A stretch of 63,848 bases of DNA, filler included, from Actinomycetota bacterium (GTDB lineage Bacteria; Actinomycetota; Actinomycetes; JAKEEW01), in the NCBI GenBank assembly GCA_046725875.1. It is 3 parts of 3 records of this genome, joined end to end, with 100 filler letters (N's around TTAATTAATTAA, not from the genome) between each part and the next. Parts side by side here need not be neighbours in the genome. Positions count along the whole stretch, not along the records: positions 24,300 to 55,395 come from JBKOZJ010000074.1; 2 more parts are not named here. One strand, written 5' to 3'. The notes beneath the pieces were generated by a model. It saw only the letters and a program-made list of their open reading frames with translations. It did not search any database and had not been told where the DNA came from. Numbering within the stretch: position 1 is the stretch's first letter; each line of letters begins with the position of its first letter. The translations under genes and the position numbers were made by a program. Positions 1 to 63,848 of the stretch are shown in pieces.

Positions 1-551
1 CCGTGCCGGCGGCGCCCCCGGCCGGTCCCACGGACCGATCAGGCACACGTCGAGTAGGCGCATCGCGGGTGACTCCCCCTTCTCGGGACCGCCGGAAACT
101 CTCCGGCGAAATGTCCCAGAAGATCACCCACATAACATGCACGACCGGACGCCTCAGCTTCGGCGTGGCGTGCCGGGTACGGCCGCCGATGATTGCGCAC
201 AGTCACGAGGTACGGACCGCGGTGTTATGAGTCAGGTCGAGACTGCCTGGCATGACCTAGTCATGCCATTGCGAACATGAAGAAACTGACGATCATGTCT
301 TTGACGTGCGGCTTTACGAGCCGCCTCGGTGCGAATCGAACTCCACGACCTACGCATTCGAGGGAACCGTGCGAAAACTCCGAGCGATCCACCAGCACCG
401 ACCCGACACCACACCGCACCTAGCGCCCTAAGCGACCTGCGGGAACGCGGTTCGTCATGCCAGCTGTCATGCCACAGCGCCGCCATTCGCGTCCCGCACG
501 GCTCTGCGCGGTTGATCAGCCTGAGACCCTGGGGACGTGACCAGGTACGCG

Positions 552-1065
552 ATGCCAGCGGAGGCGGCGTCCGCGTTGATGGCCGCGCTGCAAGCACATG
601 GTGTTGCTGCCTGCGTCGGTGGAGGTTGGGCTGTCGACGCGCTGGTGCGCAAGCAGACCCGACCACACCACACGCGGATCTCGACATCTGAATCAATGCA
701 GCCGATACCCAGGTCTTTTCGCAACCTTCGTGGACCAAGGAGTCGATCGGATCTACCCGTGGCCAGGAGACCGTCCGTGGAACTTCGTGGTGCACGACGG
801 AGAGAGTCGGCGCGTGGATCTCCACATGTATGAACTGCTCGGTAACGGTCGGTTGCACTACGGCAGCGTCACAGCACCATTTGAGTTCACCGAGCACGAT
901 CTCTCCGGTCGCGGCGAGATCGCTGGCATGCCGGTGCGGTGCGAACGTCCGGAGTTCGCCCTGCAGAACCGCACCGGATACGAATTGCGGGACACCGACC
1001 GACACGACGTCGCTGTGCTGTGCGGACACTTCGGTATCCAACCGCCCCCTAGCTACCGCCAATGA
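552..1065 (+). pseudogene. Nucleotidyltransferase (aminoglycoside-2''-adenylyltransferase/lincosamide NTase-like), frameshifted
   Basis: GGGWAVDAL..QTRPH in one frame, HADLDI then TGA in a second, and RRVDLH...VRC..PE...GYELRDTDRHDV in a third; a CCACA duplication near 663-672 sits at the first shift. Confidence 0.75.
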
Positions 1066-1199
1066 CGATCAGGACCACGGGGGGGACCTTGAGAACGCCC
1101 CGATCGGCAGATCCGCGTGCTGATGGCGGCATGACCGGACACTCCTTTTGGAGAACTCGTGGGGATCGCAACTCCCGTCGCCGCTTGCCGTCCGGTTGA

Positions 1200-1520
1200 A
1201 TGACAAGCGTGGCCGATGACCTATTCGCAGCGATAGAACACGCCGACGTTGAGCGAGTTCGCCGGCTGCTTGACATGGGTGCGGACATCAACGAATACAA
1301 GGACGGGTGGACACCGCTGCACCACGCCGTCGACATCGAGGTCGACTCCGCCACCCAAACAGGCGACGAGCTTCACGTCGACGTCACCGCGCTACTCATC
1401 GCGAGGGGTGCAGACCCGCATCGCCCTGACACGGAAGGCGTCACTCCACTGCAGGACGCCGAGCGACGTGGCCACTGGCTCGCCGCCGAGATCATGATAG
1501 CGATGCTCCGTCACCGATGA
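1200..1520 (+). CDS. Ankyrin repeat protein
   Basis: GADIN..DGWTPLHHAV and GADP...EGVTPL ankyrin motifs. Confidence 0.85.
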   Translation: MTSVADDLFAAIEHADVERVRRLLDMGADINEYKDGWTPLHHAVDIEVDSATQTGDELHVDVTALLIARGADPHRPDTEGVTPLQDAERRGHWLAAEIMIAMLRHR

Positions 1521-1580
1521 GGGGAGCACCTGACGGGGCGACCAGCGGCAGGTCCGTGCGGGCCGATACCGTGTCGGCTC

Positions 1581-1982
1581 ATGGATCCCAAGGAACGCAT
1601 CCGGGACATCATGAGGTCGATGTCGCATGGCCGGGTCGGGCCGCTCTTCGACGCGATGGCCGAGGACGTCACTTGGCGCTGGATGGGGGTCAGTCAGTGG
1701 TCCAGGACATTTGAGGGCAAGCAGCTGGTGGTGGACACCCTATTCGGAGGAGCGCGGGAAACGCTCAGCCCATCCTCGAGCGTTGAGGTGCAGTACATCC
1801 ACGGTGACGGCGACTTCGTGGTGGTGGAACACTCGGGACGTAACGAGTTGGCTGACGGTCGCAGGTACGACAACAACTACTGCTGGATCTGTCGATTCCA
1901 GGACGGATTCATCCAGGAGGTCCGTGAGTACATGGACACCCTGTTGGTTACCGAGACATTCGGGCCTGATCGGAGCTCGTGA
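1581..1982 (+). CDS. SnoaL/NTF2-like (ketosteroid isomerase-like) protein
   Basis: AEDVTW...GDFVVVE...YDNNYCW..RF.DG.I.EVREYMDT pattern. Confidence 0.85.
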   Translation: MDPKERIRDIMRSMSHGRVGPLFDAMAEDVTWRWMGVSQWSRTFEGKQLVVDTLFGGARETLSPSSSVEVQYIHGDGDFVVVEHSGRNELADGRRYDNNYCWICRFQDGFIQEVREYMDTLLVTETFGPDRSS

Positions 1983-2373
1983 CACGAGCTCGTCCGCTCA
2001 CGTCCTGCTCGAAGCTCGCCGCAGCGGATCCTCGCCGGCTCTTGCGGTCGCCTGGCACGGAAGTGGGCACGCGGTCATTAAGCAAATCCGCATGGACATA
2101 CCGGATTGAGTTCGCACTCTTCTCGGCATGTGCGAGCGTGTCTCGGACAGTCCCGGATCTAGTGTCAAACGCCTGAGGTCGATCCCGCTCCGCCATGTGG
2201 CCGGCTGAGCTGGACATGATGGCCCAACTGGCTGGAATGTGGCTGTGCGAGCGTTGGGAGGATGGCGCCGGGCACCGTTCACCTACGAGAGCACGAAGGA
2301 TGTGTCGTTCTGGGAGAAGCCGCCCGCCTGACCCGGGCGCTCTCCAGAGGCACCATCGACAAGGAGGTGAGAC

Positions 2374-2922
2374 TTGGGAGCAATTCATGTGCATGAGTTC
2401 ATCAGCATCGACGGTGTGATCGATGCGCCGAGCTGGACGTTCGATTACGGCTTCGACCCCAAGATGGGAGAGGCCATCGGCGCGGTCACGACACGTAGCC
2501 GAGGCATCCTGCTCGGGCGCAAGACGTACGAGATGTTCGAGCCGTCATGGTCGACGCGCACCGTCGAGGACGATCCCGGGGCGCCGTTCTTCAACGACAC
2601 CACCAAGTACGTGGTCTCTGCGACGCTCACGACCGCGACATGGCGGAATTCGACGATCATCGGGCCGTACGACCCAGACACGATCCGAAGCCTGAAAGAC
2701 GATGTCGATGGCGACCTCTACGTCAGCGGCAGCGGCATGCTGGTCCGGGCGATGCTCGCCGACGGCCTGGTCGACGAGCTACACCTGTTCGTCTACCCAC
2801 TCACCCGCGGGCCCGGGCCGCGGCTCTTCCCAGAGGATGCCTCGCCCGGCGAGCTGACTCTTGCCGCATGTGAGTCGTACGAGAACGGTGTGGTCTATCT
2901 GGCCTACCAACCGCAGACGTAG
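2374..2922 (+). CDS. Dihydrofolate reductase family (RibD C-terminal domain) protein
   Basis: [43 protein letters not shown] before a TTG start. Confidence 0.9.
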
Positions 2923-3004
2923 TTCGTACGACCTTGGCTTCACCGCCGTGCACGAGGCGGGCCACTGGTTCGGGCTTCACCACACGTTCGACGGCGGCTG
3001 CGGA
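2921..3004 (+). pseudogene. Fragment of M43 (pappalysin/ulilysin-like) zinc metalloprotease
   Basis: Translates [25 protein letters not shown] (HExxHxxGxxH); no start and no continuation. Confidence 0.7.
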
Positions 3005-3021
3005 ACTGGACGTCCTCGGAC

Positions 3022-3058
3022 ACGGAAGGGAGGCTCCGCGCCGGAGCCTCCCTTCCGT
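3022..3058. terminator. Perfect 17-bp hairpin between convergent genes
   Basis: ACGGAAGGGAGGCTCCG-cgc-CGGAGCCTCCCTTCCGT. Confidence 0.65.
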
Positions 3059-3283
3059 CCGAATAGTTCGCTCTTGAGGTCTCGGGCAAGGTCGGGTCGC
3101 TCCAAACGATCACCTTGCCCCAATCGAAGATGTGTCGCCTTGACGGCCGACAACCTAGGTAACCCATCGATGAGCCAGCTGATTGACAGTTGACCCAGGT
3201 ACTAGATCACCTGTGGTAGCGCAGCTGCAGCCGAAACGCTTCTAGCGGCCGCGGTTGGGTCGGCACATCGGCGGAAGTCGTTG

Positions 3284-3751
3284 CTATTGACCAGGCCAGA
3301 CCAGCCGCATGTCCGGCTGCTTCTCCTCATTGCCCGAGCCATCGGTCGTCTCGGCGACCAGAAAGCCGTGACGCTCGTAGAACCGCTGCGCGGCGACGTT
3401 GCTCACGAACGTCCACAGCTGAAGACCCGCCGGCGACCGCGCCTTCGCCATCTCGACCAGTCGGGAACCCAACCCCCGTCCGGCCCAAGCTGGATCAACA
3501 TAAAGCTGGTCAATCCAGCCCTGGTCTAGCACCATCACGGCCAGGACGTGGTCCTTCGCATCGACCGTGACCCACACCTCGCGCTGCGGGATCACCGTGG
3601 CCTCGACCCACTGTGCGATCTCTGCGTCGGAGTGGACCGCCGCCGGGATGAGGCCCGCCGCGGCTCGCCGCGAACGGATCAACACATCGGCGACCGCTTT
3701 CGCGTCCTGAAGCCTCGCGCGGCGCAGCACCACCGATCCCACCTCCGCCAC
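3284..3751 (-). CDS. GNAT family N-acetyltransferase
   Basis: IDQLYVDP..AGRGLGSRL, LQLWTFVSN..AQRFYERHGF; GTG start chosen by domain boundary. Confidence 0.85.
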   Translation of the reverse strand: MAEVGSVVLRRARLQDAKAVADVLIRSRRAAAGLIPAAVHSDAEIAQWVEATVIPQREVWVTVDAKDHVLAVMVLDQGWIDQLYVDPAWAGRGLGSRLVEMAKARSPAGLQLWTFVSNVAAQRFYERHGFLVAETTDGSGNEEKQPDMRLVWPGQ

Positions 3752-4048
3752 TATGGATGCATCCTGAGGTCGAGGACGCCGCTGGACAAGGTCGTCGCTT
3801 CCGCCCCGGCGCAACACCAGACGGTGCTCCCTCCCGCCGTGCATGTCCGGCAGGCAGGTGTTCGCGCGCTACTGGCGTTACCCGTACCGCGTGGCGGGCG
3901 CAGGGTGAGTGCCAGCGCCATGTCGATTCCGGTCAGCACGACGCAGGTTAGGAATGCGGACTGGAAACTTGGTCAGCACGACGAGCGGGTTCGCCGCCGA
4001 GCGCGCATGACCGCACATTGAGCTGGCGCGACTTGCCCATGTGGTCGG

Positions 4049-4873
4049 TCAGGAGCTTAGGAACGCCAGGAGGTCAGCGTTGATGGTTTGAGCCTGCGTG
4101 GTCGGCATGCCGTGCGGGAATCCTGCGTATGTCTTGAGCGTCCCGTTCGGCAGGAGCTTCGCCGTCAGCGGTGCCGAATCCGCGTACGGCACGATCTGGT
4201 CATCGTCGCCGTGCATCACGAGGACCGGCACCGTGATCTTCTTGAGATCCTCGGTGAAGTCCGTTTGCGAGAAGGCCACGATGCCGTCGTATTGCGGCTT
4301 CGCTCCGCCCATCATGCCTTGGCGCCACCAGTTCTCGATGATCGCTTCCGAGGACTGCACGCCCGGTCGGTTGAAGCCATAAAACGGTCCCGAGGGGAGG
4401 GCCCGGTAAAACTCCGATCGGTTCGCGGCCAGCTGAGCCTGCAGGTCGTCGAAGACGCTTTTCGGGAGACCCCCAGGGTTTGCCTCGGTCTGGACCATGA
4501 CCGGCGGCACGGCACTGATCAGCACCGCCTTCGCGACACGGCTCTCACCATGCCGGGCGAGGTAGCGCACCACCTCGCCGCCACCGGTGGAATGCCCGAC
4601 GTGGATGGCGTCCTGAAGATCGAGATAGCCGGTCACCGCAGCCAGGTCGTCAGCGTAGTGGTCCATGTCATGCCCGTCGCTCGTCTGCGTTGACCGTCCA
4701 TGCCCCCGACGATCATGCGCGATGACGCGATAGCCGTTCTGCAGAAAGAACAGCATCTGGGTGTCCCAGTCATCGCTGGACAGCGGCCAGCCGTGGCTGA
4801 AGACGATCGGTTGGCCCGAGCCCCAGTCCTTGAAGAAGATCTCCGTGCCATCAGTCGTGGTGATCGTTCCCAT
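4049..4873 (-). CDS. cpo: Non-heme chloroperoxidase/perhydrolase (alpha/beta hydrolase)
   Basis: [26 protein letters not shown] nucleophile elbow, [12 protein letters not shown]. Confidence 0.92.
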
Positions 4874-5211
4874 GCCCCGTCCCCCGCTCCCGTAGAGCGC
4901 AGAATGACGCCTCGGCCTCGCGCACTGGCAGCCTAGCCAGGTCCATCGGCCTTGATGTGCGTCCGATCTGAAACCCCTCAAACGGAGTACGAACCAGCGG
5001 TGATCAGCTCGGCCGAGGAATTTCTCCCCTCCTCAAGCCGGCTCGCTGCACTCGCCGCGCGGGGCGACGGTCACGAGGCCGACCTAGGTCGAGCAGCACC
5101 TGGTGCTACTCCGAACGTGGTCACGAGCGATGTGCCATGTAGTTGTCGTCGACCGGCACGAGCAGCCCGTCCTCTGAGACCACACGTCGAGCGAGCGCAC
5201 CAGTCTGCCCC

Positions 5212-5261
5212 GGTGCCCCAGGCGGGAGTTGAACCCGCTATCCGCCGCTTTAGAGGCGGCG
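5212..5261 (-). tRNA. 3' half of a tRNA-like gene with CUA anticodon (5' half absent; pseudo-tRNA or att-like remnant)
   Basis: Minus strand: CGCCGC-CTCTAAA-GCGGCG anticodon arm, GCGGG-TTCAACT-CCCGC T-arm, CTGGGGC-A-CC acceptor 3' strand; no matching 5' acceptor or D-arm upstream. Confidence 0.6.
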
Positions 5262-5361
5262 TGCCGGCAAAGATGTTGGAGTTGCCGAACGCGTAAGCGG
5301 GCATCGGTTGTGGAGCTCCGGCCGAACGTGGCGGAGGGTGCCTGAAGCGCGTCGGTGTCTC

Positions 5362-6879
5362 TCAGTCGCCCGCGGGTGCCGGTGAAGGCTCGAGTTCGAT
5401 TTGCTCCGGTGCGGTGGCGCGCGGCCTGCCGAGCAGCAGGAGCGCCAGTGCCACGCCGATCCCGGCCAGAAAAACGCAGGCCAGGAAGGCGGACTGAAAG
5501 CCCTCGTTGAGCACGATGAGCGCGTTCGCTCCGTCGTTCGCCGCCAGGAAGTCTTCGGAGCGGGAGACAGCAACCGTTGTCACAATGGCAACCCCGAGCG
5601 CGGCGCCGATCTGGAACGCTGTGTTGCTGAGGCCCGAGGCGAGCCCGGACTCGTGCTCGGCGACGCCTGAGAGGGCGGCCACCGTTGCGGTGACGAAAGC
5701 GGGACCGATGCCGGCCCCGTAGACGATGAGGCCGAAGAGCATGTCGCCGACGTAGCTGCCGCCAGCTGAGACCTGGGTGAGGACGAACGCCCCTCCTGCG
5801 AGCAGCACCATGCCCGTCGTGGCGACCGTCCTGAAGCCAATCCTGAGCACGACCGCTTGGCTGACGATCGAGCCGAATGCCGCCATGACGGTGAAGACGG
5901 CGGTGCCGAGCCCGAACTCGATGGCCGAGTAGCCAAGCACCTGTTGGGCGTAGAGCGTGAGGATGAACGGCGTTCCAAAGGCGACGGTGCCGAAGAGGAG
6001 CATCACGAGGTTTGCCCCGACGAGGGTTCGCGAGCGGAGGAGGCGGAGCGGCAAGAGCGGCGCGTGGTGGCGCGACTCGATCAGCGCGAACGCGGTGAGG
6101 AGTACGGCCGAACCGGCGACAAGGAGCAGCGTCTGGGCATCTCCCCAGCCGACACCGGGCGCCTCGACGACTGCGTAGACGAGCAGGACGAGCGCGCCAG
6201 TGATCGTCAGCGCGCCGGTGGGGTCATAACTTCGCCGCGCCAGGGTTGCCCGGCTCTCCCCCAGGAGCACGGGCGAGAACGCGAGCGCGGCCAGGCCGAG
6301 GGGGATGTTGATGAAGAAGATCCACTCCCAGCCGGGGCCCTCGACGAGCGGGCCGCCGATTAGCCACGCCGCGGTGGCGCCAGTAGCGCCCATCATGCTC
6401 CAGATCCCGAGCGCCTTGTTCCGCTCGGAGCCCTCGGGGAAGGTCGTGGAGATGATCGAGAGCGCGGTCGGGGTCATGATCGCGGCACCCACGCCTTGGA
6501 CCGCGCGAGCTGCAATGAGCGCCGCCGGCGACCAAGCGAGCCCGCAGACGAGCGAGGCGATGGTGAAGAAGAGGACGCCGACGACGAACATCCGCCGGCG
6601 CCCCAGCAGGTCGGCCGCGCGCCCTCCAAGCAGCAGCAGGCCGGCGAAAGTGAGGGCGTAGGCGCTGATCACCCACTGCAGCCCCTGCTCCGTGAAGCCA
6701 AGGTCCGCCTCGATCGAAGGAAGGGCGACGAGCACGATCGCGGCGTCGAGGATCACCATCAAGAAGGCACCGCAGAGGAGGGCGAGTGCCCGCCACCGGC
6801 GGGGATCGAGAGCCGGTGCAGCCGACAGGCGCAGGACCGGCGCGGACGACTCTGTGTTATCAGGGAGTGCTTTCATCAT
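5362..6879 (-). CDS. MFS transporter, DHA2 (EmrB/QacA-like) family
   Basis: LDAAIVLVALP, WVISAY.L.FAGLLLLGGRAADLLGRRR, about 14 hydrophobic segments; ATG at 6879 after GGAG. Confidence 0.92.
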   Translation of the reverse strand: MMKALPDNTESSAPVLRLSAAPALDPRRWRALALLCGAFLMVILDAAIVLVALPSIEADLGFTEQGLQWVISAYALTFAGLLLLGGRAADLLGRRRMFVVGVLFFTIASLVCGLAWSPAALIAARAVQGVGAAIMTPTALSIISTTFPEGSERNKALGIWSMMGATGATAAWLIGGPLVEGPGWEWIFFINIPLGLAALAFSPVLLGESRATLARRSYDPTGALTITGALVLLVYAVVEAPGVGWGDAQTLLLVAGSAVLLTAFALIESRHHAPLLPLRLLRSRTLVGANLVMLLFGTVAFGTPFILTLYAQQVLGYSAIEFGLGTAVFTVMAAFGSIVSQAVVLRIGFRTVATTGMVLLAGGAFVLTQVSAGGSYVGDMLFGLIVYGAGIGPAFVTATVAALSGVAEHESGLASGLSNTAFQIGAALGVAIVTTVAVSRSEDFLAANDGANALIVLNEGFQSAFLACVFLAGIGVALALLLLGRPRATAPEQIELEPSPAPAGD

Positions 6880-6907
6880 CAGCTCCGAGGTCGTTTCAGC
6901 GGTCGCA

Positions 6908-6938
6908 ATACGATCCGGCGTCGCGCCGAAACTCATCG
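6908..6938 (-). promoter_or_regulatory. Candidate ECF (SigG-like) promoter for the MFS gene
   Basis: CGATGA-N18-ATCGTAT; same motif at 7101 and 8494. Confidence 0.6.
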
Positions 6939-7100
6939 GTCACGCGCGGCCGCGCTCGGGAGACGGCGCCGAACGATGACCTCGGCGCGGAGACTGAGCT
7001 GTCATGCTCCTGGCGGATCGAATGAGGTGACCGAACCCGCCGGCAGGCGGGCAGAGGTCCGGACACGAGGAGGCGGTCTCGACCAGCGCTCGGGCTGGAC

Positions 7101-7131
7101 CGATGAGTTTCCGAACCCACTCGGATCACAC
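7101..7131 (+). promoter_or_regulatory. Candidate autoregulatory ECF (SigG-like) promoter
   Basis: CGATGA-N18-ATCACAC about 60 nt upstream of the sigma ATG. Confidence 0.6.
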
Positions 7132-7193
7132 CCGTGCCACCGTCGGGTCGAGCGCGAGGCCGATCGGCGATCGAAGGGAGTGGAGCCACGGCA

Positions 7194-8198
7194 ATGAACG
7201 CAATGGAGGAGCAAATCGTCAGTGCGGCGATCGCCGGAGACGAGGCTGCGTTCACGCAGCTCGTCGAACGCCACCGCGGCGAGCTCCAGGTTCATGCCTA
7301 CCGGATGCTTGGCTCACTCGAGGACGCGCAGGACGCGCTCCAGGAGACCTTCCTCCGAGCGTGGACCGGGCGGGCGACGTACCGCGGGCAGTCGACCTTC
7401 CGCGCCTGGCTGTACCGCATCACCACGAACGCCTGCCTGAGAATCCTTGAGCGCCGGCCTCGCCGTCTAGTGCCGTACGACGCCGGCCCCGCCGCCAAAC
7501 TCGGCGCCCGTCCGCAGCCGCCGGCCGACCTACCGTGGCTTCAGCCCTACCCCGATCTCCTTATCGAAGAGACCCCCGGGCCCGCGGACGTGGTCGTCGC
7601 GCGAGAGACGATCGAGCTCGCGTTTCTCGCCGCGATCCAGCATCTTCCGCCGCGCCAGCGTGCGGTCCTGATCCTGCGGGACGCGCTCGACTGGTCGGCA
7701 AACGAGACCGCCGCGGTGCTCGAGATGAGCGTCGCCGCCGTAAACAGCGCGCTGCAACGGGCGCGGGCGACGATGAAGGAGCGGCTCCCGGCACGGCTCG
7801 AGTGGGCGGCGACCGCCGACGCCGAGGATGCCGAGCGGTCGCTCCTCCAGACGTACATGGATGCGTGGGAGCGACACGACGCGGCCCAGCTCGTGGCGCT
7901 CCTTCGCGAGGACGTGCGGATGGCGATGCCCCCCCACCCGACCTGGTACGAGGGCCGCGAGGCGGTCGCCGCTTTCCTCGCCGGCGTCGCGTTCGCGCCG
8001 GGATCGCAGGCGCACCGGTTCGTGCCGACCCGTGCGAACAGGCAACCGGCGTTCGGCGTCTACCGGGGCGACGGCGCCGACGCCAGACCGTTCGCGATCC
8101 ATCCGGTCGTGATCGAGTCCGGCCTGATCGCGGCCATGGACTTCTTCCTCTACCCCGAGCTCTTCCCGGCCTTCGGCCTCCCGGAAACGCTGCGATGA
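7194..8198 (+). CDS. ECF sigma-70 factor with SnoaL-like C-terminal extension (SigG/ECF56-like)
   Basis: YRMLGSLEDAQDALQETFLRAW, WLYRITTNACL, LPPRQRAVLILRD.LDWSA.ETA, then REDV.MAMPP..TRANRQPAF. Confidence 0.92.
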   Translation: MNAMEEQIVSAAIAGDEAAFTQLVERHRGELQVHAYRMLGSLEDAQDALQETFLRAWTGRATYRGQSTFRAWLYRITTNACLRILERRPRRLVPYDAGPAAKLGARPQPPADLPWLQPYPDLLIEETPGPADVVVARETIELAFLAAIQHLPPRQRAVLILRDALDWSANETAAVLEMSVAAVNSALQRARATMKERLPARLEWAATADAEDAERSLLQTYMDAWERHDAAQLVALLREDVRMAMPPHPTWYEGREAVAAFLAGVAFAPGSQAHRFVPTRANRQPAFGVYRGDGADARPFAIHPVVIESGLIAAMDFFLYPELFPAFGLPETLR

Positions 8199-8572
8199 CC
8201 GCCGACCAAAGCGCCTACTCGCTGTTTCCCGATCCGCTCCCGGACGGCTTCTCCAGACGCGTCTTCCAAGGTGCTCCCGGGCGAGAGCTCGGCTTGGAGC
8301 CGGCCAGCCTGCCCGACGCCATCGTGGTCGTCGATCAGGGCGAGCTCGAACTCGAATGCCGGGCCGGCACGTGCCAGCGCTTCGGGCCCGGCTCCATGAT
8401 CCCGATCGCAAGGCTCCCGGTAGCCCACCTCCGCAATGTTGGTCCCGGCCGGCTCGTCCTCGTCGCCGTCTGGCGAGCGCCACGGCCAGCGACCGATGGG
8501 TTCCGGCCCGACGCCGGATCACACCACGACCGCCGAAATACCCCTAACGGTGATGATGAACGTACTCCTTGA
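8195..8572 (+). CDS. Small cupin-like protein, translationally coupled to the sigma gene
   Basis: ATGA overlap with the sigma stop; DAIVVVDQGELELEC..FGPGS...HLRNVG..RLVLVAV beta-barrel pattern. Confidence 0.6.
   Translation: MTADQSAYSLFPDPLPDGFSRRVFQGAPGRELGLEPASLPDAIVVVDQGELELECRAGTCQRFGPGSMIPIARLPVAHLRNVGPGRLVLVAVWRAPRPATDGFRPDAGSHHDRRNTPNGDDERTP
8494..8524 (+). promoter_or_regulatory. Third copy of the candidate ECF promoter
   Basis: CGATGG-N18-ATCACAC inside the cupin 3' end. Confidence 0.5.
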
Positions 8573-8653
8573 CAAGACTGCGTCTCGACGCAGGTTCCTC
8601 CGGCGGGTCGAGGGCCCCGGTGAACATAGTCGGCCCGGGCGCTGCCCCGGCGG

Positions 8654-8815
8654 CTGTACCGCCCGTACGAGTACTTCTTCGCCGGTCTCGCAATGAGCGC
8701 AATGGCGCTATCTTCGCCGGGACGATGGGGCTGATCCGGCGTCGCGTTGGATCAGCTCGGCGGCTGGGACGAGTGTGCATCACCGAGGACGCCGAGCTGT
8801 CGCTGCGGCTGCTTA
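8654..8815 (+). pseudogene. GT2 (cellulose synthase-like) glycosyltransferase fragment with frameshifts
   Basis: Across frames: YEYFFA / SRNERNGAIFAGTMGLIRR / DQLGGWDE / CITEDAELSLRLL (TED motif). Confidence 0.7.
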
Positions 8816-9029
8816 GTCTCCTCGTTGGTGCGGGCACGGCGACGGGTCAAGAAGGGCCTCGTTCTCCTGCTCCGTCAGCCAGGCGATGCCGTCGGGGTTC
8901 CCGCCGTACCAGAAGCACTCCGAGAACCAGCCCTCATATCCCTGCTGGCTCACCGAGTCACAGTGCCCGGAGATTGCGCCGTGGATGACCGGACCGATCC
9001 GACTTGGGCCCCCAACGGCGGCTATCGCG

Positions 9030-10076
9030 CTACCTTGCCTCGCGGCTGCGTGGCGGGTTCTCTCCCGGAAGGTGGTCGGGCAGGCCGAACCGCTGGAAGA
9101 CGCCGGGCATCATAAACGCGGTCATCGCCTTCACCCGGGCGCCCTCCAGGGTGAGCACCTCGAGCGCCTCCGCCACGTAGCTGCCCGTCTGCGCGTCCCA
9201 GCGGTAGGCCGCGTTCGCTGGCTGGCCGTTCGCCCGAGTCGGCAGGTAGCGATGGACGGGCTGGGCGGCAAAGGCGGCGATGACCTCCCGACCGCGCCAC
9301 CAGGTCGGATACGGCGGCATCGCGAACGTGGCGTCCTTCGCGAGCATGGCCGCGAGCGCGTCGATGTCGCCCCGCCCCCAGGCGTCGAGGTAGCCCGCCA
9401 CGATCGCGCGGACCCGCTCGTCGCCGAGCGCGCGCAGGGTCGCCTGCTGGCTGCGCGCCGGCATCCGCTGGTCGACCCGCCGCCGCGCCCGCTGCAGCGC
9501 ACTGTTCACCGCCGCGACCGTGGTGTCCAGCGTCTCCGCGGTCTGTCTGGACGAGAAGCCGAGCACGTCGCGGAGCAGGAGCACGGCCCGTTGCGAGGCC
9601 GGCAGATGCTGCAGCGCCGCGATAAACGCGAGCTCAACGGCCTCCCGCTGCTCGTACCGAGCCTCCGGCGAGGCGTACCCATCTGCCAGCCGGAGGGCCT
9701 CGTCCGGGTACGGCTCCACCCAGACCGGTTCAGCTAGCGGTTCCCCCGGTTCGTCGCTCGGGCGAGCGGGACGGCCGTGCTCGATCGGCAGCCCCCGGCG
9801 GCGCCTGTGCCCAAGCGCGTCCAGGCAGACGTTGGTCGCGATCCGGTACAGCCAGGGGCGCAGCCGCTCGGGTCCCCGGAACCGCGGCAGCGCGCGCCAG
9901 GCCCGCAACAGGGTCTCTTGCAGCGCATCATCGGCATCGAACAACGAGCCCAGCATCCGGTAGCAGTGCGCGTGAATCGCCCCGCGGTAAGGCTCGACCA
10001 GGCGGCCGAACGCGTCGGCGTCCCCCCGGCGGACGGCGTCCAGAAGCCCGGACTCCGGCACCTCATGCCCGGCCAC
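9030..10076 (-). CDS. Second ECF sigma-70 factor with SnoaL-like extension (SigG/ECF56-like)
   Basis: HCYRMLGS.FDADDALQETLLRAW, WLYRIATNVCLD, EAVELAFIAALQHLP, DATFAMPP, TRANGQPA. Confidence 0.92.
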   Translation of the reverse strand: MAGHEVPESGLLDAVRRGDADAFGRLVEPYRGAIHAHCYRMLGSLFDADDALQETLLRAWRALPRFRGPERLRPWLYRIATNVCLDALGHRRRRGLPIEHGRPARPSDEPGEPLAEPVWVEPYPDEALRLADGYASPEARYEQREAVELAFIAALQHLPASQRAVLLLRDVLGFSSRQTAETLDTTVAAVNSALQRARRRVDQRMPARSQQATLRALGDERVRAIVAGYLDAWGRGDIDALAAMLAKDATFAMPPYPTWWRGREVIAAFAAQPVHRYLPTRANGQPANAAYRWDAQTGSYVAEALEVLTLEGARVKAMTAFMMPGVFQRFGLPDHLPGENPPRSREAR

Positions 10077-10133
10077 ACGCCGACACGCTGCCCGCGGACC
10101 CGACGGCCGTCAGTGGACCGACCCCAGGCTCGG

Positions 10134-10164
10134 CGATGAGTTCGGCGTCAGGTGGCAGTTCTAC
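10134..10164 (+). promoter_or_regulatory. Possible ECF promoter for the DUF1579-like gene
   Basis: CGATGAGTT -35-like element identical to the other copies; -10 region (GTTCTAC) divergent. Confidence 0.35.
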
Positions 10165-10289
10165 TGATGAGAGAGATCGGCGCTCGGACAACGGACGAGG
10201 CGGCACGACGAATCGGTACCGCGGATCGCGGCGTGTCACTGGTCCGGCGGGAGTACAAGATCGGCTGAACCAGCAAAGGAGAAACCGTA

Positions 10290-10763
10290 ATGTCCGAGAA
10301 CCCTGACCTGCCCCAGCCAGACCCCGCGCTCAAGCGGCTCGACCGGCTCGTCGGTCGCTGGAACATGGAAGGCCACCTGGTGGGGTCGGACGAGACCAAC
10401 ATCAAAGGCGTGACGTCGTTCCGCTGGCTGCCGGGCGGCTTCTTCCTCGAGCAACGCGGGCACATCGACTTCGCAGGGCTGCAGATCGACGCCTTGGAGC
10501 TGATCGGCTACGACCCGCAGACCGACACCTTTCCCTCGACCGTGTACTCCAATTTCGCGCCCGAGCCGCTGCCCTACAAGTGGGACGTTCGGGGCGACCG
10601 CGTGACCATCACGGTTTCGTACGGGCAGCTGAACGCCACCTTCACCGGCTCTTGGCGCCAGGACGGCACGTTCTCCGGTGGCTGGTGCCCGAAGCCCGGC
10701 GCCGACCAGACGGTCAATGTTCCCTACGATGTCGGGGGGCAACGGCTCGAAGACACTCCATGA
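10290..10763 (+). CDS. DUF1579-like protein
   Basis: P.PALKRLDRLVGRW..EG, FRWLPGGFFL, ELIGYDP; AGGAG RBS. Confidence 0.7.
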   Translation: MSENPDLPQPDPALKRLDRLVGRWNMEGHLVGSDETNIKGVTSFRWLPGGFFLEQRGHIDFAGLQIDALELIGYDPQTDTFPSTVYSNFAPEPLPYKWDVRGDRVTITVSYGQLNATFTGSWRQDGTFSGGWCPKPGADQTVNVPYDVGGQRLEDTP

Positions 10764-10869
10764 TTGGCCGCCCTCGGCGAGCGATCGCCGGTTGGATGCG
10801 AGAAGCTGGGTCAGAGGTGGCTGCTACTTATCCCGAAATGCACCGTGCCCGCTCCCCTGTTGAGGACTA

Positions 10870-11313
10870 ATGATGAGTTCGACAACGAGGCATCCCGCCC
10901 AGCTGAGGGACGTATACGAGCGGACGCGCACGATTGCTGTCGTCGGCGCGTCCGGCACCGGGGGGAAGGCGGCACACGTAATACCCGCCTACTTGCGGTC
11001 CCAGGGCTACCGGATAATCCCCGTCAATCCACGAGGTGGGACGATCTTTGGCGAGCGGGTTTACACCTCGCTCAGAGCAATAGCGGAGACGGTCGACGTC
11101 GTCGATGTGTTCAGGCCGCCGGAGGAAGCCGTGGCCGTAGCCAAGGACGCGATCGCGATTGGCGCCAAGGTGCTCTGGTTCCAGCTCGGTACCGAGACTG
11201 ACGAAGCGGTGCGCCTCGCGGAGGAGGCAGGGCTGACCGTCGTGACGGGCTGCTGCATGGGCGACCAGCATGGCCGGCTTGGCCTTGGTCCTGGACCCGA
11301 TCGCCGCGACTAA
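10870..11313 (+). CDS. CoA-binding protein (YccU-like)
   Basis: TIAVVGAS, GYRIIPVNP, VDVVDVFRP, VLWFQLG. Confidence 0.9.
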   Translation: MMSSTTRHPAQLRDVYERTRTIAVVGASGTGGKAAHVIPAYLRSQGYRIIPVNPRGGTIFGERVYTSLRAIAETVDVVDVFRPPEEAVAVAKDAIAIGAKVLWFQLGTETDEAVRLAEEAGLTVVTGCCMGDQHGRLGLGPGPDRRD

Positions 11314-11523
11314 GATCAGCTTGGTTCTAACTGTGCGTCTGACGCGGCCCTCGTTAGCTCTTAATGCGGGCTACCGACCGGAACGACCATGGCGGTACGT
11401 CGAGGGTCGGGGGAGGTGGCCACGTCAGCGCCCACAGCGACAGGCACAATGATCAACGAGCTGCGCCGCGCTCCCCCGCCTGAACCGGCTGCCTGGGAGT
11501 ACCCGGCCGGGCATGATGAACGA

Positions 11524-11937
11524 ATGGCGCTGACAGTCGCGGAAGGCAATGCGATCCTGAAGGCGAATTTCGCGCCCTGGGTTCAAGATCTCGGTCTTGT
11601 CGTCGAGGAGATCGGTCCTGGGCATGCCACCCTGCGACTGCCCAAGACGGAGCGACTTGCCCGGGAAGGTGGTGCCCTTTCTGGGCAAGCGCTGATGGCC
11701 GCCGCCGACACAGCCACGGTCATCGCGATCAGCGGCGCACGCGGCAACTACGGGCCCATGACCACGGTCCAGCAGTCGATCTCCTTCCAGCGCTCAGTTG
11801 TTGATGCGGACGTTCTCGTCACCGCGACGGTCACCAAGCTCGGCCGAACGCTCGCGTTCGCCAGCGTGAGCATGACCCCTGACGGCGCCCCTGATCCCGC
11901 CGCCCATGCGACCACCGTGTACGCCCTGCTCGGCTGA
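11524..11937 (+). CDS. PaaI family (hotdog-fold) thioesterase
   Basis: FAPWVQDLGL, REGGALSGQALMAAADT, KLGRTLAF. Confidence 0.85.
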   Translation: MALTVAEGNAILKANFAPWVQDLGLVVEEIGPGHATLRLPKTERLAREGGALSGQALMAAADTATVIAISGARGNYGPMTTVQQSISFQRSVVDADVLVTATVTKLGRTLAFASVSMTPDGAPDPAAHATTVYALLG

Positions 11938-12047
11938 GACCGCACGCAGATGCCCGAGGCGGGCCGTGGCGCCCTGGTGCGCCAGGGCCTACAGGATCGT
12001 CGCGGTCAACTCCCGGCTGCGAGGACGGAGCGTTCGCTGACTCGCCT

Positions 12048-14210
12048 TCAACTGGACGACGAAACATCGGGAGAGGTAGCGCCCAGCTGCGCCAGGACCT
12101 GCTCCCTATAGAGTCCAGGCAGCGCCATCAGCTCGTCGTGCGTTCCCCGCTGCACAATCCTTCCTTGTTCCATCAGCAGGATGAGGTCCGCATTGACGAT
12201 CGTGCTCAGCCGGTGGGCGATCACAATCCGCGTGCAGCCGAGCGTGTCGAGGTTGAGGTACACCATTCGTTCGGTGACGGAGTCGAGATCGCTCGTAGCC
12301 TCGTCGAGCAGCAGGATGGAGGGGCGATGGGCCAAGGCTCGGGCGAGTGCGATCCGCTGCTGCTGACCTCCGGAAAGCGACGCACCGCCATCCACGAGTA
12401 GCGTGTCGTAACCCATTGGCATGGCGACGATCTCATCGTGGATGCAGGCTAGCTTGGCCGCCTCGACCACCATCTCGTGAGGCATCCCCGGGTTGCTGAG
12501 AGCGATGTTCTGTCGAATGGTCGCTCCGAAAAGGTATGGCCTCTGCGTGACGATGCCGATCTGCCTACGCAGCGACTGGAGCTCGAGCTCGGCAAGGTCA
12601 GTCCCGTCGAACATGATCCGCCCGGACGTGGGGGGATACATGCCGAGGAGGATGTGTGCAAGGGTCGACTTCCCGGAACCAGTGCGCCCGACGATGCCCA
12701 ACTGCTGGCCGGGCTGGACTTCGAGCGACACGTCCTTCAGCACCTCGGGTGCCAGCGGCCCATAGGCGAACGAGATACCCTCGGCCGTTACCCGCCCGGA
12801 GAGGTGGTGAACGGTTGTTACCTGCTGCCCCTCCTGCTCCCGGGACGTGTCCAGCACCTCGTTGATGCGCTCCATGTAGCTACGCAGCAATTGGAGCTTG
12901 AAGGCCGTCTCGACCATGGTGGCAAGCGGCTCCAAAAAGCCGGCCGCCAGGGCAGCGGCAGCGAGCATGGTCCCGAGGGACAGGCTGCCGTTCAGAACCT
13001 GGAAGCCGCCGTAGACCAAGATGGCCAGCGGCGAGCCCAGCTGGAGCGTGCGCGTGACGGCATCCACGGACGCCTCCAGCCGTCCCCGGCGCACGGCCAC
13101 GTTTACCTGGTCGATGAACAACCGCTCCCAATGCTCGGCCGCTCGCCGTTCGGCACCCGCCGCTTTGAGCGTCTCGATGCCGGCCAACAGCTCAAAGGTG
13201 TAGCTCTGCGACTTGGCTTCAACCTGCAGGCTCTCCGACATCAGGTGTTGGTTCCGCCGCCGCGCGAGCAGGAGGAGCATCACCTGCAGCAGGCTCAATC
13301 CCAGGACGAGCACCGCCAGCGGAGGGCTCAGCATGAACAGCAGGACAAGGTAGAGGCTCGCTAGGCTGCCGTCAATCAGGGCCGAGATGGTGCCGGTGGT
13401 CAGGGTCTCGCGCACGACGGTGTGGCTTTGGAGGCGCATCATCAGGTCGCCGGCGGACCTGAAGAGGAAGAATGCATACGGAAGGTTCACCAAGTGGTCG
13501 ACGAAAGCCGTCGTCAGGCGTACGTCGAGGCGCGTGCGCAGTTGCAGCAGCAGGTGGCTCCGCAGCAGCGTCGCGACGAGGAAGTAGCAGACCACCGCAC
13601 CCATGGCGGCCCCGGTCACCAGCAGCAGGTGCTGGTCGTTGCGCGGGACGATCTCGTTCACTAGCAGCCCGGTCAGCACTGGAAGCGCGAGTGCGAGGAG
13701 CCGCAGGAGCACCGATCCGACGAGCACCCTGGTGAGCTTCCGGGATTGGCCGAGCAGCGGTCGGAGATACCGCCAGGTGCCCTTGTTGTTCAGCTTGGAG
13801 GTCTGGAAGTCCTCGCCCGGCTCGAACGTGATGGCGACACCGGTATAGGAGCGACGAAAGACCTCCATGGACAGTCGCCGGCGTCCGACGGCCGGATCCA
13901 CGACTTGCACGCCGTTTCTCCGCAGGCGCTCGAAGACGACGAAGTGCGTGAATTCCCAGTGGAGGATCGTCGCGGGAGGCAAGTGCCCGAGGTCAGCTAG
14001 GTCCGCCGTCACGCCTCTTGCGCTCAAGCCATACCGCTTCGCCGCCTGGGTCATGGCCAACGCGTCGACGCCGTCGCGGTTGGTGCTTGTCATCTGGCGC
14101 AGCTCGTCGAGCGGCACCTGCTTGCCGTGGTAGGCAAGCACCATGGAGAGACTGGCAGCACCGCAGTCGGCCAACCCCATCTGTCTGACCCAAGGCACTC
14201 GCCGGCGCAC
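12048..14210 (-). CDS. lanT: Peptidase-containing ABC exporter (C39 peptidase, TMD, NBD)
   Basis: RQ....DCG catalytic Cys, HFVVF His, VVDPA Asp; Walker [26 protein letters not shown]. Confidence 0.95.
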   Translation of the reverse strand: MRRRVPWVRQMGLADCGAASLSMVLAYHGKQVPLDELRQMTSTNRDGVDALAMTQAAKRYGLSARGVTADLADLGHLPPATILHWEFTHFVVFERLRRNGVQVVDPAVGRRRLSMEVFRRSYTGVAITFEPGEDFQTSKLNNKGTWRYLRPLLGQSRKLTRVLVGSVLLRLLALALPVLTGLLVNEIVPRNDQHLLLVTGAAMGAVVCYFLVATLLRSHLLLQLRTRLDVRLTTAFVDHLVNLPYAFFLFRSAGDLMMRLQSHTVVRETLTTGTISALIDGSLASLYLVLLFMLSPPLAVLVLGLSLLQVMLLLLARRRNQHLMSESLQVEAKSQSYTFELLAGIETLKAAGAERRAAEHWERLFIDQVNVAVRRGRLEASVDAVTRTLQLGSPLAILVYGGFQVLNGSLSLGTMLAAAALAAGFLEPLATMVETAFKLQLLRSYMERINEVLDTSREQEGQQVTTVHHLSGRVTAEGISFAYGPLAPEVLKDVSLEVQPGQQLGIVGRTGSGKSTLAHILLGMYPPTSGRIMFDGTDLAELELQSLRRQIGIVTQRPYLFGATIRQNIALSNPGMPHEMVVEAAKLACIHDEIVAMPMGYDTLLVDGGASLSGGQQQRIALARALAHRPSILLLDEATSDLDSVTERMVYLNLDTLGCTRIVIAHRLSTIVNADLILLMEQGRIVQRGTHDELMALPGLYREQVLAQLGATSPDVSSSS

Positions 14211-14761
14211 TAGGAGTCCCCACCTCCTGCCAGCATCCCGCCAAACTGCCGAAGAAAAAGACTAAGCATCCTCTCCGAGCGCAGAACGACGACGGCCCGG
14301 CCCTCGAGTCGCGGCGACGGCCGCAACGACGCCACGTCGGCGTCCGGTGCGAGGACCCCCGTGACCAGCACAGCCGGCTCGGAAAACGAAGCGAAGCCGG
14401 CCTGGCGAACGCCAGCCTGATCGGCGACGTCGGCCCTGATCACGCGGGCGGCAAGAGGCTTCCCGTCCCCGCCGTCCATCTGGAGGCGGACGAGCTGGCC
14501 GCGCTGGAGATCTGGAGAGGCGGCGGCCGGGACAAGGGCCACGAAGGTCCGTTCCTGCATGTTGATCAAGGCTGGCCCCGACGTGGTCTCGGAGGTGCGA
14601 ACCGTAGCGGCGACGACGACACCCGCAACCACCAACGCCAGCACGATCCAATACAGCCACCCGGTCCACGGAGGTTCGATCCGCAGCACGCCGCCTTGTC
14701 CAGGCCCGCTGACTCGGAAGTCGAGGGCCTCTTGGCGGAACAGGGATGGTCGTTCGGTCAT
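14210..14761 (-). CDS. Short HlyD/membrane-fusion-protein-like accessory protein
   Basis: N-terminal SLFRQEAL followed by one TM helix, as in peptide-export HlyD proteins; only 183 aa; overlaps both neighbours. Confidence 0.6.
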   Translation of the reverse strand: MTERPSLFRQEALDFRVSGPGQGGVLRIEPPWTGWLYWIVLALVVAGVVVAATVRTSETTSGPALINMQERTFVALVPAAASPDLQRGQLVRLQMDGGDGKPLAARVIRADVADQAGVRQAGFASFSEPAVLVTGVLAPDADVASLRPSPRLEGRAVVVLRSERMLSLFLRQFGGMLAGGGDS

Positions 14762-17700
14762 GACGGGACGGATCGGCGCCCAGCCTGGGCACTGTAGGCG
14801 CGGTCGAGTAGTTCGTAGAGGACGAGCTCCTGGGCCCGGTGGGCGGAGCGCAGCAAGCGATTGACGTGCATGTGCGCGTAGCTCATCGCGATGTCGGTAA
14901 GCCTCGCCGACAGCCGCCCGGCCTGGCCGAGCCGACGCAGCTCCGCCGTGACGGGAGCGAGCTGAAGCGATCGCCGGCGCAGCGCCTCCACTCCCGCAAG
15001 AAGAGGCGCCGGCGGAGCCTGTCCGGGATCAAGCAGCGCCTCCAGGCGGGCCCGCTCCGCCCTGTACCGGTCGCTCACCCGACCCCTGAAGTTCCCGTCG
15101 ATACCGAACTCCCGACCGAGGCCCTCCCGCGCCCGTCGTGCCAGGGATCGCTTCTCCTCGAGTGCCAGTCCGAGATCGTCGAAGAGCAGGTCCATGCCGC
15201 GGATGGCCAGACGCCAGCGCAGGTCGAGTCCGGCATCGCCCGACAACAGCCCGAGGATGGTGAGCACGGCTTCGCTGTCGGCGGCGAACACCAGCTCGGC
15301 CAGCTCGATCGCTCGGTCGCCGCCGAAGCGCTCGACCTCCCGCTCATAGGTGTCCAGCTGCATGCGCCACAGCTGCCCCGCCTCGAGGAGCGGGGCCGCG
15401 GCTGCTTCCAGGCTCGGTAGCACCTCGGCGTGGAGCCGCCCGGGTTCGCCGTGAAGACGGAGTCGCAGGTGCCACTCGGGATCGCTATAGCGAATGAAGA
15501 ACCAGGCGTCGGCGGTGCCGGAGGCGAGAGATGACCGTACCAAGGGGCCAACCAGGTGGTTGAGCACGTGGTCGGCCGTTCCCGCGCCCGTATAGAGCTT
15601 GGCGTAGAGCCACTCCGAGCCCGGTGGGAAGCGGCGACCGACCAGGCTGCTGGTAACGTGCCGGGCCGCGAAGTCGGGCTCGGGTCGCGGCGGGGCCGCC
15701 TGGATGAACGGAACGACCAGCTCGTGCACGAAACGGCCTTCCGGGCCGATGACACACAGTTCATCGGGGTCGGGGAACATCTCGACGAGTTCTGCCTGGC
15801 GTCGCCCCCGGAGCTGGCGAGCGAGCGCCGCGACGCTCAGCACGTTGTCGAGGTCGATGACGAGCTGGTGGTCACGATCGATGAGGGCCACGTAGCGCGG
15901 CAGCCGCCGCTCCGCGCGCCACGCTTGCACGGCGGCGAACTGGTCGGCAGTCCCGGTCTGGCCGAGCGCCAGCAGTTCGGCCTCCGTGAGGTTCCAGCGA
16001 GCGCGGGACAGCACGAGCCGTCCGCTGACGACCCGAGGCAGGAAGGGGGCTTGCCGGAGCGGACCCCAGTCCCACGTGAGGTCCGAGACCGCGTCCTGGC
16101 GCTGGAGCGCGCACAGGAAGCGGTACACGCCCAGGTTCCGCCAGTCCTCGTCGTGGGCGGTGGTGAGCCTCGGCGCGACCTCGCGCCCCAGACGCCGGGA
16201 GCGCAGAACGATCCGGTCGTTGCGCACCGATACCAGCAGGTCCGTTACGTGAAGCTGGCGGTCGGCCGGCGCGCCCGAGCGGCCGAGGTAGGGGATCTCG
16301 TACTCCCGCAACACAGGACGGCACAGGATGTTGCCGGTCCGGCCGTCGGGAAGATGCACGATCTCCGCGAACAACTGCTCGGGGTGGCGTGCCTCCTCCG
16401 CCTGGAGATAGGCGTGGACGAACTCGTGCAGGGCCCGGTCGGCGTGGCAGAAGCGGCCGAGCATCAGAGCGCCAGGCGGCCCGTCCACATACTGCAGGAG
16501 TACGCGGAACGCACCTTGCGCGATGGCGCGGTCGGACTCGGCCGCCACCGTGGCCATCGCGTAGAAGGCATCAGGGAGTGGACGATGCTGCTGCGAGGCC
16601 AGCGCCTCGAGGTCGGATGCCTCGAGCGCGATCTCGCCGGCCCCCTCGGCAAGCGCGTGCGCCAGCTTTCCCAGGAGCAATGCGTCGCGCCCGGTCCATG
16701 GCATCGCCTCTCGATCACCAGCGCGGAACGGGAGCCCGGCCAGCAGCGGAGAGGCCTCGGCCAGCGGCGAGTCGGACCGCTCGAAGCCGATGCCGAGCTC
16801 CTCGTCCAGCGCTTCGACCAGCGGGATCTCCCGAGTCTCGTAGCGCTTGGAGAATTTTTCGCGAAACCGCGCCAGGCCTCCAGGCCCTTGAGGACGAGCC
16901 AGCTGATGGAGGATCCTGACGCCTCGCGTGATCTCGGAGACGACCCGGCTGCCGAGCGTGGCCTCCTGGGCGGGTTTGACCAGGTCGACCTGCACCAGAC
17001 GGGACAGGTCGGGCTGAGCGGGGAGATCCGAAAGGTCCGAGGCGACGGCTCGATAGCGGTCGGGGGAGGCCCCCAGCCCCGCGGCGTCGATCGCCTCGAG
17101 GGCGGCCCGCGCCTCGTCGAGCCGCTTGGCGATCCGTGCCGTCTCTGCGTGAGCGCGCAACGTGGCGACCAGGCCGTGCACCGGCTCGTCTCCCGTGACG
17201 ACCGGCCGGGCGTCGCTGACGAGGAGCTGGTTGTCGACCAGCTCCGCCACGTATTCCTCAGCCTCGGCCTGGGTGATCTCGTCGTCGACCAACACCTCCG
17301 CCGCGGCCTCCGGCGTCGTTCCTCCTCGGGCCCGCTCGAGCACGGCGGTGAGATAGGGATTCTTGTCGACTGCGACGAGGTGGTAGGAGCGGCCGGTAGC
17401 GGTCAGCCGAGCTTCGGCCAGGCGCAGGCGACCAGCTGTCTCGTAGAGGCTGGAGTTGGGCTCGTACACGAACGGCTTGCGGAGCTGAGGGTCGCGCTCG
17501 ACGGCTTCGGCCAGCGCCCACAGGTAGTCCATGTCGAGCCGGCTATGACGTCGGTACCACTCCCGCGCCTTGAGGTGCAGCCTGGTGTGCGCGTCGATGG
17601 TGCCAGTGGTGATTCCTGCGAACAGACCAAAGGGGGTGGCTCGGGCCGCCGCTCGGCTGAAGTACGCCACCACGGCGGGCTCGAGCTTGCGGCCTCGTTC

Positions 17701-17988
17701 GCTGTCCGGATCCTTCTGCCAGACCTCGAGGGCCTCGTCCACGCTCGGTGAGGCGAGGAAGATCGCATCTCGCACCTCGGGACGGGTGACCGCCGCGAGG
17801 AGCCGGGCGCGGAGTCTGGCCCGGTCCCGCTCGAGGGCCGCCTCCAGGCGCTGGGGGTCGCCGAGCACGCCGATGGCTTCCAGTCCCTCACCCCAGGCCG
17901 CCATCTCCTCGAACGGCAACAATGGCGTCCGCAGAACGAAGAACCCCGACGGGGTGTATCGCTGGCCGGCCTTGTCGCGCTCAGTCAC
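14758..17988 (-). CDS. lanB: Class I lanthipeptide dehydratase (glutamylation and elimination domains)
   Basis: FVLRTPLLP, AYFSRAAARATPFGLFAG, WLYAKLY, WFFIRY.DP..HLRLR, YEREVERFGG, HMHVNRL; GTG start overlapping the lanC stop. Confidence 0.95.
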   Translation of the reverse strand: MTERDKAGQRYTPSGFFVLRTPLLPFEEMAAWGEGLEAIGVLGDPQRLEAALERDRARLRARLLAAVTRPEVRDAIFLASPSVDEALEVWQKDPDSERGRKLEPAVVAYFSRAAARATPFGLFAGITTGTIDAHTRLHLKAREWYRRHSRLDMDYLWALAEAVERDPQLRKPFVYEPNSSLYETAGRLRLAEARLTATGRSYHLVAVDKNPYLTAVLERARGGTTPEAAAEVLVDDEITQAEAEEYVAELVDNQLLVSDARPVVTGDEPVHGLVATLRAHAETARIAKRLDEARAALEAIDAAGLGASPDRYRAVASDLSDLPAQPDLSRLVQVDLVKPAQEATLGSRVVSEITRGVRILHQLARPQGPGGLARFREKFSKRYETREIPLVEALDEELGIGFERSDSPLAEASPLLAGLPFRAGDREAMPWTGRDALLLGKLAHALAEGAGEIALEASDLEALASQQHRPLPDAFYAMATVAAESDRAIAQGAFRVLLQYVDGPPGALMLGRFCHADRALHEFVHAYLQAEEARHPEQLFAEIVHLPDGRTGNILCRPVLREYEIPYLGRSGAPADRQLHVTDLLVSVRNDRIVLRSRRLGREVAPRLTTAHDEDWRNLGVYRFLCALQRQDAVSDLTWDWGPLRQAPFLPRVVSGRLVLSRARWNLTEAELLALGQTGTADQFAAVQAWRAERRLPRYVALIDRDHQLVIDLDNVLSVAALARQLRGRRQAELVEMFPDPDELCVIGPEGRFVHELVVPFIQAAPPRPEPDFAARHVTSSLVGRRFPPGSEWLYAKLYTGAGTADHVLNHLVGPLVRSSLASGTADAWFFIRYSDPEWHLRLRLHGEPGRLHAEVLPSLEAAAAPLLEAGQLWRMQLDTYEREVERFGGDRAIELAELVFAADSEAVLTILGLLSGDAGLDLRWRLAIRGMDLLFDDLGLALEEKRSLARRAREGLGREFGIDGNFRGRVSDRYRAERARLEALLDPGQAPPAPLLAGVEALRRRSLQLAPVTAELRRLGQAGRLSARLTDIAMSYAHMHVNRLLRSAHRAQELVLYELLDRAYSAQAGRRSVPS

Positions 17989-19366
17989 CTGAGGTGCCCG
18001 GATCAGGCTTCGGGGCCGAGACCAGGAACATCCGGTCCCAGGTGGGCTCGACGGATGTTGCCGCAGCCAACAGGACCAGGGCGACCCCGGCGGCTCCCTC
18101 GACGAGTTCGGTGCCGGTCCACGTCCACAGCTCCCGCTGGCCCGGGTCCCAGTTTCCCTCCACCCACGTGCCGCCGGCGTCTCTGGCCCGACGGTAGAAG
18201 CCGAGCGTGCGCTCCAGCCAGTACAGGGCGGCACGGCCGAGCTTGGGTTCCCCGGTGGCTTGGTACATGCGGTTGTAGAGATGGGCCAACCCGGCCGCTC
18301 CGTGGCAGAAGTTGGCGTTGACGACTCCGGTCTCTGACGTTGGCCGTTCCGCCGCCCGGCAGGCCAGCGCCACCGCCGAGCGCTCCCAGCCGGCATCACC
18401 CACGCCGCGCGCCGCGATCAAAAGGGCGGCCGCAATCCCGGGATCCCCGTAGCACCAGGCGCAACGGGCTGGCGACGGCTGGAAGGCTGGTGCCACCCAG
18501 ACGGGGAAGGTCGGGCCCGCTTCGGTCGGCACCGAATGCGCCAACAGCCAGCTCACAGCCCCCTCAAGGAGCGGGCGCGCCGTCACCTCCGCCACCCCGG
18601 CGCCGCATACGCTGCCAAGAAGGGCGATGGGCCCGGCCACGCCGTGGGCGACCCCCAGATCGGTGCGCCCGGACGGATACTGCTCCCGGGATTCTTGATC
18701 CAGTATCTCGGTGGGTGGCGTCCACCAGGAAAGCCCATGGTCGTCGTGCCGGGCGCACTCCTGCAGCCGCTCGACGACCCGGCGGAGGCATTCGATCGCG
18801 AGCGGGCGCGGGTACCGTTGCAGGGCGTACACGCCGAGACCAGTGAGGCCCACGACAAGGTCGTAGGGCGCCGACCACAGGTTGGGCCGCGACAAGAGTC
18901 GCAGAAGCGCGTCGTCGACTGCCTCGCCGCGGTCCTCTGCGTCCGGGTCGAGCATGCCGTCCACCAACTCGGCCGCCCAGGCCACGCCCGTGAACCCTCC
19001 GTAGAGGGAAGCGTTCATCGCCCGCGTCGACACCGCATCGACGGCCTGGTCGAGACACTGTGATGCGAGGACGTCCGCCTGCGGCATGCGGCAGGTCCGG
19101 GCCAGCCAGGTGTACAGGAGGGCCAGACCGGCCTGCCCCCTGCCGAGCGAAGGGTCTCGTTCGCCGGGTACTGCAGTCATCGACGTGATGGACTCGGTGA
19201 TGGCGTCGACTGCCTGCAGAGCCTGCTGCGCCGTTGCGCCCGACAAGATCGGTCGCCAGGAGCTTCCGCGGCCCGCATCACCCAGCGTCGGCGTGCGGCC
19301 AACCCCACTCCGCTCACCACGCAGGCCTATTCCGCCGTCAGGATTGCCTTGCACTACGTCGCTCAC
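17981..19366 (-). CDS. lanC: Lanthipeptide cyclase
   Basis: GVAHGVAG, WCYGDPG, FCHGAAG (Zn ligands C, C, H). Confidence 0.95.
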   Translation of the reverse strand: MSDVVQGNPDGGIGLRGERSGVGRTPTLGDAGRGSSWRPILSGATAQQALQAVDAITESITSMTAVPGERDPSLGRGQAGLALLYTWLARTCRMPQADVLASQCLDQAVDAVSTRAMNASLYGGFTGVAWAAELVDGMLDPDAEDRGEAVDDALLRLLSRPNLWSAPYDLVVGLTGLGVYALQRYPRPLAIECLRRVVERLQECARHDDHGLSWWTPPTEILDQESREQYPSGRTDLGVAHGVAGPIALLGSVCGAGVAEVTARPLLEGAVSWLLAHSVPTEAGPTFPVWVAPAFQPSPARCAWCYGDPGIAAALLIAARGVGDAGWERSAVALACRAAERPTSETGVVNANFCHGAAGLAHLYNRMYQATGEPKLGRAALYWLERTLGFYRRARDAGGTWVEGNWDPGQRELWTWTGTELVEGAAGVALVLLAAATSVEPTWDRMFLVSAPKPDPGTSGD

Positions 19367-19419
19367 CCCCGCGCCGCGCGTCCTCCTGCGGCGGCAACCG
19401 TGTCGTCCGACCGGGAATG

Positions 19420-19459
19420 TGGATCAGGCAGCCCACATATACGTGCGCTGCCTGATCCA
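19420..19459. terminator. Stem-loop between lanA and lanC
   Basis: TGGATCAGGCAGC-N14-GCTGCCTGATCCA perfect 13-bp stem. Confidence 0.6.
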
Positions 19460-19489
19460 TTCGGCCTGGAACTGCTCTGCCAGCAATCC

Positions 19490-19545
19490 TTACGCGTTCG
19501 GGTTACCGGCAGCCCGAGTTACGTGTTCGGGTTATGAACAGCCCG
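19490..19545. repeat. Imperfect tandem repeat, 29-bp period, over the lanA 3' end
   Basis: TTACGCGTTCGGGTTAccggCAGCCCG / TTACGTGTTCGGGTTAtgaaCAGCCCG. Confidence 0.7.
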
Positions 19546-19684
19546 GTGCCTTGGTGTTGGGGCAGCCATTTGGACCACCCTGTGGCGGGGTGTTGCCGCC
19601 ACTTTGGTCGCCACCGACGATCAGGGACAGTTCCTTCTCGTCGAGCGTCCGCAGGGTCTCCTTGGACAGCGTTAGCTTCTTCAT
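19532..19684 (-). CDS. lanA: Lanthipeptide precursor, 50 aa, double-glycine leader
   Basis: Hand translation MKKLTLSKETLRTLDEKELSLIVGG-DQSGGNTPPQGGPNGCPNTKAPGCS*; GAGGGAGAGAG RBS; first gene of the lan operon. Confidence 0.92.
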   Translation of the reverse strand: MKKLTLSKETLRTLDEKELSLIVGGDQSGGNTPPQGGPNGCPNTKAPGCS

Positions 19685-20181
19685 TGACTCTCTCCCTCTG
19701 GGCATCTGGAGGAACCGTCGTGCGCGGTTTGCTTGCGCACGGCGATACCACCGTCCTGCATCCCGGAGGTACGCTCTGAGTACCTCCCGTGCGGACGGAT
19801 ATGAGCATTGTGAAGTGCGTGCTTCGCGAGGTCATGGATGTGCGCGCGGGAGGCCCCCGTTGCCGCGGCCGTCCGGTTTCTCGCTTGATACGGCCGCCTT
19901 GAAGCTGTTGCGCTGACAGGCACACGGTCGCCCGAAACCCCCCGGAAGTAAACCCGGTGGAGCTGGCCCGGCGTTCCACCCCCGTCTGCTGGCGGAAGCA
20001 AGGCCAGCTCGCCGGTTCTCACTAGAACTTAAGGAATCTAACACTGTCTCGCATAGCCGTCTACCAGCGGCTCGGCCAACCGGGGGACCCGTGTTGGCAG
20101 AAGACCAGCGGGCGGTGGGACGGCGTGGCGAGCGGCAAATCCGGCTGCACGTACCTGTTTGCCAGGAAGTGGACGGCGGGC

Positions 20182-21189
20182 CTAGCCGAACGTGAACACG
20201 TAGGCCTCAACACCCGGAGCGAGAAAGGTGATCTCGAACGTGCGGTCGATGATCGATCCCCCTTGGCGAATCAGCTGATAGAGCCGTGGTTGGATCAGCG
20301 CTCCGTGGCCCTGTTCGTCGACGTCGAGCCCGTGAGCGGCACCGGGGGGTTCTCCATCGACGAGGACGCCGAACGGCACGGACGTGCCTCGCGCACGCGG
20401 ACCCATGACGAGATGGACGTCGCGGGCGTGGAAGCGAAACACAATCCGTCCGTCGGCGCGGTTCAGCACGCTTGCTCCGCTCTCGATCGTCCAGTCCCCG
20501 GATAGAGCCCAATGGTTGAGCCTCAACTGATCCGGAGCGACATAAGTGCGAGGTTCGTCGAAGTCGGCGCCATCGGGAGACGCAAAGTTCTGAGTTTGCT
20601 CGTAGCCCAGGTAGGTCTCCGGCGATCCCAAATTCGTCCAATCGGCTTGGGCCTCGAAACCCTCGGCGGTGCCGGAGACCAGATCGTCGCCGACGCGGTG
20701 TCCAGCCTCGCCCAGCAACCACTGGACGACCATTTCGCACTCCTCGTATCCGCCCTCGCCGAATTGGTGGTGTCGGATTCGTCCTTGCGGGTCCGCGATG
20801 TACAGAGCGGGCCAGTATCTGTTGGCGAAGGCACTCCAGATTGCATAATCGCTGTCGAGCGCGATCGCATACTCGACGGTCATGTCCTTCGCTGCCTGGC
20901 GAACGTTGTCCACGTCATGCTCGAACGGAAACTCCGGCGTGTGGACGCCGACCACGACCAACCCTTGATCCTCGTACTTCTCGGCCCACGCACGGACATA
21001 GGCGAGCGTCCGGAGCCAGTTGATGCAGGTGTACGTCCAGAAATCGACGAGAACGACCTTCCCGCGCAGGTCGGCGACGGTGAGCGGCGCCGAGTTGAGC
21101 CAGCCGGTCGCCCCGTCAAAACCAGCCAGGTGACTCTCGACAGGCAACGCTGCCGCTCCGGGATGGCGTCGCGCGCCGAACAGGTTCAC
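20182..21189 (-). CDS. Redoxin domain protein (DipZ C-terminal-like: thioredoxin plus beta-sandwich)
   Basis: LRGKVVLVDFWTYTCINWLRTL (CxxW), GVHTPEFPFE, SPETYLGY, YVFTFG. Confidence 0.88.
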   Translation of the reverse strand: MNLFGARRHPGAAALPVESHLAGFDGATGWLNSAPLTVADLRGKVVLVDFWTYTCINWLRTLAYVRAWAEKYEDQGLVVVGVHTPEFPFEHDVDNVRQAAKDMTVEYAIALDSDYAIWSAFANRYWPALYIADPQGRIRHHQFGEGGYEECEMVVQWLLGEAGHRVGDDLVSGTAEGFEAQADWTNLGSPETYLGYEQTQNFASPDGADFDEPRTYVAPDQLRLNHWALSGDWTIESGASVLNRADGRIVFRFHARDVHLVMGPRARGTSVPFGVLVDGEPPGAAHGLDVDEQGHGALIQPRLYQLIRQGGSIIDRTFEITFLAPGVEAYVFTFG

Positions 21190-21364
21190 TTCCCGTCACC
21201 GACCTCAGGGACAGTATTGGCAAACAGGTCACGGGCTTCTTGTATCTCGCGCTCGACGCTGCTGCTCATGACGACCTCCTGTCCTGGGAGTCTCGCGGCG
21301 GGGGCATCGGTTCGGTGGCGTCGCATGAGCTAATCGGTGACGGTCGGGCTCCGAACGGGAGGGG

Positions 21365-21622
21365 CTAGACGGCGACTTCGAGGGTGCGCATTCCGGGGAG
21401 GCCCATCCACATGCGCGGGCCGTCTTTGACGATCTTGGCTAGGGGGTTGTCGCAGTGCGGGCAGCGCAGCACGGTGCCCGCACCCTGGTAGACGTGAATC
21501 GCCCCAATCGGCTGGGCCGCACCGCACCCGTCGCAGGTGGCGATGGCGGTGGTCACCTCGACCGCGAACACCTCCTGCAGCATGCCTGCGATGGCGTTGC
21601 CGTCGAGCATCAAGTCATCCAC
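21365..21622 (-). CDS. Small Cys-rich protein (DUF6510-like)
   Basis: LDGNAIAG, CDGC and CPHC pairs. Confidence 0.75.
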   Translation of the reverse strand: MDDLMLDGNAIAGMLQEVFAVEVTTAIATCDGCGAAQPIGAIHVYQGAGTVLRCPHCDNPLAKIVKDGPRMWMGLPGMRTLEVAV

Positions 21623-21623
21623 C

Positions 21624-21750
21624 TCAGCCTCCAGTCGGTCCGAGCCATCTTATGTCGACAGTGATCGTTTCGACGCGCGGTGTCTCCGCTTATGTCGACG
21701 ACGATCCCGACCTGCCACTTCAGTCGCCCCAATACCGCTGTTCCCGCCAT
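21624..21750 (-). pseudogene. Internally deleted ferredoxin-reductase-like (FAD/NAD) oxidoreductase
   Basis: Retains N-terminus MAGTAVLGRLKWQVGIVVDI..DTAR and C-terminus GPTGG* in another frame; middle absent. Confidence 0.6.
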
Positions 21751-22328
21751 GGGTCCCCGTAATTGTGGTAGCCGTTCGTCTCCCAGAAACCGGGCTGGTC
21801 GGTCGCCTGCAGCCGCAGACCGCGCACCCACTTCGCGCTCTTCCAGAAATAGAGGTGGGGGACGAGCATGCGCGCCGGGCCGCCGTGCTCAGGCTCGAGC
21901 GGCTCGCCGTCGTAGCCGAACGCTACCCAGGCCTTGCCGCCCGTCACGTCCTCGAGCGGCAGGTTTGTCGTGTAGCCGCCGTCGGAGTACTGGAGGACGT
22001 ACTCCGCCGACGTATCGATTCCGGCGAGGAGCGTGTCGACGGAAACGCCCTGCCAGACGGTGTCGAGCTTCGACCACTTTGTCACGCAGTGGAGGTCAGC
22101 GGTGATCTCCTCGGACGGCAGCCCGCGGAACTCTTCCCAGCTCCACCGGCGGGGCTGATCCACCTCGCCCACGATCGCAAAATCCCACTGGTCGAGCCGG
22201 GTGCGCGGGGTGGGCCCGGCGGAAAGCACCGGGAAGTCGAACGTTACGTATTGGCCCGGCGGGAGTCGATCGCGCGGGACGTCTTCACGGCGGCGGCCCC
22301 GGAAGCCGCGGGAAATCGGCGGCGCCAT
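21720..22328 (-). CDS. Sulfite oxidase-like molybdopterin oxidoreductase
   Basis: RLPPGQY, DLHCVTKWSK, EHGGPARMLVPHLYFWKSAKW, GFWE..GYH..GDPW. Confidence 0.92.
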   Translation of the reverse strand: MAPPISRGFRGRRREDVPRDRLPPGQYVTFDFPVLSAGPTPRTRLDQWDFAIVGEVDQPRRWSWEEFRGLPSEEITADLHCVTKWSKLDTVWQGVSVDTLLAGIDTSAEYVLQYSDGGYTTNLPLEDVTGGKAWVAFGYDGEPLEPEHGGPARMLVPHLYFWKSAKWVRGLRLQATDQPGFWETNGYHNYGDPWREQRYWGD

Positions 22329-22983
22329 ACTGCCTCCCCTAGTTGGCCTACATTCAGGGTCGCGCCGCCCGGGCGAGCGGTCGTCACATCGTTCGGGTGA
22401 TTCTGGACGAGTTCGACACTACGGTCGTGGCGGCGACCGTCCTCACATGCGGGACTGGGAGAGCTCGCGCCGGGGGCTGCGGCTAGCGGGAACAGCCGAC
22501 GGGGCTCGCCCCGTGTAGAGGCTGGGCCTCGTCGCAACGGGGGAATTGGACGAGGCCCAGACAACGGAAACGGTAGCAGTACATGACTGATCCGTCGCGA
22601 TCCGTGCTCGAACCGGCCGGTCTGTTAGCGGAATCCGTCACACCCCTAGGCCATGCCAACGCCACGCGGGGTACGAAGTTTGCAGCCACTATGGTGCTAG
22701 GACGCGGCCCCAGCCGTCCGCCATGTCCCCCCATGCCGGCTGGGGCCGCCTCCTACCCCGTCGCCGCCTCAGGTGGCGACGTGGCTACTAGGTATTCGCT
22801 CCTGGCGAGGTAAACGTTACGGGTCAGTTTCCGACCGCCTTCCGTTACGCGAGCCGTACACCACTCCGCGTGCAGGCGGCGATCGCCGAGCTACGGGAGA
22901 TCGCTGCGGGACGAGCGACCCGCAAGGGAAGTCGCCCGGCGCATCGGTCGGTTGGCTGCTCGCCCGCCGCGGGTTACTGCAGG

Positions 22984-23025
22984 TAGGTTGATCGTTAGGT
23001 GTGCCGGGAAGACGGGTCGGCGGTG
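22984..23025 (+). ncRNA. Candidate Na+ riboswitch (DUF1646/Na+-I-like motif)
   Basis: GGTTGA..GGTGTGCCGGGAAGACGGGTCGG about 95 nt upstream of a cation/H+ antiporter; match is to my recollection of the motif, not a covariance search. Confidence 0.45.
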
Positions 23026-23119
23026 TAAGTGGCCGTGCCCTTGTCGAGGAGCCCCGGATGTCCCGAGCCGTGACCGATCCGCCACCGTTGGTCTGGCCCG
23101 CCCGACCGACGGGTTCGGT

Positions 23120-24199
23120 GTGACCTCGGTGGAGTCGTTCGGTGTGGCCGTGTTGGTCACGGCGCTTGTCGGACTGGCAGCGGTGTTCTCCCACCGGCTC
23201 AGCGAGTGGGTACGTATTCCCGCCCCGGCGATCTTCTTGATCACCGCCGCTATCGCCTCCGATCTGTGGCCCTCGCTTGGCAGGCTCAGTGTGGACGCGG
23301 TCGAGCAGATCGTGACGCTGGCCTTGGTCGTGATCCTCTTCGACGGAGGCATGCATATCGGCTGGCGGCAGTTCCGTCCGGCCGCTGTGGCTACGGCTTG
23401 GATCGGCACGGCCGGCACTCTGGTCACCGGCGGCGCCGTCGCCGTTTGCGCCCACGCGCTGTTCGGGCTGGATTGGCGTGCCGCGTTGCTCGTCGGCACC
23501 GCGTTGGCCCCGACCGATCCGGCCGCGGTCTTCTCCGTGCTGGGTGGCCGGGAAATCGCCGGACGGCCCGGCACCTTGTTGGAGGGCGAGTCGGGAGCGA
23601 ATGACCCGGTCGGCATCGCGTTGATGACTGCATTGCTCGCAGCGGAGGGATCCGGTCTGGGGGCCGCCGGATCGGTGGCCGCCCAGTTCTGCCTGCAGAT
23701 GGTGGTGGGGATCATCATCGGCATGGCTGGTGGCTGGGCACTGCTGTGGCTGATGCGCCGCCTGTCGCTGCCGTACGAGGGCCTCTACCCGCTGCGGGTC
23801 CTCGCCGGGGCACTGGCGATCTACGGCGCCGCCACTGCAGTCGGGGGGTCAGGGTTCTTGGCGGTGTTCGTCGCCGGGATCCTGATCGGCGACGAGCCTG
23901 CACCCTTTAGGGGCGATATTCGGCGCTTCCACTCGGCGCTTTCCAGCCTGGGCGAGATCGTCGCGTTCCTCCTGCTCGGCCTCACCGTTCGCCTCGCCGA
24001 CCTGGCTAACCGCAATACGTGGCTGATCGGTCTGGCCCTTGCCGCGCTGCTGGTGTTCGCGATACGACCGCTGCTGGTCGGGCTGCTGTTGTGGCCTATC
24101 CGGCTGCGGCGCGGTGAGCGAGTGTTCGTGTTGTGGACTGGCTTGAGGGGTGCGGTGCCGATTCTGCTGGGCGTGTTCATCCTCGGCGCCCAACTTCCC
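23120..24199 (+). CDS. Cation/H+ antiporter, CPA1 (NhaP/CvrA-like), truncated by contig end
   Basis: ILFDGG, LAPTDPAAVFS, LEGESGANDP, GLRGAVPI. Confidence 0.9.
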
Positions 24200-24299
24200 N
24201 NNNNNNNNNNNNNNNNNNNNNNNNNNNNNNNNNNNNNNNNNNNTTAATTAATTAANNNNNNNNNNNNNNNNNNNNNNNNNNNNNNNNNNNNNNNNNNNN
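24200..24299. other. Artificial contig linker
   Basis: N run containing TTAATTAATTAA (stops in all six frames). Confidence 0.98.
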
Positions 24300-24989
24300 G
24301 CCCTGCACAACTGCGGCGTCACGTTCGTGCTCGACCGGGCCGGCGTGACCGGCCCGGACGGGGCGAGCCACAACGGAATGTGGGACATGTCGGTCTTGCA
24401 GGTCGTGCCCGGCCTACGGATCGCGGCACCGCGCGATGCCGAGACCTTGCGCGCCGAGCTGTGCGAGGCAATCGAGGTACGGGACGCGCCGACGATCGTC
24501 CGGTTCCCCAAAGCACAGGTAGGACCGGACATCCCGGCCGTCGACCGAATCGGTGGCCTCGACCTCCTGCGCCGTGCCGGCGAGGAGGATGTGCTCATCG
24601 TTTCGATCGGCGCGCTGGCCAGTGACTGCCTCGACGTCGCCGTCCGCCTTGCCGACCAAGGCGTCGGGGTGACCGTCGTCGATCCGCGCTGGGTCAAGCC
24701 GGTCGATCCCGCACTCGTGACCCTCTCCGCTCGCCATCGGCTCGTCGTCACAGTCGAGGACAACAACCGTGTCGGCGGGGTCGGCTCCGCGATTGCCCAG
24801 ACACTGCGTGATGCGGGAGTGCCGACACCCGTGCGCGAGTTCGGGCTACCGCCCCGCTTCCTCGACCACGGCAAGCGGCCGGATGTTCTCGCCGAGTGCG
24901 GCCTTACCGGCCAGGACATCGCGCGCGACGTTGTCGCCGTCGTGGCCCGCCTGGACGCAGTACTTGAAGCGACCGACGTGATCGAGTGA
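24300..24989 (+). CDS. dxs: 1-deoxy-D-xylulose-5-phosphate synthase, C-terminal part
   Basis: [44 protein letters not shown]. Confidence 0.92.
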
Positions 24990-25043
24990 ACCCCCAGCTG
25001 GGATTCTCCGGTGTGGGCGGCGAGTTAAGCGACGGTTTGACGC

Positions 25044-25253
25044 GTGGACGCGCGGAGGCAGGGCGGTTCGCGGCGCAAGCTGCCCTACCTTGTCCTGATG
25101 GGGACGTGTCTGGTCCTCTTCGTGCTCTCCTGGGCGGTAATCCGACTGTTCTCCACCACAGCCGCGGTAGTGGTGAGCATCATTGCGCTTGCGATCCCAC
25201 CGCTCGCGGCGATCGTCGCCAACGCCGGTCGGGAGTCCGGCCCGCCGAGATGA
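25044..25253 (+). CDS. Small membrane protein (DUF3099-like)
   Basis: YLVLMGTCLVLFVLSW...IPPLAAIVAN. Confidence 0.7.
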   Translation: MDARRQGGSRRKLPYLVLMGTCLVLFVLSWAVIRLFSTTAAVVVSIIALAIPPLAAIVANAGRESGPPR

Positions 25254-25340
25254 GCCGCCGGCAGGCGTGCTGCGGTGTGGGCGCCAAGCGTTAACGAACG
25301 GGTTGCGTTGCTTGACGACATGATTTACACCAGCCAAGAA

Positions 25341-25354
25341 TCACAACGTTGTCA
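25341..25354. promoter_or_regulatory. LacI-family-like operator upstream of the sugar ABC operon
   Basis: tcACAACGTTGTca palindrome with central CG, just downstream of TTGACG (25312). Confidence 0.55.
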
Positions 25355-25538
25355 ACGTTCCCGAAACCGTACTGGGTCGGATTGGAGGATGCTGGTCGCG
25401 CCGACGGCGACCCCGCCGCGCGGCTGGGCCCTGGATCCCGGACGAGAGCGTGGAGGTCGAAGATCCGCTCTCCTGGGACGGACGCATGACCGGGAGCGCC
25501 AACGGTACGCACCAGCGCAGATCGACAGACAGGAGGCC

Positions 25539-26846
25539 ATGATGGCCGTAGGTCGAAGGTGGTTCGCGGCGGTCGCGGTGGCCGCGGCGGCCTCCCTCAC
25601 ACTGACCGCTTGCGGTGGCGATGACGACGACGGGGGCGCGGCCCCGACGAGCACCGGCCCGGTGAGCGGCAAGTTCGAGTTCTTCTCCTGGTGGACTGGC
25701 CCGGGGGACTCCGAGGGCAAAGAGGCGCTGCTCAACCTCTTCAAGCAGCAGAACCCCAGCATCAACGTCGTCGACGCGGTCGTCGCCGGCGGGTCGGGGA
25801 CGAACGCGCAGGCCGTGCTGGCGAGCCGGCTGCAGTCAAAAGACCCACCCGACTCCTACCAGCGGCACGCGGGCCGGGAGCTGCAGGCAGACGTCGAGGC
25901 AGCCGTGGTCAAGGACCTGACCTCGCTGTACGACCAGCAGGGCTGGCGGGATGTCTTCCCGAAGACGTTGCTCGATATGATCACGATGGACGGGAAGCTT
26001 TACTCGGTTCCGGTCAATGTCCACCGGTCGAACGTCCTCTGGTACAACCCGAAGGTCTTGCAGCAGGCCGGGATCACCGCGCCGCCGAAGACCTGGGACG
26101 AGTTCCTGACCCAGGCGCAGAAGCTGAAGAGCGCGGGGAAGATCCCGCTGTCGATCGGTCCGGCGTGGACCCAGGAGCACCTGTGGGAGAACGTGCTGCT
26201 CGGTGAGCTCGGCCCGGATGCGTACGCCGGTTTGTGGGACGGCTCGACGGACTGGGAGTCCACCGAGGTCAAGGGCGCGTTGGACAAGTTCACCCAGATA
26301 TTGAAATTCTCCAACATCAAGCAGGCGGGTGCCGACTGGCAGCCGGCGCTCGACCCGGTCATCGAGGGCGACGCCGCCTACAACGTCATGGGCGACTGGG
26401 CGAACACCTACTTCAAGACGGCCAAGAAGCAGACGTGGGAGACCGACTACAACGCGACGACGTCACCGGGCACCGAGGGCGTGTTCAACTTCTTGTCGGA
26501 CAGCTTCGTCGACCCGGTGGGCGCGAAGAACGAGGCCGCCACGCTCGCCTGGCTGAAGCTCGCGGGCTCCAAGGAAGGCCAGGACGCCTTCAACCCGATC
26601 AAGGGTTCGATTCCGGCCCGGACCGACGGCGACCCCTCGAAGTACACCGACTACTCGGCCATCCCGTTCGAGGACTGGACCGACCCGAACACGAAGATCG
26701 TCGGATCGTTCGTCCACGGGGTGGTGGCCAACAACGCATGGAAGGCGGACATCGAGACCGCGTTCGGCGACTTCATCAAGAACGGCGACTCGGGCAAGTT
26801 CGCGACCGCGGTCAAGGATGCCTACGAGCAGGATCAGGCCGAATGA
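25539..26846 (+). CDS. Carbohydrate ABC transporter substrate-binding lipoprotein (glucose/mannose-type)
   Basis: Lipobox LTAC, FFSWWT, VPVNVHRSNVLWYN, MGDW, FNPIKGSIPAR; AGGAGG RBS. Confidence 0.92.
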   Translation: MMAVGRRWFAAVAVAAAASLTLTACGGDDDDGGAAPTSTGPVSGKFEFFSWWTGPGDSEGKEALLNLFKQQNPSINVVDAVVAGGSGTNAQAVLASRLQSKDPPDSYQRHAGRELQADVEAAVVKDLTSLYDQQGWRDVFPKTLLDMITMDGKLYSVPVNVHRSNVLWYNPKVLQQAGITAPPKTWDEFLTQAQKLKSAGKIPLSIGPAWTQEHLWENVLLGELGPDAYAGLWDGSTDWESTEVKGALDKFTQILKFSNIKQAGADWQPALDPVIEGDAAYNVMGDWANTYFKTAKKQTWETDYNATTSPGTEGVFNFLSDSFVDPVGAKNEAATLAWLKLAGSKEGQDAFNPIKGSIPARTDGDPSKYTDYSAIPFEDWTDPNTKIVGSFVHGVVANNAWKADIETAFGDFIKNGDSGKFATAVKDAYEQDQAE

Positions 26847-26891
26847 TCCTGGTCTGACCCTCTGGTCGGAATGACGCGAACCTGGTTCGAT

Positions 26892-26932
26892 ATGACCGGT
26901 CCGCGGCGGCTCTGCCGCGGCGGACCGGTCAT
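26892..26932. other. Intercistronic stem-loop after the binding-protein gene
   Basis: ATGACCGGTCCG...CGGACCGGTCAT. Confidence 0.55.
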
Positions 26933-27016
26933 TGTGCCTTGGCACGCGGTCGCCCGGCGCCTCGCGAGGTCGTATAACGGCGCGGCTGCCCATCGTGCCG
27001 GAGAGGAGGTGACCCG

Positions 27017-27907
27017 GTGTACCGGCTTCGCCGTTGGGGGCCAGGCCTGCTCCTGATCGCCCCGACGCTGATCGTGCTTGGGATCTTCGTGTACGGTTTC
27101 CTGGCCCGCAACGTTCAGGTCTCGCTGAGCGACTGGCGCGGCCTGCGCGCCAGGTATGACTATGTGGGCTTCGGCTACTACGAGCGGCTGTTCGATGACA
27201 CGCGGTTCATCGACGACGTGAAGAACCTCGCCGTCTTCACCGTGATCTTCGTCTTCGGCACGCTGATCATCGGCTTCGGCCTGGCGCTCCTCCTCGAGAA
27301 GGGAGTGAAGTTCGAGGGGGTGTTCCGGGGCATCTTCCTCTTCCCGATGGCCATCTCGTTCATCGCGACGGCCGTGGTGTGGCGCTGGCTGATGAGCAAC
27401 GCGACCGGGTCACAGGAGACCGGCCTGAACAAGCTGTTCGACTCGATCGGTCTCGGTTTCCTTGCCAATAACTGGTATAAGTCCGATTCGGTGCTCGCCA
27501 TGGGCGCGGTTGCACTGGCTGCCGGCTGGGCCTTGGTCGGCTACATCATGGCGCTGTTCCTGGCCGGCATCCGGGGCGTATCGGATGATCTGCGGGAGGC
27601 GGCCCGGGTCGATGGCGCGAGCGAGCCGAGGGTCTTCTGGTTCGTCGTGCGGCCGATGCTCTGGCCGGTGGTGGCGGCCGCGATCGTGATCCTGGCGCAC
27701 ATCTCGCTGAAGACGTTCGACCTCATCTATGCCATGGATCCGAAGAGCCGCAATATCGAGACGCCCGCGCTCTATATGTGGTTCACGACGTTCGACGGCT
27801 TCTTCTTCTCCCGTGGCGCCGCGATCGCCACACTTCTCATGCTCGGCATCGCCGTCGTCATCATCCCGTACATCTGGTACACGATGCGGGTGGAGCGGCG
27901 GAAATGA
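27017..27907 (+). CDS. Carbohydrate ABC permease
   Basis: EAA loop DLREAARVDGAS. Confidence 0.92.
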   Translation: MYRLRRWGPGLLLIAPTLIVLGIFVYGFLARNVQVSLSDWRGLRARYDYVGFGYYERLFDDTRFIDDVKNLAVFTVIFVFGTLIIGFGLALLLEKGVKFEGVFRGIFLFPMAISFIATAVVWRWLMSNATGSQETGLNKLFDSIGLGFLANNWYKSDSVLAMGAVALAAGWALVGYIMALFLAGIRGVSDDLREAARVDGASEPRVFWFVVRPMLWPVVAAAIVILAHISLKTFDLIYAMDPKSRNIETPALYMWFTTFDGFFFSRGAAIATLLMLGIAVVIIPYIWYTMRVERRK

Positions 27908-28767
27908 CGACCACCGAAGCGACTCCGACGTCGTACAGAATCCGGTCGCGCTGGTCGCCCTGGGTGACCACCGGGCGCTACATCGCGCTCTTCGCGCTGA
28001 TCTGCCTCTTCCTGATTCCGGTCTACGTGCTGCTCGTCACCTCGTTCAAGGACCCGTCGCAGGTCAGCCCGTCCAAGATGTGGCAGCTGCCGGACTCGCT
28101 GTCACTCGAGACCTTCCGCACAGTGTGGCCGAAGCTCGATAATGGCATCCGAAACAGCCTCGTGATGGCGGTCCCGGCGGCCCTTATCTCGTCGCTACTC
28201 GGGGCGGCCAACGGCTTCGTCCTGTCGAAGTGGCGGTTTCCCGGCGACGACATCGTCTTCCCGTTGATCCTGTTCGGGATGTTCATCCCATACCAGGCGA
28301 TCTTGATTCCGATGCGGCAAGTACTCACCGACCTGGACCTCATCGGCGGATTGACCGGGCTGGCCCTGGTCCACATCATCTACGGGTTGCCCATTACGAC
28401 GCTGATCTTCCGCAGCTACTTCGCCGGGATCTCGGACGAGCTGATCGACGCGGCCCAGGTGGACGGCGCCGGCATGCTACGCACGTTCGCGTTCGTCGCG
28501 CTGCCGATCGCCCTCCCTGCCTTCGCCGTCTCGATCATCTGGCAGTTCACCTCGGCGTGGAACGACTTCCTCTTCGGCCTGGTGATCACGAATCCGAGCA
28601 GTGCGCCGGTCACGGTGGCGCTTAACAATGTTGCGGGTGGGCAGGTTGTGCCGTATCACGAAGCAATGGCTGCCGCGCTGCTCGCCAGCATCCCGACACT
28701 GCTGGTCTACATACTCATGGGCCGGCTCTTCATGCGCGGCCTGATGGCCGGCGCGCTCAAGGGCTGA
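27904..28767 (+). CDS. Carbohydrate ABC permease
   Basis: ATGA overlap; ELIDAAQVDGA, WNDFLFG. Confidence 0.92.
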   Translation: MTTTEATPTSYRIRSRWSPWVTTGRYIALFALICLFLIPVYVLLVTSFKDPSQVSPSKMWQLPDSLSLETFRTVWPKLDNGIRNSLVMAVPAALISSLLGAANGFVLSKWRFPGDDIVFPLILFGMFIPYQAILIPMRQVLTDLDLIGGLTGLALVHIIYGLPITTLIFRSYFAGISDELIDAAQVDGAGMLRTFAFVALPIALPAFAVSIIWQFTSAWNDFLFGLVITNPSSAPVTVALNNVAGGQVVPYHEAMAAALLASIPTLLVYILMGRLFMRGLMAGALKG

Positions 28768-28777
28768 AGGGGACGCC

Positions 28778-30070
28778 ATGACAAGCGACGAGCGTGAACC
28801 GGCAACCGGCGCCACGATGGCGGCCGGTCCCGCCGGGCCGGCCACGGCCGCCGTAGGCGGCGAGACGACGACGGCCGAAGAGGCGGCGATCGAGCACCTC
28901 GCCGAGGGTGCGCCGCGCGAGCCCACGGGCATCCGGCTACAGAACGTCACCAAGCGGTTCAAAGGTGGCGTCACGGCCGTCAAGGACGTGACCCTCGACG
29001 TCGTACCCGGCGAGTTTATGGTCCTCGTCGGCCCGTCCGGCTGTGGCAAGTCGACCGTGTTGCGGATCATGGCGGGCCTCGAGGAGTTGTCCGAAGGGCG
29101 CGTCTACCTCGGCGACAAGGACGTGACGAACGAGCTACCGCAGCATCGCGACATCGCCATGGTGTTCCAGAGTTATGCCCTCTACCCGCGGATGACCGTC
29201 CGCCGCAACCTGGGCTTCGGCCTGCGCATGCGCCGCACTCCCAAGGAAGAACGCAACCGTCGGGTCAATGAGGTGGCCGAGATCCTCGGCCTCCAGCACC
29301 TGCTCGGCCGCCGGCCGGGCGCCCTCTCCGGCGGGCAGCGCCAGCGGGTGGCGATGGGCCGCGCGATCGTCCGCGAGCCGCGGGTCTTCCTGATGGACGA
29401 GCCGCTGTCCAACTTGGATGCGAAACTCCGGGTCAGCATGCGGGCGCAACTGTCCCTGCTGCATCAGCGCCTGGGCGTCACCACCGTTTACGTCACCCAC
29501 GACCAGGTCGAGGCGATGACCCTCGGCCAGCGGGTCGCGGTGCTGCGCGACGGCGTCCTGCAGCAGGTCGACACACCCCCAGTACTTTTCCGGCGACCGG
29601 TCAACCTCTTCGTCGCGGCATTCATCGGGTCGCCCTCGATGAACTTCGTGTATGCAAAGATCGCCGATCAAGCGGTCAGCTTTGCCGACGTTAAGATCCC
29701 GCTCCCGGCCACGCCGGTTGCCAAGGAGGACCGGGACGTGATCCTGGGCATCCGCCCGACCGCGTTTGCGCTCGCCTCCGGCGGCGGTAGCTGGGTCCTG
29801 CATGCGATCCCGGAGGTGGTCGAGGAGCTGGGCGACGAGCGGTACGTGATCTTCGACATCGATGCTCCGCGGGTGGACACCGAAGCCACCCGGGCGGCCG
29901 TGGATGCGCGAACGACCGACGACGCCCTCCTACTGCCCGAGGACCGCGCCCGGTTCACGGTCCGCCTGTCGACCGACGCCCGGGTAGCTGCGGGCGAAGC
30001 AATCGCGCTCACGGTCAACCCCGACCGCCTCTACTTCTTCGACCCCGACAGCGGCGCCACCCTGACCTAA
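28778..30070 (+). CDS. Sugar ABC ATPase (MalK/MsiK-like)
   Basis: GPSGCGKST, LSGGQRQRVAMGR, DEPLSNLDAKLR. Confidence 0.93.
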   Translation: MTSDEREPATGATMAAGPAGPATAAVGGETTTAEEAAIEHLAEGAPREPTGIRLQNVTKRFKGGVTAVKDVTLDVVPGEFMVLVGPSGCGKSTVLRIMAGLEELSEGRVYLGDKDVTNELPQHRDIAMVFQSYALYPRMTVRRNLGFGLRMRRTPKEERNRRVNEVAEILGLQHLLGRRPGALSGGQRQRVAMGRAIVREPRVFLMDEPLSNLDAKLRVSMRAQLSLLHQRLGVTTVYVTHDQVEAMTLGQRVAVLRDGVLQQVDTPPVLFRRPVNLFVAAFIGSPSMNFVYAKIADQAVSFADVKIPLPATPVAKEDRDVILGIRPTAFALASGGGSWVLHAIPEVVEELGDERYVIFDIDAPRVDTEATRAAVDARTTDDALLLPEDRARFTVRLSTDARVAAGEAIALTVNPDRLYFFDPDSGATLT

Positions 30071-30112
30071 CCGCCTTCCCCGGCGAGCTCCGGCCGCACG
30101 CCGCCTGGTGCT

Positions 30113-30183
30113 GCTTTATACCCGGTAGCGGGATTTTTCGTGACCGGTCTGTTCCTTTGGCGAACCGCTACTGGGCATAAAGC
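30113..30183. repeat. 19-bp imperfect inverted repeat with 33-nt spacer
   Basis: GCTTTATACCCGGTAGCGG ... CCGCTACTGGGCATAAAGC (17/19). Confidence 0.6.
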
Positions 30184-30352
30184 GACGATGGCCGGCGTAA
30201 GGCGGGGCTTAGCGTTGACTTCCTGGTGGTGCGGGCGACGCATTGGAGAAGCAAGTACGGGTAGGGTCGCAGACCGTGGCGAACAGTGCGGCGAGGTCTC
30301 CCATTCGGGAGTACTCATTGCCGGCCGGTAGACGGCCAGCGGGAGCCGCCCG

Positions 30353-32044
30353 GTGCGCACCGAGATGAAGACGGCGCCGGCCGACCAGCGCCTACTGCCT
30401 CAGCAGCGATCGCTCCTTCGTACGCGGTCTGGTGGCCGCCTGCCGGGTTCCGTGCGGCGGCTCGCCCGCGGACCGGCACGCATGGCCCACCGGCTCGCTC
30501 GGGATCGGTGGCTGCAGGCGGGCTTCTTCCTGGTGCTGTCATTGCTCACCCACTTGCCGGGGTTCACCCGTGCCCTGTGGAACCCGGACGAGGCATTCCT
30601 CGGAACGCAGGCACGAGTCCTCGCGGACGGCGGTCAGCTCTACGTTGACGTGGTCGACCGCAAGCCACCCATACTTCCGTATGTCTATACGGCAGCAGTG
30701 ACGGTCGCAGGCCACGATGCGATCTGGGTAATGCGCGGCCTCGCAGTGCTCGCCCATACCGCGACGGCCCTGCTACTGGCCATGATTGCCCGGCATCTCT
30801 GGGACCGGCGAGCCGGTCTCGCCGCCGGCACCTTCTACATACTGGCGAGTCCGGGGCTGGCCCCGGACGACGCTCAGCTCGCCAGCTTCGAGACCTTCAT
30901 GCTGCCGCCGATGGTGGGCGCGGTTTATCTCGCATTGCGGGGCCGCTTCGGGTGGGCCGGCCTCGCGCTTGCCGGTGCAACCCTAACGAAGCAGGTCGCC
31001 GGCGCCACGCTCCTCCCACTTGCGGTCCTCGCCCTCACCGGCCGTCGTTCGGATGACCGGCGCCTTCAGACGACAGGTCCAGGTGAAGGAAGCCTTCACC
31101 GCTCATCGGCTCGCGTACGGGTGCCCCACATGCGCGGTCACCCGCTGGTCGCCTGGACGCCCCGAAGGCTCAGAGCCCGCGTTGTCACGCGGTCAGGTGT
31201 ACGGGTGATGCAGCTAGCGCGGCTGCTCGCCGCCTACCTGCTCCCGATCGGCATCGTAGCGGTGCTGTTTGGCTGGGGCCGGTTCTGGTTCTGGGTGATG
31301 ACCGGATCGGGGGAGTACCTCGATGCGAGCGGCGCGATCCCATATGCGCTATCCCGCGGTTTCGCCAATCTCGGGCTACTCGCTCTTGGAAGCCTGCCGC
31401 TTGTGCTGCTCGCGCTGGTCGCGGTGTGGACTCGGTCGGTGAAGCTGGTGTGGTGGCTGTGGCTGGCGTCCGCCGTGGCTGCCGTCTCGGTCGGCCTGCG
31501 GTTCTTTGGCCATTACTACCTGCAGATCGTCCCGCCACTGGTAATCGTGGGCGTTGGCGTCTTGAGCATGTACGGGACGCGCGTGTGGCGCGCGGCGCTG
31601 CTCGCCGGTCTTGTGCCCGCCGTCGTATTCACCGCGCTGGCCTTCAATTGGGGAGACGGTCGCAACGCGCACTCAGAGAAGCTGGCGTCGGCGATTCGTG
31701 CGCTCTCCGCGCCCGCCGACCGGCTCCTGGTCTGGGGAATGAATCCGGAGGTGTACTGGCTCGCCGACCGTCCACCGGCCACCCGGTTCATCACCGCCGG
31801 CTTCCTAACCAACGCCGGGGGCGGGCGACCGTCCTGGCGAGTCGGCGCCGACTATGCCGTCCAGGGCGGCTGGCGAGACTTCGACCACGATGTGCGCGCG
31901 CATCCGCCCGATCTCATCGTCGACGACTCCGCCGACTCGGCCGTCGCGATTGCGTCGGCGCCGAGGGTGGCGGCTCTCATTGGGAACGGCGACTATGTCG
32001 AGGTCGCACGGGTTGAGGGCGCCGTGATCTATAGGCGGCGATAG
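30353..32044 (+). CDS. GT-C fold membrane glycosyltransferase (GT39/ArnT-like); start may be 30482
   Basis: WNPDEAF...LY.DVVDRKPP, many TM helices, RFFGHYYLQ. Confidence 0.8.
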   Translation: MRTEMKTAPADQRLLPQQRSLLRTRSGGRLPGSVRRLARGPARMAHRLARDRWLQAGFFLVLSLLTHLPGFTRALWNPDEAFLGTQARVLADGGQLYVDVVDRKPPILPYVYTAAVTVAGHDAIWVMRGLAVLAHTATALLLAMIARHLWDRRAGLAAGTFYILASPGLAPDDAQLASFETFMLPPMVGAVYLALRGRFGWAGLALAGATLTKQVAGATLLPLAVLALTGRRSDDRRLQTTGPGEGSLHRSSARVRVPHMRGHPLVAWTPRRLRARVVTRSGVRVMQLARLLAAYLLPIGIVAVLFGWGRFWFWVMTGSGEYLDASGAIPYALSRGFANLGLLALGSLPLVLLALVAVWTRSVKLVWWLWLASAVAAVSVGLRFFGHYYLQIVPPLVIVGVGVLSMYGTRVWRAALLAGLVPAVVFTALAFNWGDGRNAHSEKLASAIRALSAPADRLLVWGMNPEVYWLADRPPATRFITAGFLTNAGGGRPSWRVGADYAVQGGWRDFDHDVRAHPPDLIVDDSADSAVAIASAPRVAALIGNGDYVEVARVEGAVIYRRR

Positions 32045-32309
32045 GCACCGGGCTGGCTATGGCGGCCGGTACTGCCGTTTGCTTAGACGAGTCCGGTGGG
32101 GGCGCCGGCGCATAGCTCGATCTGGCCCGCCATGGCCCTGCTCCCGGCCGTTCCGTGCGTGAAGGCACCGATCGGCACGATCCAGCGTCCCGCCAGAAGC
32201 GTACGGACCCTCCAGAATGCCGGCCCATCATCGACGAGTTCGCAAACGTCGTCACCTTGGCGTGAAACCGATCGCAATGGTGATCGCAACCAGCGCCGCA
32301 TGGGTTGCC

Positions 32310-32468
32310 CGGCAGCCGATCTCGCCTCCCGTAGAAGCCGGCCGGCCGGTCGCCAGCGGCCAGCTCGACCGGCCGATTGTCAAGCATGTGGCTCGGCGAG
32401 CCGCCGCTGACGCCCTGCTCTCGCACGTCGAGGACCTCCGCCTCCGACGTGGCGGTCTCGGCGCTCAC
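32310..32468 (-). pseudogene. Probable N-terminal fragment of an actinobacterial membrane protein
   Basis: VLDVREQGVSGGSPSHMLD..VELAAGDRPAGFY resembles a recurrent ELRVHGVSG..ML...VAGD..GF N-terminus; sequence becomes non-protein-like afterwards. Confidence 0.35.
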
Positions 32469-32580
32469 GGGTACCCCGCAGTCTGGGACAGTGCCGAATC
32501 GAATCGGCTAGCCAAAAATCAGCAGCGGCAGCTTCACGCACCCTGTCTTCGGCCCGAATTCGATCAGGCTGAGGTGCGAT

Positions 32581-32695
32581 GACCACACTTTGATCAACGG
32601 TTGGATCGGACGCTGGCATTTCTGCCTCATGAATTCGGCGTTTCCGTCACGCACGATTGCCACCGTTCGATCCAAAGCATGATCAAAGTGCGGCC
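32581..32695. repeat. Long gapless imperfect inverted repeat (45-nt arms, 25-nt loop)
   Basis: CACTTTGATCA/TGATCAAAGTG, TTGGATCGGACG/CGTTCGATCCAA and TGGCA/TGCCA all share one axis. Confidence 0.75.
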
Positions 32696-32838
32696 GGCGT
32701 ACCACAGATTGATCCATTTGTTGACCGAGTTACAGCAGATTTGCCATGGCCTGATCCAGCCTGAACCCGCAGCGTGGGCGCGGGCCGTCGCTTGATCCAG
32801 AGCGGCGCATACCGGCCCGCATCGTACGAAATCCTTGA

Positions 32839-34437
32839 TCACTTAGTCCCATTGGCGAGGTCGCGCAGGATCTCCCGGCTGGCGAGCTTGCCCGGGGCGC
32901 CGATGACACAGCCGCCCGGATGAGTCCCCGACCCGCACTGGTAATAGCCCTCGAGCGGCGTACGGTACTGGCTCCACCCCGGCGCCGGTCGGAAGAAGTA
33001 CATCTGCGGTGCCAGAAACTCCCCGGCGAAGATGTTGCCTTCCGACAGGCCGACCACGCGCTCGATGTCCAGCGGCGTAACCACCTCGCGATGCAGGACC
33101 AGGTCGCCGAAACCGGGGAAGTGCGACTCCAGGACCGCCTGCACCGTGTCGGCGAACCGATCCCGCTCCGCGTCCCAGTCCCCGTCCTTGAGGTGGTAAG
33201 GCGCGTACTGGATGAAGCATGACATCACGTGCTTGCCCGGTGGGGCCATGTCCGGGTCGACGACCGACTGGATCGCACCATCGATGAACGGCCGGGAGCT
33301 GTACCAGCCGTACTTGGCGTCGTCGAACGCTCGTTCGAGGTATTCCATCGTCGGGCCGACGTTGATGAAGCCGCGGTAGTGGTCGGTGCGGTCGCCTAGC
33401 GCGGGATAGACCGGCAGCGCGTCGAGAGCGAAGTTGACCTTGGCGGAGGTGCCCTGGAAGCGGAGTCGGGTGATGCCCTCGACCAGGTCGCCCGGCAGCT
33501 CGCGGCGGTCGACCAGCTCGAGAAAGGTCTGCCGCGGGTCGAGCGCGCTGACCACGGTGCCGGCAGCGAGCTCGGTGCCATCGGCCAGCGCGACCCCGGT
33601 CGCCCGACCGTCCCGAGTGAGCACGGTTGCTACCGGCGATTCCAGCCGGATCTCCGCGCCGTACGCCTGCGCGGCTCGCGCCAGCACCTGGGTGAAGCCG
33701 CCGTTACCGCCCTTGTGGAATCCCCACGCTCCGAACTCGCCGTCGTGCTCGCCCAGCTTGTGGTAGAGCAAGACCAGCCCGGAGCCCTGCGACATCGGCC
33801 CGACCTTGGTCCCGATGATCCCGGACGAGGCCAGGTAGCCCTTGACGATGTCGCTGTCGAAATAGTCGTCGAGGAAGTCGGCCGCCGACCCGGTGAGCAG
33901 CCTGACCAGGTCGTGCATGACCTTCGGCTCCACGCCGCCGAGGTGGTTGGCCAGGTCGGCCACGGCCTCGAGGTCCTCCGGCGCCTTGCCCCAAAGGTTC
34001 GGGGGCGCCTTGTCCAGCAGCGGCTTGACCACCTGGCAGACCCGGTACATGTCGTGCTTGTAGCGCCCCCAGGCGTCCGCATCGTGCTTTGAGTGCCGCC
34101 TGATCTCCTGAACGTTTTCGTCGTCGTCCGGGCCGACGATGAGATAGTCGCCGTTCTCCATTGGGGCGAAGGACGAAGGCATCTCGATCGGCAAAAAGCC
34201 GTGCTCGACCAGCTGCAGCTCCTGGACGATATCGGGTCGGAGCAGGCTCAACGCGTACGAGAACGTCGTGAAGTGGAAGCCGGGGTAAAGCTCCTCGGTG
34301 ATCGCGGCGCCACCGACGAGATGGCGACGCTCGAGAATCAGGGTCCGCAGGCCGGCCTTCGCCAGATACGCGCCGCAGACGAGGCCGTTATGGCCGCCGC
34401 CGACGACGATCGCGTCGTACTCGGTGCTGGGTGTCAT
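32839..34437 (-). CDS. Phytoene desaturase-like FAD-dependent oxidoreductase (PYROXD2-like)
   Basis: VGGGHNGLV, ER...GGAA.TEE, TPLDIE...GNIF, CGSGTHPGG. Confidence 0.88.
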   Translation of the reverse strand: MTPSTEYDAIVVGGGHNGLVCGAYLAKAGLRTLILERRHLVGGAAITEELYPGFHFTTFSYALSLLRPDIVQELQLVEHGFLPIEMPSSFAPMENGDYLIVGPDDDENVQEIRRHSKHDADAWGRYKHDMYRVCQVVKPLLDKAPPNLWGKAPEDLEAVADLANHLGGVEPKVMHDLVRLLTGSAADFLDDYFDSDIVKGYLASSGIIGTKVGPMSQGSGLVLLYHKLGEHDGEFGAWGFHKGGNGGFTQVLARAAQAYGAEIRLESPVATVLTRDGRATGVALADGTELAAGTVVSALDPRQTFLELVDRRELPGDLVEGITRLRFQGTSAKVNFALDALPVYPALGDRTDHYRGFINVGPTMEYLERAFDDAKYGWYSSRPFIDGAIQSVVDPDMAPPGKHVMSCFIQYAPYHLKDGDWDAERDRFADTVQAVLESHFPGFGDLVLHREVVTPLDIERVVGLSEGNIFAGEFLAPQMYFFRPAPGWSQYRTPLEGYYQCGSGTHPGGCVIGAPGKLASREILRDLANGTK

Positions 34438-35642
34438 GGTTGGGCCGTCTTTCGCTCGGGGTTGAACAGCGGCAGCCGAGCCACCCGGGATCGGACCCGC
34501 TGGTACGCGTGGTCGATCGTGATCTCGACAGCTACCTGCGTGTCAGGTGCGGCATATGCCGGCCGAAGGCGGGCCAGGCCGACGTGGCGCTGCAGCACGG
34601 GAGAGTACATCAGCGTGGTGGCATAGCCGATCCGGTCGGAGTCGTCGGCGTCGTACACCATCGACTCGTACGGTAGCGGCGTCGAGTCCTTCGGCGGGAT
34701 CAGACCGGCTTCGGTGTGCAGCCGGTCATACTCGCGCCAGTCGAGCACGATGCCCACCATGGCCCAGCGCGTGGTGTTGCCGGCGAGCTCGTGTCGGATC
34801 GCGTCGCGCCCGATGAACGGCCGGCCGTCGTCTTCGATGCCCCGCAGCATCCAGCCCAGGCCGAGTTCCTTCGCCGTGAAGCGGTCTTGGTCGGTGTAGG
34901 CCAGCCGGCTCGAGCTGAACTCCCGGTCGATCAGCAGCAGGCCGGCTTCGATCCGGGCCATGAGCAGCGCCTCCTCGCCGTACGGGCGGATGCCGTGGCC
35001 AGCGCCGGCGTCGAGCACAGCGTCGAGTACGGCAACCGCGTCGTCGGCCGGCACGAAGATCTCGAAGCCTAGGTCGCCGGTGTATCCGGTCCGCGAGATC
35101 GTGACCGAGACGGTACCGATCTTGGTGGCGCAGTGGTCGAAGTACCGCAGGCCGTTGACGTCGGGAGTCAGCGTGCCCAGGACCGTTCGGGACCGTGGCC
35201 CTTGGACGGCGAGCACACCGTAGTCGTCGCTGACGTCCTCGATCGCGACCTCGTAGCCGCGGGCGAGGTCGCTAAGGTAGCCCAGGTTCGGGCGCGCCGC
35301 GGTCAGGAAGAATTCCGTGTCGGAGTGGCGGAAGAAGACACCGTCCTCGAGCACGTAACCGCGCTCGTCGCACCACACCGAGTACTGTGCGTGGCCGGGC
35401 CGGCACCTCCGGATGTCTCGGGTGAGTACGCCGGCAAGGTAGCGCTCGGCGTCGCGCCCCCGGATCCAGTACTTGAACAACTGCGAGGTGTCGAACACCC
35501 CGACGCTGTTGCGGATCGCGAAGTACTCGTGCTTGGCCGACATGTCGTACTTGATCGCGGACAGGTGGCCGGACCAGTGGGTCCACAGCCCGGTGCGGTT
35601 GAGCTCCGCCAGCCGTTCGTAGAACGGGGTGGTTTTGACCAT
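34434..35642 (-). CDS. Aminomethyltransferase (GcvT-like folate-binding) protein
   Basis: KTTPF, IRNSVGVFDTS, AVQGPRS, SRTGYTGDLGFE, RIEAG; ATGA overlap with the downstream oxidoreductase. Confidence 0.9.
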   Translation of the reverse strand: MVKTTPFYERLAELNRTGLWTHWSGHLSAIKYDMSAKHEYFAIRNSVGVFDTSQLFKYWIRGRDAERYLAGVLTRDIRRCRPGHAQYSVWCDERGYVLEDGVFFRHSDTEFFLTAARPNLGYLSDLARGYEVAIEDVSDDYGVLAVQGPRSRTVLGTLTPDVNGLRYFDHCATKIGTVSVTISRTGYTGDLGFEIFVPADDAVAVLDAVLDAGAGHGIRPYGEEALLMARIEAGLLLIDREFSSSRLAYTDQDRFTAKELGLGWMLRGIEDDGRPFIGRDAIRHELAGNTTRWAMVGIVLDWREYDRLHTEAGLIPPKDSTPLPYESMVYDADDSDRIGYATTLMYSPVLQRHVGLARLRPAYAAPDTQVAVEITIDHAYQRVRSRVARLPLFNPERKTAQP

Positions 35643-35683
35643 GTCCGCACCCTAGGTGCTTACGCGTCGGCTTGGGTATCCCC

Positions 35684-35703
35684 TACTGACTCATCGATCA
35701 GTA
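35684..35703. promoter_or_regulatory. Palindromic operator, copy 1
   Basis: TACTGAC-TCATCG-ATCAGTA. Confidence 0.7.
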
Positions 35704-35804
35704 CTAGGGATCAGCAGTGACCGTGGCCACGGCCGGCTGCGCTTTCGTCGAACCTCACGGACAAGTAACACCGATGTGACGCTTGGGACGTCCCGGCTTG
35801 CCGA

Positions 35805-35824
35805 GACTGATGTATCGATCAGTA
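35805..35824. promoter_or_regulatory. Palindromic operator, copy 2
   Basis: GACTGAT-GTATCG-ATCAGTA. Confidence 0.65.
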
Positions 35825-35881
35825 TCGTGACATCGCTGGCGTCGGGCGATACCCTCTGTTCGGCGCAGGAGGAGGAAGATC

Positions 35882-36799
35882 ATGCGAAGGTCTCCGATTG
35901 TCCTGTCGGTGCTCTCCGTGCTGGCCCTGGCCGTCGCCGGGTGCGGGTCGGACGACGATGACAACACCGGCGCGGCACCGAGCGCGGCAGCGACCGGAAG
36001 TGTCTGCGAGAAGAACCAGACCACTGGAGATCTCCTCGCCCAGGTCTGTGACCGGGGCAAGATCATGGTTTCGACCGACCCGGCTTACCCGCCGCAGTCA
36101 TCGCTGGACGAGAAGACCGGCAAGTACGAGGGCTTCGACATCGACGTGGCCACCGAGATCGCCGACCGGCTCGGCGTTGACATCGGGTGGCAAACGCCAC
36201 AGTGGGACGTCATCACGGCCGGCAGCTGGAACGGCCGTTGGGACATGAGCGTCGGCTCGATGACCCCGACAAACGATCGGCAGAAGGTGCTCGACTTCAC
36301 CGAGCCGTACTACTACACCCCGGCAGTCGTGGTGGTGCACAAGGACAACACTTCGGTCCAGGACCTGTCGACCAACCTGGATGGTGCCGATATCGGTGTC
36401 TGCAGTGCCTGCACATACGAGCAATATCTGGACAAGAAGCTTGACATCAAGGGCTACACGTTCGACTTCGTCATCGACAACGCGAAGGTCCACGGCTATG
36501 ACACCGACACGACCGCGCTGCAGGACCTGGCCCTGGGTGACGGCACCCGACTCGACGCGGTGATCACGTCCCTGACGACGGCACAGGGCTTCGAAGACAG
36601 CGGTAAGCCAGTGAAGATCGTCGGCGACCCGGTCTTCTACGAGCCGCTCGCGGTCTCGTTCGACAAGAGTTCGCAGGCCGACGACACGAGCCTGGTCCAG
36701 GCGGTGGACGGCATCGTCAAGGAGATGCATTCCGACGGCACCCTGACCGAGCTGTCGAAGAAGTGGTACGACGGAACAGACCTCACGGTCCAACAGTGA
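35882..36799 (+). CDS. Polar amino acid ABC substrate-binding lipoprotein
   Basis: Lipobox VAGC, STDPAYPP, GFDIDVA, GSMTPT.DR..LDFT.PYY. Confidence 0.92.
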   Translation: MRRSPIVLSVLSVLALAVAGCGSDDDDNTGAAPSAAATGSVCEKNQTTGDLLAQVCDRGKIMVSTDPAYPPQSSLDEKTGKYEGFDIDVATEIADRLGVDIGWQTPQWDVITAGSWNGRWDMSVGSMTPTNDRQKVLDFTEPYYYTPAVVVVHKDNTSVQDLSTNLDGADIGVCSACTYEQYLDKKLDIKGYTFDFVIDNAKVHGYDTDTTALQDLALGDGTRLDAVITSLTTAQGFEDSGKPVKIVGDPVFYEPLAVSFDKSSQADDTSLVQAVDGIVKEMHSDGTLTELSKKWYDGTDLTVQQ

Positions 36800-37737
36800 C
36801 GTCGGTGGGCGACCGGCTGGACCGGCTGGGCGCCGCTAGTGCCCGGGTCCCCTTCCGGCTGAAGGTGGCGCTCGTCTGGGTCGCCCTCTTTGCCGTGCTG
36901 GCCGGGGTCTTCGCCGCTGCCCAGTTCGACACGGACTGGATGCGGGACCAGTTGTGGTACATCGCCCAGGGGCTGCGGTACACGCTCTACATCGCCGTCG
37001 GTGGCATCGCGCTGGCGATCGTGCTCGCCCTGCTCGGTGCTCTCGCGCGCATCTCGTCGAACCCGATTGCGTATGGGATCTCCGGTTTCTATGTGTCGTT
37101 CTTCCGCGGCACGCCGCTGATCGTACAGATGTTCCTCATTTACCTGGCCATGCCGCAGATCGGGATCAACCTGCACGACCGCTATCCCGATGTCTTCCCG
37201 CAGTCGTTCGCCAACTCGCTCGTCCTGGACGCCGCGGTCGCCGGGACGATCGCCCTCGGGCTCAACTACGGCGCCTATATGACCGAGATCTTCCGAGCGG
37301 GCATCCAGTCGGTCGCGGCCGGCCAGGGGGAGGCGGCCGATGCGCTCGGCATGACCTACGGGCAGAAGATGCGGAAGGTCGTGCTGCCGCAGGGCTTCCG
37401 GGTGATCATCCCGCCGACCGGGAACGAGTTCATCGCGATGATGAAGGACACGGCGCTCGTCTCGTTCCTGGGCGTGACGGCGGCCAACGCCGAGATCTTC
37501 CGCCGAGCGCAGCTGGTCGGCAAGGCGGACTTCAAGAATCTCGAGGCGTATGTGATCGCTGCCGGTCTGTACTGGGGGCTGACCGTTATCTTCACCTTCT
37601 TCCAGCGCAGGCTGGAGACCCGGGTGTCGCGCGGGTACGTCCGCACGGCAGCACTTCCGCGCGATCATGACCTGCCACCACCCGAGCCGCTACCGCATGG
37701 CAAGGGCGGCGGCATCGCAGGCGGCGGCGTCGCATGA
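36796..37737 (+). CDS. Polar amino acid ABC permease
   Basis: [34 protein letters not shown] overlap. Confidence 0.92.
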
Positions 37738-38597
37738 GCGCGCCGCAGTCCGACGGTCTCGCGCCCGCAGGTACCACGCTCGGGATCCGAGACGACGTGT
37801 CAGAGCGCAAAACCGTACGCGTGACCGCGGAGACAAGTCGCATGAACGAGGTCGTCATCCGGGTCGATAACCTGCACAAGCGGTTCGGCCAGCTCGAGGT
37901 GGTCAGGGGCGTCGACCTGGAGCTACGCGGGGGGGAGGTCGTCGTGGTATTCGGCCGGTCAGGATCGGGCAAGTCGACCCTGCTGCGTTGCATCAACTTC
38001 CTCGAGGATCCGACGCGAGGCACGATCGAAGTGGCCGGCATGCGGCTGTCCGGCGGCCACCGCACTCGCCGAAAGCGCGAGCAGATCCGCCGGCTTCGGC
38101 TGCACGTCGGGATGGTCTTCCAGCAGTTCAACCTCTTCCCACACATGACGGCTCTGGAAAACGTGATGGTCGCGCCGGTGTCCGCCGGCCTCGGTCCCCG
38201 GGCCGTGCTGCGGGCTCGGGCGGTCGAGCAGCTCGAGCGGGTGGGCCTGCTGGACAAGGCCGACGAGCATCCGATCCGGTTGTCGGGCGGCCAGCAGCAG
38301 CGGGTGGCGATCGCTCGTGCTCTGGCGATGCAGCCGGACGCGATGCTCTTCGACGAGCCGACCTCGGCACTTGACCCTGAGCTCATCGGAGAGGTGCTGG
38401 CCGTGATGAAGTCGCTCGCGACCGACGTGCACATGCCGATGATCGTCATCACTCACGAGATGGGCTTCGCGCGCGAGGTCGCCGACCGGATGATGTTCTT
38501 CCACGAGGGCGTGATCTGGGAGGAGGGGTCCCCGGACAAGATCTTCGATGCCACCCAGCGGCCGGAGACGCGGCGGTTCCTCGACGCTGTGCTCTGA
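37734..38597 (+). CDS. Polar amino acid ABC ATPase
   Basis: [41 protein letters not shown]. Confidence 0.93.
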
Positions 38598-38685
38598 ACC
38601 GGCCGACGCGACCTTCCGGTGGCTCCCAGATGCCGGCCTGGGTGCGCACGGCACGCCGGATCACGACATGGACCGGGTGTGCGGC

Positions 38686-39798
38686 TCAACTCGTGTAGGC
38701 GGCGCAGACCATCGCGACGAACTGCCCGACGGCATCCTCGCGGGGGGCGAATGGGCCGGGTTGGAAGTGCGGCGAGCCGACTCCGCGCTGGACCGACTCG
38801 CAGGCGGCCCAGTCCTGCCGGTTGGTCAGGTCCCAGAAGTCGACGGCGTAGGCCGGGTCGACCTCCTCGTCGGCGAAGTACCAGCTGCACTCGATCCAGG
38901 TCCGGTCGGGCGCGACGGGCACCAGCCGGTGCGTCATGACATAGTCCGGGTGGGCCGAGACCAGCAGGTTGGGCCATATCTGGACGTACTCCACCACCCG
39001 CGCGTCGACGCCGGGAATCGGAGTGCCGGCGGACTGGCCGGTGAGCGACATCGTGGCCATCTGCTCGCGCAGATACATCCGGCCGCCGACCCATTGGCCG
39101 GGCAGGTCGTAGTTGCTGCCGGAGTCAGGTGGTGACACACGGCAAAGCTCGGGGTGGATTCGCGGGCAGTGGTAGCACTCGTGGTAGTTCTCGCACACCA
39201 CTTTCCAGTTGGCGGCGACGTCATAGGTGTGCCGGGCGCGGCGGACCAGCCGCTCGGCGCCGTACGGTGCGAGGACTGGCTCGAGTGCGCCGATGTGATC
39301 GGCAAAGTCTGGCTCTCCTTGGCCGAGCGCTGTGGCCGCATGGCAGAAGACCCAGCCGTGCCAGGTCACGACCGGCACCTCAACCAAGCGGTACTCATCG
39401 GGGTCGAAGCCCTCGGCGTCGCGGAAACCCGGTGCCTGCTGCAGCATGCCATCCAGGGTGTACGACCAGGCGTGGTAGGGACACACCACGGACCGGCGCG
39501 AGCTCGACTGACCGGCCGGCAACAGCTCGTGGCCGCGGTGCCGGCAGATGTTGGCGAACGCCCGCATGCCCTCCGCGGTCCAGGTCAGCAGCACGCCAAG
39601 GTCACCAACCGCCACGGCCCGCTGTCCGGCCGTGTCCTCGGCAACCTCGTCGGCTCGGCCGAGGCAGTACCAGCTGCCGGCGAACACCTGACGCTGCTCC
39701 CAGGCGTACACGTCGGCCGAGGTGTACGCCGCTCCTGGCAGCATCGCCGAACCGTCGTGCCGCCGCGCGGCCTCGAGCACCGCGTCCAAAACCGTCAT
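38686..39798 (-). CDS. Rieske oxygenase alpha subunit (glycine-betaine/choline monooxygenase-like)
   Basis: CRHRG...CPYHAW Rieske site; ENYHECYHC..IHP and QDW..CE.VQ.G iron site; start uncertain (39798 or 39888). Confidence 0.9.
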   Translation of the reverse strand: MTVLDAVLEAARRHDGSAMLPGAAYTSADVYAWEQRQVFAGSWYCLGRADEVAEDTAGQRAVAVGDLGVLLTWTAEGMRAFANICRHRGHELLPAGQSSSRRSVVCPYHAWSYTLDGMLQQAPGFRDAEGFDPDEYRLVEVPVVTWHGWVFCHAATALGQGEPDFADHIGALEPVLAPYGAERLVRRARHTYDVAANWKVVCENYHECYHCPRIHPELCRVSPPDSGSNYDLPGQWVGGRMYLREQMATMSLTGQSAGTPIPGVDARVVEYVQIWPNLLVSAHPDYVMTHRLVPVAPDRTWIECSWYFADEEVDPAYAVDFWDLTNRQDWAACESVQRGVGSPHFQPGPFAPREDAVGQFVAMVCAAYTS

Positions 39799-39877
39799 CG
39801 CCACCCCTGCGCGTAGGACTTGTTGCCATGGAAGGGCACGCCGCAACGCCAAGGCCCGCCGCGCGCGGCCGTCGACA

Positions 39878-39897
39878 TACTGACTCATGAGTCAGTA
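39878..39897. promoter_or_regulatory. Palindromic operator, copy 3 (perfect)
   Basis: TACTGACTCATGAGTCAGTA, 20-bp perfect palindrome. Confidence 0.75.
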
Positions 39898-40100
39898 CGT
39901 AAGCCTGCCACGGGCCGGGACGCGACGAAAGCCCTCCCCGGCGCGCACCACGCGGTCGGGTTGGCGCAGTGGAGCGTTCGCACGTCGGGACATATTGTCG
40001 ATCGCGGGATTCCGGGCAGGTGGCCCGGAGGTACTTCCTGCGCATACAACGAGCCCGGAATGGACCGCGTCCCGCGGACCAGTGGAGCGGTGAGTCGGCA

Positions 40101-40775
40101 GTGCTAGTTATTGCACATCGGTTTGGGAACCAGGTCGCGGACCTTCGGGTAGCGCTGGACGCGGGTGTCGACCTCGTCGAGGCCGACGTTCACCTCTACC
40201 GGCGGGAGCTGGAGATACGGCACGAGAAGACGCTCGGTCCGCACCTGCTCTGGGACAAGGGTCAGCTAGTCCGACGCAAGGGAATGACCCTGCCCGATCT
40301 GGCCGCCGTTCTCGCCGAGCTCGGCGAAGACGACGCGCGCCTGATGCTCGACCTAAAGGGCATCCGCCGTAACCTCGCGCCGCAGGTCGCCCGACTGCTG
40401 CAGGCGCTCGTACCAGGGCTGCCGGTGACGGTTTGCACGAAGCACTGGTGGATGTTCGATGCGTTCGCCGGCGATCCGCACGTTCGCTTGGTGCCGTCGG
40501 CCGGTACTCGCGCACACCTCACCCGGTTGCGCCGCCGGCTTCGCATAGTCAAGGCGGTCGCCGGGCGCCGACCCTTCGCGCTTTCGCTTCGCCACACAAT
40601 CCTGACGCCGGCGGTCGTCGACGAGCTCCACCACACTGTGGACCGGATATTCGTTTGGCCGATCAACACCCGCTCGGACCTCGAGCATGCGCTTTCGCTT
40701 GGTGCAGACGGTGTAATCAGCAGAAACATCGAACTGCTCCGCGAGCTCGTCCAGGCACGGCGTTCGGCGGGTTAA
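40101..40775 (+). CDS. Glycerophosphodiester phosphodiesterase-like protein
   Basis: IAHR.GN, VEADVH, LDLKG, VWPIN...GADGVIS. Confidence 0.8.
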   Translation: MLVIAHRFGNQVADLRVALDAGVDLVEADVHLYRRELEIRHEKTLGPHLLWDKGQLVRRKGMTLPDLAAVLAELGEDDARLMLDLKGIRRNLAPQVARLLQALVPGLPVTVCTKHWWMFDAFAGDPHVRLVPSAGTRAHLTRLRRRLRIVKAVAGRRPFALSLRHTILTPAVVDELHHTVDRIFVWPINTRSDLEHALSLGADGVISRNIELLRELVQARRSAG

Positions 40776-40869
40776 CCGTTGGGGGGACAACGCCAAACCC
40801 CTAGCACTAAGGCACGTTATCCGAGCCGCAGGCGTTGGCGTCGGACGTCGCAACGGCGAGCCAGACCTA

Positions 40870-41895
40870 TCAGGCGGTGCTCGAGGCGGCCCAGATATTG
40901 ATCCCGGCATCGACAGCGTCGCGGTCGATCTGTGCAAGCTCATCGGCCGTGAGGTCGAGCCGGTCGATGGCGGCGACGTTCTGTTCGAGCTGCTGCATGC
41001 TACTCGCGCCGATCAGGACCGATGTGACGCGCGGGTCGCGCAGCGCCCAGGCGAGGGCAAGCTGGGCGAGCGTCTGCCCGCGCTCGGCCGCGACCGCGTT
41101 CAGCCCCCGTATGTGTCGCAAGGTCGACTCCGTCAGCATGTCGGTCGACAACGACGTGCCTTCGCTAGCTCGCGACCCCTGCGGCACACCGTTCAGATAG
41201 CGGTCGGTCAGCATGCCCTGTGCAAGCGGCGAGAAGGCGATACAGCCGATACCCTCCTCGCCGAGCACATCGAGCAGCCCGCCTTCGATCCACCGGTTGA
41301 GCATCGAGTAGGACGGCTGGTGGATCAGCAAGGGGGTGCCCAGCGACCGCAGGATCGCGGCCGCCTGACGGGTGTGCGCGGCGGAGTAGGACGAGATGCC
41401 GGCATAAAGCGCGCGACCCGACCGGACCGCCGTATCCAGCGCGCCAAGCGTCTCCTCGAGCGGCGTGTCCGGATCGAAGCGGTGGCTGTAGAAGATGTCG
41501 ACGTAATCCAGGCCCATCCTGGCCAGCGACTGATCGAGGCTGGCGAGCAGATACTTGCGTGATCCCCACTCGCCGTATGGCCCGGGCCACATGTCATAGC
41601 CCGCCTTGGTCGAGATGATCAGCTCGTCGCGGTAGCGGCGCAGGTCCTCGCGGAGAATCCCGCCGAAGTTGATTTCGGCGCTGCCATACGGCGGCCCGTA
41701 GTTGTTCGCCAGGTCGAAATGCGTGATGCCCAGGTCGAACGCGCGCCGGAGAATGGCGCGCTGGGTGTCGAGCGGCCGGTCGTCCCCGAAGTTGTGCCAA
41801 AGGCCGAGCGAGATCACCGGCAGCTTCACGCCGCTCCGGCCACACCGCCGGTAGGGCAGCCGCTCATACCGCTTCTCGTCCGCGACGTACGTCAT
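40870..41895 (-). CDS. mgrA: L-glyceraldehyde 3-phosphate reductase (aldo-keto reductase)
   Basis: SLGLWHNFG, HFDLANNYGPPYGSAE, ISTKAGYDMWPGPYG, DIFYSHR. Confidence 0.9.
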   Translation of the reverse strand: MTYVADEKRYERLPYRRCGRSGVKLPVISLGLWHNFGDDRPLDTQRAILRRAFDLGITHFDLANNYGPPYGSAEINFGGILREDLRRYRDELIISTKAGYDMWPGPYGEWGSRKYLLASLDQSLARMGLDYVDIFYSHRFDPDTPLEETLGALDTAVRSGRALYAGISSYSAAHTRQAAAILRSLGTPLLIHQPSYSMLNRWIEGGLLDVLGEEGIGCIAFSPLAQGMLTDRYLNGVPQGSRASEGTSLSTDMLTESTLRHIRGLNAVAAERGQTLAQLALAWALRDPRVTSVLIGASSMQQLEQNVAAIDRLDLTADELAQIDRDAVDAGINIWAASSTA

Positions 41896-41987
41896 GAGTC
41901 CCGAGTCTGTCACCAAGTGAAAGCGCCGCGGGGAGCGAGGCGTGGCCGCTACTGCTGGGTCCGTTTCTAGATCAACCAAAGAAGGCC

Positions 41988-42007
41988 TTGCAAAGGATTC
42001 TTTCCAA
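41988..42007. promoter_or_regulatory. Imperfect palindrome, probable autoregulatory operator
   Basis: TTGCAAAG-GATT-CTTTCCAA just upstream of the wHTH gene. Confidence 0.45.
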
Positions 42008-42023
42008 ACTTATGTTTGGATAC

Positions 42024-42731
42024 ATGCCAGAACCGAAGACGCCTCGCACTGTAGAGCTAACCGATCCGCGTGCACTCCGCGGCATGGCCCATCCGCTGCG
42101 ACTCGCGCTAGTAGGACTGCTGCGCCGGGAGGGCCCACTCACCGCCACACAGGCGGCCAAGCTGCTCGACGTCAGCGACGCGCTGTGCTCCTTCCATCTC
42201 CGGCAGCTCGCAAAGTACGGCCTGGTCGAGGAGGCGGGGGGCGGCCGCGGTCGGGAGCGGCCTTGGCGCGCGACGGCGCTGTTCACCCAATGGCCCGGCA
42301 AGACCCCCACTCCCGAACTGGCGGCGGCCACCGAGCTGCTGGAGACCTTGATCGCGACGCGTTACTTCGAGCAGCTCACGGCGTGGATCGGCCGCAAGCC
42401 GAGCGAGCCACCGGAGTGGCAGGAAGCCGCGGAGTTCGGGGACAACATCCTCTACCTGACCGCTGCGGAGCTCGCCGAGCTCGACCAGGCGATCGACGCG
42501 CTCCTCGAGCCTTTCGTGCACCGCCTGCAGGACCGGGATGCCCGGCCTCCCGGCGCTCGCCAGGTCACGATGCTGCGGCTCGCCTTCCCGTACGTCGGCC
42601 CAAGTGGCTCGGCCCTGACCAGACCGCAGGCGGAGCCGACTCGTCCGGACATGAGCGCCGGCCCAGCGGACGAGGAGCAAGCGTCGCCCGCGGAGGTGGC
42701 TCGGCGTGAGCCTCGGGGGGCAGACTCGTGA
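42024..42731 (+). CDS. ArsR-like winged-helix transcriptional regulator
   Basis: ALRGMAHPLRL, TATQAA...CSFHLRQLAKYGLVEE, RERPW. Confidence 0.88.
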   Translation: MPEPKTPRTVELTDPRALRGMAHPLRLALVGLLRREGPLTATQAAKLLDVSDALCSFHLRQLAKYGLVEEAGGGRGRERPWRATALFTQWPGKTPTPELAAATELLETLIATRYFEQLTAWIGRKPSEPPEWQEAAEFGDNILYLTAAELAELDQAIDALLEPFVHRLQDRDARPPGARQVTMLRLAFPYVGPSGSALTRPQAEPTRPDMSAGPADEEQASPAEVARREPRGADS

Positions 42732-44797
42732 ACCGCCGAGTGCATGTGTTCAGCCGCGGACGCCTCGCGCCACCTGTGCTGCGGGAGAACATGGAGTTCC
42801 GGTGGCTGTGGGTCGGCCAGTCTGTCTCCCAGATTGGCGATCAGGTCACGCTGATCGCCCTGCCACTGGTGGGCGTTCTGGCACTCGACGCCAACGCGGC
42901 ACAGATGGGCTATCTGGCCGCGGCCGGCCTCGCGCCGAACCTGCTATTCGCCCTGCACGCCGGTGCTCTCGTCGACCGTTTCGGCCGGCGCCGGCAGGTG
43001 ATGATTGCGGCTGATGTTGGCCGCGCTGTCCTGGCTGCGACCGTTCCACTCGGGTACGTTACCGGCCAGCTCTCGCTCGGGCTGCTCTACGTGATCGCGT
43101 TCCTCACCGGAACGCTCAGTGTTGTCTTCGCCGTGTCATACAGCACGCTCTTCGTCTCCGTACTCCCTCGCCATCAGTTCGTCGAAGGCCAGTCAATGCT
43201 GAACGGGAGCCGGGCGATGTCGTTCGTGATAGGCCCGAGCATCGGGGGATGGCTCGTACAGCTGCTGACCGCCCCCGTCGCGTTGCTCGCCGACGCAATG
43301 TCCTTCGTTGGCTCGGCGCTTTGCCTGCGCCGCATCAAGCCAACCGAGCCGCCGACGTCGGCCCGTGAGCGCGGGCAAATCGTCGCCGGCGCCCGCTTTA
43401 TCGCCCGGTCCGCAATCATGCGGGCATCGCTCCTGGCGACCGCGACGGTGAACTACTTCAACTTCGTTCTGTGGGCCATCCTCGTTCTGTACGTGACCCG
43501 AGCGCTGCACATCACCCCAGGGACGCTCGGGCTGATCCTCGGCGCAGCCTCGACCGGCGGCCTGCTCGGTTCGATTGTGACCGCACGGATCGGGCGACGA
43601 ATCGGCATCGGCCCGACCTACATCCTCGGCTGCGTGCTCTTCACGGTGCCGCTGCTGCTCGTACCGCTCGCCGGCGGACCGCGGGCGCTCGTGGTCGCGA
43701 TGTTGCTGGCCGCGGAGTTCGCGTCTGGATTCGGCGTGATGCTGCTCGACATCAGCGCAGGTTCGATCTTCGCCGGGCTCATCCCAGACACGCTGCGCGC
43801 CCGCGTCTCGGGTGCATACATGCTGGTGAACTATGGCGTGCGGCCGCTTGGATCGCTCACGGGTGGCGTACTGGGCAGCGCGCTCGGTCTCCGACCGACG
43901 CTGTGGATCGCAGCCGCAGGTGCCGTAGTCGGCGTGCTGTGGCTGCTGCCCTCACCCGTCCGTCGCATCCGGACCGTGCCTGACCCAGCGCAGCCGGCGG
44001 GTCGGGATGAGCTACGCGGCGACTCCGACCGGGCGGAAGCGACGGCCGGTCACCTGCTCGGAGATGCCCGTCCGGTCCAGGTAGGGCGTGATTCCACCGA
44101 GGTGGAACGGCCAGCCGGCGCCGAGGATCATGCAAAGGTCGATGTCCTGCGGCTCCGCGACGACCCCCTCATCGAGCATCATGCGGATCTCCTCGGCGAG
44201 GGCTCGCAGTGCGCGGGATCGCACCCCCTCCGCGGTCAGCGCCGTCGTTCCGGTCTCGAACAACGCGGCCACCTCGGGATCGACGACCGGCCTGCCCTCG
44301 GGCCAGATGTAGATGCCCGGCCGGCCCGCGGATACCAGCCGACGCAGGTTCGCCGAGACGCGGTACCGGTCCGGGAACGCCTCGTGCATCGTCTCGGCCA
44401 CATGCAAAGCGACGGCCGGTCCAACAAGCTGCAGGAGCACGAACGGCGACATCGGCAACCCGAGCGGGTCCAGCGCCCGGTCGGCGACCTCGATCGGGGT
44501 GCCCTCGTCAGCCGCCGCGGTCACCTCGCCGAGAAATCGGGTGAGCAACCTGTTCACCACGAACGCGGGAGAGTCGTTAACCAAGACGCACGATTTCTTC
44601 AGGGTCTTTCCAACTGCCAAAGCCGTCGCGAGCGTTGCGTCGTCGGTGCGATCGGCCCGCACGACCTCGAGCAACGGCAGCACGGCCACCGGATTGAAGA
44701 AATGGCATCCGACGACCCGCTCCGGGTGCGCGAGCTTCGATGCCATCTCCGTCACCGACAACGACGAGGTGTTGCTGGCCAGCACGCAGGTCGGTGA
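42728..44797 (+). CDS. MFS transporter (about 12 TM, domain ends near 44000); frame runs on antisense into fadB
   Basis: FRWLWVGQSVS.IGD, AGALVDRFGRRRQVMI, PDTLRARV; no in-frame stop until 44797. Confidence 0.8.
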   Translation: MNRRVHVFSRGRLAPPVLRENMEFRWLWVGQSVSQIGDQVTLIALPLVGVLALDANAAQMGYLAAAGLAPNLLFALHAGALVDRFGRRRQVMIAADVGRAVLAATVPLGYVTGQLSLGLLYVIAFLTGTLSVVFAVSYSTLFVSVLPRHQFVEGQSMLNGSRAMSFVIGPSIGGWLVQLLTAPVALLADAMSFVGSALCLRRIKPTEPPTSARERGQIVAGARFIARSAIMRASLLATATVNYFNFVLWAILVLYVTRALHITPGTLGLILGAASTGGLLGSIVTARIGRRIGIGPTYILGCVLFTVPLLLVPLAGGPRALVVAMLLAAEFASGFGVMLLDISAGSIFAGLIPDTLRARVSGAYMLVNYGVRPLGSLTGGVLGSALGLRPTLWIAAAGAVVGVLWLLPSPVRRIRTVPDPAQPAGRDELRGDSDRAEATAGHLLGDARPVQVGRDSTEVERPAGAEDHAKVDVLRLRDDPLIEHHADLLGEGSQCAGSHPLRGQRRRSGLEQRGHLGIDDRPALGPDVDARPARGYQPTQVRRDAVPVRERLVHRLGHMQSDGRSNKLQEHERRHRQPERVQRPVGDLDRGALVSRRGHLAEKSGEQPVHHERGRVVNQDARFLQGLSNCQSRRERCVVGAIGPHDLEQRQHGHRIEEMASDDPLRVRELRCHLRHRQRRGVAGQHAGR

Positions 44798-46183
44798 GAC
44801 GACGGCTTCCATCTCGGCAAAGACCTGCTGCTTGACCTTCATCTCCTCGAAGACTGCCTCGATGACAAAGTCGGCGTCCGCGAACGGGCTCTTCGACAAC
44901 GACCCGCTTACCAGGCTGTGCAGCTTCGCCGCCTTGCCGGCCGTTATCCGACCCCTTCCCGCCAGCTTGTCGATTTCGCCGTGGACGTACTCGAGACCTG
45001 AGTCGATCCGTCCTTGGTCGATATCCGTCAGCGCGACCGGCACTTCAAGCCGCCGTACGAACAGGAGCGCGAGCTGCGAAGCCATCAGGCCGGCCCCGAT
45101 GACGCCGACCTTGGCGACTGGACGGGCAAGCTCGGCCGGTGGCGCACCCACCGGCCGCCGGGCGCGCTTCTGGACCAAGTCGAAGGCGTAGAGCGAGGCA
45201 CCTAGCTCGGGCCCGGTCAGCAGGTCCGCCAGGGCCTCGTCCTCCGCGGCGAATCCTTCGTCTCGGGTCCTGGTCCGGGCCGCGTCGATGAGCTCGACAG
45301 CTTTGTACGGGGCCGGCGCGGCACCGTGCAGCTTGGCATCGACGAAGGCACGGCCACGGGCGACGGCGGCGGTCCAGGCCTCCTCGCGATCGGGCTCCGT
45401 CCGCGATACGGCGAGCTCGCCGGTCAACACGCCGGCGGCCCATCGCAGCGACTGCTCAAGGAAATCGGCCGGTTCGAACAACGCATCGGCGATGCCGAGC
45501 TTGAGCGCCTGCGGACCGCGCAGCATCTTGTTCTGGTTCAGGGCGTTCTCGATGATGACGGTGACAGCTGCGTCGGCGCCGATCAGATTGGGCAGCAGGT
45601 AAGTGCCGCCCCATCCGGGCAGCAGGCCGAGGAAGCACTCCGGGAACGCCAGCGCGGTAACGCCGCCGGAGACCGTTCGATAGGTGCAGTGCAACGCCAC
45701 CTCGAGGCCGCCACCAAGCGCGGCGCCGTTGACGAACCCGAAGGTTGGAATCACCCGCCCGTCCGCGGCGAGGACGCCACGCTGACCACCCTCGCCTGTC
45801 TCACCGAGGCGCCGGAAAACGTCGTGACCGGTGCGGGCGATCGCCAACGCTTCGTTGCGGTTGCTGACTAGCGGAACCCCGGTCAGGTCCGCACCGACGG
45901 CGAATATGAACGGCTTGCCCGTGATACCGATGCCCACCACGTCGGAGGCCGCGGCCTCGGTGATCGCCGCGTCCAGCGAGCGCAGCCCGCCCGGGCCGAA
46001 CGTGTTGGGTTTGGTGTGGTCGTGTCCGTTGTCGAGGGTGATGAGCGCGAAGCGTCCCACTCCATCCGGAAGGTCCACATAGCGCAGCAGGGACCTGGTG
46101 ACGACCTCGTCTGGATACTCGAGCATCACCGGGGCTTCCATGGGGGCACCCCCCTGCGTTCTCGACGTCGGCGAGGTGGTCAT
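44012..46183 (-). CDS. fadB: Fatty acid oxidation complex alpha subunit (enoyl-CoA hydratase/3-hydroxyacyl-CoA dehydrogenase)
   Basis: FAVGADL, ALGGGLE, GVIGAGLMA, IEAVFEE, SNTSSL, HFFNP. Confidence 0.93.
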   Translation of the reverse strand: MTTSPTSRTQGGAPMEAPVMLEYPDEVVTRSLLRYVDLPDGVGRFALITLDNGHDHTKPNTFGPGGLRSLDAAITEAAASDVVGIGITGKPFIFAVGADLTGVPLVSNRNEALAIARTGHDVFRRLGETGEGGQRGVLAADGRVIPTFGFVNGAALGGGLEVALHCTYRTVSGGVTALAFPECFLGLLPGWGGTYLLPNLIGADAAVTVIIENALNQNKMLRGPQALKLGIADALFEPADFLEQSLRWAAGVLTGELAVSRTEPDREEAWTAAVARGRAFVDAKLHGAAPAPYKAVELIDAARTRTRDEGFAAEDEALADLLTGPELGASLYAFDLVQKRARRPVGAPPAELARPVAKVGVIGAGLMASQLALLFVRRLEVPVALTDIDQGRIDSGLEYVHGEIDKLAGRGRITAGKAAKLHSLVSGSLSKSPFADADFVIEAVFEEMKVKQQVFAEMEAVVSPTCVLASNTSSLSVTEMASKLAHPERVVGCHFFNPVAVLPLLEVVRADRTDDATLATALAVGKTLKKSCVLVNDSPAFVVNRLLTRFLGEVTAAADEGTPIEVADRALDPLGLPMSPFVLLQLVGPAVALHVAETMHEAFPDRYRVSANLRRLVSAGRPGIYIWPEGRPVVDPEVAALFETGTTALTAEGVRSRALRALAEEIRMMLDEGVVAEPQDIDLCMILGAGWPFHLGGITPYLDRTGISEQVTGRRFRPVGVAA

Positions 46184-47463
46184 GCTTTGTCCTCCGTTGC
46201 CGCCCCGGCGGGCCCCGTCGTCTCAGGCTCTGCCGTCTCAGGCTGGGTTGTCTCAGGCTGGACCGGCGCGCCCGACCATGCCGGGTTCTCCCAGATCACC
46301 GACCCGCCCATGCCGATGCCGACGCACATCGTTGTCAATCCGTACCGCACCTCTGGGTGCCTCTCGAGATGCCGCGCAAGCTGCGTCATGAGCCGTACAC
46401 CAGAGGACGCGAGCGGGTGGCCGACCGCGATCGCGCCGCCCCACGGGTTCACCCGCGGGTCGTCGTCGGGGACGCCGAAGTGGTCGAGGAACGCGAGCAC
46501 CTGCACGGCGAAGGCCTCGTTGATCTCGATGAGGCCGATGTCGTCGATGGTGAGCCCGGCCTTGGCGAGGGCCTTCTCCGTGGCGGGCAGGGGCCCGACT
46601 CCCATCACCTCCGGCTCGACGCCGGCAAAGGCGTAGGAGACAAGCCGCATCCGCACCGGCAGCCCGAGCTCGCGGGCCACATCCTCGGCCGCCAGCAGGC
46701 ACGCAGTGGCGCCGTCGTTCAGTCCGGCCGAGTTGCCCGCGGTGACCTTGCCGTGCGGTCGGAACGGTGTCTTGAGTCCCGCCAACCCATCCATCGTGGT
46801 GCCCGGTCGCGGCTGTTCGTCCGCCGTGGCGAGTCCCCAGCCCTGCTCGGAGCTGCGCGCCGCGATCGGGACGAGATCCTCCTGGATCTTGCCGTCCGCG
46901 TAGGCCTTGGCGAGCCGCTCCTGGCTTGCCACAGCGAACGCGTCGGCGCGCTCCTTGGTGATGTGGGGGTAGCGGTCGTGCAGGTTCTCTGCCGTCTGGC
47001 CCATGACGAGCGCCGAGGGGTCGACAAGGTTCTCGGCGATGATGCGGGGGTTCGGGTCGACACCCTCACCCATCGGGTGGTGGCCCATGTGCTCGACCCC
47101 GCCGGCAACCACCACGTCGTACGCCCCGAACGCAATACCGGCGGCGGTCGTAGTAACCGCGGTCATCGCACCGGCACACATGCGGTCTATCGCGTAACCC
47201 GGTGTCGACACAGGCAGGCCGGCGAGCAGCGCCGCGGTCCGGCCGATGGTCAGCCCCTGGTCGCCGATCTGGGTGGTGGCAGCGACCGCGACGTCGTCGA
47301 TTCGCTCCGGCGGCAGGTTCGGGTTGCGCCGCATCAGCTCCCTGATGCACTTGATCACGAGATCGTCGGCCCGGGTCTCGGCGTAAAGGCCGGTCTCACC
47401 GGCCTTGCCGAAGGGCGTACGGACACCGTCGACGAAGACGACGTCCCTAACGGTACGAGGCAC
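46180..47463 (-). CDS. fadA: Acetyl-CoA acyltransferase (thiolase)
   Basis: RTPFGK, DRMCAG, INEAFA, GGAIAVGHPL, TMCVGIGMG. Confidence 0.95.
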   Translation of the reverse strand: MPRTVRDVVFVDGVRTPFGKAGETGLYAETRADDLVIKCIRELMRRNPNLPPERIDDVAVAATTQIGDQGLTIGRTAALLAGLPVSTPGYAIDRMCAGAMTAVTTTAAGIAFGAYDVVVAGGVEHMGHHPMGEGVDPNPRIIAENLVDPSALVMGQTAENLHDRYPHITKERADAFAVASQERLAKAYADGKIQEDLVPIAARSSEQGWGLATADEQPRPGTTMDGLAGLKTPFRPHGKVTAGNSAGLNDGATACLLAAEDVARELGLPVRMRLVSYAFAGVEPEVMGVGPLPATEKALAKAGLTIDDIGLIEINEAFAVQVLAFLDHFGVPDDDPRVNPWGGAIAVGHPLASSGVRLMTQLARHLERHPEVRYGLTTMCVGIGMGGSVIWENPAWSGAPVQPETTQPETAEPETTGPAGAATEDKA

Positions 47464-47511
47464 GCGGCTCTCCTCCGCTCACTGCTTCACATGGACAGAC
47501 CTACCGTCCGA

Positions 47512-47529
47512 TGCTACTCGCGAGTAACA
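47512..47529. promoter_or_regulatory. Palindromic operator upstream of fadA-fadB
   Basis: TGCTACTCGCGAGTAACA (16/18 symmetric). Confidence 0.6.
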
Positions 47530-47600
47530 AGCTGTTTCCAGGTCGCCAGGCCTGGGAGGACCTTCCGTCAGAAGCGCCCGGCCCGGAGCATCGAGTGAGA

Positions 47601-48842
47601 TCAGGACTGGCGGGTCTGCAACCTAATCAATGCCCGCGAGATGACCTTCGCGGTCAGCTCGATCTGCCAGGGCCTGGCTCCCAGGCCGTTGAGCGCCCTT
47701 GCCACTGCCTCGGGCGTGGGATCCCGAGGCGGATCCCAGGCGAGCCGGCGCACTGCGTCCGGAGCAAGCAGGTTCTCCGAGGGGAGTGTGTGCTCATCCG
47801 CTATCGCCGCGACACCCGACCGCAGTGAGGTGAGCCGGTCGGCGGCCGGCGGATCCCGCTCCGGCCACGAGCGGGCCGGCGGCGGTCCGTCCGCCGGTGG
47901 CGCCGGCTCGGGCAGCTGGTCGTCCGGCAAAGAGAGCGCGGCCGCGATCGCGGCGTACCACTTGTCGAGGTCACGCCGGGCGCCCCGGTTGCCATAGGTG
48001 GGCAGCTCGGCCAGTGCGGTCCGTGAGCGCGGCATTGCCAGCGCGGCCTCGATGATCGCCGCGTCGGCGAGCACCCGTCCCGGAGACGTATCGCGGCCCC
48101 GGGCGAGCCGATCTCGGGCCTCCCAGAGCGCGCGCACCACAGCCAACTGGCGCGGGCGGCGGGTCTTGTGGATTCCTGAGGTACGACGCCACGGGTCGGG
48201 TCGCGGCGAGGGCAGCGGAGCATCGACGATCGCAGCGAACTCCTGCCTCGCCCATTCCTCCTTGCCCGCTTCTCGCAGCTGGGTGTCGAGCGCATCGCGA
48301 AGATCGAGCAGTAGCTCGACATCGAGGGCTGCATAGCGCAGCCATGACTCGGGCACGGGGCGGGTCGACCAGTCGACCGCAGAATGTCCCTTCTCGAGGG
48401 TGTAACCGAGCACCATCTCGACCATCGGAGCGAGCCCCACCCGCTGATAGCCGAGCAGCCGGCCGGCGAGCTCGGTATCGAACAAAGAGCTGGGCCGCAT
48501 GCCAACCCCGGCCAAACACGGCAGGTCCTGGGCCGCGGCGTGCAGCACCCACTCGACGCCGGACAAGACGGTGTGGAGGTCGGTCAGGTCCGGGCAGGCG
48601 ATCGGGTCGATGATCGCCGTGCCCGAGCCGGCCCGGCGGAGCTGGACAAGGTAAGCCCGCTGCCCGTAGCGGTATCCCGAGGCCCGCTCGGCGTCGATTG
48701 CCACCGGTCCGGCGCCGCGCGCGGCGGCCCGCACCGCGGCGACCAGTGCGCGCTCGTCCGCGATCACCGTGGGGAGCCCATCCCGGGGCTCGAGCAGTGG
48801 TACCGGCGCCGATCCGTCGATCTTCTCGGGAGCGCTGGTCAC
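47601..48842 (-). CDS. rnd: Ribonuclease D (3'-5' exonuclease plus HRDC)
   Basis: AIDAERASG, LHAA.QDL, FDTELA, YAALDVE. Confidence 0.92.
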   Translation of the reverse strand: MTSAPEKIDGSAPVPLLEPRDGLPTVIADERALVAAVRAAARGAGPVAIDAERASGYRYGQRAYLVQLRRAGSGTAIIDPIACPDLTDLHTVLSGVEWVLHAAAQDLPCLAGVGMRPSSLFDTELAGRLLGYQRVGLAPMVEMVLGYTLEKGHSAVDWSTRPVPESWLRYAALDVELLLDLRDALDTQLREAGKEEWARQEFAAIVDAPLPSPRPDPWRRTSGIHKTRRPRQLAVVRALWEARDRLARGRDTSPGRVLADAAIIEAALAMPRSRTALAELPTYGNRGARRDLDKWYAAIAAALSLPDDQLPEPAPPADGPPPARSWPERDPPAADRLTSLRSGVAAIADEHTLPSENLLAPDAVRRLAWDPPRDPTPEAVARALNGLGARPWQIELTAKVISRALIRLQTRQS

Positions 48843-48989
48843 GGTCTCACCGTACGACCCGGCGCCCGACGATGTTTTGATCGCTCCGCTCCAGAACTCC
48901 GCGCGACCCCGCCCTCGTGGCTGATCGCCGGAACGTCCGGCGAGGTGAGCACAGGCGGCTCGCCGGAGCACTCTCTCGGGGCGAGATGA

Positions 48990-49703
48990 TCAAGTTATGA
49001 TGCCGCTGCGCAGCGAGATGGCGACCATTCCGGCCCGGTCACCCGTTCCGAGCTTCCGCGCGATCCGGGCCAGGTGGCTCTTCACCGTCAGCGCGGACAA
49101 CCCCATCGCCTCGCCGATATCCCGGTTCGAGCGGCCGTCGGCCACATGCCTGATCACCTCGACCTCGCGGCGGGAGAGGCCACCGGCGATGCCGCTGCCA
49201 TTGCTGGTCGCCGGTCCGGCCCGGCTCGGCTGCATCGGTCTGGGGGCACGGTGCGGCGCGAGGATGAAGCCTTTGATCCCGGCGTTGAGAGCGGCGATGA
49301 CCATCCTGAGGTCGCTGACCGCGGACATTCCGACGCCGCCGTGCCAACCGTTACGGCGCAGCTCGGCGAGGAGCGCGAGCCCGTTCCCGTCGGGCAGTGC
49401 GATATCCGCGATGCAGAGGTCGCGGGGCCCCGACGTGCGGGCCCAGGCTCTCGCCTGAAGGAGGCTCGCAGCCTCAACGACCTCCCGGGCGCCAAGCGCG
49501 CGGAGTCGGCGCACGACCTGCGCACGTGCATATGGATCGGGTACGACGACCATCGCGCTGAACCGCGTTGGCGCGAGCGCCAGAGCGATGGTGTGCGGGT
49601 CGACAACTACAGTCACCGTTCCTCCCCCTTCGCTGCCGTCTGCCAGCTCGGCGGCCGCGTCGCGGACGGCGCGGTTACTCTTCCGCGGTATGACCTCCCA
49701 CAT
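48990..49703 (-). CDS. LuxR/NarL-family response regulator with atypical receiver
   Basis: LSRREVEVI..VADG.SN..IG..L..LTVKSHLARI..KLG; position between rnd and DUF3000; start uncertain. Confidence 0.85.
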   Translation of the reverse strand: MWEVIPRKSNRAVRDAAAELADGSEGGGTVTVVVDPHTIALALAPTRFSAMVVVPDPYARAQVVRRLRALGAREVVEAASLLQARAWARTSGPRDLCIADIALPDGNGLALLAELRRNGWHGGVGMSAVSDLRMVIAALNAGIKGFILAPHRAPRPMQPSRAGPATSNGSGIAGGLSRREVEVIRHVADGRSNRDIGEAMGLSALTVKSHLARIARKLGTGDRAGMVAISLRSGIIT

Positions 49704-49808
49704 TAGATCGGCGTCCTACCGGCAAACCTTGAGCAGCGATTTCGGCAAGACACGCCGTGGGGCATACCTCCCGAGGTCGGGCCGGGCCGGCACGTACGCT
49801 CTCGGACC

Positions 49809-50378
49809 ATGACCGCCGGCGAGCTCGAGATGTCCACCGGGCCTTTCCAGCAGGCGTTGGCGAGTTTGGACCACGCCGAGCTGCGAACCGAGATAACGGT
49901 CGAGCGCGCGCCGGCACCGCCGCGGCTGGCGCCCTATACCCTCGCGCTTACCGCGGAGGTGGAAATTGACGGTGAGGAGCTCGCGTCCGGCCGGTTCGTC
50001 GTGCTTCACGATCCAGCCGGCCACGACGAATGGGCGGGCACCTTTCGCATTGTCACCTTCGTGCATGCGCCACTCGAGCCGGACATCGCGGGTGACCCGC
50101 TCTTCCCAGAGGTCGGCTGGACTTGGCTGACCGAGGCGCTGACGGCGCATGGCGCGTCGTACGTTGCCGCCAGCGGCACCGTCACCCGCGTTGCATCAGA
50201 AGGATTCGGTGGTCTTGCCGGGCAGCCGCCGGCCGCCGAGGTGGAGATCCGGGCGTCATGGACGCCGGCGGACGCGGAGCTCGGCTCGCATCTTGCCGCG
50301 TGGGGTGACCTGCTCTGCACGGTCGCGGGTCTGCCCCCCGCGGCCCCAGACGTTTCTGTGCTGCGCCCGCGCCGTTAG
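49809..50378 (+). CDS. DUF3000 family protein
   Basis: [26 protein letters not shown]; synteny. Confidence 0.85.
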
Positions 50379-50439
50379 GAGGGCGTACGCGGCGCCCGCG
50401 CGTGGCTGGCGACTCCGTGCGGTCTGGGAGGATGCGTCC

Positions 50440-51483
50440 GTGAGTGACGCGCCGCCCGACTCCGCGTTCGTCCGAGCCTGCCGCCGCGAAGCGGTCTCGT
50501 ACACGCCGGTCTGGTTCATGCGGCAGGCGGGCCGGTCGCTGCCGGAGTACCGGAGGCTACGGGCGGGGGTGCCGATGCTGGAGTCGGCCCGGCGCCCAGA
50601 GCTTGTCACCGAGATCACAATGCAGCCAGTGCGGCGGTACGGAGTAGACGCTGCGATTCTCTACAGCGATATCGTGCTGCCTCTGGCCGCGGTCGGAGTC
50701 GATGTGGAGGTCGAACCCGGCATTGGGCCGGTCGTCGCGGCTCCGATCCGGGAGTACGCAGACCTCGCCCCGCTGCGGCCGCTCGAGCCGGACGACGTGC
50801 CGTACATCACCGAAGCCGTCCAGGCGCTGGTTGGCGAACTGGGCAGCACGCCGCTGATCGGCTTCGGCGGGGCGCCGTTCACGCTCGCGACTTATCTGGT
50901 CGAGGGCGGTCCGTCGAAACACCATGAACGGACCAAGGCGCTGATGTACGGGAACCCGCTGTTGTGGCACGCACTCCTCGAACGGCTCGCGGTCATTACC
51001 GGCCAATTCCTCCGCGTCCAAGTCGAGGCGGGCGCGAGCGCCGTACAGCTCTTCGACTCCTGGGCCGGCGTGCTGCCCGCGTCCGATTATGAGGAGTACG
51101 TCTACCCGCACTCGGCCGCGGTCCTTCGCGCCGTCGAGGGCATACCGAAGATCCACTTTGGGGTAGGTACGGCGGAGCTGCTCGGCCTGATGGCCGCGGC
51201 GGGCGCGGACGTCGTCGGCGTGGACTGGCGGCTGCCGCTGGACGAGGCCGCGCGGCGGATCGGCCCCCGCCGGGCGGTCCAGGGCAACCTCGACCCGGCC
51301 GTGCTTTTCGCGCCCTGGGAGGTCGTCGCGGTGCGGGCTCGCTCGGTGCTAAACGCCGGGCGGGCAGCCGACGCACACATCTTCAACCTCGGTCATGGCG
51401 TGCTGCCCGACACCGATCCCGACGTTCTCGCCCGCCTCGTCGACTTCGTCCACACCGCGTCAGCCGTGCACCCGGGCGAATGA
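50440..51483 (+). CDS. hemE: Uroporphyrinogen decarboxylase
   Basis: [37 protein letters not shown]. Confidence 0.97.
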
Positions 51484-51523
51484 AGGTGCCCCTCATTCGA
51501 GAGGTCAGAACGAGGGGCACCTT
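51483..51523. terminator. Hairpin between convergent hemE and DUF4349 genes
   Basis: AAGGTGCCCCTC...GAGGGGCACCTT 12-bp stem. Confidence 0.6.
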
Positions 51524-51570
51524 AAGCGGCCGAAGACGGAGCGAACGCGCCTTACAGCCGGATGCACTAG

Positions 51571-52539
51571 CTAGCTGGACAGGGGTGCGTTGTCGGCGTT
51601 TGCCGCCTTGGCAGGTCGAGGCTGCCGGTGGCGACGGATCAGCGGGAACGCGACGGCGGCGACCACCACGCCGGCGACGATGAAGGGCAGCAGGGCGCCG
51701 ACGACGAGCAGCACGACGCCAACGAAGCCGGTGAAGGCCCGCCAGCCGTTCCGCAATCCGGCGAGGAAGCCGAGCTCGGTCTCCTTCTCTTCCCCCGCCG
51801 GCTGGTCGCCCGTCGCGGCGAGGTGCAGTTTGATCGTCCCCAGGTCGGCCTGCTCGGCCAGCGCCTTTTGCTGAGCGAGCAGCGACTCGAGGTCAGCCTC
51901 GCGACGGGAGAGCTCACTCTCGATCGCTACCACGTCGCCGATCTTCGTCGCGCGGGAGAGCAGCACACGCACCCTGTCCAGGCTTGCCCGCTGGGTCTCG
52001 ATCCGGCTCTGCACGTCCACGAACTGCTGTGTGACGTCCTTGGTGTCCCGGCCTTGGCTAAGCAGCCTACCTAGGCTCGTAAGCTCGCGAACCGTCCGCT
52101 CGTAGGCGTCTGGCGGCACGCGCAACCCGAGGTCGGCCGACGTGATGCGATCGTCGGAACCTGACCCGTCGCCGGTGCCGGACGATGTCTGCTCGAACTC
52201 AACACGACCACCGGCTGCGAGCGCTGTGTCCTCCGCCGCCCGAACTGCCCTAGTCACGTCTGTGACCTCGACGCTCAGGTCCGAGGTCTGGATGAGCTTC
52301 TGCTCCTGCAGCAATGCACCACTGGCATTGCGGTTCGCGGCGCTGCCGGCGGGCGCGGAGCCGGTCGCCGCTTCCTGCCCGGCATCGCCGCTTCCTGGCT
52401 GCGCACCGCCTGGTTCGACCCCAGGCGCTCCACCGGCCGCCCCGGTGTCGCCGCTGCCGCCGCCGCAGCTCGCCAAGGCGATCGACAGAGCGAGCGCAAC
52501 ACCGATGAGACCGATGGCATGTAGCCTCCGTCTACTCAT
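51571..52539 (-). CDS. DUF4349 domain lipoprotein
   Basis: Lipobox LASC, LRVP, DVTQQFVDVQSR, IESELSRREADLESL, C-terminal TM. Confidence 0.85.
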   Translation of the reverse strand: MSRRRLHAIGLIGVALALSIALASCGGGSGDTGAAGGAPGVEPGGAQPGSGDAGQEAATGSAPAGSAANRNASGALLQEQKLIQTSDLSVEVTDVTRAVRAAEDTALAAGGRVEFEQTSSGTGDGSGSDDRITSADLGLRVPPDAYERTVRELTSLGRLLSQGRDTKDVTQQFVDVQSRIETQRASLDRVRVLLSRATKIGDVVAIESELSRREADLESLLAQQKALAEQADLGTIKLHLAATGDQPAGEEKETELGFLAGLRNGWRAFTGFVGVVLLVVGALLPFIVAGVVVAAVAFPLIRRHRQPRPAKAANADNAPLSS

Positions 52540-52724
52540 TTCCGTCACCCCACTCACGGTGGTTCCTGATTGTCGTCCGGGACGCTTGTCCCGGCTCGTG
52601 ACGCGGTCGAGGGGATGGACGGAGGAGCAGCCCCCGGCCGGCGTCGTGACTGCGACCATCGCGGGCGATGGACCGGTTCCCGCCGCGGGATCGCGGTTGC
52701 GTCACGATCTGGCATCGTGGCGGT

Positions 52725-54161
52725 GTGGGCACCGGTGAGCAGGGTCGGCACGTCGTGGTGGTCGGCGGCGGCATCGCGGGTCTCGCCGCCGCGTTCTTTC
52801 TGCGCCAGGCAAGCCCGACCGGCGCGCGGTCTGCCGTAACCGTTTTGGAGGCAAGCCCGGTCGTTGGCGGAAAGCTTCGGCTCGGCGAGGTTGGCGGTAT
52901 CTATCTCGACCTCGGCGCCGAGGCGCTGCTCGCCCGCCGTCCGGAGGCGGTGGAGCTCATCCAGGCTGTGGGTCTTGGCGACGAAGTGATACATCCGCAC
53001 ACGACAGCAGCCGCGATTTGGTCCCACGGTGAACTCCATCCGATCCCGGCCGGTCAGGTGATGGGCGTCCCGGCCGACATAACCGCGATTGTCGGGAGTG
53101 GATTGCTCTCCAGGGCGGGTGCCGCCCGCCTGCCGCTCGACCATGTCCTGCCGCGCACTCGCATCGACGAGGACACCTCCGCTGGCGCGTACGTCTCCTC
53201 CCGGCTCGGTCGGGAGGTCGTCGACCGACTGGTCGAGCCGATCCTCGGCGGGGTTTACGCGGGTCGGGCCGACATGTTGTCGTTCAGCGCGACGATGCCG
53301 GATCTCGCGGCCGCCGCCCGCGAGCGCCGATCGCTGATCGAAGCTGCGAGGCATGTACGCTCCACCGCGGTCCAAACCGGCAATGGCCCGGTCTTCATTG
53401 GGCTTCCCGGCGGCGTCGGGCGACTTGCGGTGGCCGTCGCCGAGGCGTCGGGCGCGGAGATCCGCACCGGTGTGACCGTGCGCGCCCTCCGCCGTACACC
53501 GGCTGGCTGGGTGCTTACCGCCGGCTCGGCCCGGGCGCCCGAGGCCATCACCGCGGATGCCGTCGTGATCGCCGTACCAGCTCGCCCGGCGGCGCGGTTG
53601 CTCGACGCCGAATTGCCCGCCGTGGCCGCAGAACTCGCGTCGATCGACTATGCCAGCGTCGCGCTTGTCACGCTCGCCTACCCGCACGCGGCCTTTGGGG
53701 GGGTCCGGACAGGTAGCGGTTTCCTGGTCCCGCCGATTGAGGGACGGATCGCGAAGGGGGTGACCTTCAGCTCGGAAAAGTGGCAGTGGGTCGCCGCCGC
53801 CGAGCCCGGAACGATAGTCGTCCGCGTCTCGATCGGTCGCTATGGCGAGGAGCAGGATCTGCAGCGCGATGACGCAGAGCTGGTGAAACTCGCCGCCGGG
53901 GAGCTCCGCGAGCTTGCCGGGGTTCGCGGCACACCGGTGGATGCGTCCGTGACGAGGTGGGGTGGTGGGCTGCCACAGTATGCCGTGGGTCATCTCGGCC
54001 GGGTGCGCCGGATCAGAGACGGGGTCGCCGCCGTTCCTGGCCTCGTCCTGTGCGGCGCAGCCTATGACGGCGTCGGAGTACCGGCGTGCATCGCGACCGC
54101 GCGCTTGGCCGCGGAGTCCGTAATCAATGAGCTTTCGTCTGTACATAGGGTGGAGCGGTGA
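52725..54161 (+). CDS. hemG: Coproporphyrinogen III/protoporphyrinogen oxidase (HemY-type)
   Basis: [44 protein letters not shown]. Confidence 0.95.
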
Positions 54162-54934
54162 GCCAAGCACATCACGGACAGCCCCGGATGACGGCGATGG
54201 AGCCGGCCGCTGCGGAGGAGGAGGCAGCCCGGCGGAAGGCCCGTCCCAAAGCACGTGACCTGAACAACATGATCAGGTACACGATGTGGTCGGTGTTCCG
54301 GGCTCGCACCGACGCCGAGCGCCTCCCCGACGAGCGCGGACCGGTCACCATCGAGATCGAGCAGCTCGTCGACGAGATCGCCGCGAAGGACGTGGTCGTC
54401 CGCGGGGTGTACGACATCGCTGGCCTGCGCGCAGATGCCGACTACATGATTTGGTGGCACGCACCGAGCAGCGACGACCTACAGGAGGCGTATTCGCGCT
54501 TCCGCCGTACTCGGCTCGGCCGGGCTAGCGAGCCGGTGTGGTCGCAGCTCGCATTGCACCGCCCGGCGGAGTTCAACAAGAGCCACGTGCCGGCCTTCCT
54601 CGCCGCGGAGGAGCCGCGGGCATATCTGTGCGTTTACCCGTTCGTCCGGTCGTACGAGTGGTATCTACTCGACCCTGCGGACCGGCGGGAGATGCTCGCC
54701 GAGCATGGCCGAATGGCCCGTGAATACCCGGACGTCCGGACGAACACGGTCGCCAGCTTCGCGCTGGGCGACTATGAATGGATGCTCGCGTTCGAGGCTG
54801 ACGATCTCCACCGGATTACCGACCTCATGCGTCATCTGCGGGGCGCGCAGGCTCGCCGCCATACCCGGCTGGAGGTGCCCTTCTACAGCGGGCGGCGGCG
54901 GCCGCTGCGCGAGATCGTCGCCGCCCTGCCCTGA
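54158..54934 (+). CDS. hemQ: Coproheme decarboxylase (ChdC)
   Basis: [39 protein letters not shown]. Confidence 0.95.
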
Positions 54935-54946
54935 TGCCAGCCCCAA

Positions 54947-55144
54947 GCGCTGCTCCACCGGCAGTCCTCCCGGCAGGTCGACGAGCCCCGGGAAGTCGTT
55001 GAGGTCGCCGGCCACGACGACCCGCGCGTCCGGCTGGATGGAGAGCAACTTGTCGACGAAGCCCGCCACCACCGTCGCCTGCGACACGCGCTGCGGCTCG
55101 GTCACGAGCCTTTGCGGCTGGAACTGACCGAAGAGCGGGGAGTC
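54947..55144 (-). pseudogene. Fragment of extracellular endonuclease/exonuclease/phosphatase (ExeM/NucH-like)
   Basis: DSPLFGQFQP...QR..QA..VAGFVDKLL...ARVVVAGDLNDF; rest of the domain absent. Confidence 0.7.
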
Positions 55145-55280
55145 CCGCCCTTGCTCCTCCAATGGTTGGCGACGACGAAACACCGTCTTGCGGCGGAACC
55201 TGGACAGTCGCCCTGTCCTTGGGCAACGCCTGCCGGGAGGCACCGGCCGCCGGTCGGAGCGCCGCGCTAACGTCCTGCAT

Positions 55281-55395
55281 ATGGCGGCGACTGCGATCGA
55301 GCTCGAGGTTGGGCAGCGGAAGGTCCGGATCTCAAATCCGGAGAAGGTCTACTTCGCGGACGTTGGCGTCACGAAGCTCGATGTCGCCCAACACT
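55281..55395 (+). CDS. LigD-type primase-polymerase, N-terminus only (contig end)
   Basis: RKVRISNPEKVYF...TKLDV. Confidence 0.75.
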
Positions 55396-55495
55396 NNNNN
55401 NNNNNNNNNNNNNNNNNNNNNNNNNNNNNNNNNNNNNNNTTAATTAATTAANNNNNNNNNNNNNNNNNNNNNNNNNNNNNNNNNNNNNNNNNNNN
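55396..55495. other. Artificial contig linker
   Basis: N run containing TTAATTAATTAA. Confidence 0.98.
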
Positions 55496-55725
55496 CACGC
55501 TGATGAGCAGGTCGCGGCGGTGTCCGCGGTGCGCGGCGTGGTGGCCACCGCGTCGTGCGTCGCCACCCCGGCCGGCTATCGGGCGCAGCTGGTGTGGGCG
55601 CGCGGCCACGGGCCGGTGCGCCGGCCGGGGTGGCGGACACTGGGTCCAACGGCGCCGCGCTGGCCCCGATACTTGCGCAGCGCGGGGGTGCCGGTTATCG
55701 ACGTCAACCGGCCCGACCGGACCGG
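55496..55725 (+). mobile_element. Degenerate IS110-family transposase fragment (DEDD domain)
   Basis: ATPAGY..L.WARGHG, GSNGAALA / RYLRSAGVPVIDVNRPDR across frameshifts; ends at the acs stop. Confidence 0.75.
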
Positions 55726-57846
55726 CTACTCGACTTGGCCGAAGGACTTGATCTCGGCCTCCTCCTCGGCGGACAGGTCCTTCGGCACGTCGCCACGCGC
55801 CTCCTTCTCCGCCTGGACTTGGTGGCGGATCTCGTCGACGATCTCCGGGTTGGCGAGCGTCGTGACGTCCCCCACATCGGTGAAATTGGAGATGGACGCG
55901 ATCACCCTACGCATGATCTTGCCGGAACGGGTCTTCGGCATGTCGTGTACGACCCACACCGCCCTCGGGCGGGCGATCTTGCCGATCTGCCTCTCGATGG
56001 CCGCCACTACCTTCTCCGCGACGCCAGACCCATCGGCCTCCGACACCTCGGGCTTGAGCGAGATGTACATCTCGACGGCCCGGCCGCGCATCTCGTCCAC
56101 CACCGGGACCGCGGCCGCCTCGGCGACCTCATCGACGGTGATGGCTGCGGACTCAAGCTCCTTCGTCCCGAGCCGGTGCCCGGCGACGTTGATGACGTCG
56201 TCAACCCGACCGAGGATCCGGAAGTACCCGTCGGCCGCCTGCACGGCGCCGTCACCGGCGAAGTACGGCCAGTCGCCCCAGTCCTTGCTCTCCGGGTTCT
56301 TGCAGTACTTCTCGTAGTACGTCTGTACGAACCGCTCCGGCTGGCCCCAGATCGTCTGGAAGATGCCGGGCCACGGGTTGCGGATACAGATGTTCCCGGC
56401 CCGGACGCTGCCGGCCTCGACGAGGGTGCCCTCTTCGTCGTAGATCACGGGATACACCCCGAGCACACCGGGCCCGCATGAGCCCGGCTTCATCGGCTCC
56501 AGCGCGGGCAGGGTCGACCCGAGGAAGCCGCCGTTCTCCGTCTGCCACCAGGTGTCGACGATGACCGCCTCGCCCTTACCGACGCTGTGGTAGTACCACC
56601 GCCACACATCCGGCTCGATCGGCTCACCGACCGTCGTCATGTGCTTGAAGTGGTGGTTGTACTTAGCGGGCTCGTCGGGACCGAGCTTGCGCAGCATCCG
56701 GATCGCTGTCGGAGCGGTGTGGAAGATATTCACAGCGAGCCGCTCGGCGATCCGCCATGGCCGACCGGCGTCCGGATATGTGGGCACGCCCTCGTAGATC
56801 ACCGACGTGGTGCCGAGCGACAGCGGCCCATACACGATGTACGAGTGGCCGGTGATCCAGCCGATGTCGGCCATGCACCAGTAGGTGTCGTCCGGATGGA
56901 TGTCCTGGTAGTACTTCGACGTTCCGGTCACGTACGCGAGATAGCCGCCGGTGCTGTGCTGCGCGCCCTTCGGCCGCCCGGTCGTGCCGCTCGTATACAT
57001 GAGGAACAGCGGCGCCTCGGCCGGCATCGAGACCGGCTCGACGACCGCGCCGCGATAGTCGCGAAGCAGCTCATCGATGAAGAAGTCCCGGCCCTCGACC
57101 ATCGGGCTCGCGGACGAGTACTGCCCCGGGTCCCGGCGCCACACCAGCACTTTGTCGACATCTTGGCCCGCCTTCGCCGCCGCCTCGACCGCTTCGTCGG
57201 CCTTGACTTTGTGGTCAACTAGCTCGCCATTGCGGTAGTAGGCGTCCATGGTCACGAGGATCCGGCTTCCCGAGTCGGCGATCCGGTCGCCGCAGGCGGC
57301 TCCGCTGAATCCGCCGAAAACCTCGGAGTGGATGACGCCGAGCCGCGCGCACGCGAGCATCGCGACTGGAAGTTCCGGGACCATCGGCAGGTGGAAGGTG
57401 ACCCGGTCGCCGATCTTGACCCCGCCGACGTCCCGCAGCAAGGCCGCGAACTCGTTCACCCGGCGGTAGAGTTCCTGGTAGGTGATCGGGATCGACGGGG
57501 CGTCCTCGGGCTCGGGGACCCAGATAAGCGCTGCCTTGTTCCGGCTGCTCGCCAGATGCCGATCTACGCAGTTGTACGAGGCGTTGAGCCGGCCGCCGAC
57601 GAACCACTTCCAGAACGGTGGATTGCTGGTGTCCAGCGTCGTATGCCAGGGCGCGTCCCAGGACAGCATGTCGGCGTATTCCTTGAAGCAATCCGGGAAG
57701 CGCTCCTCGGCGAACCGCTCTCTGATGCTCGGATCGGACGCGTTCGCCTGCCCTATGAACGACTCTGGAGGATAAATCTTCTCCTCCTCGCGCCAGTGGA
57801 CGGCGATCTGCGCTTCTGAGAGGGGAACATCTTGCTCGGTTGACAT
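55726..57846 (-). CDS. acs: Acetyl-CoA synthetase
   Basis: YTSGTTGRPKG, ADIGWITGHSY, VDTWWQTE, GRVDD, PKTRSGKIMRR. Confidence 0.96.
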   Translation of the reverse strand: MSTEQDVPLSEAQIAVHWREEEKIYPPESFIGQANASDPSIRERFAEERFPDCFKEYADMLSWDAPWHTTLDTSNPPFWKWFVGGRLNASYNCVDRHLASSRNKAALIWVPEPEDAPSIPITYQELYRRVNEFAALLRDVGGVKIGDRVTFHLPMVPELPVAMLACARLGVIHSEVFGGFSGAACGDRIADSGSRILVTMDAYYRNGELVDHKVKADEAVEAAAKAGQDVDKVLVWRRDPGQYSSASPMVEGRDFFIDELLRDYRGAVVEPVSMPAEAPLFLMYTSGTTGRPKGAQHSTGGYLAYVTGTSKYYQDIHPDDTYWCMADIGWITGHSYIVYGPLSLGTTSVIYEGVPTYPDAGRPWRIAERLAVNIFHTAPTAIRMLRKLGPDEPAKYNHHFKHMTTVGEPIEPDVWRWYYHSVGKGEAVIVDTWWQTENGGFLGSTLPALEPMKPGSCGPGVLGVYPVIYDEEGTLVEAGSVRAGNICIRNPWPGIFQTIWGQPERFVQTYYEKYCKNPESKDWGDWPYFAGDGAVQAADGYFRILGRVDDVINVAGHRLGTKELESAAITVDEVAEAAAVPVVDEMRGRAVEMYISLKPEVSEADGSGVAEKVVAAIERQIGKIARPRAVWVVHDMPKTRSGKIMRRVIASISNFTDVGDVTTLANPEIVDEIRHQVQAEKEARGDVPKDLSAEEEAEIKSFGQVE

Positions 57847-58063
57847 GGAGCTTGACCTCCGTGAACGGATTGAACTGATCGAGCGGATCGAGAGCCCTGC
57901 GAGAGCTCACGGCGCGGCCTTACCTCGCCGCTTGCCGGCGTGACCGCCGGGGGCGGAGCGATACCCTGGCCCGGCCAGCGTAGGCCACGCCCTCGGCGTC
58001 GCCACCACCTCGCCGCTCTTACCGGTTTGGGGTGTCTGGGTTTATGCCCGCTCTGTTGTCCCG

Positions 58064-58723
58064 CTATTGCTGCGGTAGCGGACGACTGGTGCGGTCGGTG
58101 AACGCGGGCAGGTTCGCCATCGGTGCGCCGACCGCCATGACGGCACGACCGGTCAGCTCGTTGATGACGCCAGCCGCCGACGCGTACCAAGCGACGATCG
58201 CCGTGAGCACCCCCACGTACCCGCCGATCTTGATCGTGTTTTCGCTGCTGGCGAAGTTGCCAATGGCGAGGAGGATCTCGGTCGCCTCCAGGGTGAGGAA
58301 GACGCCGAGCACGGCCATGTTGACCTGCGTAGCCCACAGGAGCATGTAGGTATTGAAGATCGCGAACGCGAGCAGGATCCAGCCCAGGTCGTTTTGGACC
58401 TGAACCTCAGCCCCTGCCGTGGGAGCGACGAGCAGGACGTAAAGCCCTAGCCCGATCCAGAAGCCGCCGTATGTCGAGAACGCGGTGGCTCCGAAGACCT
58501 TCCGGTTGCGGAACTCCCACATGCCGGCGAGGAGCTGGACCAGCCCGCCGTAGGCGAAGGCGAAGCCCAGCCAGGCTTCCGTCCCGTCCGTCCACTTTGC
58601 GTTCTGTGCCGAGAGCAGGAACGTCGTCAGCGCGAACGCTGCCAGCCCGAGCGGTGCGGGATCGGCGACAGGCCCCATGGAGACCGAAGGGGCGGAGCGG
58701 ACCTCAGGTTGTGTTGCGGCCAT
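58064..58723 (-). CDS. satP: Acetate permease, GPR1/FUN34/YaaH family
   Basis: DPAPLGLAAF, YGGLVQLLAGMWEF, YGGFW; GGAGG RBS; upstream of acs. Confidence 0.9.
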   Translation of the reverse strand: MAATQPEVRSAPSVSMGPVADPAPLGLAAFALTTFLLSAQNAKWTDGTEAWLGFAFAYGGLVQLLAGMWEFRNRKVFGATAFSTYGGFWIGLGLYVLLVAPTAGAEVQVQNDLGWILLAFAIFNTYMLLWATQVNMAVLGVFLTLEATEILLAIGNFASSENTIKIGGYVGVLTAIVAWYASAAGVINELTGRAVMAVGAPMANLPAFTDRTSRPLPQQ

Positions 58724-59301
58724 CAAAACCTCCAAAACGGGTGACGTGGAGGTCCATCGCCGGAGTCTCGTCGGACGGCGGCCGACTCGATCGTGCCGGG
58801 CACGGATCGCAGAGGCGTCCTCGGCTCTGGAGGGCGGCCCGCAGTCGACCCGCGCCTGGAGGGGTCGTGGTCCGGCGGGATGGACGATGGACGACAACTA
58901 TGTCGGGAAAGTGCTGTGCCCGACTCACGAATCGGCGGCCCAACCCTCGACAAGGTTGCGCTTCTCCCGCGAGCCTCCCCCTCCTACGGACCCTGCGCAT
59001 GAGAACCTCGCCGTGGAAGTACCACCGCTCTGGATCATAACTCTTCCATTGCATTTTGCAACGGCGACATAACGTCGCCGCCAGGTGTCCAAGCTCATCC
59101 AGACTGCAACACCGCTGCCCATCGCAGGGCGCTGTGATCGCACCTATCGAAGCTCGCTGTCCGAGACGATCCGCCTCTGACCGTGGGGCCGCCGTGCACA
59201 CCGCTCGGTGGGCTGTCCGGGAGCACAGGTGCAACCGAAGCTACGTCGTGACCGTCTACCTGGTAGGGATGCTCGCGCCTGAGCCAGCCAGGGGAGCAGC
59301 G

Positions 59302-60483
59302 ATGCGGATACAGAGCTTGCCCAAGATCGGCATGTGGGCCGTGGCCGTCGCCGTGTTGCCGGCACTCCTACTTGCCGCCCGCGGCGTCCAAGGCCAACAG
59401 TCCACTCGCGACGCCACCACTGCCATACCGCGCCTGGCCGCGACGTCGACTACGTGCACGAACAAGACCAAGCTGGCGACCTGGTCTACTCGTCGTCTCG
59501 CGCTGTTGACCATCGCGGTGCCCGCATCCGAGACCTCGGTGGTAAGCGTGCAGTCCGAGGTCAGCGCGGGCGTTGGCGGTGTGCTGCTGTTCGGCAGCAA
59601 GGCGCCGCTGGACCTCGGCGCTCAACTCGCCGCGCTCGAGACCCATGTGCCACACCAGCGTGGTCTCCTGGTCATGACCGACGAGGAAGGCGGCGGAATC
59701 CAGCGAATGGCCAACCTCGTCGGGTCACTGCCGTGGGCGGCCTGGATGGGTGATAACTGGACCGCTACGCAGATCCGCTCCCACGTCGGCAAGGTCGCGA
59801 AGCGGATGTCGGCGGCCAATGTCAACATGGACCTGGCACCGGTCGTGGACGTCGACGGCCGCGACGAGCCACCCAACCAGTACAACCCCGACGGTTGGCG
59901 CTCGTTCAGCGGCACCACGTCGGTGGTCACGCGGGATGGCCTTGCGTACCTGAATGGGCTGCGCGACGGGCACGTCATCCCGGTTCTGAAGCACTTTCCG
60001 GGTATCGGGCACTCCACGTACAACTCGGACTATGGGACGGCGTACACCCTTCAGTGGTCGACGGTGCAGAAGGTCGGGCTGCCGCCGTTCACCGCGGGCA
60101 TCAACGCGGGGGCACCGGCCATCATGGTCTCCAATGACATCGTCCGTGGCTTGGCCACCAACCCGGGCAGCATCTCCCCCACCACGATCACCTACGAACT
60201 GCGCGGGAAGCTTGGCTTCCACGGGCTGGTGATCACCGATTCGCTCACCGCCAAGGCAATCTCCAACGCCGGATTTACGCTCTCCCGCGCCGCGGTCCAA
60301 GCTCTGCGATCTGGCGCGGACATGGTCACCTTCTCCGGCACCACGAACGTCGGTTCGCGCACAACAGCAATCGCCGACGCGACTGTCAACGCGGTGGCGA
60401 ACGGCAGCCTCGCGCGCAGCCGCCTCATCGACGCGGCGGCCCACGTGCTCGGCGTCCGTCACATCAAGCTCTGCACCGAGTGA
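59302..60483 (+). CDS. Secreted glycoside hydrolase family 3 N-terminal-domain protein (NagZ-like)
   Basis: Signal peptide, DEEGG.IQR, LAPVVD, RSF, KHFPG.G, ITDSL. Confidence 0.88.
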   Translation: MRIQSLPKIGMWAVAVAVLPALLLAARGVQGQQSTRDATTAIPRLAATSTTCTNKTKLATWSTRRLALLTIAVPASETSVVSVQSEVSAGVGGVLLFGSKAPLDLGAQLAALETHVPHQRGLLVMTDEEGGGIQRMANLVGSLPWAAWMGDNWTATQIRSHVGKVAKRMSAANVNMDLAPVVDVDGRDEPPNQYNPDGWRSFSGTTSVVTRDGLAYLNGLRDGHVIPVLKHFPGIGHSTYNSDYGTAYTLQWSTVQKVGLPPFTAGINAGAPAIMVSNDIVRGLATNPGSISPTTITYELRGKLGFHGLVITDSLTAKAISNAGFTLSRAAVQALRSGADMVTFSGTTNVGSRTTAIADATVNAVANGSLARSRLIDAAAHVLGVRHIKLCTE

Positions 60484-60561
60484 ATGCACCTTAGGTGAAC
60501 CGCAGGCCATCTGCCCGCGCCTTCTGGGCGATTTGCCCATGATCTTGTGGAATCCTGCTGT

Positions 60562-61014
60562 TTAGGCTGGATCCATGCCGTGCCGCGCCATCAGCGCGCG
60601 CTCCTGTTCCAATGTTGGTCGGATCGCATCCGCCCACAGCGTCTCCAGGTCCGCGAAGTAGGCGTCCAGTGCGGGACTGTGAATCACAAGCAGCCGTGCT
60701 GGCACCTTGGAGGTGTTGCCGAACGTGTGGGCGGCTCCCGCCGGCACCAGAACGAACGTCTCGGCTCCCCCGGAGGTCGTCTGCCCGTCGACGATGAAGG
60801 TGACGTCGCCGTCGAGAACGAAATACGCCTCGTCGTTGCCGGCGTGCCGGTGCGGCGGTGGCATTCGACCACCGGGTGGCAGCGTTCGCTCCATCAGCGA
60901 GAACCGCCCTGATGTGGTCTCCGCCATCGCCTTGAACAGCATGACGCTGCCGCGCGCCTCGCGCCGCACCCCCTCTCCCCGGCCGAAGATTACTGGCTGG
61001 ACCCGATCAACCAT
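60562..61014 (-). CDS. Cupin domain protein
   Basis: PPPHRH...EAYFVLDG, VP.GAAHTF.N. Confidence 0.88.
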   Translation of the reverse strand: MVDRVQPVIFGRGEGVRREARGSVMLFKAMAETTSGRFSLMERTLPPGGRMPPPHRHAGNDEAYFVLDGDVTFIVDGQTTSGGAETFVLVPAGAAHTFGNTSKVPARLLVIHSPALDAYFADLETLWADAIRPTLEQERALMARHGMDPA

Positions 61015-61274
61015 GCTGATCTCCTCTCGGCAGCCAGGCAGAACTAGGCCATCGACCGCGGTTCCTGCTCGGACCTGCGCCGCGCCGCCGGGCTGCTCGA
61101 GCCGTCGCCCGGCCCACCGAGGCTCGTGCCCCATCAGGTGAAGGCTTCGGAGCTTCGACGCTGATTCCTGCCGCGGCTCGACTTTGGGTGTGCTCTAAAT
61201 TCGAGCATCGTGGTCATGAGTGCTTCAACCCTGTTGACGACACGGCCGGCGAGCGCGTGCGGGCGGCTCGTGGG

Positions 61275-62033
61275 ATGGAGGGTTTCCCGGTGAGGGTGCT
61301 GGTGACTGGCGGGACGAGCGGCCTGGGCCTGGCCATGGCTTCGGCTCTGGCCGGGGCGGGGGCGACGGTCGTGCTGACCGGCCGATCCGGCCAGCGGGCG
61401 AGCTCGGTCGCCGCCGAACTACCGAGGGCGGTCGGCGTTGAGCTCGACGTGCGCGACGAGTCATCGGTGGTCGGGGCGGTCGACCAGGCGTGGTCGCTGC
61501 TCGGCGGCGTCGACATGCTGGTGAACAACGCCGGGATCGGCATGCGCACGGTCAACCCGCGCTTCATGACGCAGCCGCAAGCCTTCTGGGAGGTGCCGGT
61601 CGATGGCTTCCGTGCGGTGATCGAGACCAATCTGACCGGCTACTTCCTGGTGGCCCGCGAGGTCACGCCGCGGATGCTGACCGCCGGCGGCGGCCGCATC
61701 GTCAACATCTCGGTGAACCTTTCGACGATGCACCGGGCCGGGTATGTCCCCTACGGGCCGTCGCGCGCCGGCAGCGAGGCGCTGTCCAGGATCATGGCCG
61801 CCGACTTGCGGGATACCGGTGTCACCGTCAACCTGCTACTGCCCGGGGGCGCGACCGTCACCGGGATGCTGCCGCTGGACGCCGTGCCCGAGGGCCACGG
61901 GTTCCTCGAGCCCGCGGTGATGGGCCCGCCCATCCTCTGGCTGGCCTCCGACGATGCGGCCGGCGTGCATGACGAGCGGATCGTCGCCGTCGAGTTCGAG
62001 CGCTGGCTACGCGACAGGAACGGCAGCCGGTAA
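61275..62033 (+). CDS. SDR family oxidoreductase
   Basis: TGGTSGLG, NNAG, YGPSR (YxxxR variant of YxxxK). Confidence 0.88.
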   Translation: MEGFPVRVLVTGGTSGLGLAMASALAGAGATVVLTGRSGQRASSVAAELPRAVGVELDVRDESSVVGAVDQAWSLLGGVDMLVNNAGIGMRTVNPRFMTQPQAFWEVPVDGFRAVIETNLTGYFLVAREVTPRMLTAGGGRIVNISVNLSTMHRAGYVPYGPSRAGSEALSRIMAADLRDTGVTVNLLLPGGATVTGMLPLDAVPEGHGFLEPAVMGPPILWLASDDAAGVHDERIVAVEFERWLRDRNGSR

Positions 62034-62278
62034 GACGCGGCCGGCGGCCAAGCCCGCGAGGGAAGACGCACTCTCATCAGCCTAGGTCGGCTTGGGTCAA
62101 GGGTTTGGTCGGTGCTTCGCTCGTCGTCTGTCCCTGCGTACCGGATGATGGGTGGCGCATTGCGCTCGGTGATTTCCGTCGTCCGCCACGGGAGAACGGC
62201 CATCACCGGAGTGGCGCGCCGACACGATGCAGCATTGAGAAGATCATCATGCACATACGTTGCAGGCAGGAGGACCGC

Positions 62279-62842
62279 ATGCGCGCCACACGCATCATCG
62301 CCAACCTTCGAGTCCCTGACGTTGAGGCAGCGAAGAACTTCTACACCGACTTCCTCGGGCTAAGTACCGAGGAGTTCAACATGGGATGGGTGGCCCGCTA
62401 CACCAATCCCGACACCAGGGCGAACGTCCAGCTCGTAACGCGGGACGCAACCGCACCGGAAGACTCTGTCATTTCCGTCCACACGGATGACATCGAAGCT
62501 GCTTATGAAGATGCTCACAACCTCGGCTTCGAGATCGTGCACCCGATAACGACAGAGCCATGGGGGGTGCGCCGGTTCTTCGTCCGAGCACCCGACGGCA
62601 ACGTAATCAACATCGTGAACCATCGGGACTTAGCCCACACAGCGCTTGCGGATCTTGTGGGCGAGCCGGTCCGACCGCGGCGAGATGCTGACCTGGTAGG
62701 CCCAGCCGCCGAAGGTTCGTCGCCATGCCATCCCCGGGAACAGCAAAAAATGCGTGCCGACGATCACTCGGGCTCGGTCGCGTTGAGCCATAGATCGAAC
62801 ACGTGGCCGGCCGGGTCGATCAGTGCGCGGACGTCGTCTTGA
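62279..62842 (+). CDS. VOC/glyoxalase family protein; domain ends near 62630, stop apparently lost
   Basis: FYTDFLGL, EPWGVRRFFVRAPDGNVINI; GGAGG RBS. Confidence 0.8.
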   Translation: MRATRIIANLRVPDVEAAKNFYTDFLGLSTEEFNMGWVARYTNPDTRANVQLVTRDATAPEDSVISVHTDDIEAAYEDAHNLGFEIVHPITTEPWGVRRFFVRAPDGNVINIVNHRDLAHTALADLVGEPVRPRRDADLVGPAAEGSSPCHPREQQKMRADDHSGSVALSHRSNTWPAGSISARTSS

Positions 62843-63156
62843 GGTTGGTATTCGGCCAAACGCGCGCCGAGTCGCAGTGCATCTTCAACGGCGGCCTCGA
62901 GATCACGCACCTCAAAGTCGAGGTGGAACTGCATCTGCTGGTCTCCCGGTCCAGCCGGCCACACCGGCGGCTCGTACCCCTCGTTGGTCTGAAACGCCAG
63001 ATAGCCGTCTCTATCGCCGGGCTCGATAGTGACCCAATCCGCCTCCTGCGATCTGATCCGCCAGCCCAGAAGGTCGAGATAGAAACGAGCCAAGCCCTGG
63101 GCGTCCTTCGAGTCGAGCACGGCGCTCCATCGAGTCGAACCTGTGCGTCCACGCAT
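62764..63156 (-). CDS. VOC family (glyoxalase-like) protein
   Basis: LARFY.DLLGW, PPVWP...QQMQFHLDF.V, DPAGHVF. Confidence 0.88.
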   Translation of the reverse strand: MRGRTGSTRWSAVLDSKDAQGLARFYLDLLGWRIRSQEADWVTIEPGDRDGYLAFQTNEGYEPPVWPAGPGDQQMQFHLDFEVRDLEAAVEDALRLGARLAEYQPQDDVRALIDPAGHVFDLWLNATEPE

Positions 63157-63351
63157 GGGGTGACTCTTCCATAGCCTGCCCGAGCGGTGCACGTCCTGAC
63201 ATCCGCGGATCGTGGGTGTCTCCGGAGGTTGTCGGTCCGCGCCAGCTGGCTTCGGGTGCGAGCTGGTTAACCGCCGGCGCCGCGCAGCATTCTGCGGGGC
63301 TGGCAGCGGCAGTCCATGGGCAGCTGTGGTCGTACCCTGACCGGGGATGTC

Positions 63352-63645
63352 TCACTGGAACAGCTGGAAGTGCTCGAATGCCGGCTCGAATGAGGGGTCG
63401 GGCAGTCGCAGCGCCTGAACGCGCGGCCATCCCGTGGTTTCGTCGATCGTGCCGCGATCAAAGGCGCCGTGGATGACCTGCCATCCCATGTTGGTCTCGA
63501 AGTAGCGCGCCGCGGTGTGCACCGATGGCCACCAGTAGTCGTCCAGGATGATGAGCCCGCCCGGGCGGACGATCTTGCGGAGGAAGTACAGATCGACGAA
63601 TGCCTCATGGAACCGATGGCTGCCGTCGACGAACGCCGCGTCCGT
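63352..63645 (-). pseudogene. C-terminal fragment of class I SAM methyltransferase (Methyltransf_24-like)
   Basis: AFVDGSH.F...VDL...VRPGGLIILDD; SAM-binding N-terminus missing. Confidence 0.7.
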
Positions 63646-63848
63646 TCCATGTACCCGCTTTACCGCCAGTCTCTCGACCCGCGTGCGCATGGCGGTCGTG
63701 AGGGCCCACGCACCGCCCCTCGGCTGTGCGCACCCGAGCCTGCGTTGGGGCGTACGTGCACGAGCTGTGCCGCCACCTTGCTGGGTGCGAATCGGCCGTC
63801 GTTCAAGGCGGTGTCAAAGATCGCGACCGAGATCTGCCCGCCCGGTCG

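Follow-up and report, generated by a model that had tools for sequence, protein, structure and literature searches.

The operon lies on contig 1 (1-24199) of the window, by which we mean the whole 63,848-nt stretch of DNA that was analysed, three contigs with N spacers between them. Five co-oriented genes follow one another on the minus strand (Table 1): lanA, lanC, a full-length lanB, a gene for a small membrane protein (ORF183) and a gene for a C39 leader peptidase fused to an ABC exporter (PCAT). A first-pass annotation had proposed just this order of genes, naming the fourth HlyD-like and the fifth C39/ABC, and all five are where it placed them. Direct reading of the sequence also bears out its claim that the last four genes overlap at their starts and stops: lanC and lanB share 8 nt, GTGACTGA, with the GTG start of lanB within the lanC stop region, lanB and ORF183 share 4 nt (ATGA), and ORF183 and the PCAT gene share 1 nt (TAGTG). 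These four genes are translationally coupled.

Table 1. Features of the lanthipeptide operon, in order of transcription.
Feature	Position	Strand	Description
lanA	19532..19684	-	ATG 19684, stop 19532; 50-aa precursor
hairpin lanA/lanC	19421..19458	-	12-bp perfect arms
lanC	17981..19366	-	lanthionine cyclase; GTG 19366 or further downstream, start uncertain
lanB	14758..17988	-	GTG start 17988; 1076 aa; glutamyl-tRNA-dependent dehydratase
ORF183	14210..14761	-	183-aa membrane protein; predicted minimal HlyD-family adaptor
PCAT (LanT-type)	12048..14210	-	720 aa; C39 leader peptidase fused to ABC exporter

Among the genes next to the operon there is no lanP, lanFEG or lanI, regulator, methyltransferase or split LanB, in agreement with the annotation, which had reported that no protease, regulator, immunity, methyltransferase or split elimination gene was adjacent; the neighbours do include ECF sigma factors with SnoaL_2 tails. 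Over 11900-20250 a promoter scan returned no promoter-like site and a terminator scan three terminator-like sites against 2.8 expected, and an Rfam scan of 11900-20300 gave no match at E up to 0.1.

The enzymes are those of a class I cluster. LanB carries the glutamylation (PF04738) and elimination (PF14028) domains end to end, its Pfam matches covering profile positions 2-649 of 649 of Lant_dehydr_N (5.7e-163) and 1-255 of 255 of Lant_dehydr_C (3.6e-68), and it matches MibB (1.5e-52), 9g04 (7.6e-46) and NisB (2.1e-31) in the PDB. It keeps all eight of the aligned NisB positions that we take to be catalytic (R83, R87, T89, D121, D299, R786, R826 and H961), R464 lying outside the aligned positions. 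LanC, the stand-alone cyclase of a class I system, matches LANC_like over residues 70-448 (1.1e-37), has 8byk (1.2e-18) and NisC (2e-7) as its best PDB matches, and contains AHG (240-242), WCYG (304-307) and CHG (354-356), presumably the zinc-ligand motifs. Beside these enzyme genes stands a precursor with a leader and a Ser/Thr/Cys core. The annotation had called the catalytic motifs intact, and catalytic residues are indeed present in LanB and LanC as well as in the C39 and ABC domains.

LanA consists of a 25-residue double-glycine leader, MKKLTLSKETLRTLDEKELSLIVGG, and a 25-residue core, DQSGGNTPPQGGPNGCPNTKAPGCS. Its gene occurs in the window as a single copy, with GAGGGAGAG, a likely ribosome-binding site, directly 5' of the ATG. 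The leader fits the pattern LxLxKx5L...GG (L4-T-L6-S-K8-ETLRT-L14 ... G24-G25) and passes the NCBIfam model NF038153 (lant_leader_L1a) with 27.0 bits against a cut-off of 22; the same model scores 25.6-30 bits in three of three related genomes and matches none of 14 control genomes. An LxLxKx5L motif, a Gly-Gly end and a C39 protease mark class I precursors of Bacteroidetes in passages of Walker et al. 2020 (PMC7268733), and all three are found here, the C39 domain being encoded in the cluster. There is no FxLD/FDLD (F(N/D)LD) box in MKKLTLSKETLRTLDEKELSLIVGG, and the earlier assignment to the double-glycine rather than the FxLD type thus stands. The leader also conforms to two rules for PCAT recognition given in excerpts of published work, Leu(-12)-X3-Glu(-8)-Leu(-7) (PMC8277102) and hydrophobic residues at -4, -7 and -12 (PMC10885120), having Leu-12, Glu-8, Leu-7 and Ile-4.

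The core follows the pattern xQSG...CPNTKxxGC, with two Cys and with Ser3, Thr7, Thr19 and Ser25. The leader pattern is common to 118 of the 120 best LanA homologues, and the core motifs, CPN[TS]K and an N-terminal SG, occur in all 118 of these, 116 of which have exactly two Cys. Many of the homologues carry the precomputed domain PF28317. The homologues do not conserve two residues of the window's core, Thr7 and Ser25, which makes the number of dehydrations uncertain. The lipid II-binding motif of nisin and gallidermin, SxxxCTP(G/S)C in a passage of PMC7268733, occurs neither in the core of the window nor in the 60 most frequent of the 94 unique cores; judged by its sequence, the LanA product is not nisin-like. 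Literature searches for the core motif CPNTK, and for class I with double-glycine and Actinomycetota or MAG, found no description of the family, in keeping with the suggestion that this class I lanthipeptide family is uncharacterised.

Between lanA and lanC, the segment 19380-19535 folds with -71.4 kcal/mol (z = -4.63), and none of 200 shuffles was as stable. The exact arms of its hairpin occur once in the window, with none expected by chance, and recur in two related loci (L001 and L004); a third (L006) has no hairpin between lanA and lanC. The arms are identical wherever they are present and so offer no covariation support, and no U-tract lies 3' of the hairpin. It is probably a partial terminator or an mRNA-stabilising 3' structure, and it probably serves to keep lanA mRNA in excess over the mRNA of the enzyme genes.

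The exporter has the C39 peptidase (Peptidase_C39, 2.4e-34), the six-helix membrane domain (ABC_membrane, 1.2e-27) and the nucleotide-binding domain (ABC_tran, 1.1e-33) of a PCAT/AMS exporter, with Walker A, ABC signature and Walker B, and its C39 residues Q10, C16, H89 and D105 are invariant in eight of eight PCATs. Its best labelled matches are from Nonomuraea (43%) and Bacillota (35-40%), the Spirosoma PCAT being 30% identical. The best NCBIfam match is TIGR03796 (2e-191), but its 637.8 bits fall short of the cut-off of 853.3 set for that NHLP bacteriocin export family. NHLP-type export (the TIGR03796/TIGR03797 ABC pair plus HlyD) likewise joins a PCAT to an HlyD-family partner; however, it uses two ABC genes where the operon has one, and the operon's adaptor is far shorter and its precursor lacks an NHLP leader.

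ORF183 is HlyD-related in profile search and predicted fold only. Scans at E up to 0.01 found no Pfam or NCBIfam family in it, HlyD_3, HlyD_D23 and Biotin_lipoyl_2 included, so that the label 'HlyD-like' can be kept for its profile and fold kinship but not as membership of a curated family. The AF2 model (pLDDT 67) has an N-terminal LFRQEAL tail, a membrane helix at about 31-54 and a six-stranded beta-barrel at 57-161; the approximately 125 residues after the helix form a single barrel in the model, with no lipoyl (barrel-sandwich) domain and no alpha-hairpin. This predicted combination of an N-terminal membrane anchor with an adaptor-like barrel is shared with the hairpin-less BesA and with the Gram-positive Spr0693 and YknX, although BesA lacks the hairpin only (an excerpt of PMC8277102), and, as against the periplasmic adaptors, the putative partner of ORF183 is a PCAT in a monoderm. 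A profile search of the PDB with the ORF183 alignment gave nothing below E 0.4, and Foldseek with the model gave no PDB match at E 0.001 or better. In a wide structure search (VIA), all of the top eight matches were periplasmic adaptor proteins (Z 10.2-7.8), the best being EmrA (10.2), MacA (9.3), BesA (9.2) and Spr0693 (8.6). The profile search collected 900 representatives, HlyD_3 being found on 17 of the 28 scanned, and the ORF183 profile reaches HlyD_3 proteins at E 1e-12 to 1e-19; longer relatives align in two stretches with the lipoyl region between them. The 120 homologues listed are 176-183 aa long.

ORF183 homologues were found in five of 401 sampled Actinomycetota genomes. Two of these are the lanthipeptide cassette itself, and in each of the other three the homologue immediately precedes a C39 PCAT gene; the ORFs scanned at those three loci include neither lanB nor lanC (two of these three genomes are flagged as unpublished). 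Out to 6 kb from the Nonomuraea PCAT gene the ORF183 HMM detected no adaptor; nor did it match the 232-aa HlyD protein of the Spirosoma cluster, and a profile comparison with that protein gave no support (probability 0.8, E 0.068). A predicted complex of PCAT with ORF183 (score 0.21, mark 0.32) counts neither way on binding. Small membrane-anchored proteins are often lantibiotic immunity proteins, and this, together with the lack of any curated family match and of any other immunity gene in the operon, could suggest that ORF183 is a self-immunity protein or some other peptide-specific accessory membrane protein and not an exporter adaptor. Such a role is improbable, since the ORF183 profile reaches HlyD_3 proteins, the eight closest structures to its barrel are all adaptors, its gene is translationally coupled to that of the PCAT, its homologues adjoin PCATs at loci where lanB and lanC were not among the scanned ORFs, and the Spirosoma cluster also has a short HlyD_3 protein after LanB.

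The cassette recurs in Actinomycetota MAGs with LanB identities of 74-92%. The order lanA-lanC-lanB-ORF183-PCAT is kept in four of the four MAG loci long enough to show it, and three fragments agree. The cassette moves as a unit of five genes among soil Actinomycetota, and its loci have no immunity, protease or regulator gene in common. Because the flanks differ in every locus (none of seven flank proteins of the window is found in any of seven loci, and the four MAG loci also differ among themselves) and one copy (L003) has an IS3-type transposase next to its PCAT gene, horizontal mobility of the cassette is plausible.

A LanB phylogeny bears on the earlier view that the cluster departs from typical actinobacterial class I systems: in this tree of 17 rows the operon's LanB groups with LanBs of Bacteroidota, Proteobacteria and one Streptomyces, apart from the MibB-like actinobacterial and the FDLD-type Bacillota branches. 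Being small, built on plasmid records and rooted only through the choice of outgroup, the tree cannot name a donor. The nearest relative of LanC is from Streptomyces (43% identity), and the Spirosoma LanC is 26% identical. Since LanB falls in a diderm-rich group while LanC and PCAT are nearest to monoderm proteins, the operon looks, on its sequences, like a mosaic and not like a recent import. The leader and the export parts recall those of Gram-negative bacteria, but the 'Gram-negative-style' architecture of the first-pass annotation overstates the case for export, where the PCAT is nearest to Nonomuraea and Bacillota proteins and the adaptor lacks lipoyl domain and hairpin and has homologues paired with PCATs in three other Actinomycetota genomes. 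The GC3 of the operon (0.74-0.84) lies inside the range of its neighbours (0.74-0.89), so that nothing points to recent import from a diderm; the annotation had suggested a possible horizontal acquisition. A recent transfer of the whole cassette from a diderm donor into Actinomycetota would suit its portability, with the differing flanks and the transposase, and the diderm-rich relatives of LanB. It has only a small chance of being right, given the native composition, the divergence within Actinomycetota MAGs (down to 74% for LanB and 54% for ORF183), the monoderm affinities of PCAT, ORF183 and LanC, and a LanB tree too limited to point to a source.

The assignment to Actinomycetota rests on MAG binning. 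The usable organism labels are Actinomycetota with three exceptions, Dormiibacterota, Geminicoccaceae and Acidimicrobiia, the last still within Actinomycetota. Five cassette MAGs with different isolate labels are all placed in Actinomycetota or Actinomycetes; WhiB is present in four of the five, always on contigs other than the cluster contig, and in only one of 14 control genomes, a Corynebacterium. The bin that holds the operon also carries hemE-hemY-hemQ, a monoderm marker. Were the contig mis-binned, with the cassette coming from a member of the Bacteroidota or Proteobacteria, the architecture would be ordinary for its true host, and the company of its LanB, the publication of this leader type for Bacteroidetes, one 1.7-kb fragment in a 'Dormiibacterota' MAG, one LanB labelled Geminicoccaceae and the absence of an actinobacterial marker from every cluster contig would be accounted for. 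This is quite improbable, however, in view of the five differently labelled MAGs and their WhiB genes, the long contigs of two relatives (88.7 kb and 296 kb), the match in GC3 between operon and neighbours, the ECF sigma factors with SnoaL_2 tails beside it, the haem genes in the bin, and the nearest relatives of LanC (Streptomyces) and PCAT (Nonomuraea and Bacillota).

The same LxLxKx5L...GG leader is found in the double-glycine class I systems of Bacteroidota, namely pinensin, Ped15.1/15.2 and a cluster on a Spirosoma oryzicola plasmid (L014). Pinensin has a split LanB, whereas the operon's is full length. The Spirosoma precursors are named 'class I lanthipeptide', its LanB lies on the same major branch, a C39 PCAT is common to both clusters, and there too a short HlyD-family gene, of 232 aa and with HlyD_3, comes right after lanB. 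The operon differs in its monoderm host phylum, its one precursor against six, its lack of an LLM oxidoreductase, a prolyl oligopeptidase and a two-component system, the low identity of LanC and PCAT noted above, and an ORF183 that is shorter and misses the HlyD_3 threshold. Class I systems with a double-glycine leader and a C39 exporter are described for Bacteroidetes and Proteobacteria in parts of PMC7268733 and PMC9680876. Among the latter, the viridisins and thalassomonasins of Gammaproteobacteria likewise rely on LanB and LanC as separate enzymes for their double-glycine precursors, and modification by VdsCB was shown in E. coli; compared by description, their cores are unrelated to that of the operon, and the word 'transporter' does not occur in the passages of PMC9680876.

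The FxLD/FDLD class I systems (microbisporicin with MibB, nisin with NisB, gallidermin) share the enzymology and the conserved LanB catalytic residues, but the operon has no FxLD motif, subtilisin-type LanP, LanFEG/LanI or lipid II motif, and its LanB lies off the branch of Streptomyces NBC_01320, Nonomuraea and Bacillota. Widespread and mobile in actinobacteria, the lanthiphages (bioRxiv 10.1101/2024.06.26.600839, section 7) are class I clusters with an anti-phage function that likewise combine an actinobacterial LanB and LanC. In the parts of that preprint that define them, they are marked by LphD/E/F (an extra PF14028, or PF01135) and a TXDXCXXXCXXXC core; there is no LphD/E/F in the operon or its flanks, and the two Cys of the core are patterned differently.

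Taken together, the class I lanthipeptide operon is likely to be functional and self-contained and to belong to an uncultured soil actinobacterium; it would work as follows. LanA would be made with its 25-residue leader, the presumed guide for LanB and LanC. LanB would glutamylate Ser and Thr of the core with Glu-tRNA(Glu) and eliminate glutamate to leave dehydro-residues, to which LanC would join the two conserved Cys, and the product would most likely be a bicyclic 25-mer with rings Ser3-Cys16 and Thr19-Cys24. The PCAT would read the leader at Leu-12, Glu-8, Leu-7 and Ile-4, cut after Gly-Gly and export the core, with ORF183, an anchor and one beta-barrel, as its putative partner on the outward-facing side of the cytoplasmic membrane. 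With a span of 14 residues the Ser3-Cys16 ring would be a large one, and other pairings are possible. That the operon is instead a decaying or silent remnant making no product is scarcely credible: many double-glycine class I operons are reported to be cryptic in culture (a passage of PMC9680876), but here the frames are all open, many variants keep the catalytic residues, and soil RNA libraries contain matching contigs.

In the parts of the literature that were searched, double-glycine class I lanthipeptides are described and tested solely from Gram-negatives. A functional operon of the kind proposed would extend the double-glycine class I leader logic to soil Actinomycetota, with a monoderm-type exporter. 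The compact five-gene cassette suits heterologous expression, the predicted two-ring structure offers a conserved scaffold, and the very small HlyD-family adaptor could reveal the beta-barrel's own contribution to a peptidase-ABC exporter that works without an outer membrane. As the operon has no immunity gene, an antibiotic role for the peptide is uncertain. It is possible, though on balance doubtful, that two broader ideas hold jointly: that ORF183 represents a widespread, undescribed class of minimal HlyD-family adaptors that are the regular partners of the peptidase-ABC exporters of monoderm Actinomycetota, assemble into a ring on the outer side of the exporter and serve several peptide classes, and that the peptide is a lanthipeptide abundant in soil whose role is not antibiotic. 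Speculatively, this role might be protease inhibition via the conserved Cys-Pro-Asn-Thr-Lys loop, or signalling, either of which would explain the missing immunity gene.

The peptide may matter ecologically, given its many variants in soil metagenomes and the matching contigs in soil RNA libraries. These contigs, of at least 88% likeness, lie on lanA, lanC, lanB and the PCAT gene in four of four runs from two studies; they are assembled contigs of relatives, in libraries where DNA may be present, and their depth cannot rank the genes. The bin 14406-14667, in ORF183, is almost uncovered in all four runs, and it is there that the relatives diverge most. The summed contig depth of the two lanA bins exceeded that of the other non-zero bins by a factor of approximately 8 to 750 in the four runs, a figure that again does not rank the genes. 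At most 0.14 of the sampled words were present in the DNA runs.

The lanthipeptide operon is best described as a portable five-gene cassette of soil Actinomycetota, in which a monoderm-type exporter is combined with what is predicted to be a minimal HlyD-family adaptor. The first-pass annotation had proposed five co-oriented class I genes with intact catalytic motifs, and both proposals are confirmed by domain searches and by direct reading of the sequence. The genes share the minus strand, with overlaps of 8 nt (lanC/lanB), 4 nt (lanB/ORF183, the latter encoding a 183-aa membrane protein) and 1 nt (ORF183/PCAT, the latter encoding a C39 peptidase-ABC exporter). LanB matches the Pfam families Lant_dehydr_N (5.7e-163, profile positions 2-649 of 649) and Lant_dehydr_C (3.6e-68, positions 1-255 of 255), LanC matches LANC_like (1.1e-37), and the PCAT carries Peptidase_C39, ABC_membrane and ABC_tran. 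The N spacers at 24200-24299 and 55396-55495 divide the window into three separate contigs of one bin, contig 1, with the operon, being connected to the other two by binning only.

Genes of the lanthipeptide operon in the window
Gene	Coordinates	Strand	Remarks
lanA	19684-19532	minus	50 aa
lanC	19366-17981	minus	start uncertain
lanB	17988-14758	minus	GTG start, 1076 aa
ORF183	14761-14210	minus	183 aa
PCAT	14210-12048	minus	720-aa peptidase-ABC exporter

A phmmer alignment with NisB, in which the chain numbering is that of NisB (checked at R83, R87 and T89), shows LanB to be identical at R83, R87, T89, D121, D299, R786, R826 and H961, which we take to be catalytic residues; NisB R464 lies outside the aligned stretches. 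LanC has AHG, WCYG and CHG, counted here as its catalytic motifs. In the PCAT, the C39 residues Q10, C16, H89 and D105 are invariant in an alignment of eight such exporters, and Walker A, ABC signature and Walker B motifs are all present.

The LanA leader, MKKLTLSKETLRTLDEKELSLIVGG, scores 27.0 bits with the NCBIfam model NF038153 (lant_leader_L1a, ‘class I lanthipeptide’), whose cut-off is 22, and fits the pattern LxLxKx5L followed by Gly-Gly. Passages of Walker et al. (PMC7268733) assign this pattern to Bacteroidetes class I precursors whose clusters include a C39 protease, and describe the GG leader as previously known only from classes II and III. The leader also obeys the ComA-type rule Leu(-12)-X3-Glu(-8)-Leu(-7), as worded in a section of PMC8277102, and is hydrophobic at -4, -7 and -12, as in the pattern found in a section of PMC10885120; it contains no FxLD box. 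Among the best 120 of 177 LanA homologues, 118 match the leader pattern. All 118 have CPN[TS]K and an N-terminal SG in the core, 116 have exactly two Cys, and together they display 94 different cores on a conserved scaffold, xQSGxNxPPxGGPNxCPNTKxxGCx; Thr7 and Ser25 of the window core are non-conserved among the homologues examined. Read most simply, the core would form two rings, one joining Ser3 to Cys16 and the other Thr19 to Cys24. Neither the window core nor any of the 60 commonest cores contains SxxxCTP(G/S)C, the lipid II motif given in a passage of PMC7268733.

Precursor genes vary among the related MAG loci. L001 has two lanA copies (198-593) that encode distinct cores, ...CPNTKAPGCF in one and ...CPNTKGPGNSCT in the other, and a separate hairpin follows each copy; L004 has one intact copy with a truncated lanA-like remnant upstream (2635-2691). 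The core in L006 (4870-4990) is very different, being His/Lys-rich with a single Cys and no CPNTK. Many LanA homologues carry the precomputed Pfam domain PF28317.1, which may already describe the leader or the core.

In the window, the interval between lanA and lanC contains a hairpin (19421-19458) whose 12-bp arms are perfect, and the 156 nt around it have a folding energy of -71.4 kcal/mol (z = -4.63). No U-tract follows it. The same arms are found in L001 and L004, leaving no covariation to test, and are absent from L006. Soil RNA libraries, four in all from two studies, contain contigs that map to lanA, lanC, lanB and PCAT with at least 88% likeness; these contigs are from relatives, the libraries may contain DNA, and contig depth cannot rank genes, so that presence only is stated.

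In metagenomes, LanB is represented by more than 100 clusters at 80-92% identity. When species genomes were scanned, seven loci came up: six in MAGs labelled Actinomycetota or Actinomycetes, and one in a ‘Dormiibacterota’ MAG, where the contig measures 1.7 kb. Homologues also carry the labels Actinomycetes, Streptosporangiaceae, Acidimicrobiia and, in one case, Geminicoccaceae. Gene order is identical in all four sufficiently long loci (L001, L003, L004 and L006), of which L006, in a genome flagged unpublished, carries the most distant cassette (LanB 74%). The flanks of these four all differ among themselves, and none of seven tested window flank proteins occurs in any of the seven loci. In L003, PCAT is followed directly by IS3-type transposase genes (HTH_Tnp_1, HTH_21, rve; 7557-8541). 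No conserved immunity, protease or regulator gene lies beside the cassette in the loci compared. GC3 of the five operon genes (0.74-0.84) falls within the range of their neighbours (0.74-0.89). Two ECF-type sigma factors with C-terminal SnoaL_2 are encoded 2-5 kb from the operon, at 7134-8195 (+) and 9033-10076 (-), neither being conserved beside the cassette elsewhere. An AhpC/TSA-Thioredoxin_10 gene (20185-21189, minus strand) is co-oriented with lanA and 500 nt upstream of it; since it adjoins the cassette in no related locus, it is probably not an operon member.

As to the host, WhiB is matched in four of five related MAGs, though not on the cluster contig, and in one of 14 control genomes, the Corynebacterium only. 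On contig 2 of the window, the stretch 50149-54931 groups hemE (URO-D), DUF4349, a hemY-like amine oxidase gene and one of the chlorite-dismutase family, a layout that fits the coproporphyrin-dependent haem pathway of monoderms.

The ancestry of the individual genes looks mixed. Against plasmid records, LanB scores 536 bits with Spirosoma, 524 with Cupriavidus and 439 with Streptomyces sp. ADI95-16, and lower with another Streptomyces (234) and Nonomuraea (185). In a LanB tree of 17 rows (LG+G4 model, quick search, support by SH-aLRT only, root on three Bacillota rows), the five MAG rows make up one clade (support 100); this clade is nested in a larger one (support 100) that also takes in Streptomyces ADI95-16, four Bacteroidota and two Proteobacteria. 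Outside it lie Streptomyces NBC_01320 with Nonomuraea, and the FDLD-type Bacillota rows. The labelled rows are PLSDB plasmid records only (the Nonomuraea record, at 11.85 Mb, is chromosome-sized), sampling is thin and most rows are deviant in amino-acid composition; the tree shows affinity, not donor. LanC is 43% identical to that of Streptomyces ADI95-16 and 26% to that of Spirosoma, and the PCAT 43% to Nonomuraea, 35-40% to Bacillota and 30% to Spirosoma. In Spirosoma, the cluster comprises a PCAT gene, six genes annotated as ‘class I lanthipeptide’ and, directly after lanB, a gene for a 232-aa HlyD_3 protein. This make-up, taken with the sequence affinities, indicates that the overall design is common to the two, with the window's export genes being of monoderm type as judged by sequence.

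The nearest proteobacterial LanB, on a Cupriavidus oxalaticus plasmid (locus L013, 5553-15233), has as its neighbour an ORF of 830 aa with a weak LanC match in its C-terminal part, and an ORF upstream has a leader-like stretch, KLTLERETIRNL, which suggests a hybrid pathway. The nearest cultured-actinobacterial LanB/LanC pair, on the Streptomyces sp. ADI95-16 plasmid, is accompanied by a GrrM/OscB cyclophane-forming radical SAM maturase and an extra PF14028-type gene.

All the double-glycine class I peptides that the relevant part of PMC9680876 names as tested (pinensin, Ped15.1/15.2, thalassomonasins and viridisins) come from Bacteroidota or Gammaproteobacteria. Lanthiphages of Actinobacteria differ in requiring LphD/E/F and in having a core unlike that of the window, according to a portion of bioRxiv 10.1101/2024.06.26.600839. 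Neither this core nor an Actinomycetota double-glycine class I system was found in the literature searched; the supplementary precursor lists of PMC7268733 may already contain related precursors, and NCBI annotation already labels one MAG peptide of this kind ‘class I lanthipeptide’. The initial interpretation is supported in part. The family is uncharacterised and follows the double-glycine class I design; it also proves abundant in metagenomes and portable as a cassette. The label ‘Gram-negative-style’ goes too far for the export part, which is of monoderm type.

The most original part of the cassette is the minimal adaptor. ORF183 matches no Pfam or NCBIfam family, and the 120 homologues listed for it (176-183 aa) are all unnamed or ‘hypothetical protein’. 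An AlphaFold model (34 sequences, mean pLDDT 67) shows a single membrane helix at residues 31-54 and, after it, a single six-stranded barrel at 57-161. Foldseek gave no match to this model at E 0.001 or better. In a wide structural search, periplasmic adaptor proteins took all eight top places: EmrA (Z 10.2, rmsd 2.4, 87 aligned), EmrAB-TolC (9.6), MacA (9.3), BesA (9.2), Spr0693 (8.6), ZneB (8.6), a MacA-MexA chimera (8.6) and BACEGG_01895 (7.8), with generic HerA/ATPase barrels below them from Z 7.1 downward. When 1.84 billion representatives were searched with the profile, 900 matched at E <=0.001 and 237 at E <=1e-10; many are about 180 aa long, and the longer proteins align in two stretches. 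HlyD_3 is present in 17 of the 28 matches scanned with Pfam, mostly with Biotin_lipoyl_2 and HlyD_D23; nine are family-less, among them all four short forms scanned, and the remaining two have a peptidoglycan-binding domain and a weak receiver-domain match, respectively.

Because the structure and profile searches reach adaptors and HlyD_3 proteins, ORF183 is a true yet minimal relative of the HlyD family, retaining the N-terminal tail, membrane anchor and beta-barrel. The earlier label ‘HlyD-like’ holds for profile and predicted fold, not for family matches or for the lipoyl and hairpin domains, both of which are absent; BesA, in contrast, is described in part of PMC8277102 as being without the hairpin only. 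Distant relatives (P0453, P0469, P0474, P0478, P0481, P0492, P0513, P0458 and P0441) include three unusual kinds: HlyD-family proteins with N-terminal GAF or PilZ, one HlyD_3-C39 peptidase fusion and one short peptidoglycan-binding form.

An ORF183 homologue (E <=1e-5) occurs in five of 401 sampled genomes of the phylum, two of which (G001 and G005) have this cassette. In the other three (G423, G343 and G299, the last two flagged unpublished), the homologue measures 171-174 aa and its gene sits immediately upstream of one for a C39 PCAT; lanB and lanC were not found among the ORFs scanned at these loci. Their neighbours are, variously, an RTX/PD40 protein, an ATP-grasp gene with a C39-VKOR protein, and phosphonate-type genes. 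On this basis, the adaptor-PCAT pair looks like a self-standing export module. At locus L030 (4440-10492), in a genome flagged unpublished, the mini-adaptor and PCAT genes have a C39-VKOR fusion and a RimK-like ATP-grasp gene as neighbours, and this may be a different peptide pathway sharing the same export module.

Follow-up and report, generated by a model that had tools for sequence, protein, structure and literature searches.

Three transcription units of an Actinomycetota bacterium are each preceded by a copy of the same palindrome. Do they form one regulon, and if so, what does it degrade? The earlier note on this DNA had read them as a pathway for the import and sequential N-demethylation of methylated amines. 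We analysed the whole stretch (63.8 kb, hereafter the window) together with related loci and genomes. The comparative genomics lends this reading in silico support: the units probably make up a TetR-controlled regulon that combines an importer, a quaternary-amine Rieske oxygenase and a GcvT-like/flavoprotein pair for N-demethylation onto folate.

Three operator copies and the genes behind them

The motif, TACTGAY-N6-RTCAGTA, is a 20-base palindrome. A search of the whole window for TACTGAYNNNNNNRTCAGTA with up to two mismatches returned three matches (chance expectation, 0.03), and none of 100 shuffles held three or more. We also built a weight matrix from 41 distinct sites, taken from relatives and the window; only the same three sites, O1, O2 and O3, reach 14 bits or more in the window. 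Pattern search, shuffles and matrix thus confirm what had been claimed, one copy ahead of each unit (Table 1). The units are a GcvT-like gene with a flavoprotein gene, a polar amino acid ABC importer, and a Rieske oxygenase gene, and the sites lie 41–79 nt ahead of them. Pfam and NCBIfam bear out the gene identities given earlier. The closest PDB entries of the binding protein are cationic amino acid binders (AncQR, AncCDT-1, the Thermus LAO-type 3vv5, ArtJ and LAO).

Table 1. Features of the locus, in window coordinates
Feature	Position	Strand	Details
CrtO/CrtI-family (PYROXD2-like) FAD flavoprotein	32839..34437	-	532 aa; Pfam Amino_oxidase, NAD_binding_8, DAO
Stand-alone GcvT-like folate-binding protein	34434..35642	-	402 aa; Pfam GCV_T (E 1.5e-57), GCV_T_C
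O1, TACTGACTCATCGATCAGTA	35684..35703		0 mismatches; 30.5 bits; ends 41 nt before GcvT-like ATG (35642, minus strand)
O2, GACTGATGTATCGATCAGTA	35805..35824		1 mismatch (first base G); 20.5 bits; ends 57 nt before binding-protein ATG (35882)
Solute-binding lipoprotein, family 3 (polar or cationic amino acid type)	35882..36799	+	Pfam SBP_bac_3
ABC permease	36763..37737	+	Pfam BPD_transp_1; TIGR01726; true start may be downstream of 36763
ABC ATPase	37734..38597	+	Pfam ABC_tran
Rieske non-haem iron oxygenase alpha subunit, Stc2/CntA/GbcA group	38686..39798	-	370 aa; Pfam Rieske, Ring_hydroxyl_A
O3, TACTGACTCATGAGTCAGTA	39878..39897		0 mismatches, perfect palindrome; 32.6 bits; 79 nt upstream of Rieske ATG (39798)
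Divergent ORF, faintly glycerophosphodiester phosphodiesterase-like	39969..40775	+	268 aa; Pfam GDPD E 0.0019, 18.8 bits, below cutoff 23.6

Two details concern the surroundings of O3. An alternative, longer Rieske ORF starts at 39888 and would overlap the site; the start at 39798 appears likelier because the N-terminus it yields, MTVLDAV, is common to the orthologue in locus L001. O3 also lies 71 nt upstream of the divergent ORF, whose membership of the regulon is uncertain: its coding-type base periodicity sets in from ∼40050, and no homologue was found in loci L001–L080 at E 1e-20.

The promoters were inspected as well. By eye, O2 is flanked by the hexamers TTGCCG and TATCGT; a consensus promoter scan found no promoter hexamers around this site. 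A conserved TAGGGT hexamer, read by eye as a −10 box, lies ∼29 nt downstream of the end of O1. This would place O1 unusually far upstream for a TetR operator, which counts against our main reading.

The operator and a candidate BetI-type TetR regulator in relatives

Conservation in orthologous loci had been named as a test that could refute the regulon. In 18 of 52 assessable related loci the motif (up to two mismatches) stands no more than 200 nt ahead of the GcvT orthologue. Another 16 carry a divergent paralogous TetR (33–48% identical) and no motif. At this threshold the remaining 18 have neither, which counts against our main reading, but at least five of them show three-mismatch versions at the same position. 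The O1 position is conserved in L100 and many other related loci, the closest relatives (L100, L103 and L104) have aligned sites ahead of the binding-protein gene, and in L002, L003, L004, L008, L010, L024 and L027 the operator adjoins Rieske or flavoprotein genes. It is very rare genome-wide: 15 genomes of relatives, scanned with up to one mismatch, contain 31 sites versus 3 for the reversed control pattern, and the annotated sites adjoin regulon-type genes.

The earlier note saw no cognate regulator in the locus and predicted a co-occurring TetR-type protein. Both points held. A tblastn search of the window revealed no TetR homologue, so the regulator would act in trans. In relatives, comparison of sequences supports a TetR-type regulator that tracks the operator: all seven site-bearing genomes tested (G001–G007) encode, 1.1–11.2 kb from a site, an orthologue (47–100% identical to the L003 protein) with TetR_N and BetI-type TetR_C_6 domains, whereas the orthologue is missing from the three genomes with no convincing sites (G008–G010; best TetR match 32–38%). 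In the recognition helix the orthologues have a common signature, G(V/I)S..L.(F/H)YHF, distinct from that of paralogues. A BetI-type TetR homologue occurs in 39 of 80 Rieske loci, and in relatives the TetR gene adjoins a Rieske gene (Rieske1). The short intergenic region between these two genes contains no operator site, so there is no sign of the usual autoregulation, and it is co-occurrence that ties TetR to the operator.

This missing site would be expected if a different regulator bound the palindrome and the nearby TetR had other targets. Moreover, genome G012 encodes a second TetR, 31% identical, whose gene has a site 25 nt upstream; the palindrome might thus serve more than one protein. 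However, the helix of this paralogue is similar (GVSTGLLHYHF), the motif is absent from every GcvT locus that has the different, divergent TetR, and the orthologue follows presence and absence of sites in all ten genomes. An inverted repeat of 7+7 bp also suits a TetR dimer. We consider another regulator unlikely, and retain the BetI-type TetR as the candidate repressor.

A GcvT-like/flavoprotein pair and a probable quaternary-amine Rieske enzyme

The GcvT-like protein and the flavoprotein had been proposed to work like a split dimethylglycine dehydrogenase. This idea gains support from the gene pair, from a complex model, and from an operator that precedes purU in one relative (see below). 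The flavoprotein ATG overlaps the GcvT-like TGA stop (ATGA). The two genes are adjacent in all 42 full-length related loci, the flavoprotein starting between 4 nt inside and 19 nt beyond the GcvT stop, with the 4-nt overlap in 26 of them. Annotation of a Shinella plasmid shows the same module together with Rieske and TetR genes. The GcvT-like protein falls below the cutoffs of the NCBIfam GcvT equivalogs; in the PDB it comes closest to the C-terminal domain of TMAO demethylase (9q59, E 6e-42).

Modelling supports binding of the flavoprotein to the GcvT-like protein. Over three runs the complex model had a median score of 0.64 (0.23, 0.72 and 0.64), while the best of three controls scored 0.00. 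Such a mark was attained by 58 of 80 solved complexes, compared with 2 of 110 mismatched pairs, counts that hold only roughly here, the model having been built on custom alignments. Between runs, at least 88% of the contacts coincide, and the partner has a pLDDT of at least 91. On the other side, one run scored just 0.23, and the flavoprotein model is poor (pLDDT 59.5).

What does the flavoprotein do? Its closest PDB entry is CrtI (4dgk, E 8e-18) and its best NCBIfam match is CrtO, at 260 bits versus a cutoff of 1000, a score that rules out a ketolase. The named members of the family act on carotenoids, and it could be a desaturase of lipids or carotenoids, linked to the other genes by the repressor alone. 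Another option is that it supplies the Rieske enzyme with electrons: in 26 of 80 loci CrtO-like paralogues are encoded no more than 400 nt from a Rieske gene, and the window offers no canonical Rieske reductase. Either role is very unlikely in our judgement. In every one of the 42 loci this subfamily is tightly paired with the GcvT-like protein, mostly with no Rieske gene nearby, and the complex model favours contact between the two. Pfam finds just one dinucleotide-binding fold in the flavoprotein, and the scores are far below those set for carotenoid enzymes. A passage of PMC12010460 describes finch PYROXD2, said there to be CrtO-like, as lacking carotenoid activity. An amine oxidoreductase remains our preferred assignment.

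The Rieske protein carries the cluster motif C85-x-H-x17-C-x2-H109 and the ENxxECYHC motif, as ENYHECYHCPRIHP (residues 203–216). The earlier note would have been contradicted by an enzyme for aromatics, and the Pfam family of the protein is indeed named for ring hydroxylation, with weak matches to anthranilate and benzoate dioxygenases. However, the closest solved relatives are Stc2 (3vca, 4qup) and CntA (6y8j), at E ∼1e-36 versus 1e-17 or weaker for the aromatic dioxygenases, the iron-site motif matches the Stc2/CntA form, and there is no beta subunit gene. The protein thus appears to be of the quaternary-amine type; an aromatic or other non-amine substrate, with co-regulation for another reason, is most improbable. 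Its orthology is less sure than that of the pair, since the closest relative has a single homologue, at 64–66% identity, versus 89–92% for the GcvT-like protein and the flavoprotein. As already noted from the sequence, the locus has no Rieske reductase gene, either in the window or in the closest relatives: among the 51 window ORFs scanned (13 + 38), none has a ferredoxin/FNR-type reductase domain. The lack of an evident electron supply for the enzyme counts against our reading.

Substrate, proposed pathway and known systems

In relatives, the operator also fronts a second Rieske gene, Rieske2, followed by an MTOX/MSOX-type N-methyl-amino-acid oxidase (NCBIfam 260.3 bits versus cutoff 257), as well as peptide importers, S9, S15, S58 and M14 peptidases, a deacetylase-like amidohydrolase and purU. 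The purU site, 54 nt before the gene in G006, would fit carbon flow through folate; the gene product scores 435.8 bits in NCBIfam versus a cutoff of 223. This gene content points to N-methylated amino acids from peptides as substrate, with methylated lysines or amino acid betaines as leading candidates.

Alternatively, the regulon might be the actinobacterial version of the classical route from glycine betaine through dimethylglycine and sarcosine to glycine. The Rieske enzyme would then play the part of GbcA, the flavoprotein/GcvT pair that of dimethylglycine dehydrogenase, and the MSOX-like oxidase found in relatives that of sarcosine oxidase. In NCBIfam both Rieske proteins match GbcA best and the regulator matches BetI best, and the oxidase and purU of the regulon in relatives would have their place. 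Yet GbcA is matched at 158 and 171 bits versus a cutoff of 670, the importer is of a polar/cationic amino acid type (Dpp type in relatives) and not an OpuA/ProU or BCCT betaine carrier, and the peptidases and amidohydrolase would be left unaccounted for. The glycine betaine route seems improbable, and we favour methylated amino acids.

We propose that a BetI-type TetR repressor, encoded elsewhere in the genome, binds the palindromes as its operators. A methylated amine or a breakdown product would bind the repressor and release the three units together. A flavin cannot oxidise a methyl group on a quaternary nitrogen; after import, the Rieske monooxygenase would hydroxylate one such group. In complex with the GcvT-like protein, the flavoprotein would then oxidise the remaining N-methyl groups, and the one-carbon unit would be caught on tetrahydrofolate.

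Such a scheme would resemble dimethylglycine dehydrogenase/oxidase, sarcosine dehydrogenase and heterotetrameric sarcosine oxidase, whose flavin oxidises an N-methyl amine while the carbon passes to tetrahydrofolate in a GcvT-fold domain; the GcvT-like protein here matches such domains. In those enzymes, however, a DAO-type flavin domain is fused to, or shares a subunit with, the GcvT domain, whereas here a CrtI/CrtO flavoprotein (amine-oxidase fold), of predicted activity, is a separate polypeptide.

With Stc2 (stachydrine demethylase), CntA (carnitine monooxygenase) and GbcA (glycine betaine monooxygenase), its closest structures and best NCBIfam match, the Rieske enzyme shares an alpha-only organisation and the ENxxECYHCxxxHP iron site. 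It differs in aligning modestly (128 bits with Stc2, and below the GbcA cutoff) and in having no partner reductase gene nearby.

BetI, the choline-responsive TetR-family repressor of the bet genes, has an operator also built on TGA...TCA half-sites. The regulator of the relatives has the same domain types and likewise appears to control methylated-amine catabolism through a palindrome. At 68 bits versus the BetI cutoff of 201 it is not a BetI orthologue, and its operator sequence and target genes differ, in a dispersed regulon.

Finally, one enzyme of the regulon resembles an unexplained human protein, the orphan mitochondrial flavoprotein PYROXD2. The likeness is by way of CrtO and of the Atlas clusters nearest the window flavoprotein, auto-named PYROXD2-like; human PYROXD2 has no known GcvT-like partner. 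Finch PYROXD2 is given as ∼35% identical to Synechocystis CrtO (in a passage of PMC12010460), and the reaction of the human protein is described as unknown (in the abstract of PMC8777681). Its variants are stated to explain ∼50% of the variance in human plasma N6-methyllysine and 48% for N6,N6-dimethyllysine (in passages of PMC8109053), and to associate with trimethylamine and dimethylamine (in passages of PMC3169529). These associations fit an N-methyl amine oxidoreductase.

Candidate operator sites and genes of the locus

We scanned the window for the pattern TACTGAY-N6-RTCAGTA, tolerating up to two mismatches. The three copies that an earlier note had claimed from the sequence were confirmed, O1 and O3 without a mismatch and O2 with one (see table), and they were exactly the three matches in the window, against 0.03 expected by chance and none of 100 shuffles containing three. 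A weight matrix built from 41 distinct sites reached 14 bits or more in the window only at O1, O2 and O3 (30.5, 20.5 and 32.6 bits, respectively). The candidate operator is an inverted repeat of 7 + 7 bp around a 6-bp spacer, and it stands 41–79 nt upstream of three start codons. Across the 41 distinct sites the arms are kept, with variation in the spacer. A reading of the sites as REP elements or terminator hairpins was rejected on their number per genome (0–5), their placing in promoter regions, and the combination of conserved arms with a variable spacer.

Profile searches bore out the gene identities that had been proposed for the locus. The window has a G+C content of 66.8% and is actinobacterial by its best relatives, the Nocardioidaceae. 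For the Rieske gene, we favoured the start at 39798 over another ATG farther upstream (39888), since the orthologue in a relative's locus, L001, has the same N-terminus, MTVLDAV.

Features of the window, with positions along the joined stretch
Feature	Position	Strand	Remark
O1	35684		End 41 nt ahead of the ATG of the GcvT-like gene
O2	35805		End 57 nt ahead of the ATG of the binding-protein gene
O3	39878		79 nt ahead of the Rieske ATG at 39798
CrtO/CrtI-family flavoprotein	32839-34437	minus	
GcvT-like protein	34434-35642	minus	Stop overlaps the flavoprotein start (ATGA)
Family-3 binding protein, permease and ATPase	35882-38597	plus	
Rieske oxygenase alpha subunit	38686-39798	minus	
LanB-like dehydratase	14758-18399	minus	
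LanC-like cyclase	17981-19366	minus	
C39-peptidase ABC exporter	12048-14210	minus	

Scans for consensus sigma-70 promoters and terminators around O1–O3 and downstream of the flavoprotein gene returned no promoter-like site. All hexamers named here, -10-like ones included, were read by eye. A TAGGGT or TAGTGT hexamer is conserved 6–9 nt before the ATG of the GcvT-like gene, both in the window (35643–35660) and in the relatives' loci L100–L104, and this placing suggests a leaderless transcript of that gene. In L002–L004, the starts of the TetR genes are closely preceded by a complementary hexamer (CCCTA-type on the strand shown). No RNA runs were listed for the 7-kb stretch; four soil-metagenome DNA runs were, with small shares (0.06–0.07).

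An ORF at 39969–40775 (+), divergent from the Rieske gene across O3, shows base periodicity of the coding type and faintly resembles glycerophosphodiester phosphodiesterases, with a score under the cutoff (E 0.0019); no homologue of it was found among 80 Rieske loci of relatives. Elsewhere in the window lie a class I lanthipeptide-type gene set (12048–19366, minus strand) and genes for two ECF-like sigma-70 factors, both with a SnoaL-like domain fused at the C-terminus (7134–8198, plus; 9030–10076, minus). In a 220-aa ORF (24327–24989, plus), a transketolase is represented by its C-terminal part alone, namely the end of the pyrimidine-binding domain and the C-terminal domain; the gene may have been split or truncated.

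Recurrence of the candidate operator and a putative TetR repressor

We wondered whether the motif is kept in relatives, a check that the earlier note had proposed for orthologous loci. Of 55 loci fetched around GcvT-like proteins, 52 were assessable, with 200 nt or more of sequence ahead of the GcvT orthologue, and 18 of these carry the motif (up to two mismatches) within that 200-nt stretch. The others comprise 16 loci with a divergent gene for a paralogous TetR, 33–48% identical to the reference TetR of L003, and 18 loci with neither; the motif is found in 0 of the 16. Within the group that has neither, L101, L102, L103, L104 and L107 show versions with three mismatches at the equivalent position. 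The site of L117 stands 229 nt upstream of the GcvT-like gene, and alignment of the divergent region revealed that O1 and O2 are both kept in place in L100, L103 and L104. In a second set, 80 loci (1.13 Mb) around relatives of the Rieske protein, the motif occurred 11 times at up to two mismatches, in 8 loci. The matches in L002, L003, L004, L008, L010, L024 and L027 are intergenic and adjoin Rieske, flavoprotein or ABC transporter genes; the match in L038 may be due to chance.

We also scanned the genomes of 15 relatives (G001–G015) with at most one mismatch, using the reversed pattern as a control. The operator pattern gave 31 sites in total (3, 1, 2, 2, 1, 4, 2, 2, 0, 0, 3, 5, 4, 1 and 1, in order), versus 3 matches of the control in the same genomes. 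The single sites of G002 (2.9 Mb) and G005 (4.5 Mb) both fall inside the Rieske/flavoprotein locus. The two one-mismatch sites of G008 look different from the rest and are probably chance matches. The data for L002, L088, L089 and L091 rest on G001, an unpublished genome.

In three loci (L113:5870-5889, L117:4027-4046 and L088:1501-1520), a one-mismatch copy falls within the 5' part of the coding sequence of an S9 peptidase gene, ∼220 nt past the start. It codes for T-D-S-S-V-S-W using ACT and AGT codons, which are expected to be rare in these G+C-rich genomes. This copy may serve the divergent Dpp operon as an embedded operator, act as a roadblock, or be a coincidence of the coding sequence.

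The locus had been said to contain no cognate regulator, and tblastn indeed found no TetR homologue in the window. The co-occurring TetR-type regulator that the earlier note proposed to look for was found in all seven site-bearing genomes tested. In L001, L003 and L004, a gene with TetR_N and TetR_C_6 domains (Pfam; the latter is the BetI-type C-terminal domain) stands back to back with the Rieske orthologue, and tblastn placed a TetR gene in the same arrangement in L002 and L008. G001–G007 each code for an orthologue 47–100% identical to the L003 TetR, 1.1–11.2 kb from a site. The best TetR match was 32–33% in G009 and G010, which have no site, and 38% in G008, which has doubtful sites only. 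The orthologues share the recognition-helix signature G(V/I)S..L.(F/H)YHF; the corresponding helix reads GTSSGL.HHYF in the GcvT-adjacent paralogues and GASPALVIYYF in a third group. The L003 TetR scored 68.4 bits against the BetI equivalog TIGR03384 (cutoff 201.3) and thus falls short of BetI proper.

Two traits of a TetR system were found together by comparison: an inverted-repeat operator in the promoter regions of the targets, and a TetR gene that co-occurs with it. On the complete chromosome of G006, a site of the GcvT–flavoprotein pair is at 3.22 Mb and the TetR gene at 0.49 Mb. This distance is a direct precedent for what we propose for the window, namely scattered targets under a repressor that acts in trans. 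Autoregulation of the TetR is not evident, because no site was found in the short intergenic regions between the TetR gene and its adjoining Rieske gene (Rieske1), and this counts against the TetR assignment.

Two further regulator genes were seen. In L192 (from G012), a second BetI-type TetR (3681–4373) is 31% identical to the main one and has a similar recognition helix; a copy of the operator (3656–3675) precedes the start of this TetR gene by 25 nt, and a gene for a PotD-type binding protein follows. In L020, from Kineosporia, the stretch between the paralogous TetR gene and the GcvT-like gene (10912–11049) contains another palindrome, CACCTG...CAGGTG, which is probably that paralogue's own operator.

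The enzymes and the wider predicted regulon

The GcvT-like protein has the GCV_T folate-binding fold (Pfam) and scores below the thresholds for GcvT proper (136 versus 235.85 bits for TIGR00528; 184 versus 300 for NF001567). Its closest match is the C-terminal domain of trimethylamine N-oxide (TMAO) demethylase, and no GcvH- or GcvP-type family was detected by Pfam among 51 window ORFs. The flavoprotein belongs to the CrtI/CrtO family, with CrtO as its best family match, yet lies far under every carotenoid-enzyme cutoff (CrtO, 260.5 versus 1000 bits; crtI_fam, 97.4 versus 238.1 bits).

The two genes are tightly joined. In all 42 loci with both genes at full length, the flavoprotein start falls between 4 nt inside and 19 nt beyond the GcvT stop, and 26 of the 42 have the 4-nt overlap seen in the window; 13 other loci, with one gene cut off or under the full-length filter, were excluded from this count. 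We modelled the two proteins as a complex and obtained scores of 0.23, 0.72 and 0.64 (median 0.64), versus 0.00 for the best of three controls. Among solved complexes, 58 of 80 reach this mark, and among mismatched pairs 2 of 110; with our own 39-row alignments for each protein, these counts hold only roughly here. At least 88% of the contacts agreed between runs, and the pLDDT of the partner was at least 91. A score owed to memorised structures seems unlikely because, to our knowledge, there is no solved complex of the two families. The model supports the prediction that the flavoprotein binds the GcvT-like protein. A structure model of the flavoprotein, built with 39 close orthologues, was of low quality (mean pLDDT 59.5, pTM 0.61).

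The Rieske oxygenase carries the CxH...CxxH cluster ligands (C85 to H109) and the iron-site motif ENxxECYHCxxxHP at residues 203–216 (ENYHECYHCPRIHP), which aligns with the motifs of Stc2 and CntA. The earlier note had named action on aromatics as one of the findings that would speak against its reading. We found the enzyme closest to Stc2 and CntA (E 3e-36 to 2e-35), with aromatic enzymes at 2e-17 or weaker; these closest solved relatives are ∼20 orders of magnitude in E-value ahead of the aromatic dioxygenases. It scored 157.7 bits against the GbcA equivalog NF058607 (cutoff 670) and is thus not a GbcA orthologue. Also as claimed, no Rieske reductase of the GbcB/CntB type is present among the 51 window ORFs scanned, and the annotated loci of relatives have no dedicated reductase gene either. 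Flavoprotein paralogues occur within 400 nt of the Rieske gene in 26 of the 80 Rieske loci. The module also occurs as an annotated cluster on a Shinella plasmid, where a TetR gene is grouped with genes for two flavoproteins of this kind, an aminomethyltransferase-family protein, the alpha subunit of a Rieske enzyme, an aminotransferase of class III and an ABC importer.

What else do the sites adjoin? In many loci it is the GcvT–flavoprotein pair, and L089 has a further flavoprotein paralogue beside a site. A family-3 ABC importer lies next to sites in L100, L101, L103 and L104, orthologues of the importer genes accompany the pair in 11 of 55 loci, and Dpp-type importers are among the site-adjoining genes of relatives. 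Peptidase genes recur: S58 and S15 (CocE/NonD) types, an S9 peptidase nearest to oligopeptidase B, and, in L101, M14 carboxypeptidases. A site of G006 lies between the start of an S58 gene and a divergent gene for a deacetylase-like amidohydrolase; G011 and G012 have S58/S15 peptidase and deacetylase-like amidohydrolase gene types near a site. Also next to sites in G012 are an amidohydrolase gene and a gene pair for a TetR and a binding protein. A second Rieske gene (Rieske2) followed by an MTOX/MSOX-type N-methyl-amino-acid oxidase gene (260.3 bits, cutoff 257) also stands beside sites, and in G006 a site is 54 nt before the purU start. In L189, from the closest relative (G011), the ORF after the operator (5953–7044, plus) combines the N-terminal domain of a Rieske protein with a C-terminal portion from a DAO-type oxidase; a deletion that merged Rieske2 and the oxidase could explain this, as could a fault of the assembly.

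The presence of the GcvT-like protein alongside purU and an MSOX-type oxidase argues that the pathway would yield one-carbon units on folate from N-methyl groups. The context of the CrtO/PYROXD2-like flavoprotein strongly suggests folate-linked N-demethylation, because the GcvT-like gene is directly ahead of it, it appears to be co-regulated with a quaternary-amine Rieske enzyme, and in relatives the operator also stands before the N-methyl-amino-acid oxidase and purU genes.

Proposed pathway, substrate and relation to known systems

Taken together, these results give in silico support to the interpretation of the earlier note, an N-methylamine import and demethylation regulon. We propose that a BetI-type TetR, coded elsewhere in the genome, would repress the three units through O1–O3, and that the repression would be relieved by a methylated amine taken up by the cell, or by one of its products. 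The Rieske oxygenase would take a methyl group off a quaternary nitrogen, and a flavoprotein/GcvT-like complex would strip further methyl groups and transfer them to tetrahydrofolate. The comparative evidence supports the regulatory architecture in silico; the reaction steps are all inferred from family membership and gene context.

Which amine might be imported? The closest matches of the binding protein are binders of cationic amino acids. Where AncQR has the Asp of 'DAVVTD', which probably binds the alpha-amino group, the window protein has the Ser of 'DAVITS', a difference to which we attach no weight. Methylated lysines are the leading specific candidate, a choice that we make tentatively because of the cationic-type binding protein, the peptide importers, peptidases and deacetylase-like enzyme of relatives, and the leads from PYROXD2; amino acid betaines, glycine or proline betaine included, come next.

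The flavoprotein is among Atlas clusters auto-named after PYROXD2, and this likeness rests on the cluster names and a shared link to CrtO. Finch PYROXD2 is reported to be ∼35% identical to Synechocystis CrtO and to show no carotenoid activity (PMC12010460). In human studies, the molecular function of PYROXD2 is described as little known (PMC8777681), and the locus ranks with the strongest metabolite QTLs for methyl-lysines: its variants account for 50% of the variance of N6-methyllysine and 48% of that of N6,N6-dimethyllysine, and associate with trimethyllysine and N-methylpipecolate (PMC8109053) as well as with trimethylamine and dimethylamine (PMC3169529). We make no claim of a link to N,N,N-trimethyl-alanylproline betaine, which PMC8109053 does not connect with PYROXD2.

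It is conceivable, albeit doubtful, that the locus salvages mono-, di- and trimethyllysine (or similar compounds) from imported peptides. The Rieske enzyme would remove the first methyl group of the quaternary form, and the flavoprotein/GcvT pair would move the rest onto folate as a bacterial counterpart of PYROXD2, itself an enzyme that would clear free N6-methyl- and N6,N6-dimethyllysine. Pointers to this salvage are the likeness to cationic binders; the S9, S15, S58 and M14 peptidases of relatives, with their deacetylase-like amidohydrolase and Dpp importers; the class-III aminotransferase beside the module on the Shinella plasmid; and the effects of the human PYROXD2 locus. A literature search, with subscription journals largely outside its scope, returned no paper tying PYROXD2 to tetrahydrofolate-dependent chemistry or GcvT-type proteins, none tying a Rieske enzyme to trimethyllysine, and none on this gene combination.

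For what would be an uncharacterised way of breaking down methylated amines in soil Actinomycetota, the analysis supplies a defined operator with a predicted repressor, and a reconstruction of the regulon. It also bears, testably, on an orphan human enzyme, PYROXD2, and cultured Nocardioides with the operator and the TetR make the question accessible to ordinary genetics and enzymology. The kinds of system are already known, the TetR regulon as well as folate-linked oxidative N-demethylation. In DMGDH, DMGO and sarcosine dehydrogenase, a DAO-type flavin domain is fused to a GcvT domain, whereas in the window the two parts are separate genes and the flavoprotein matches mainly the Amino_oxidase and CrtI families. 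The pair may work like these enzymes without being a member of their group.
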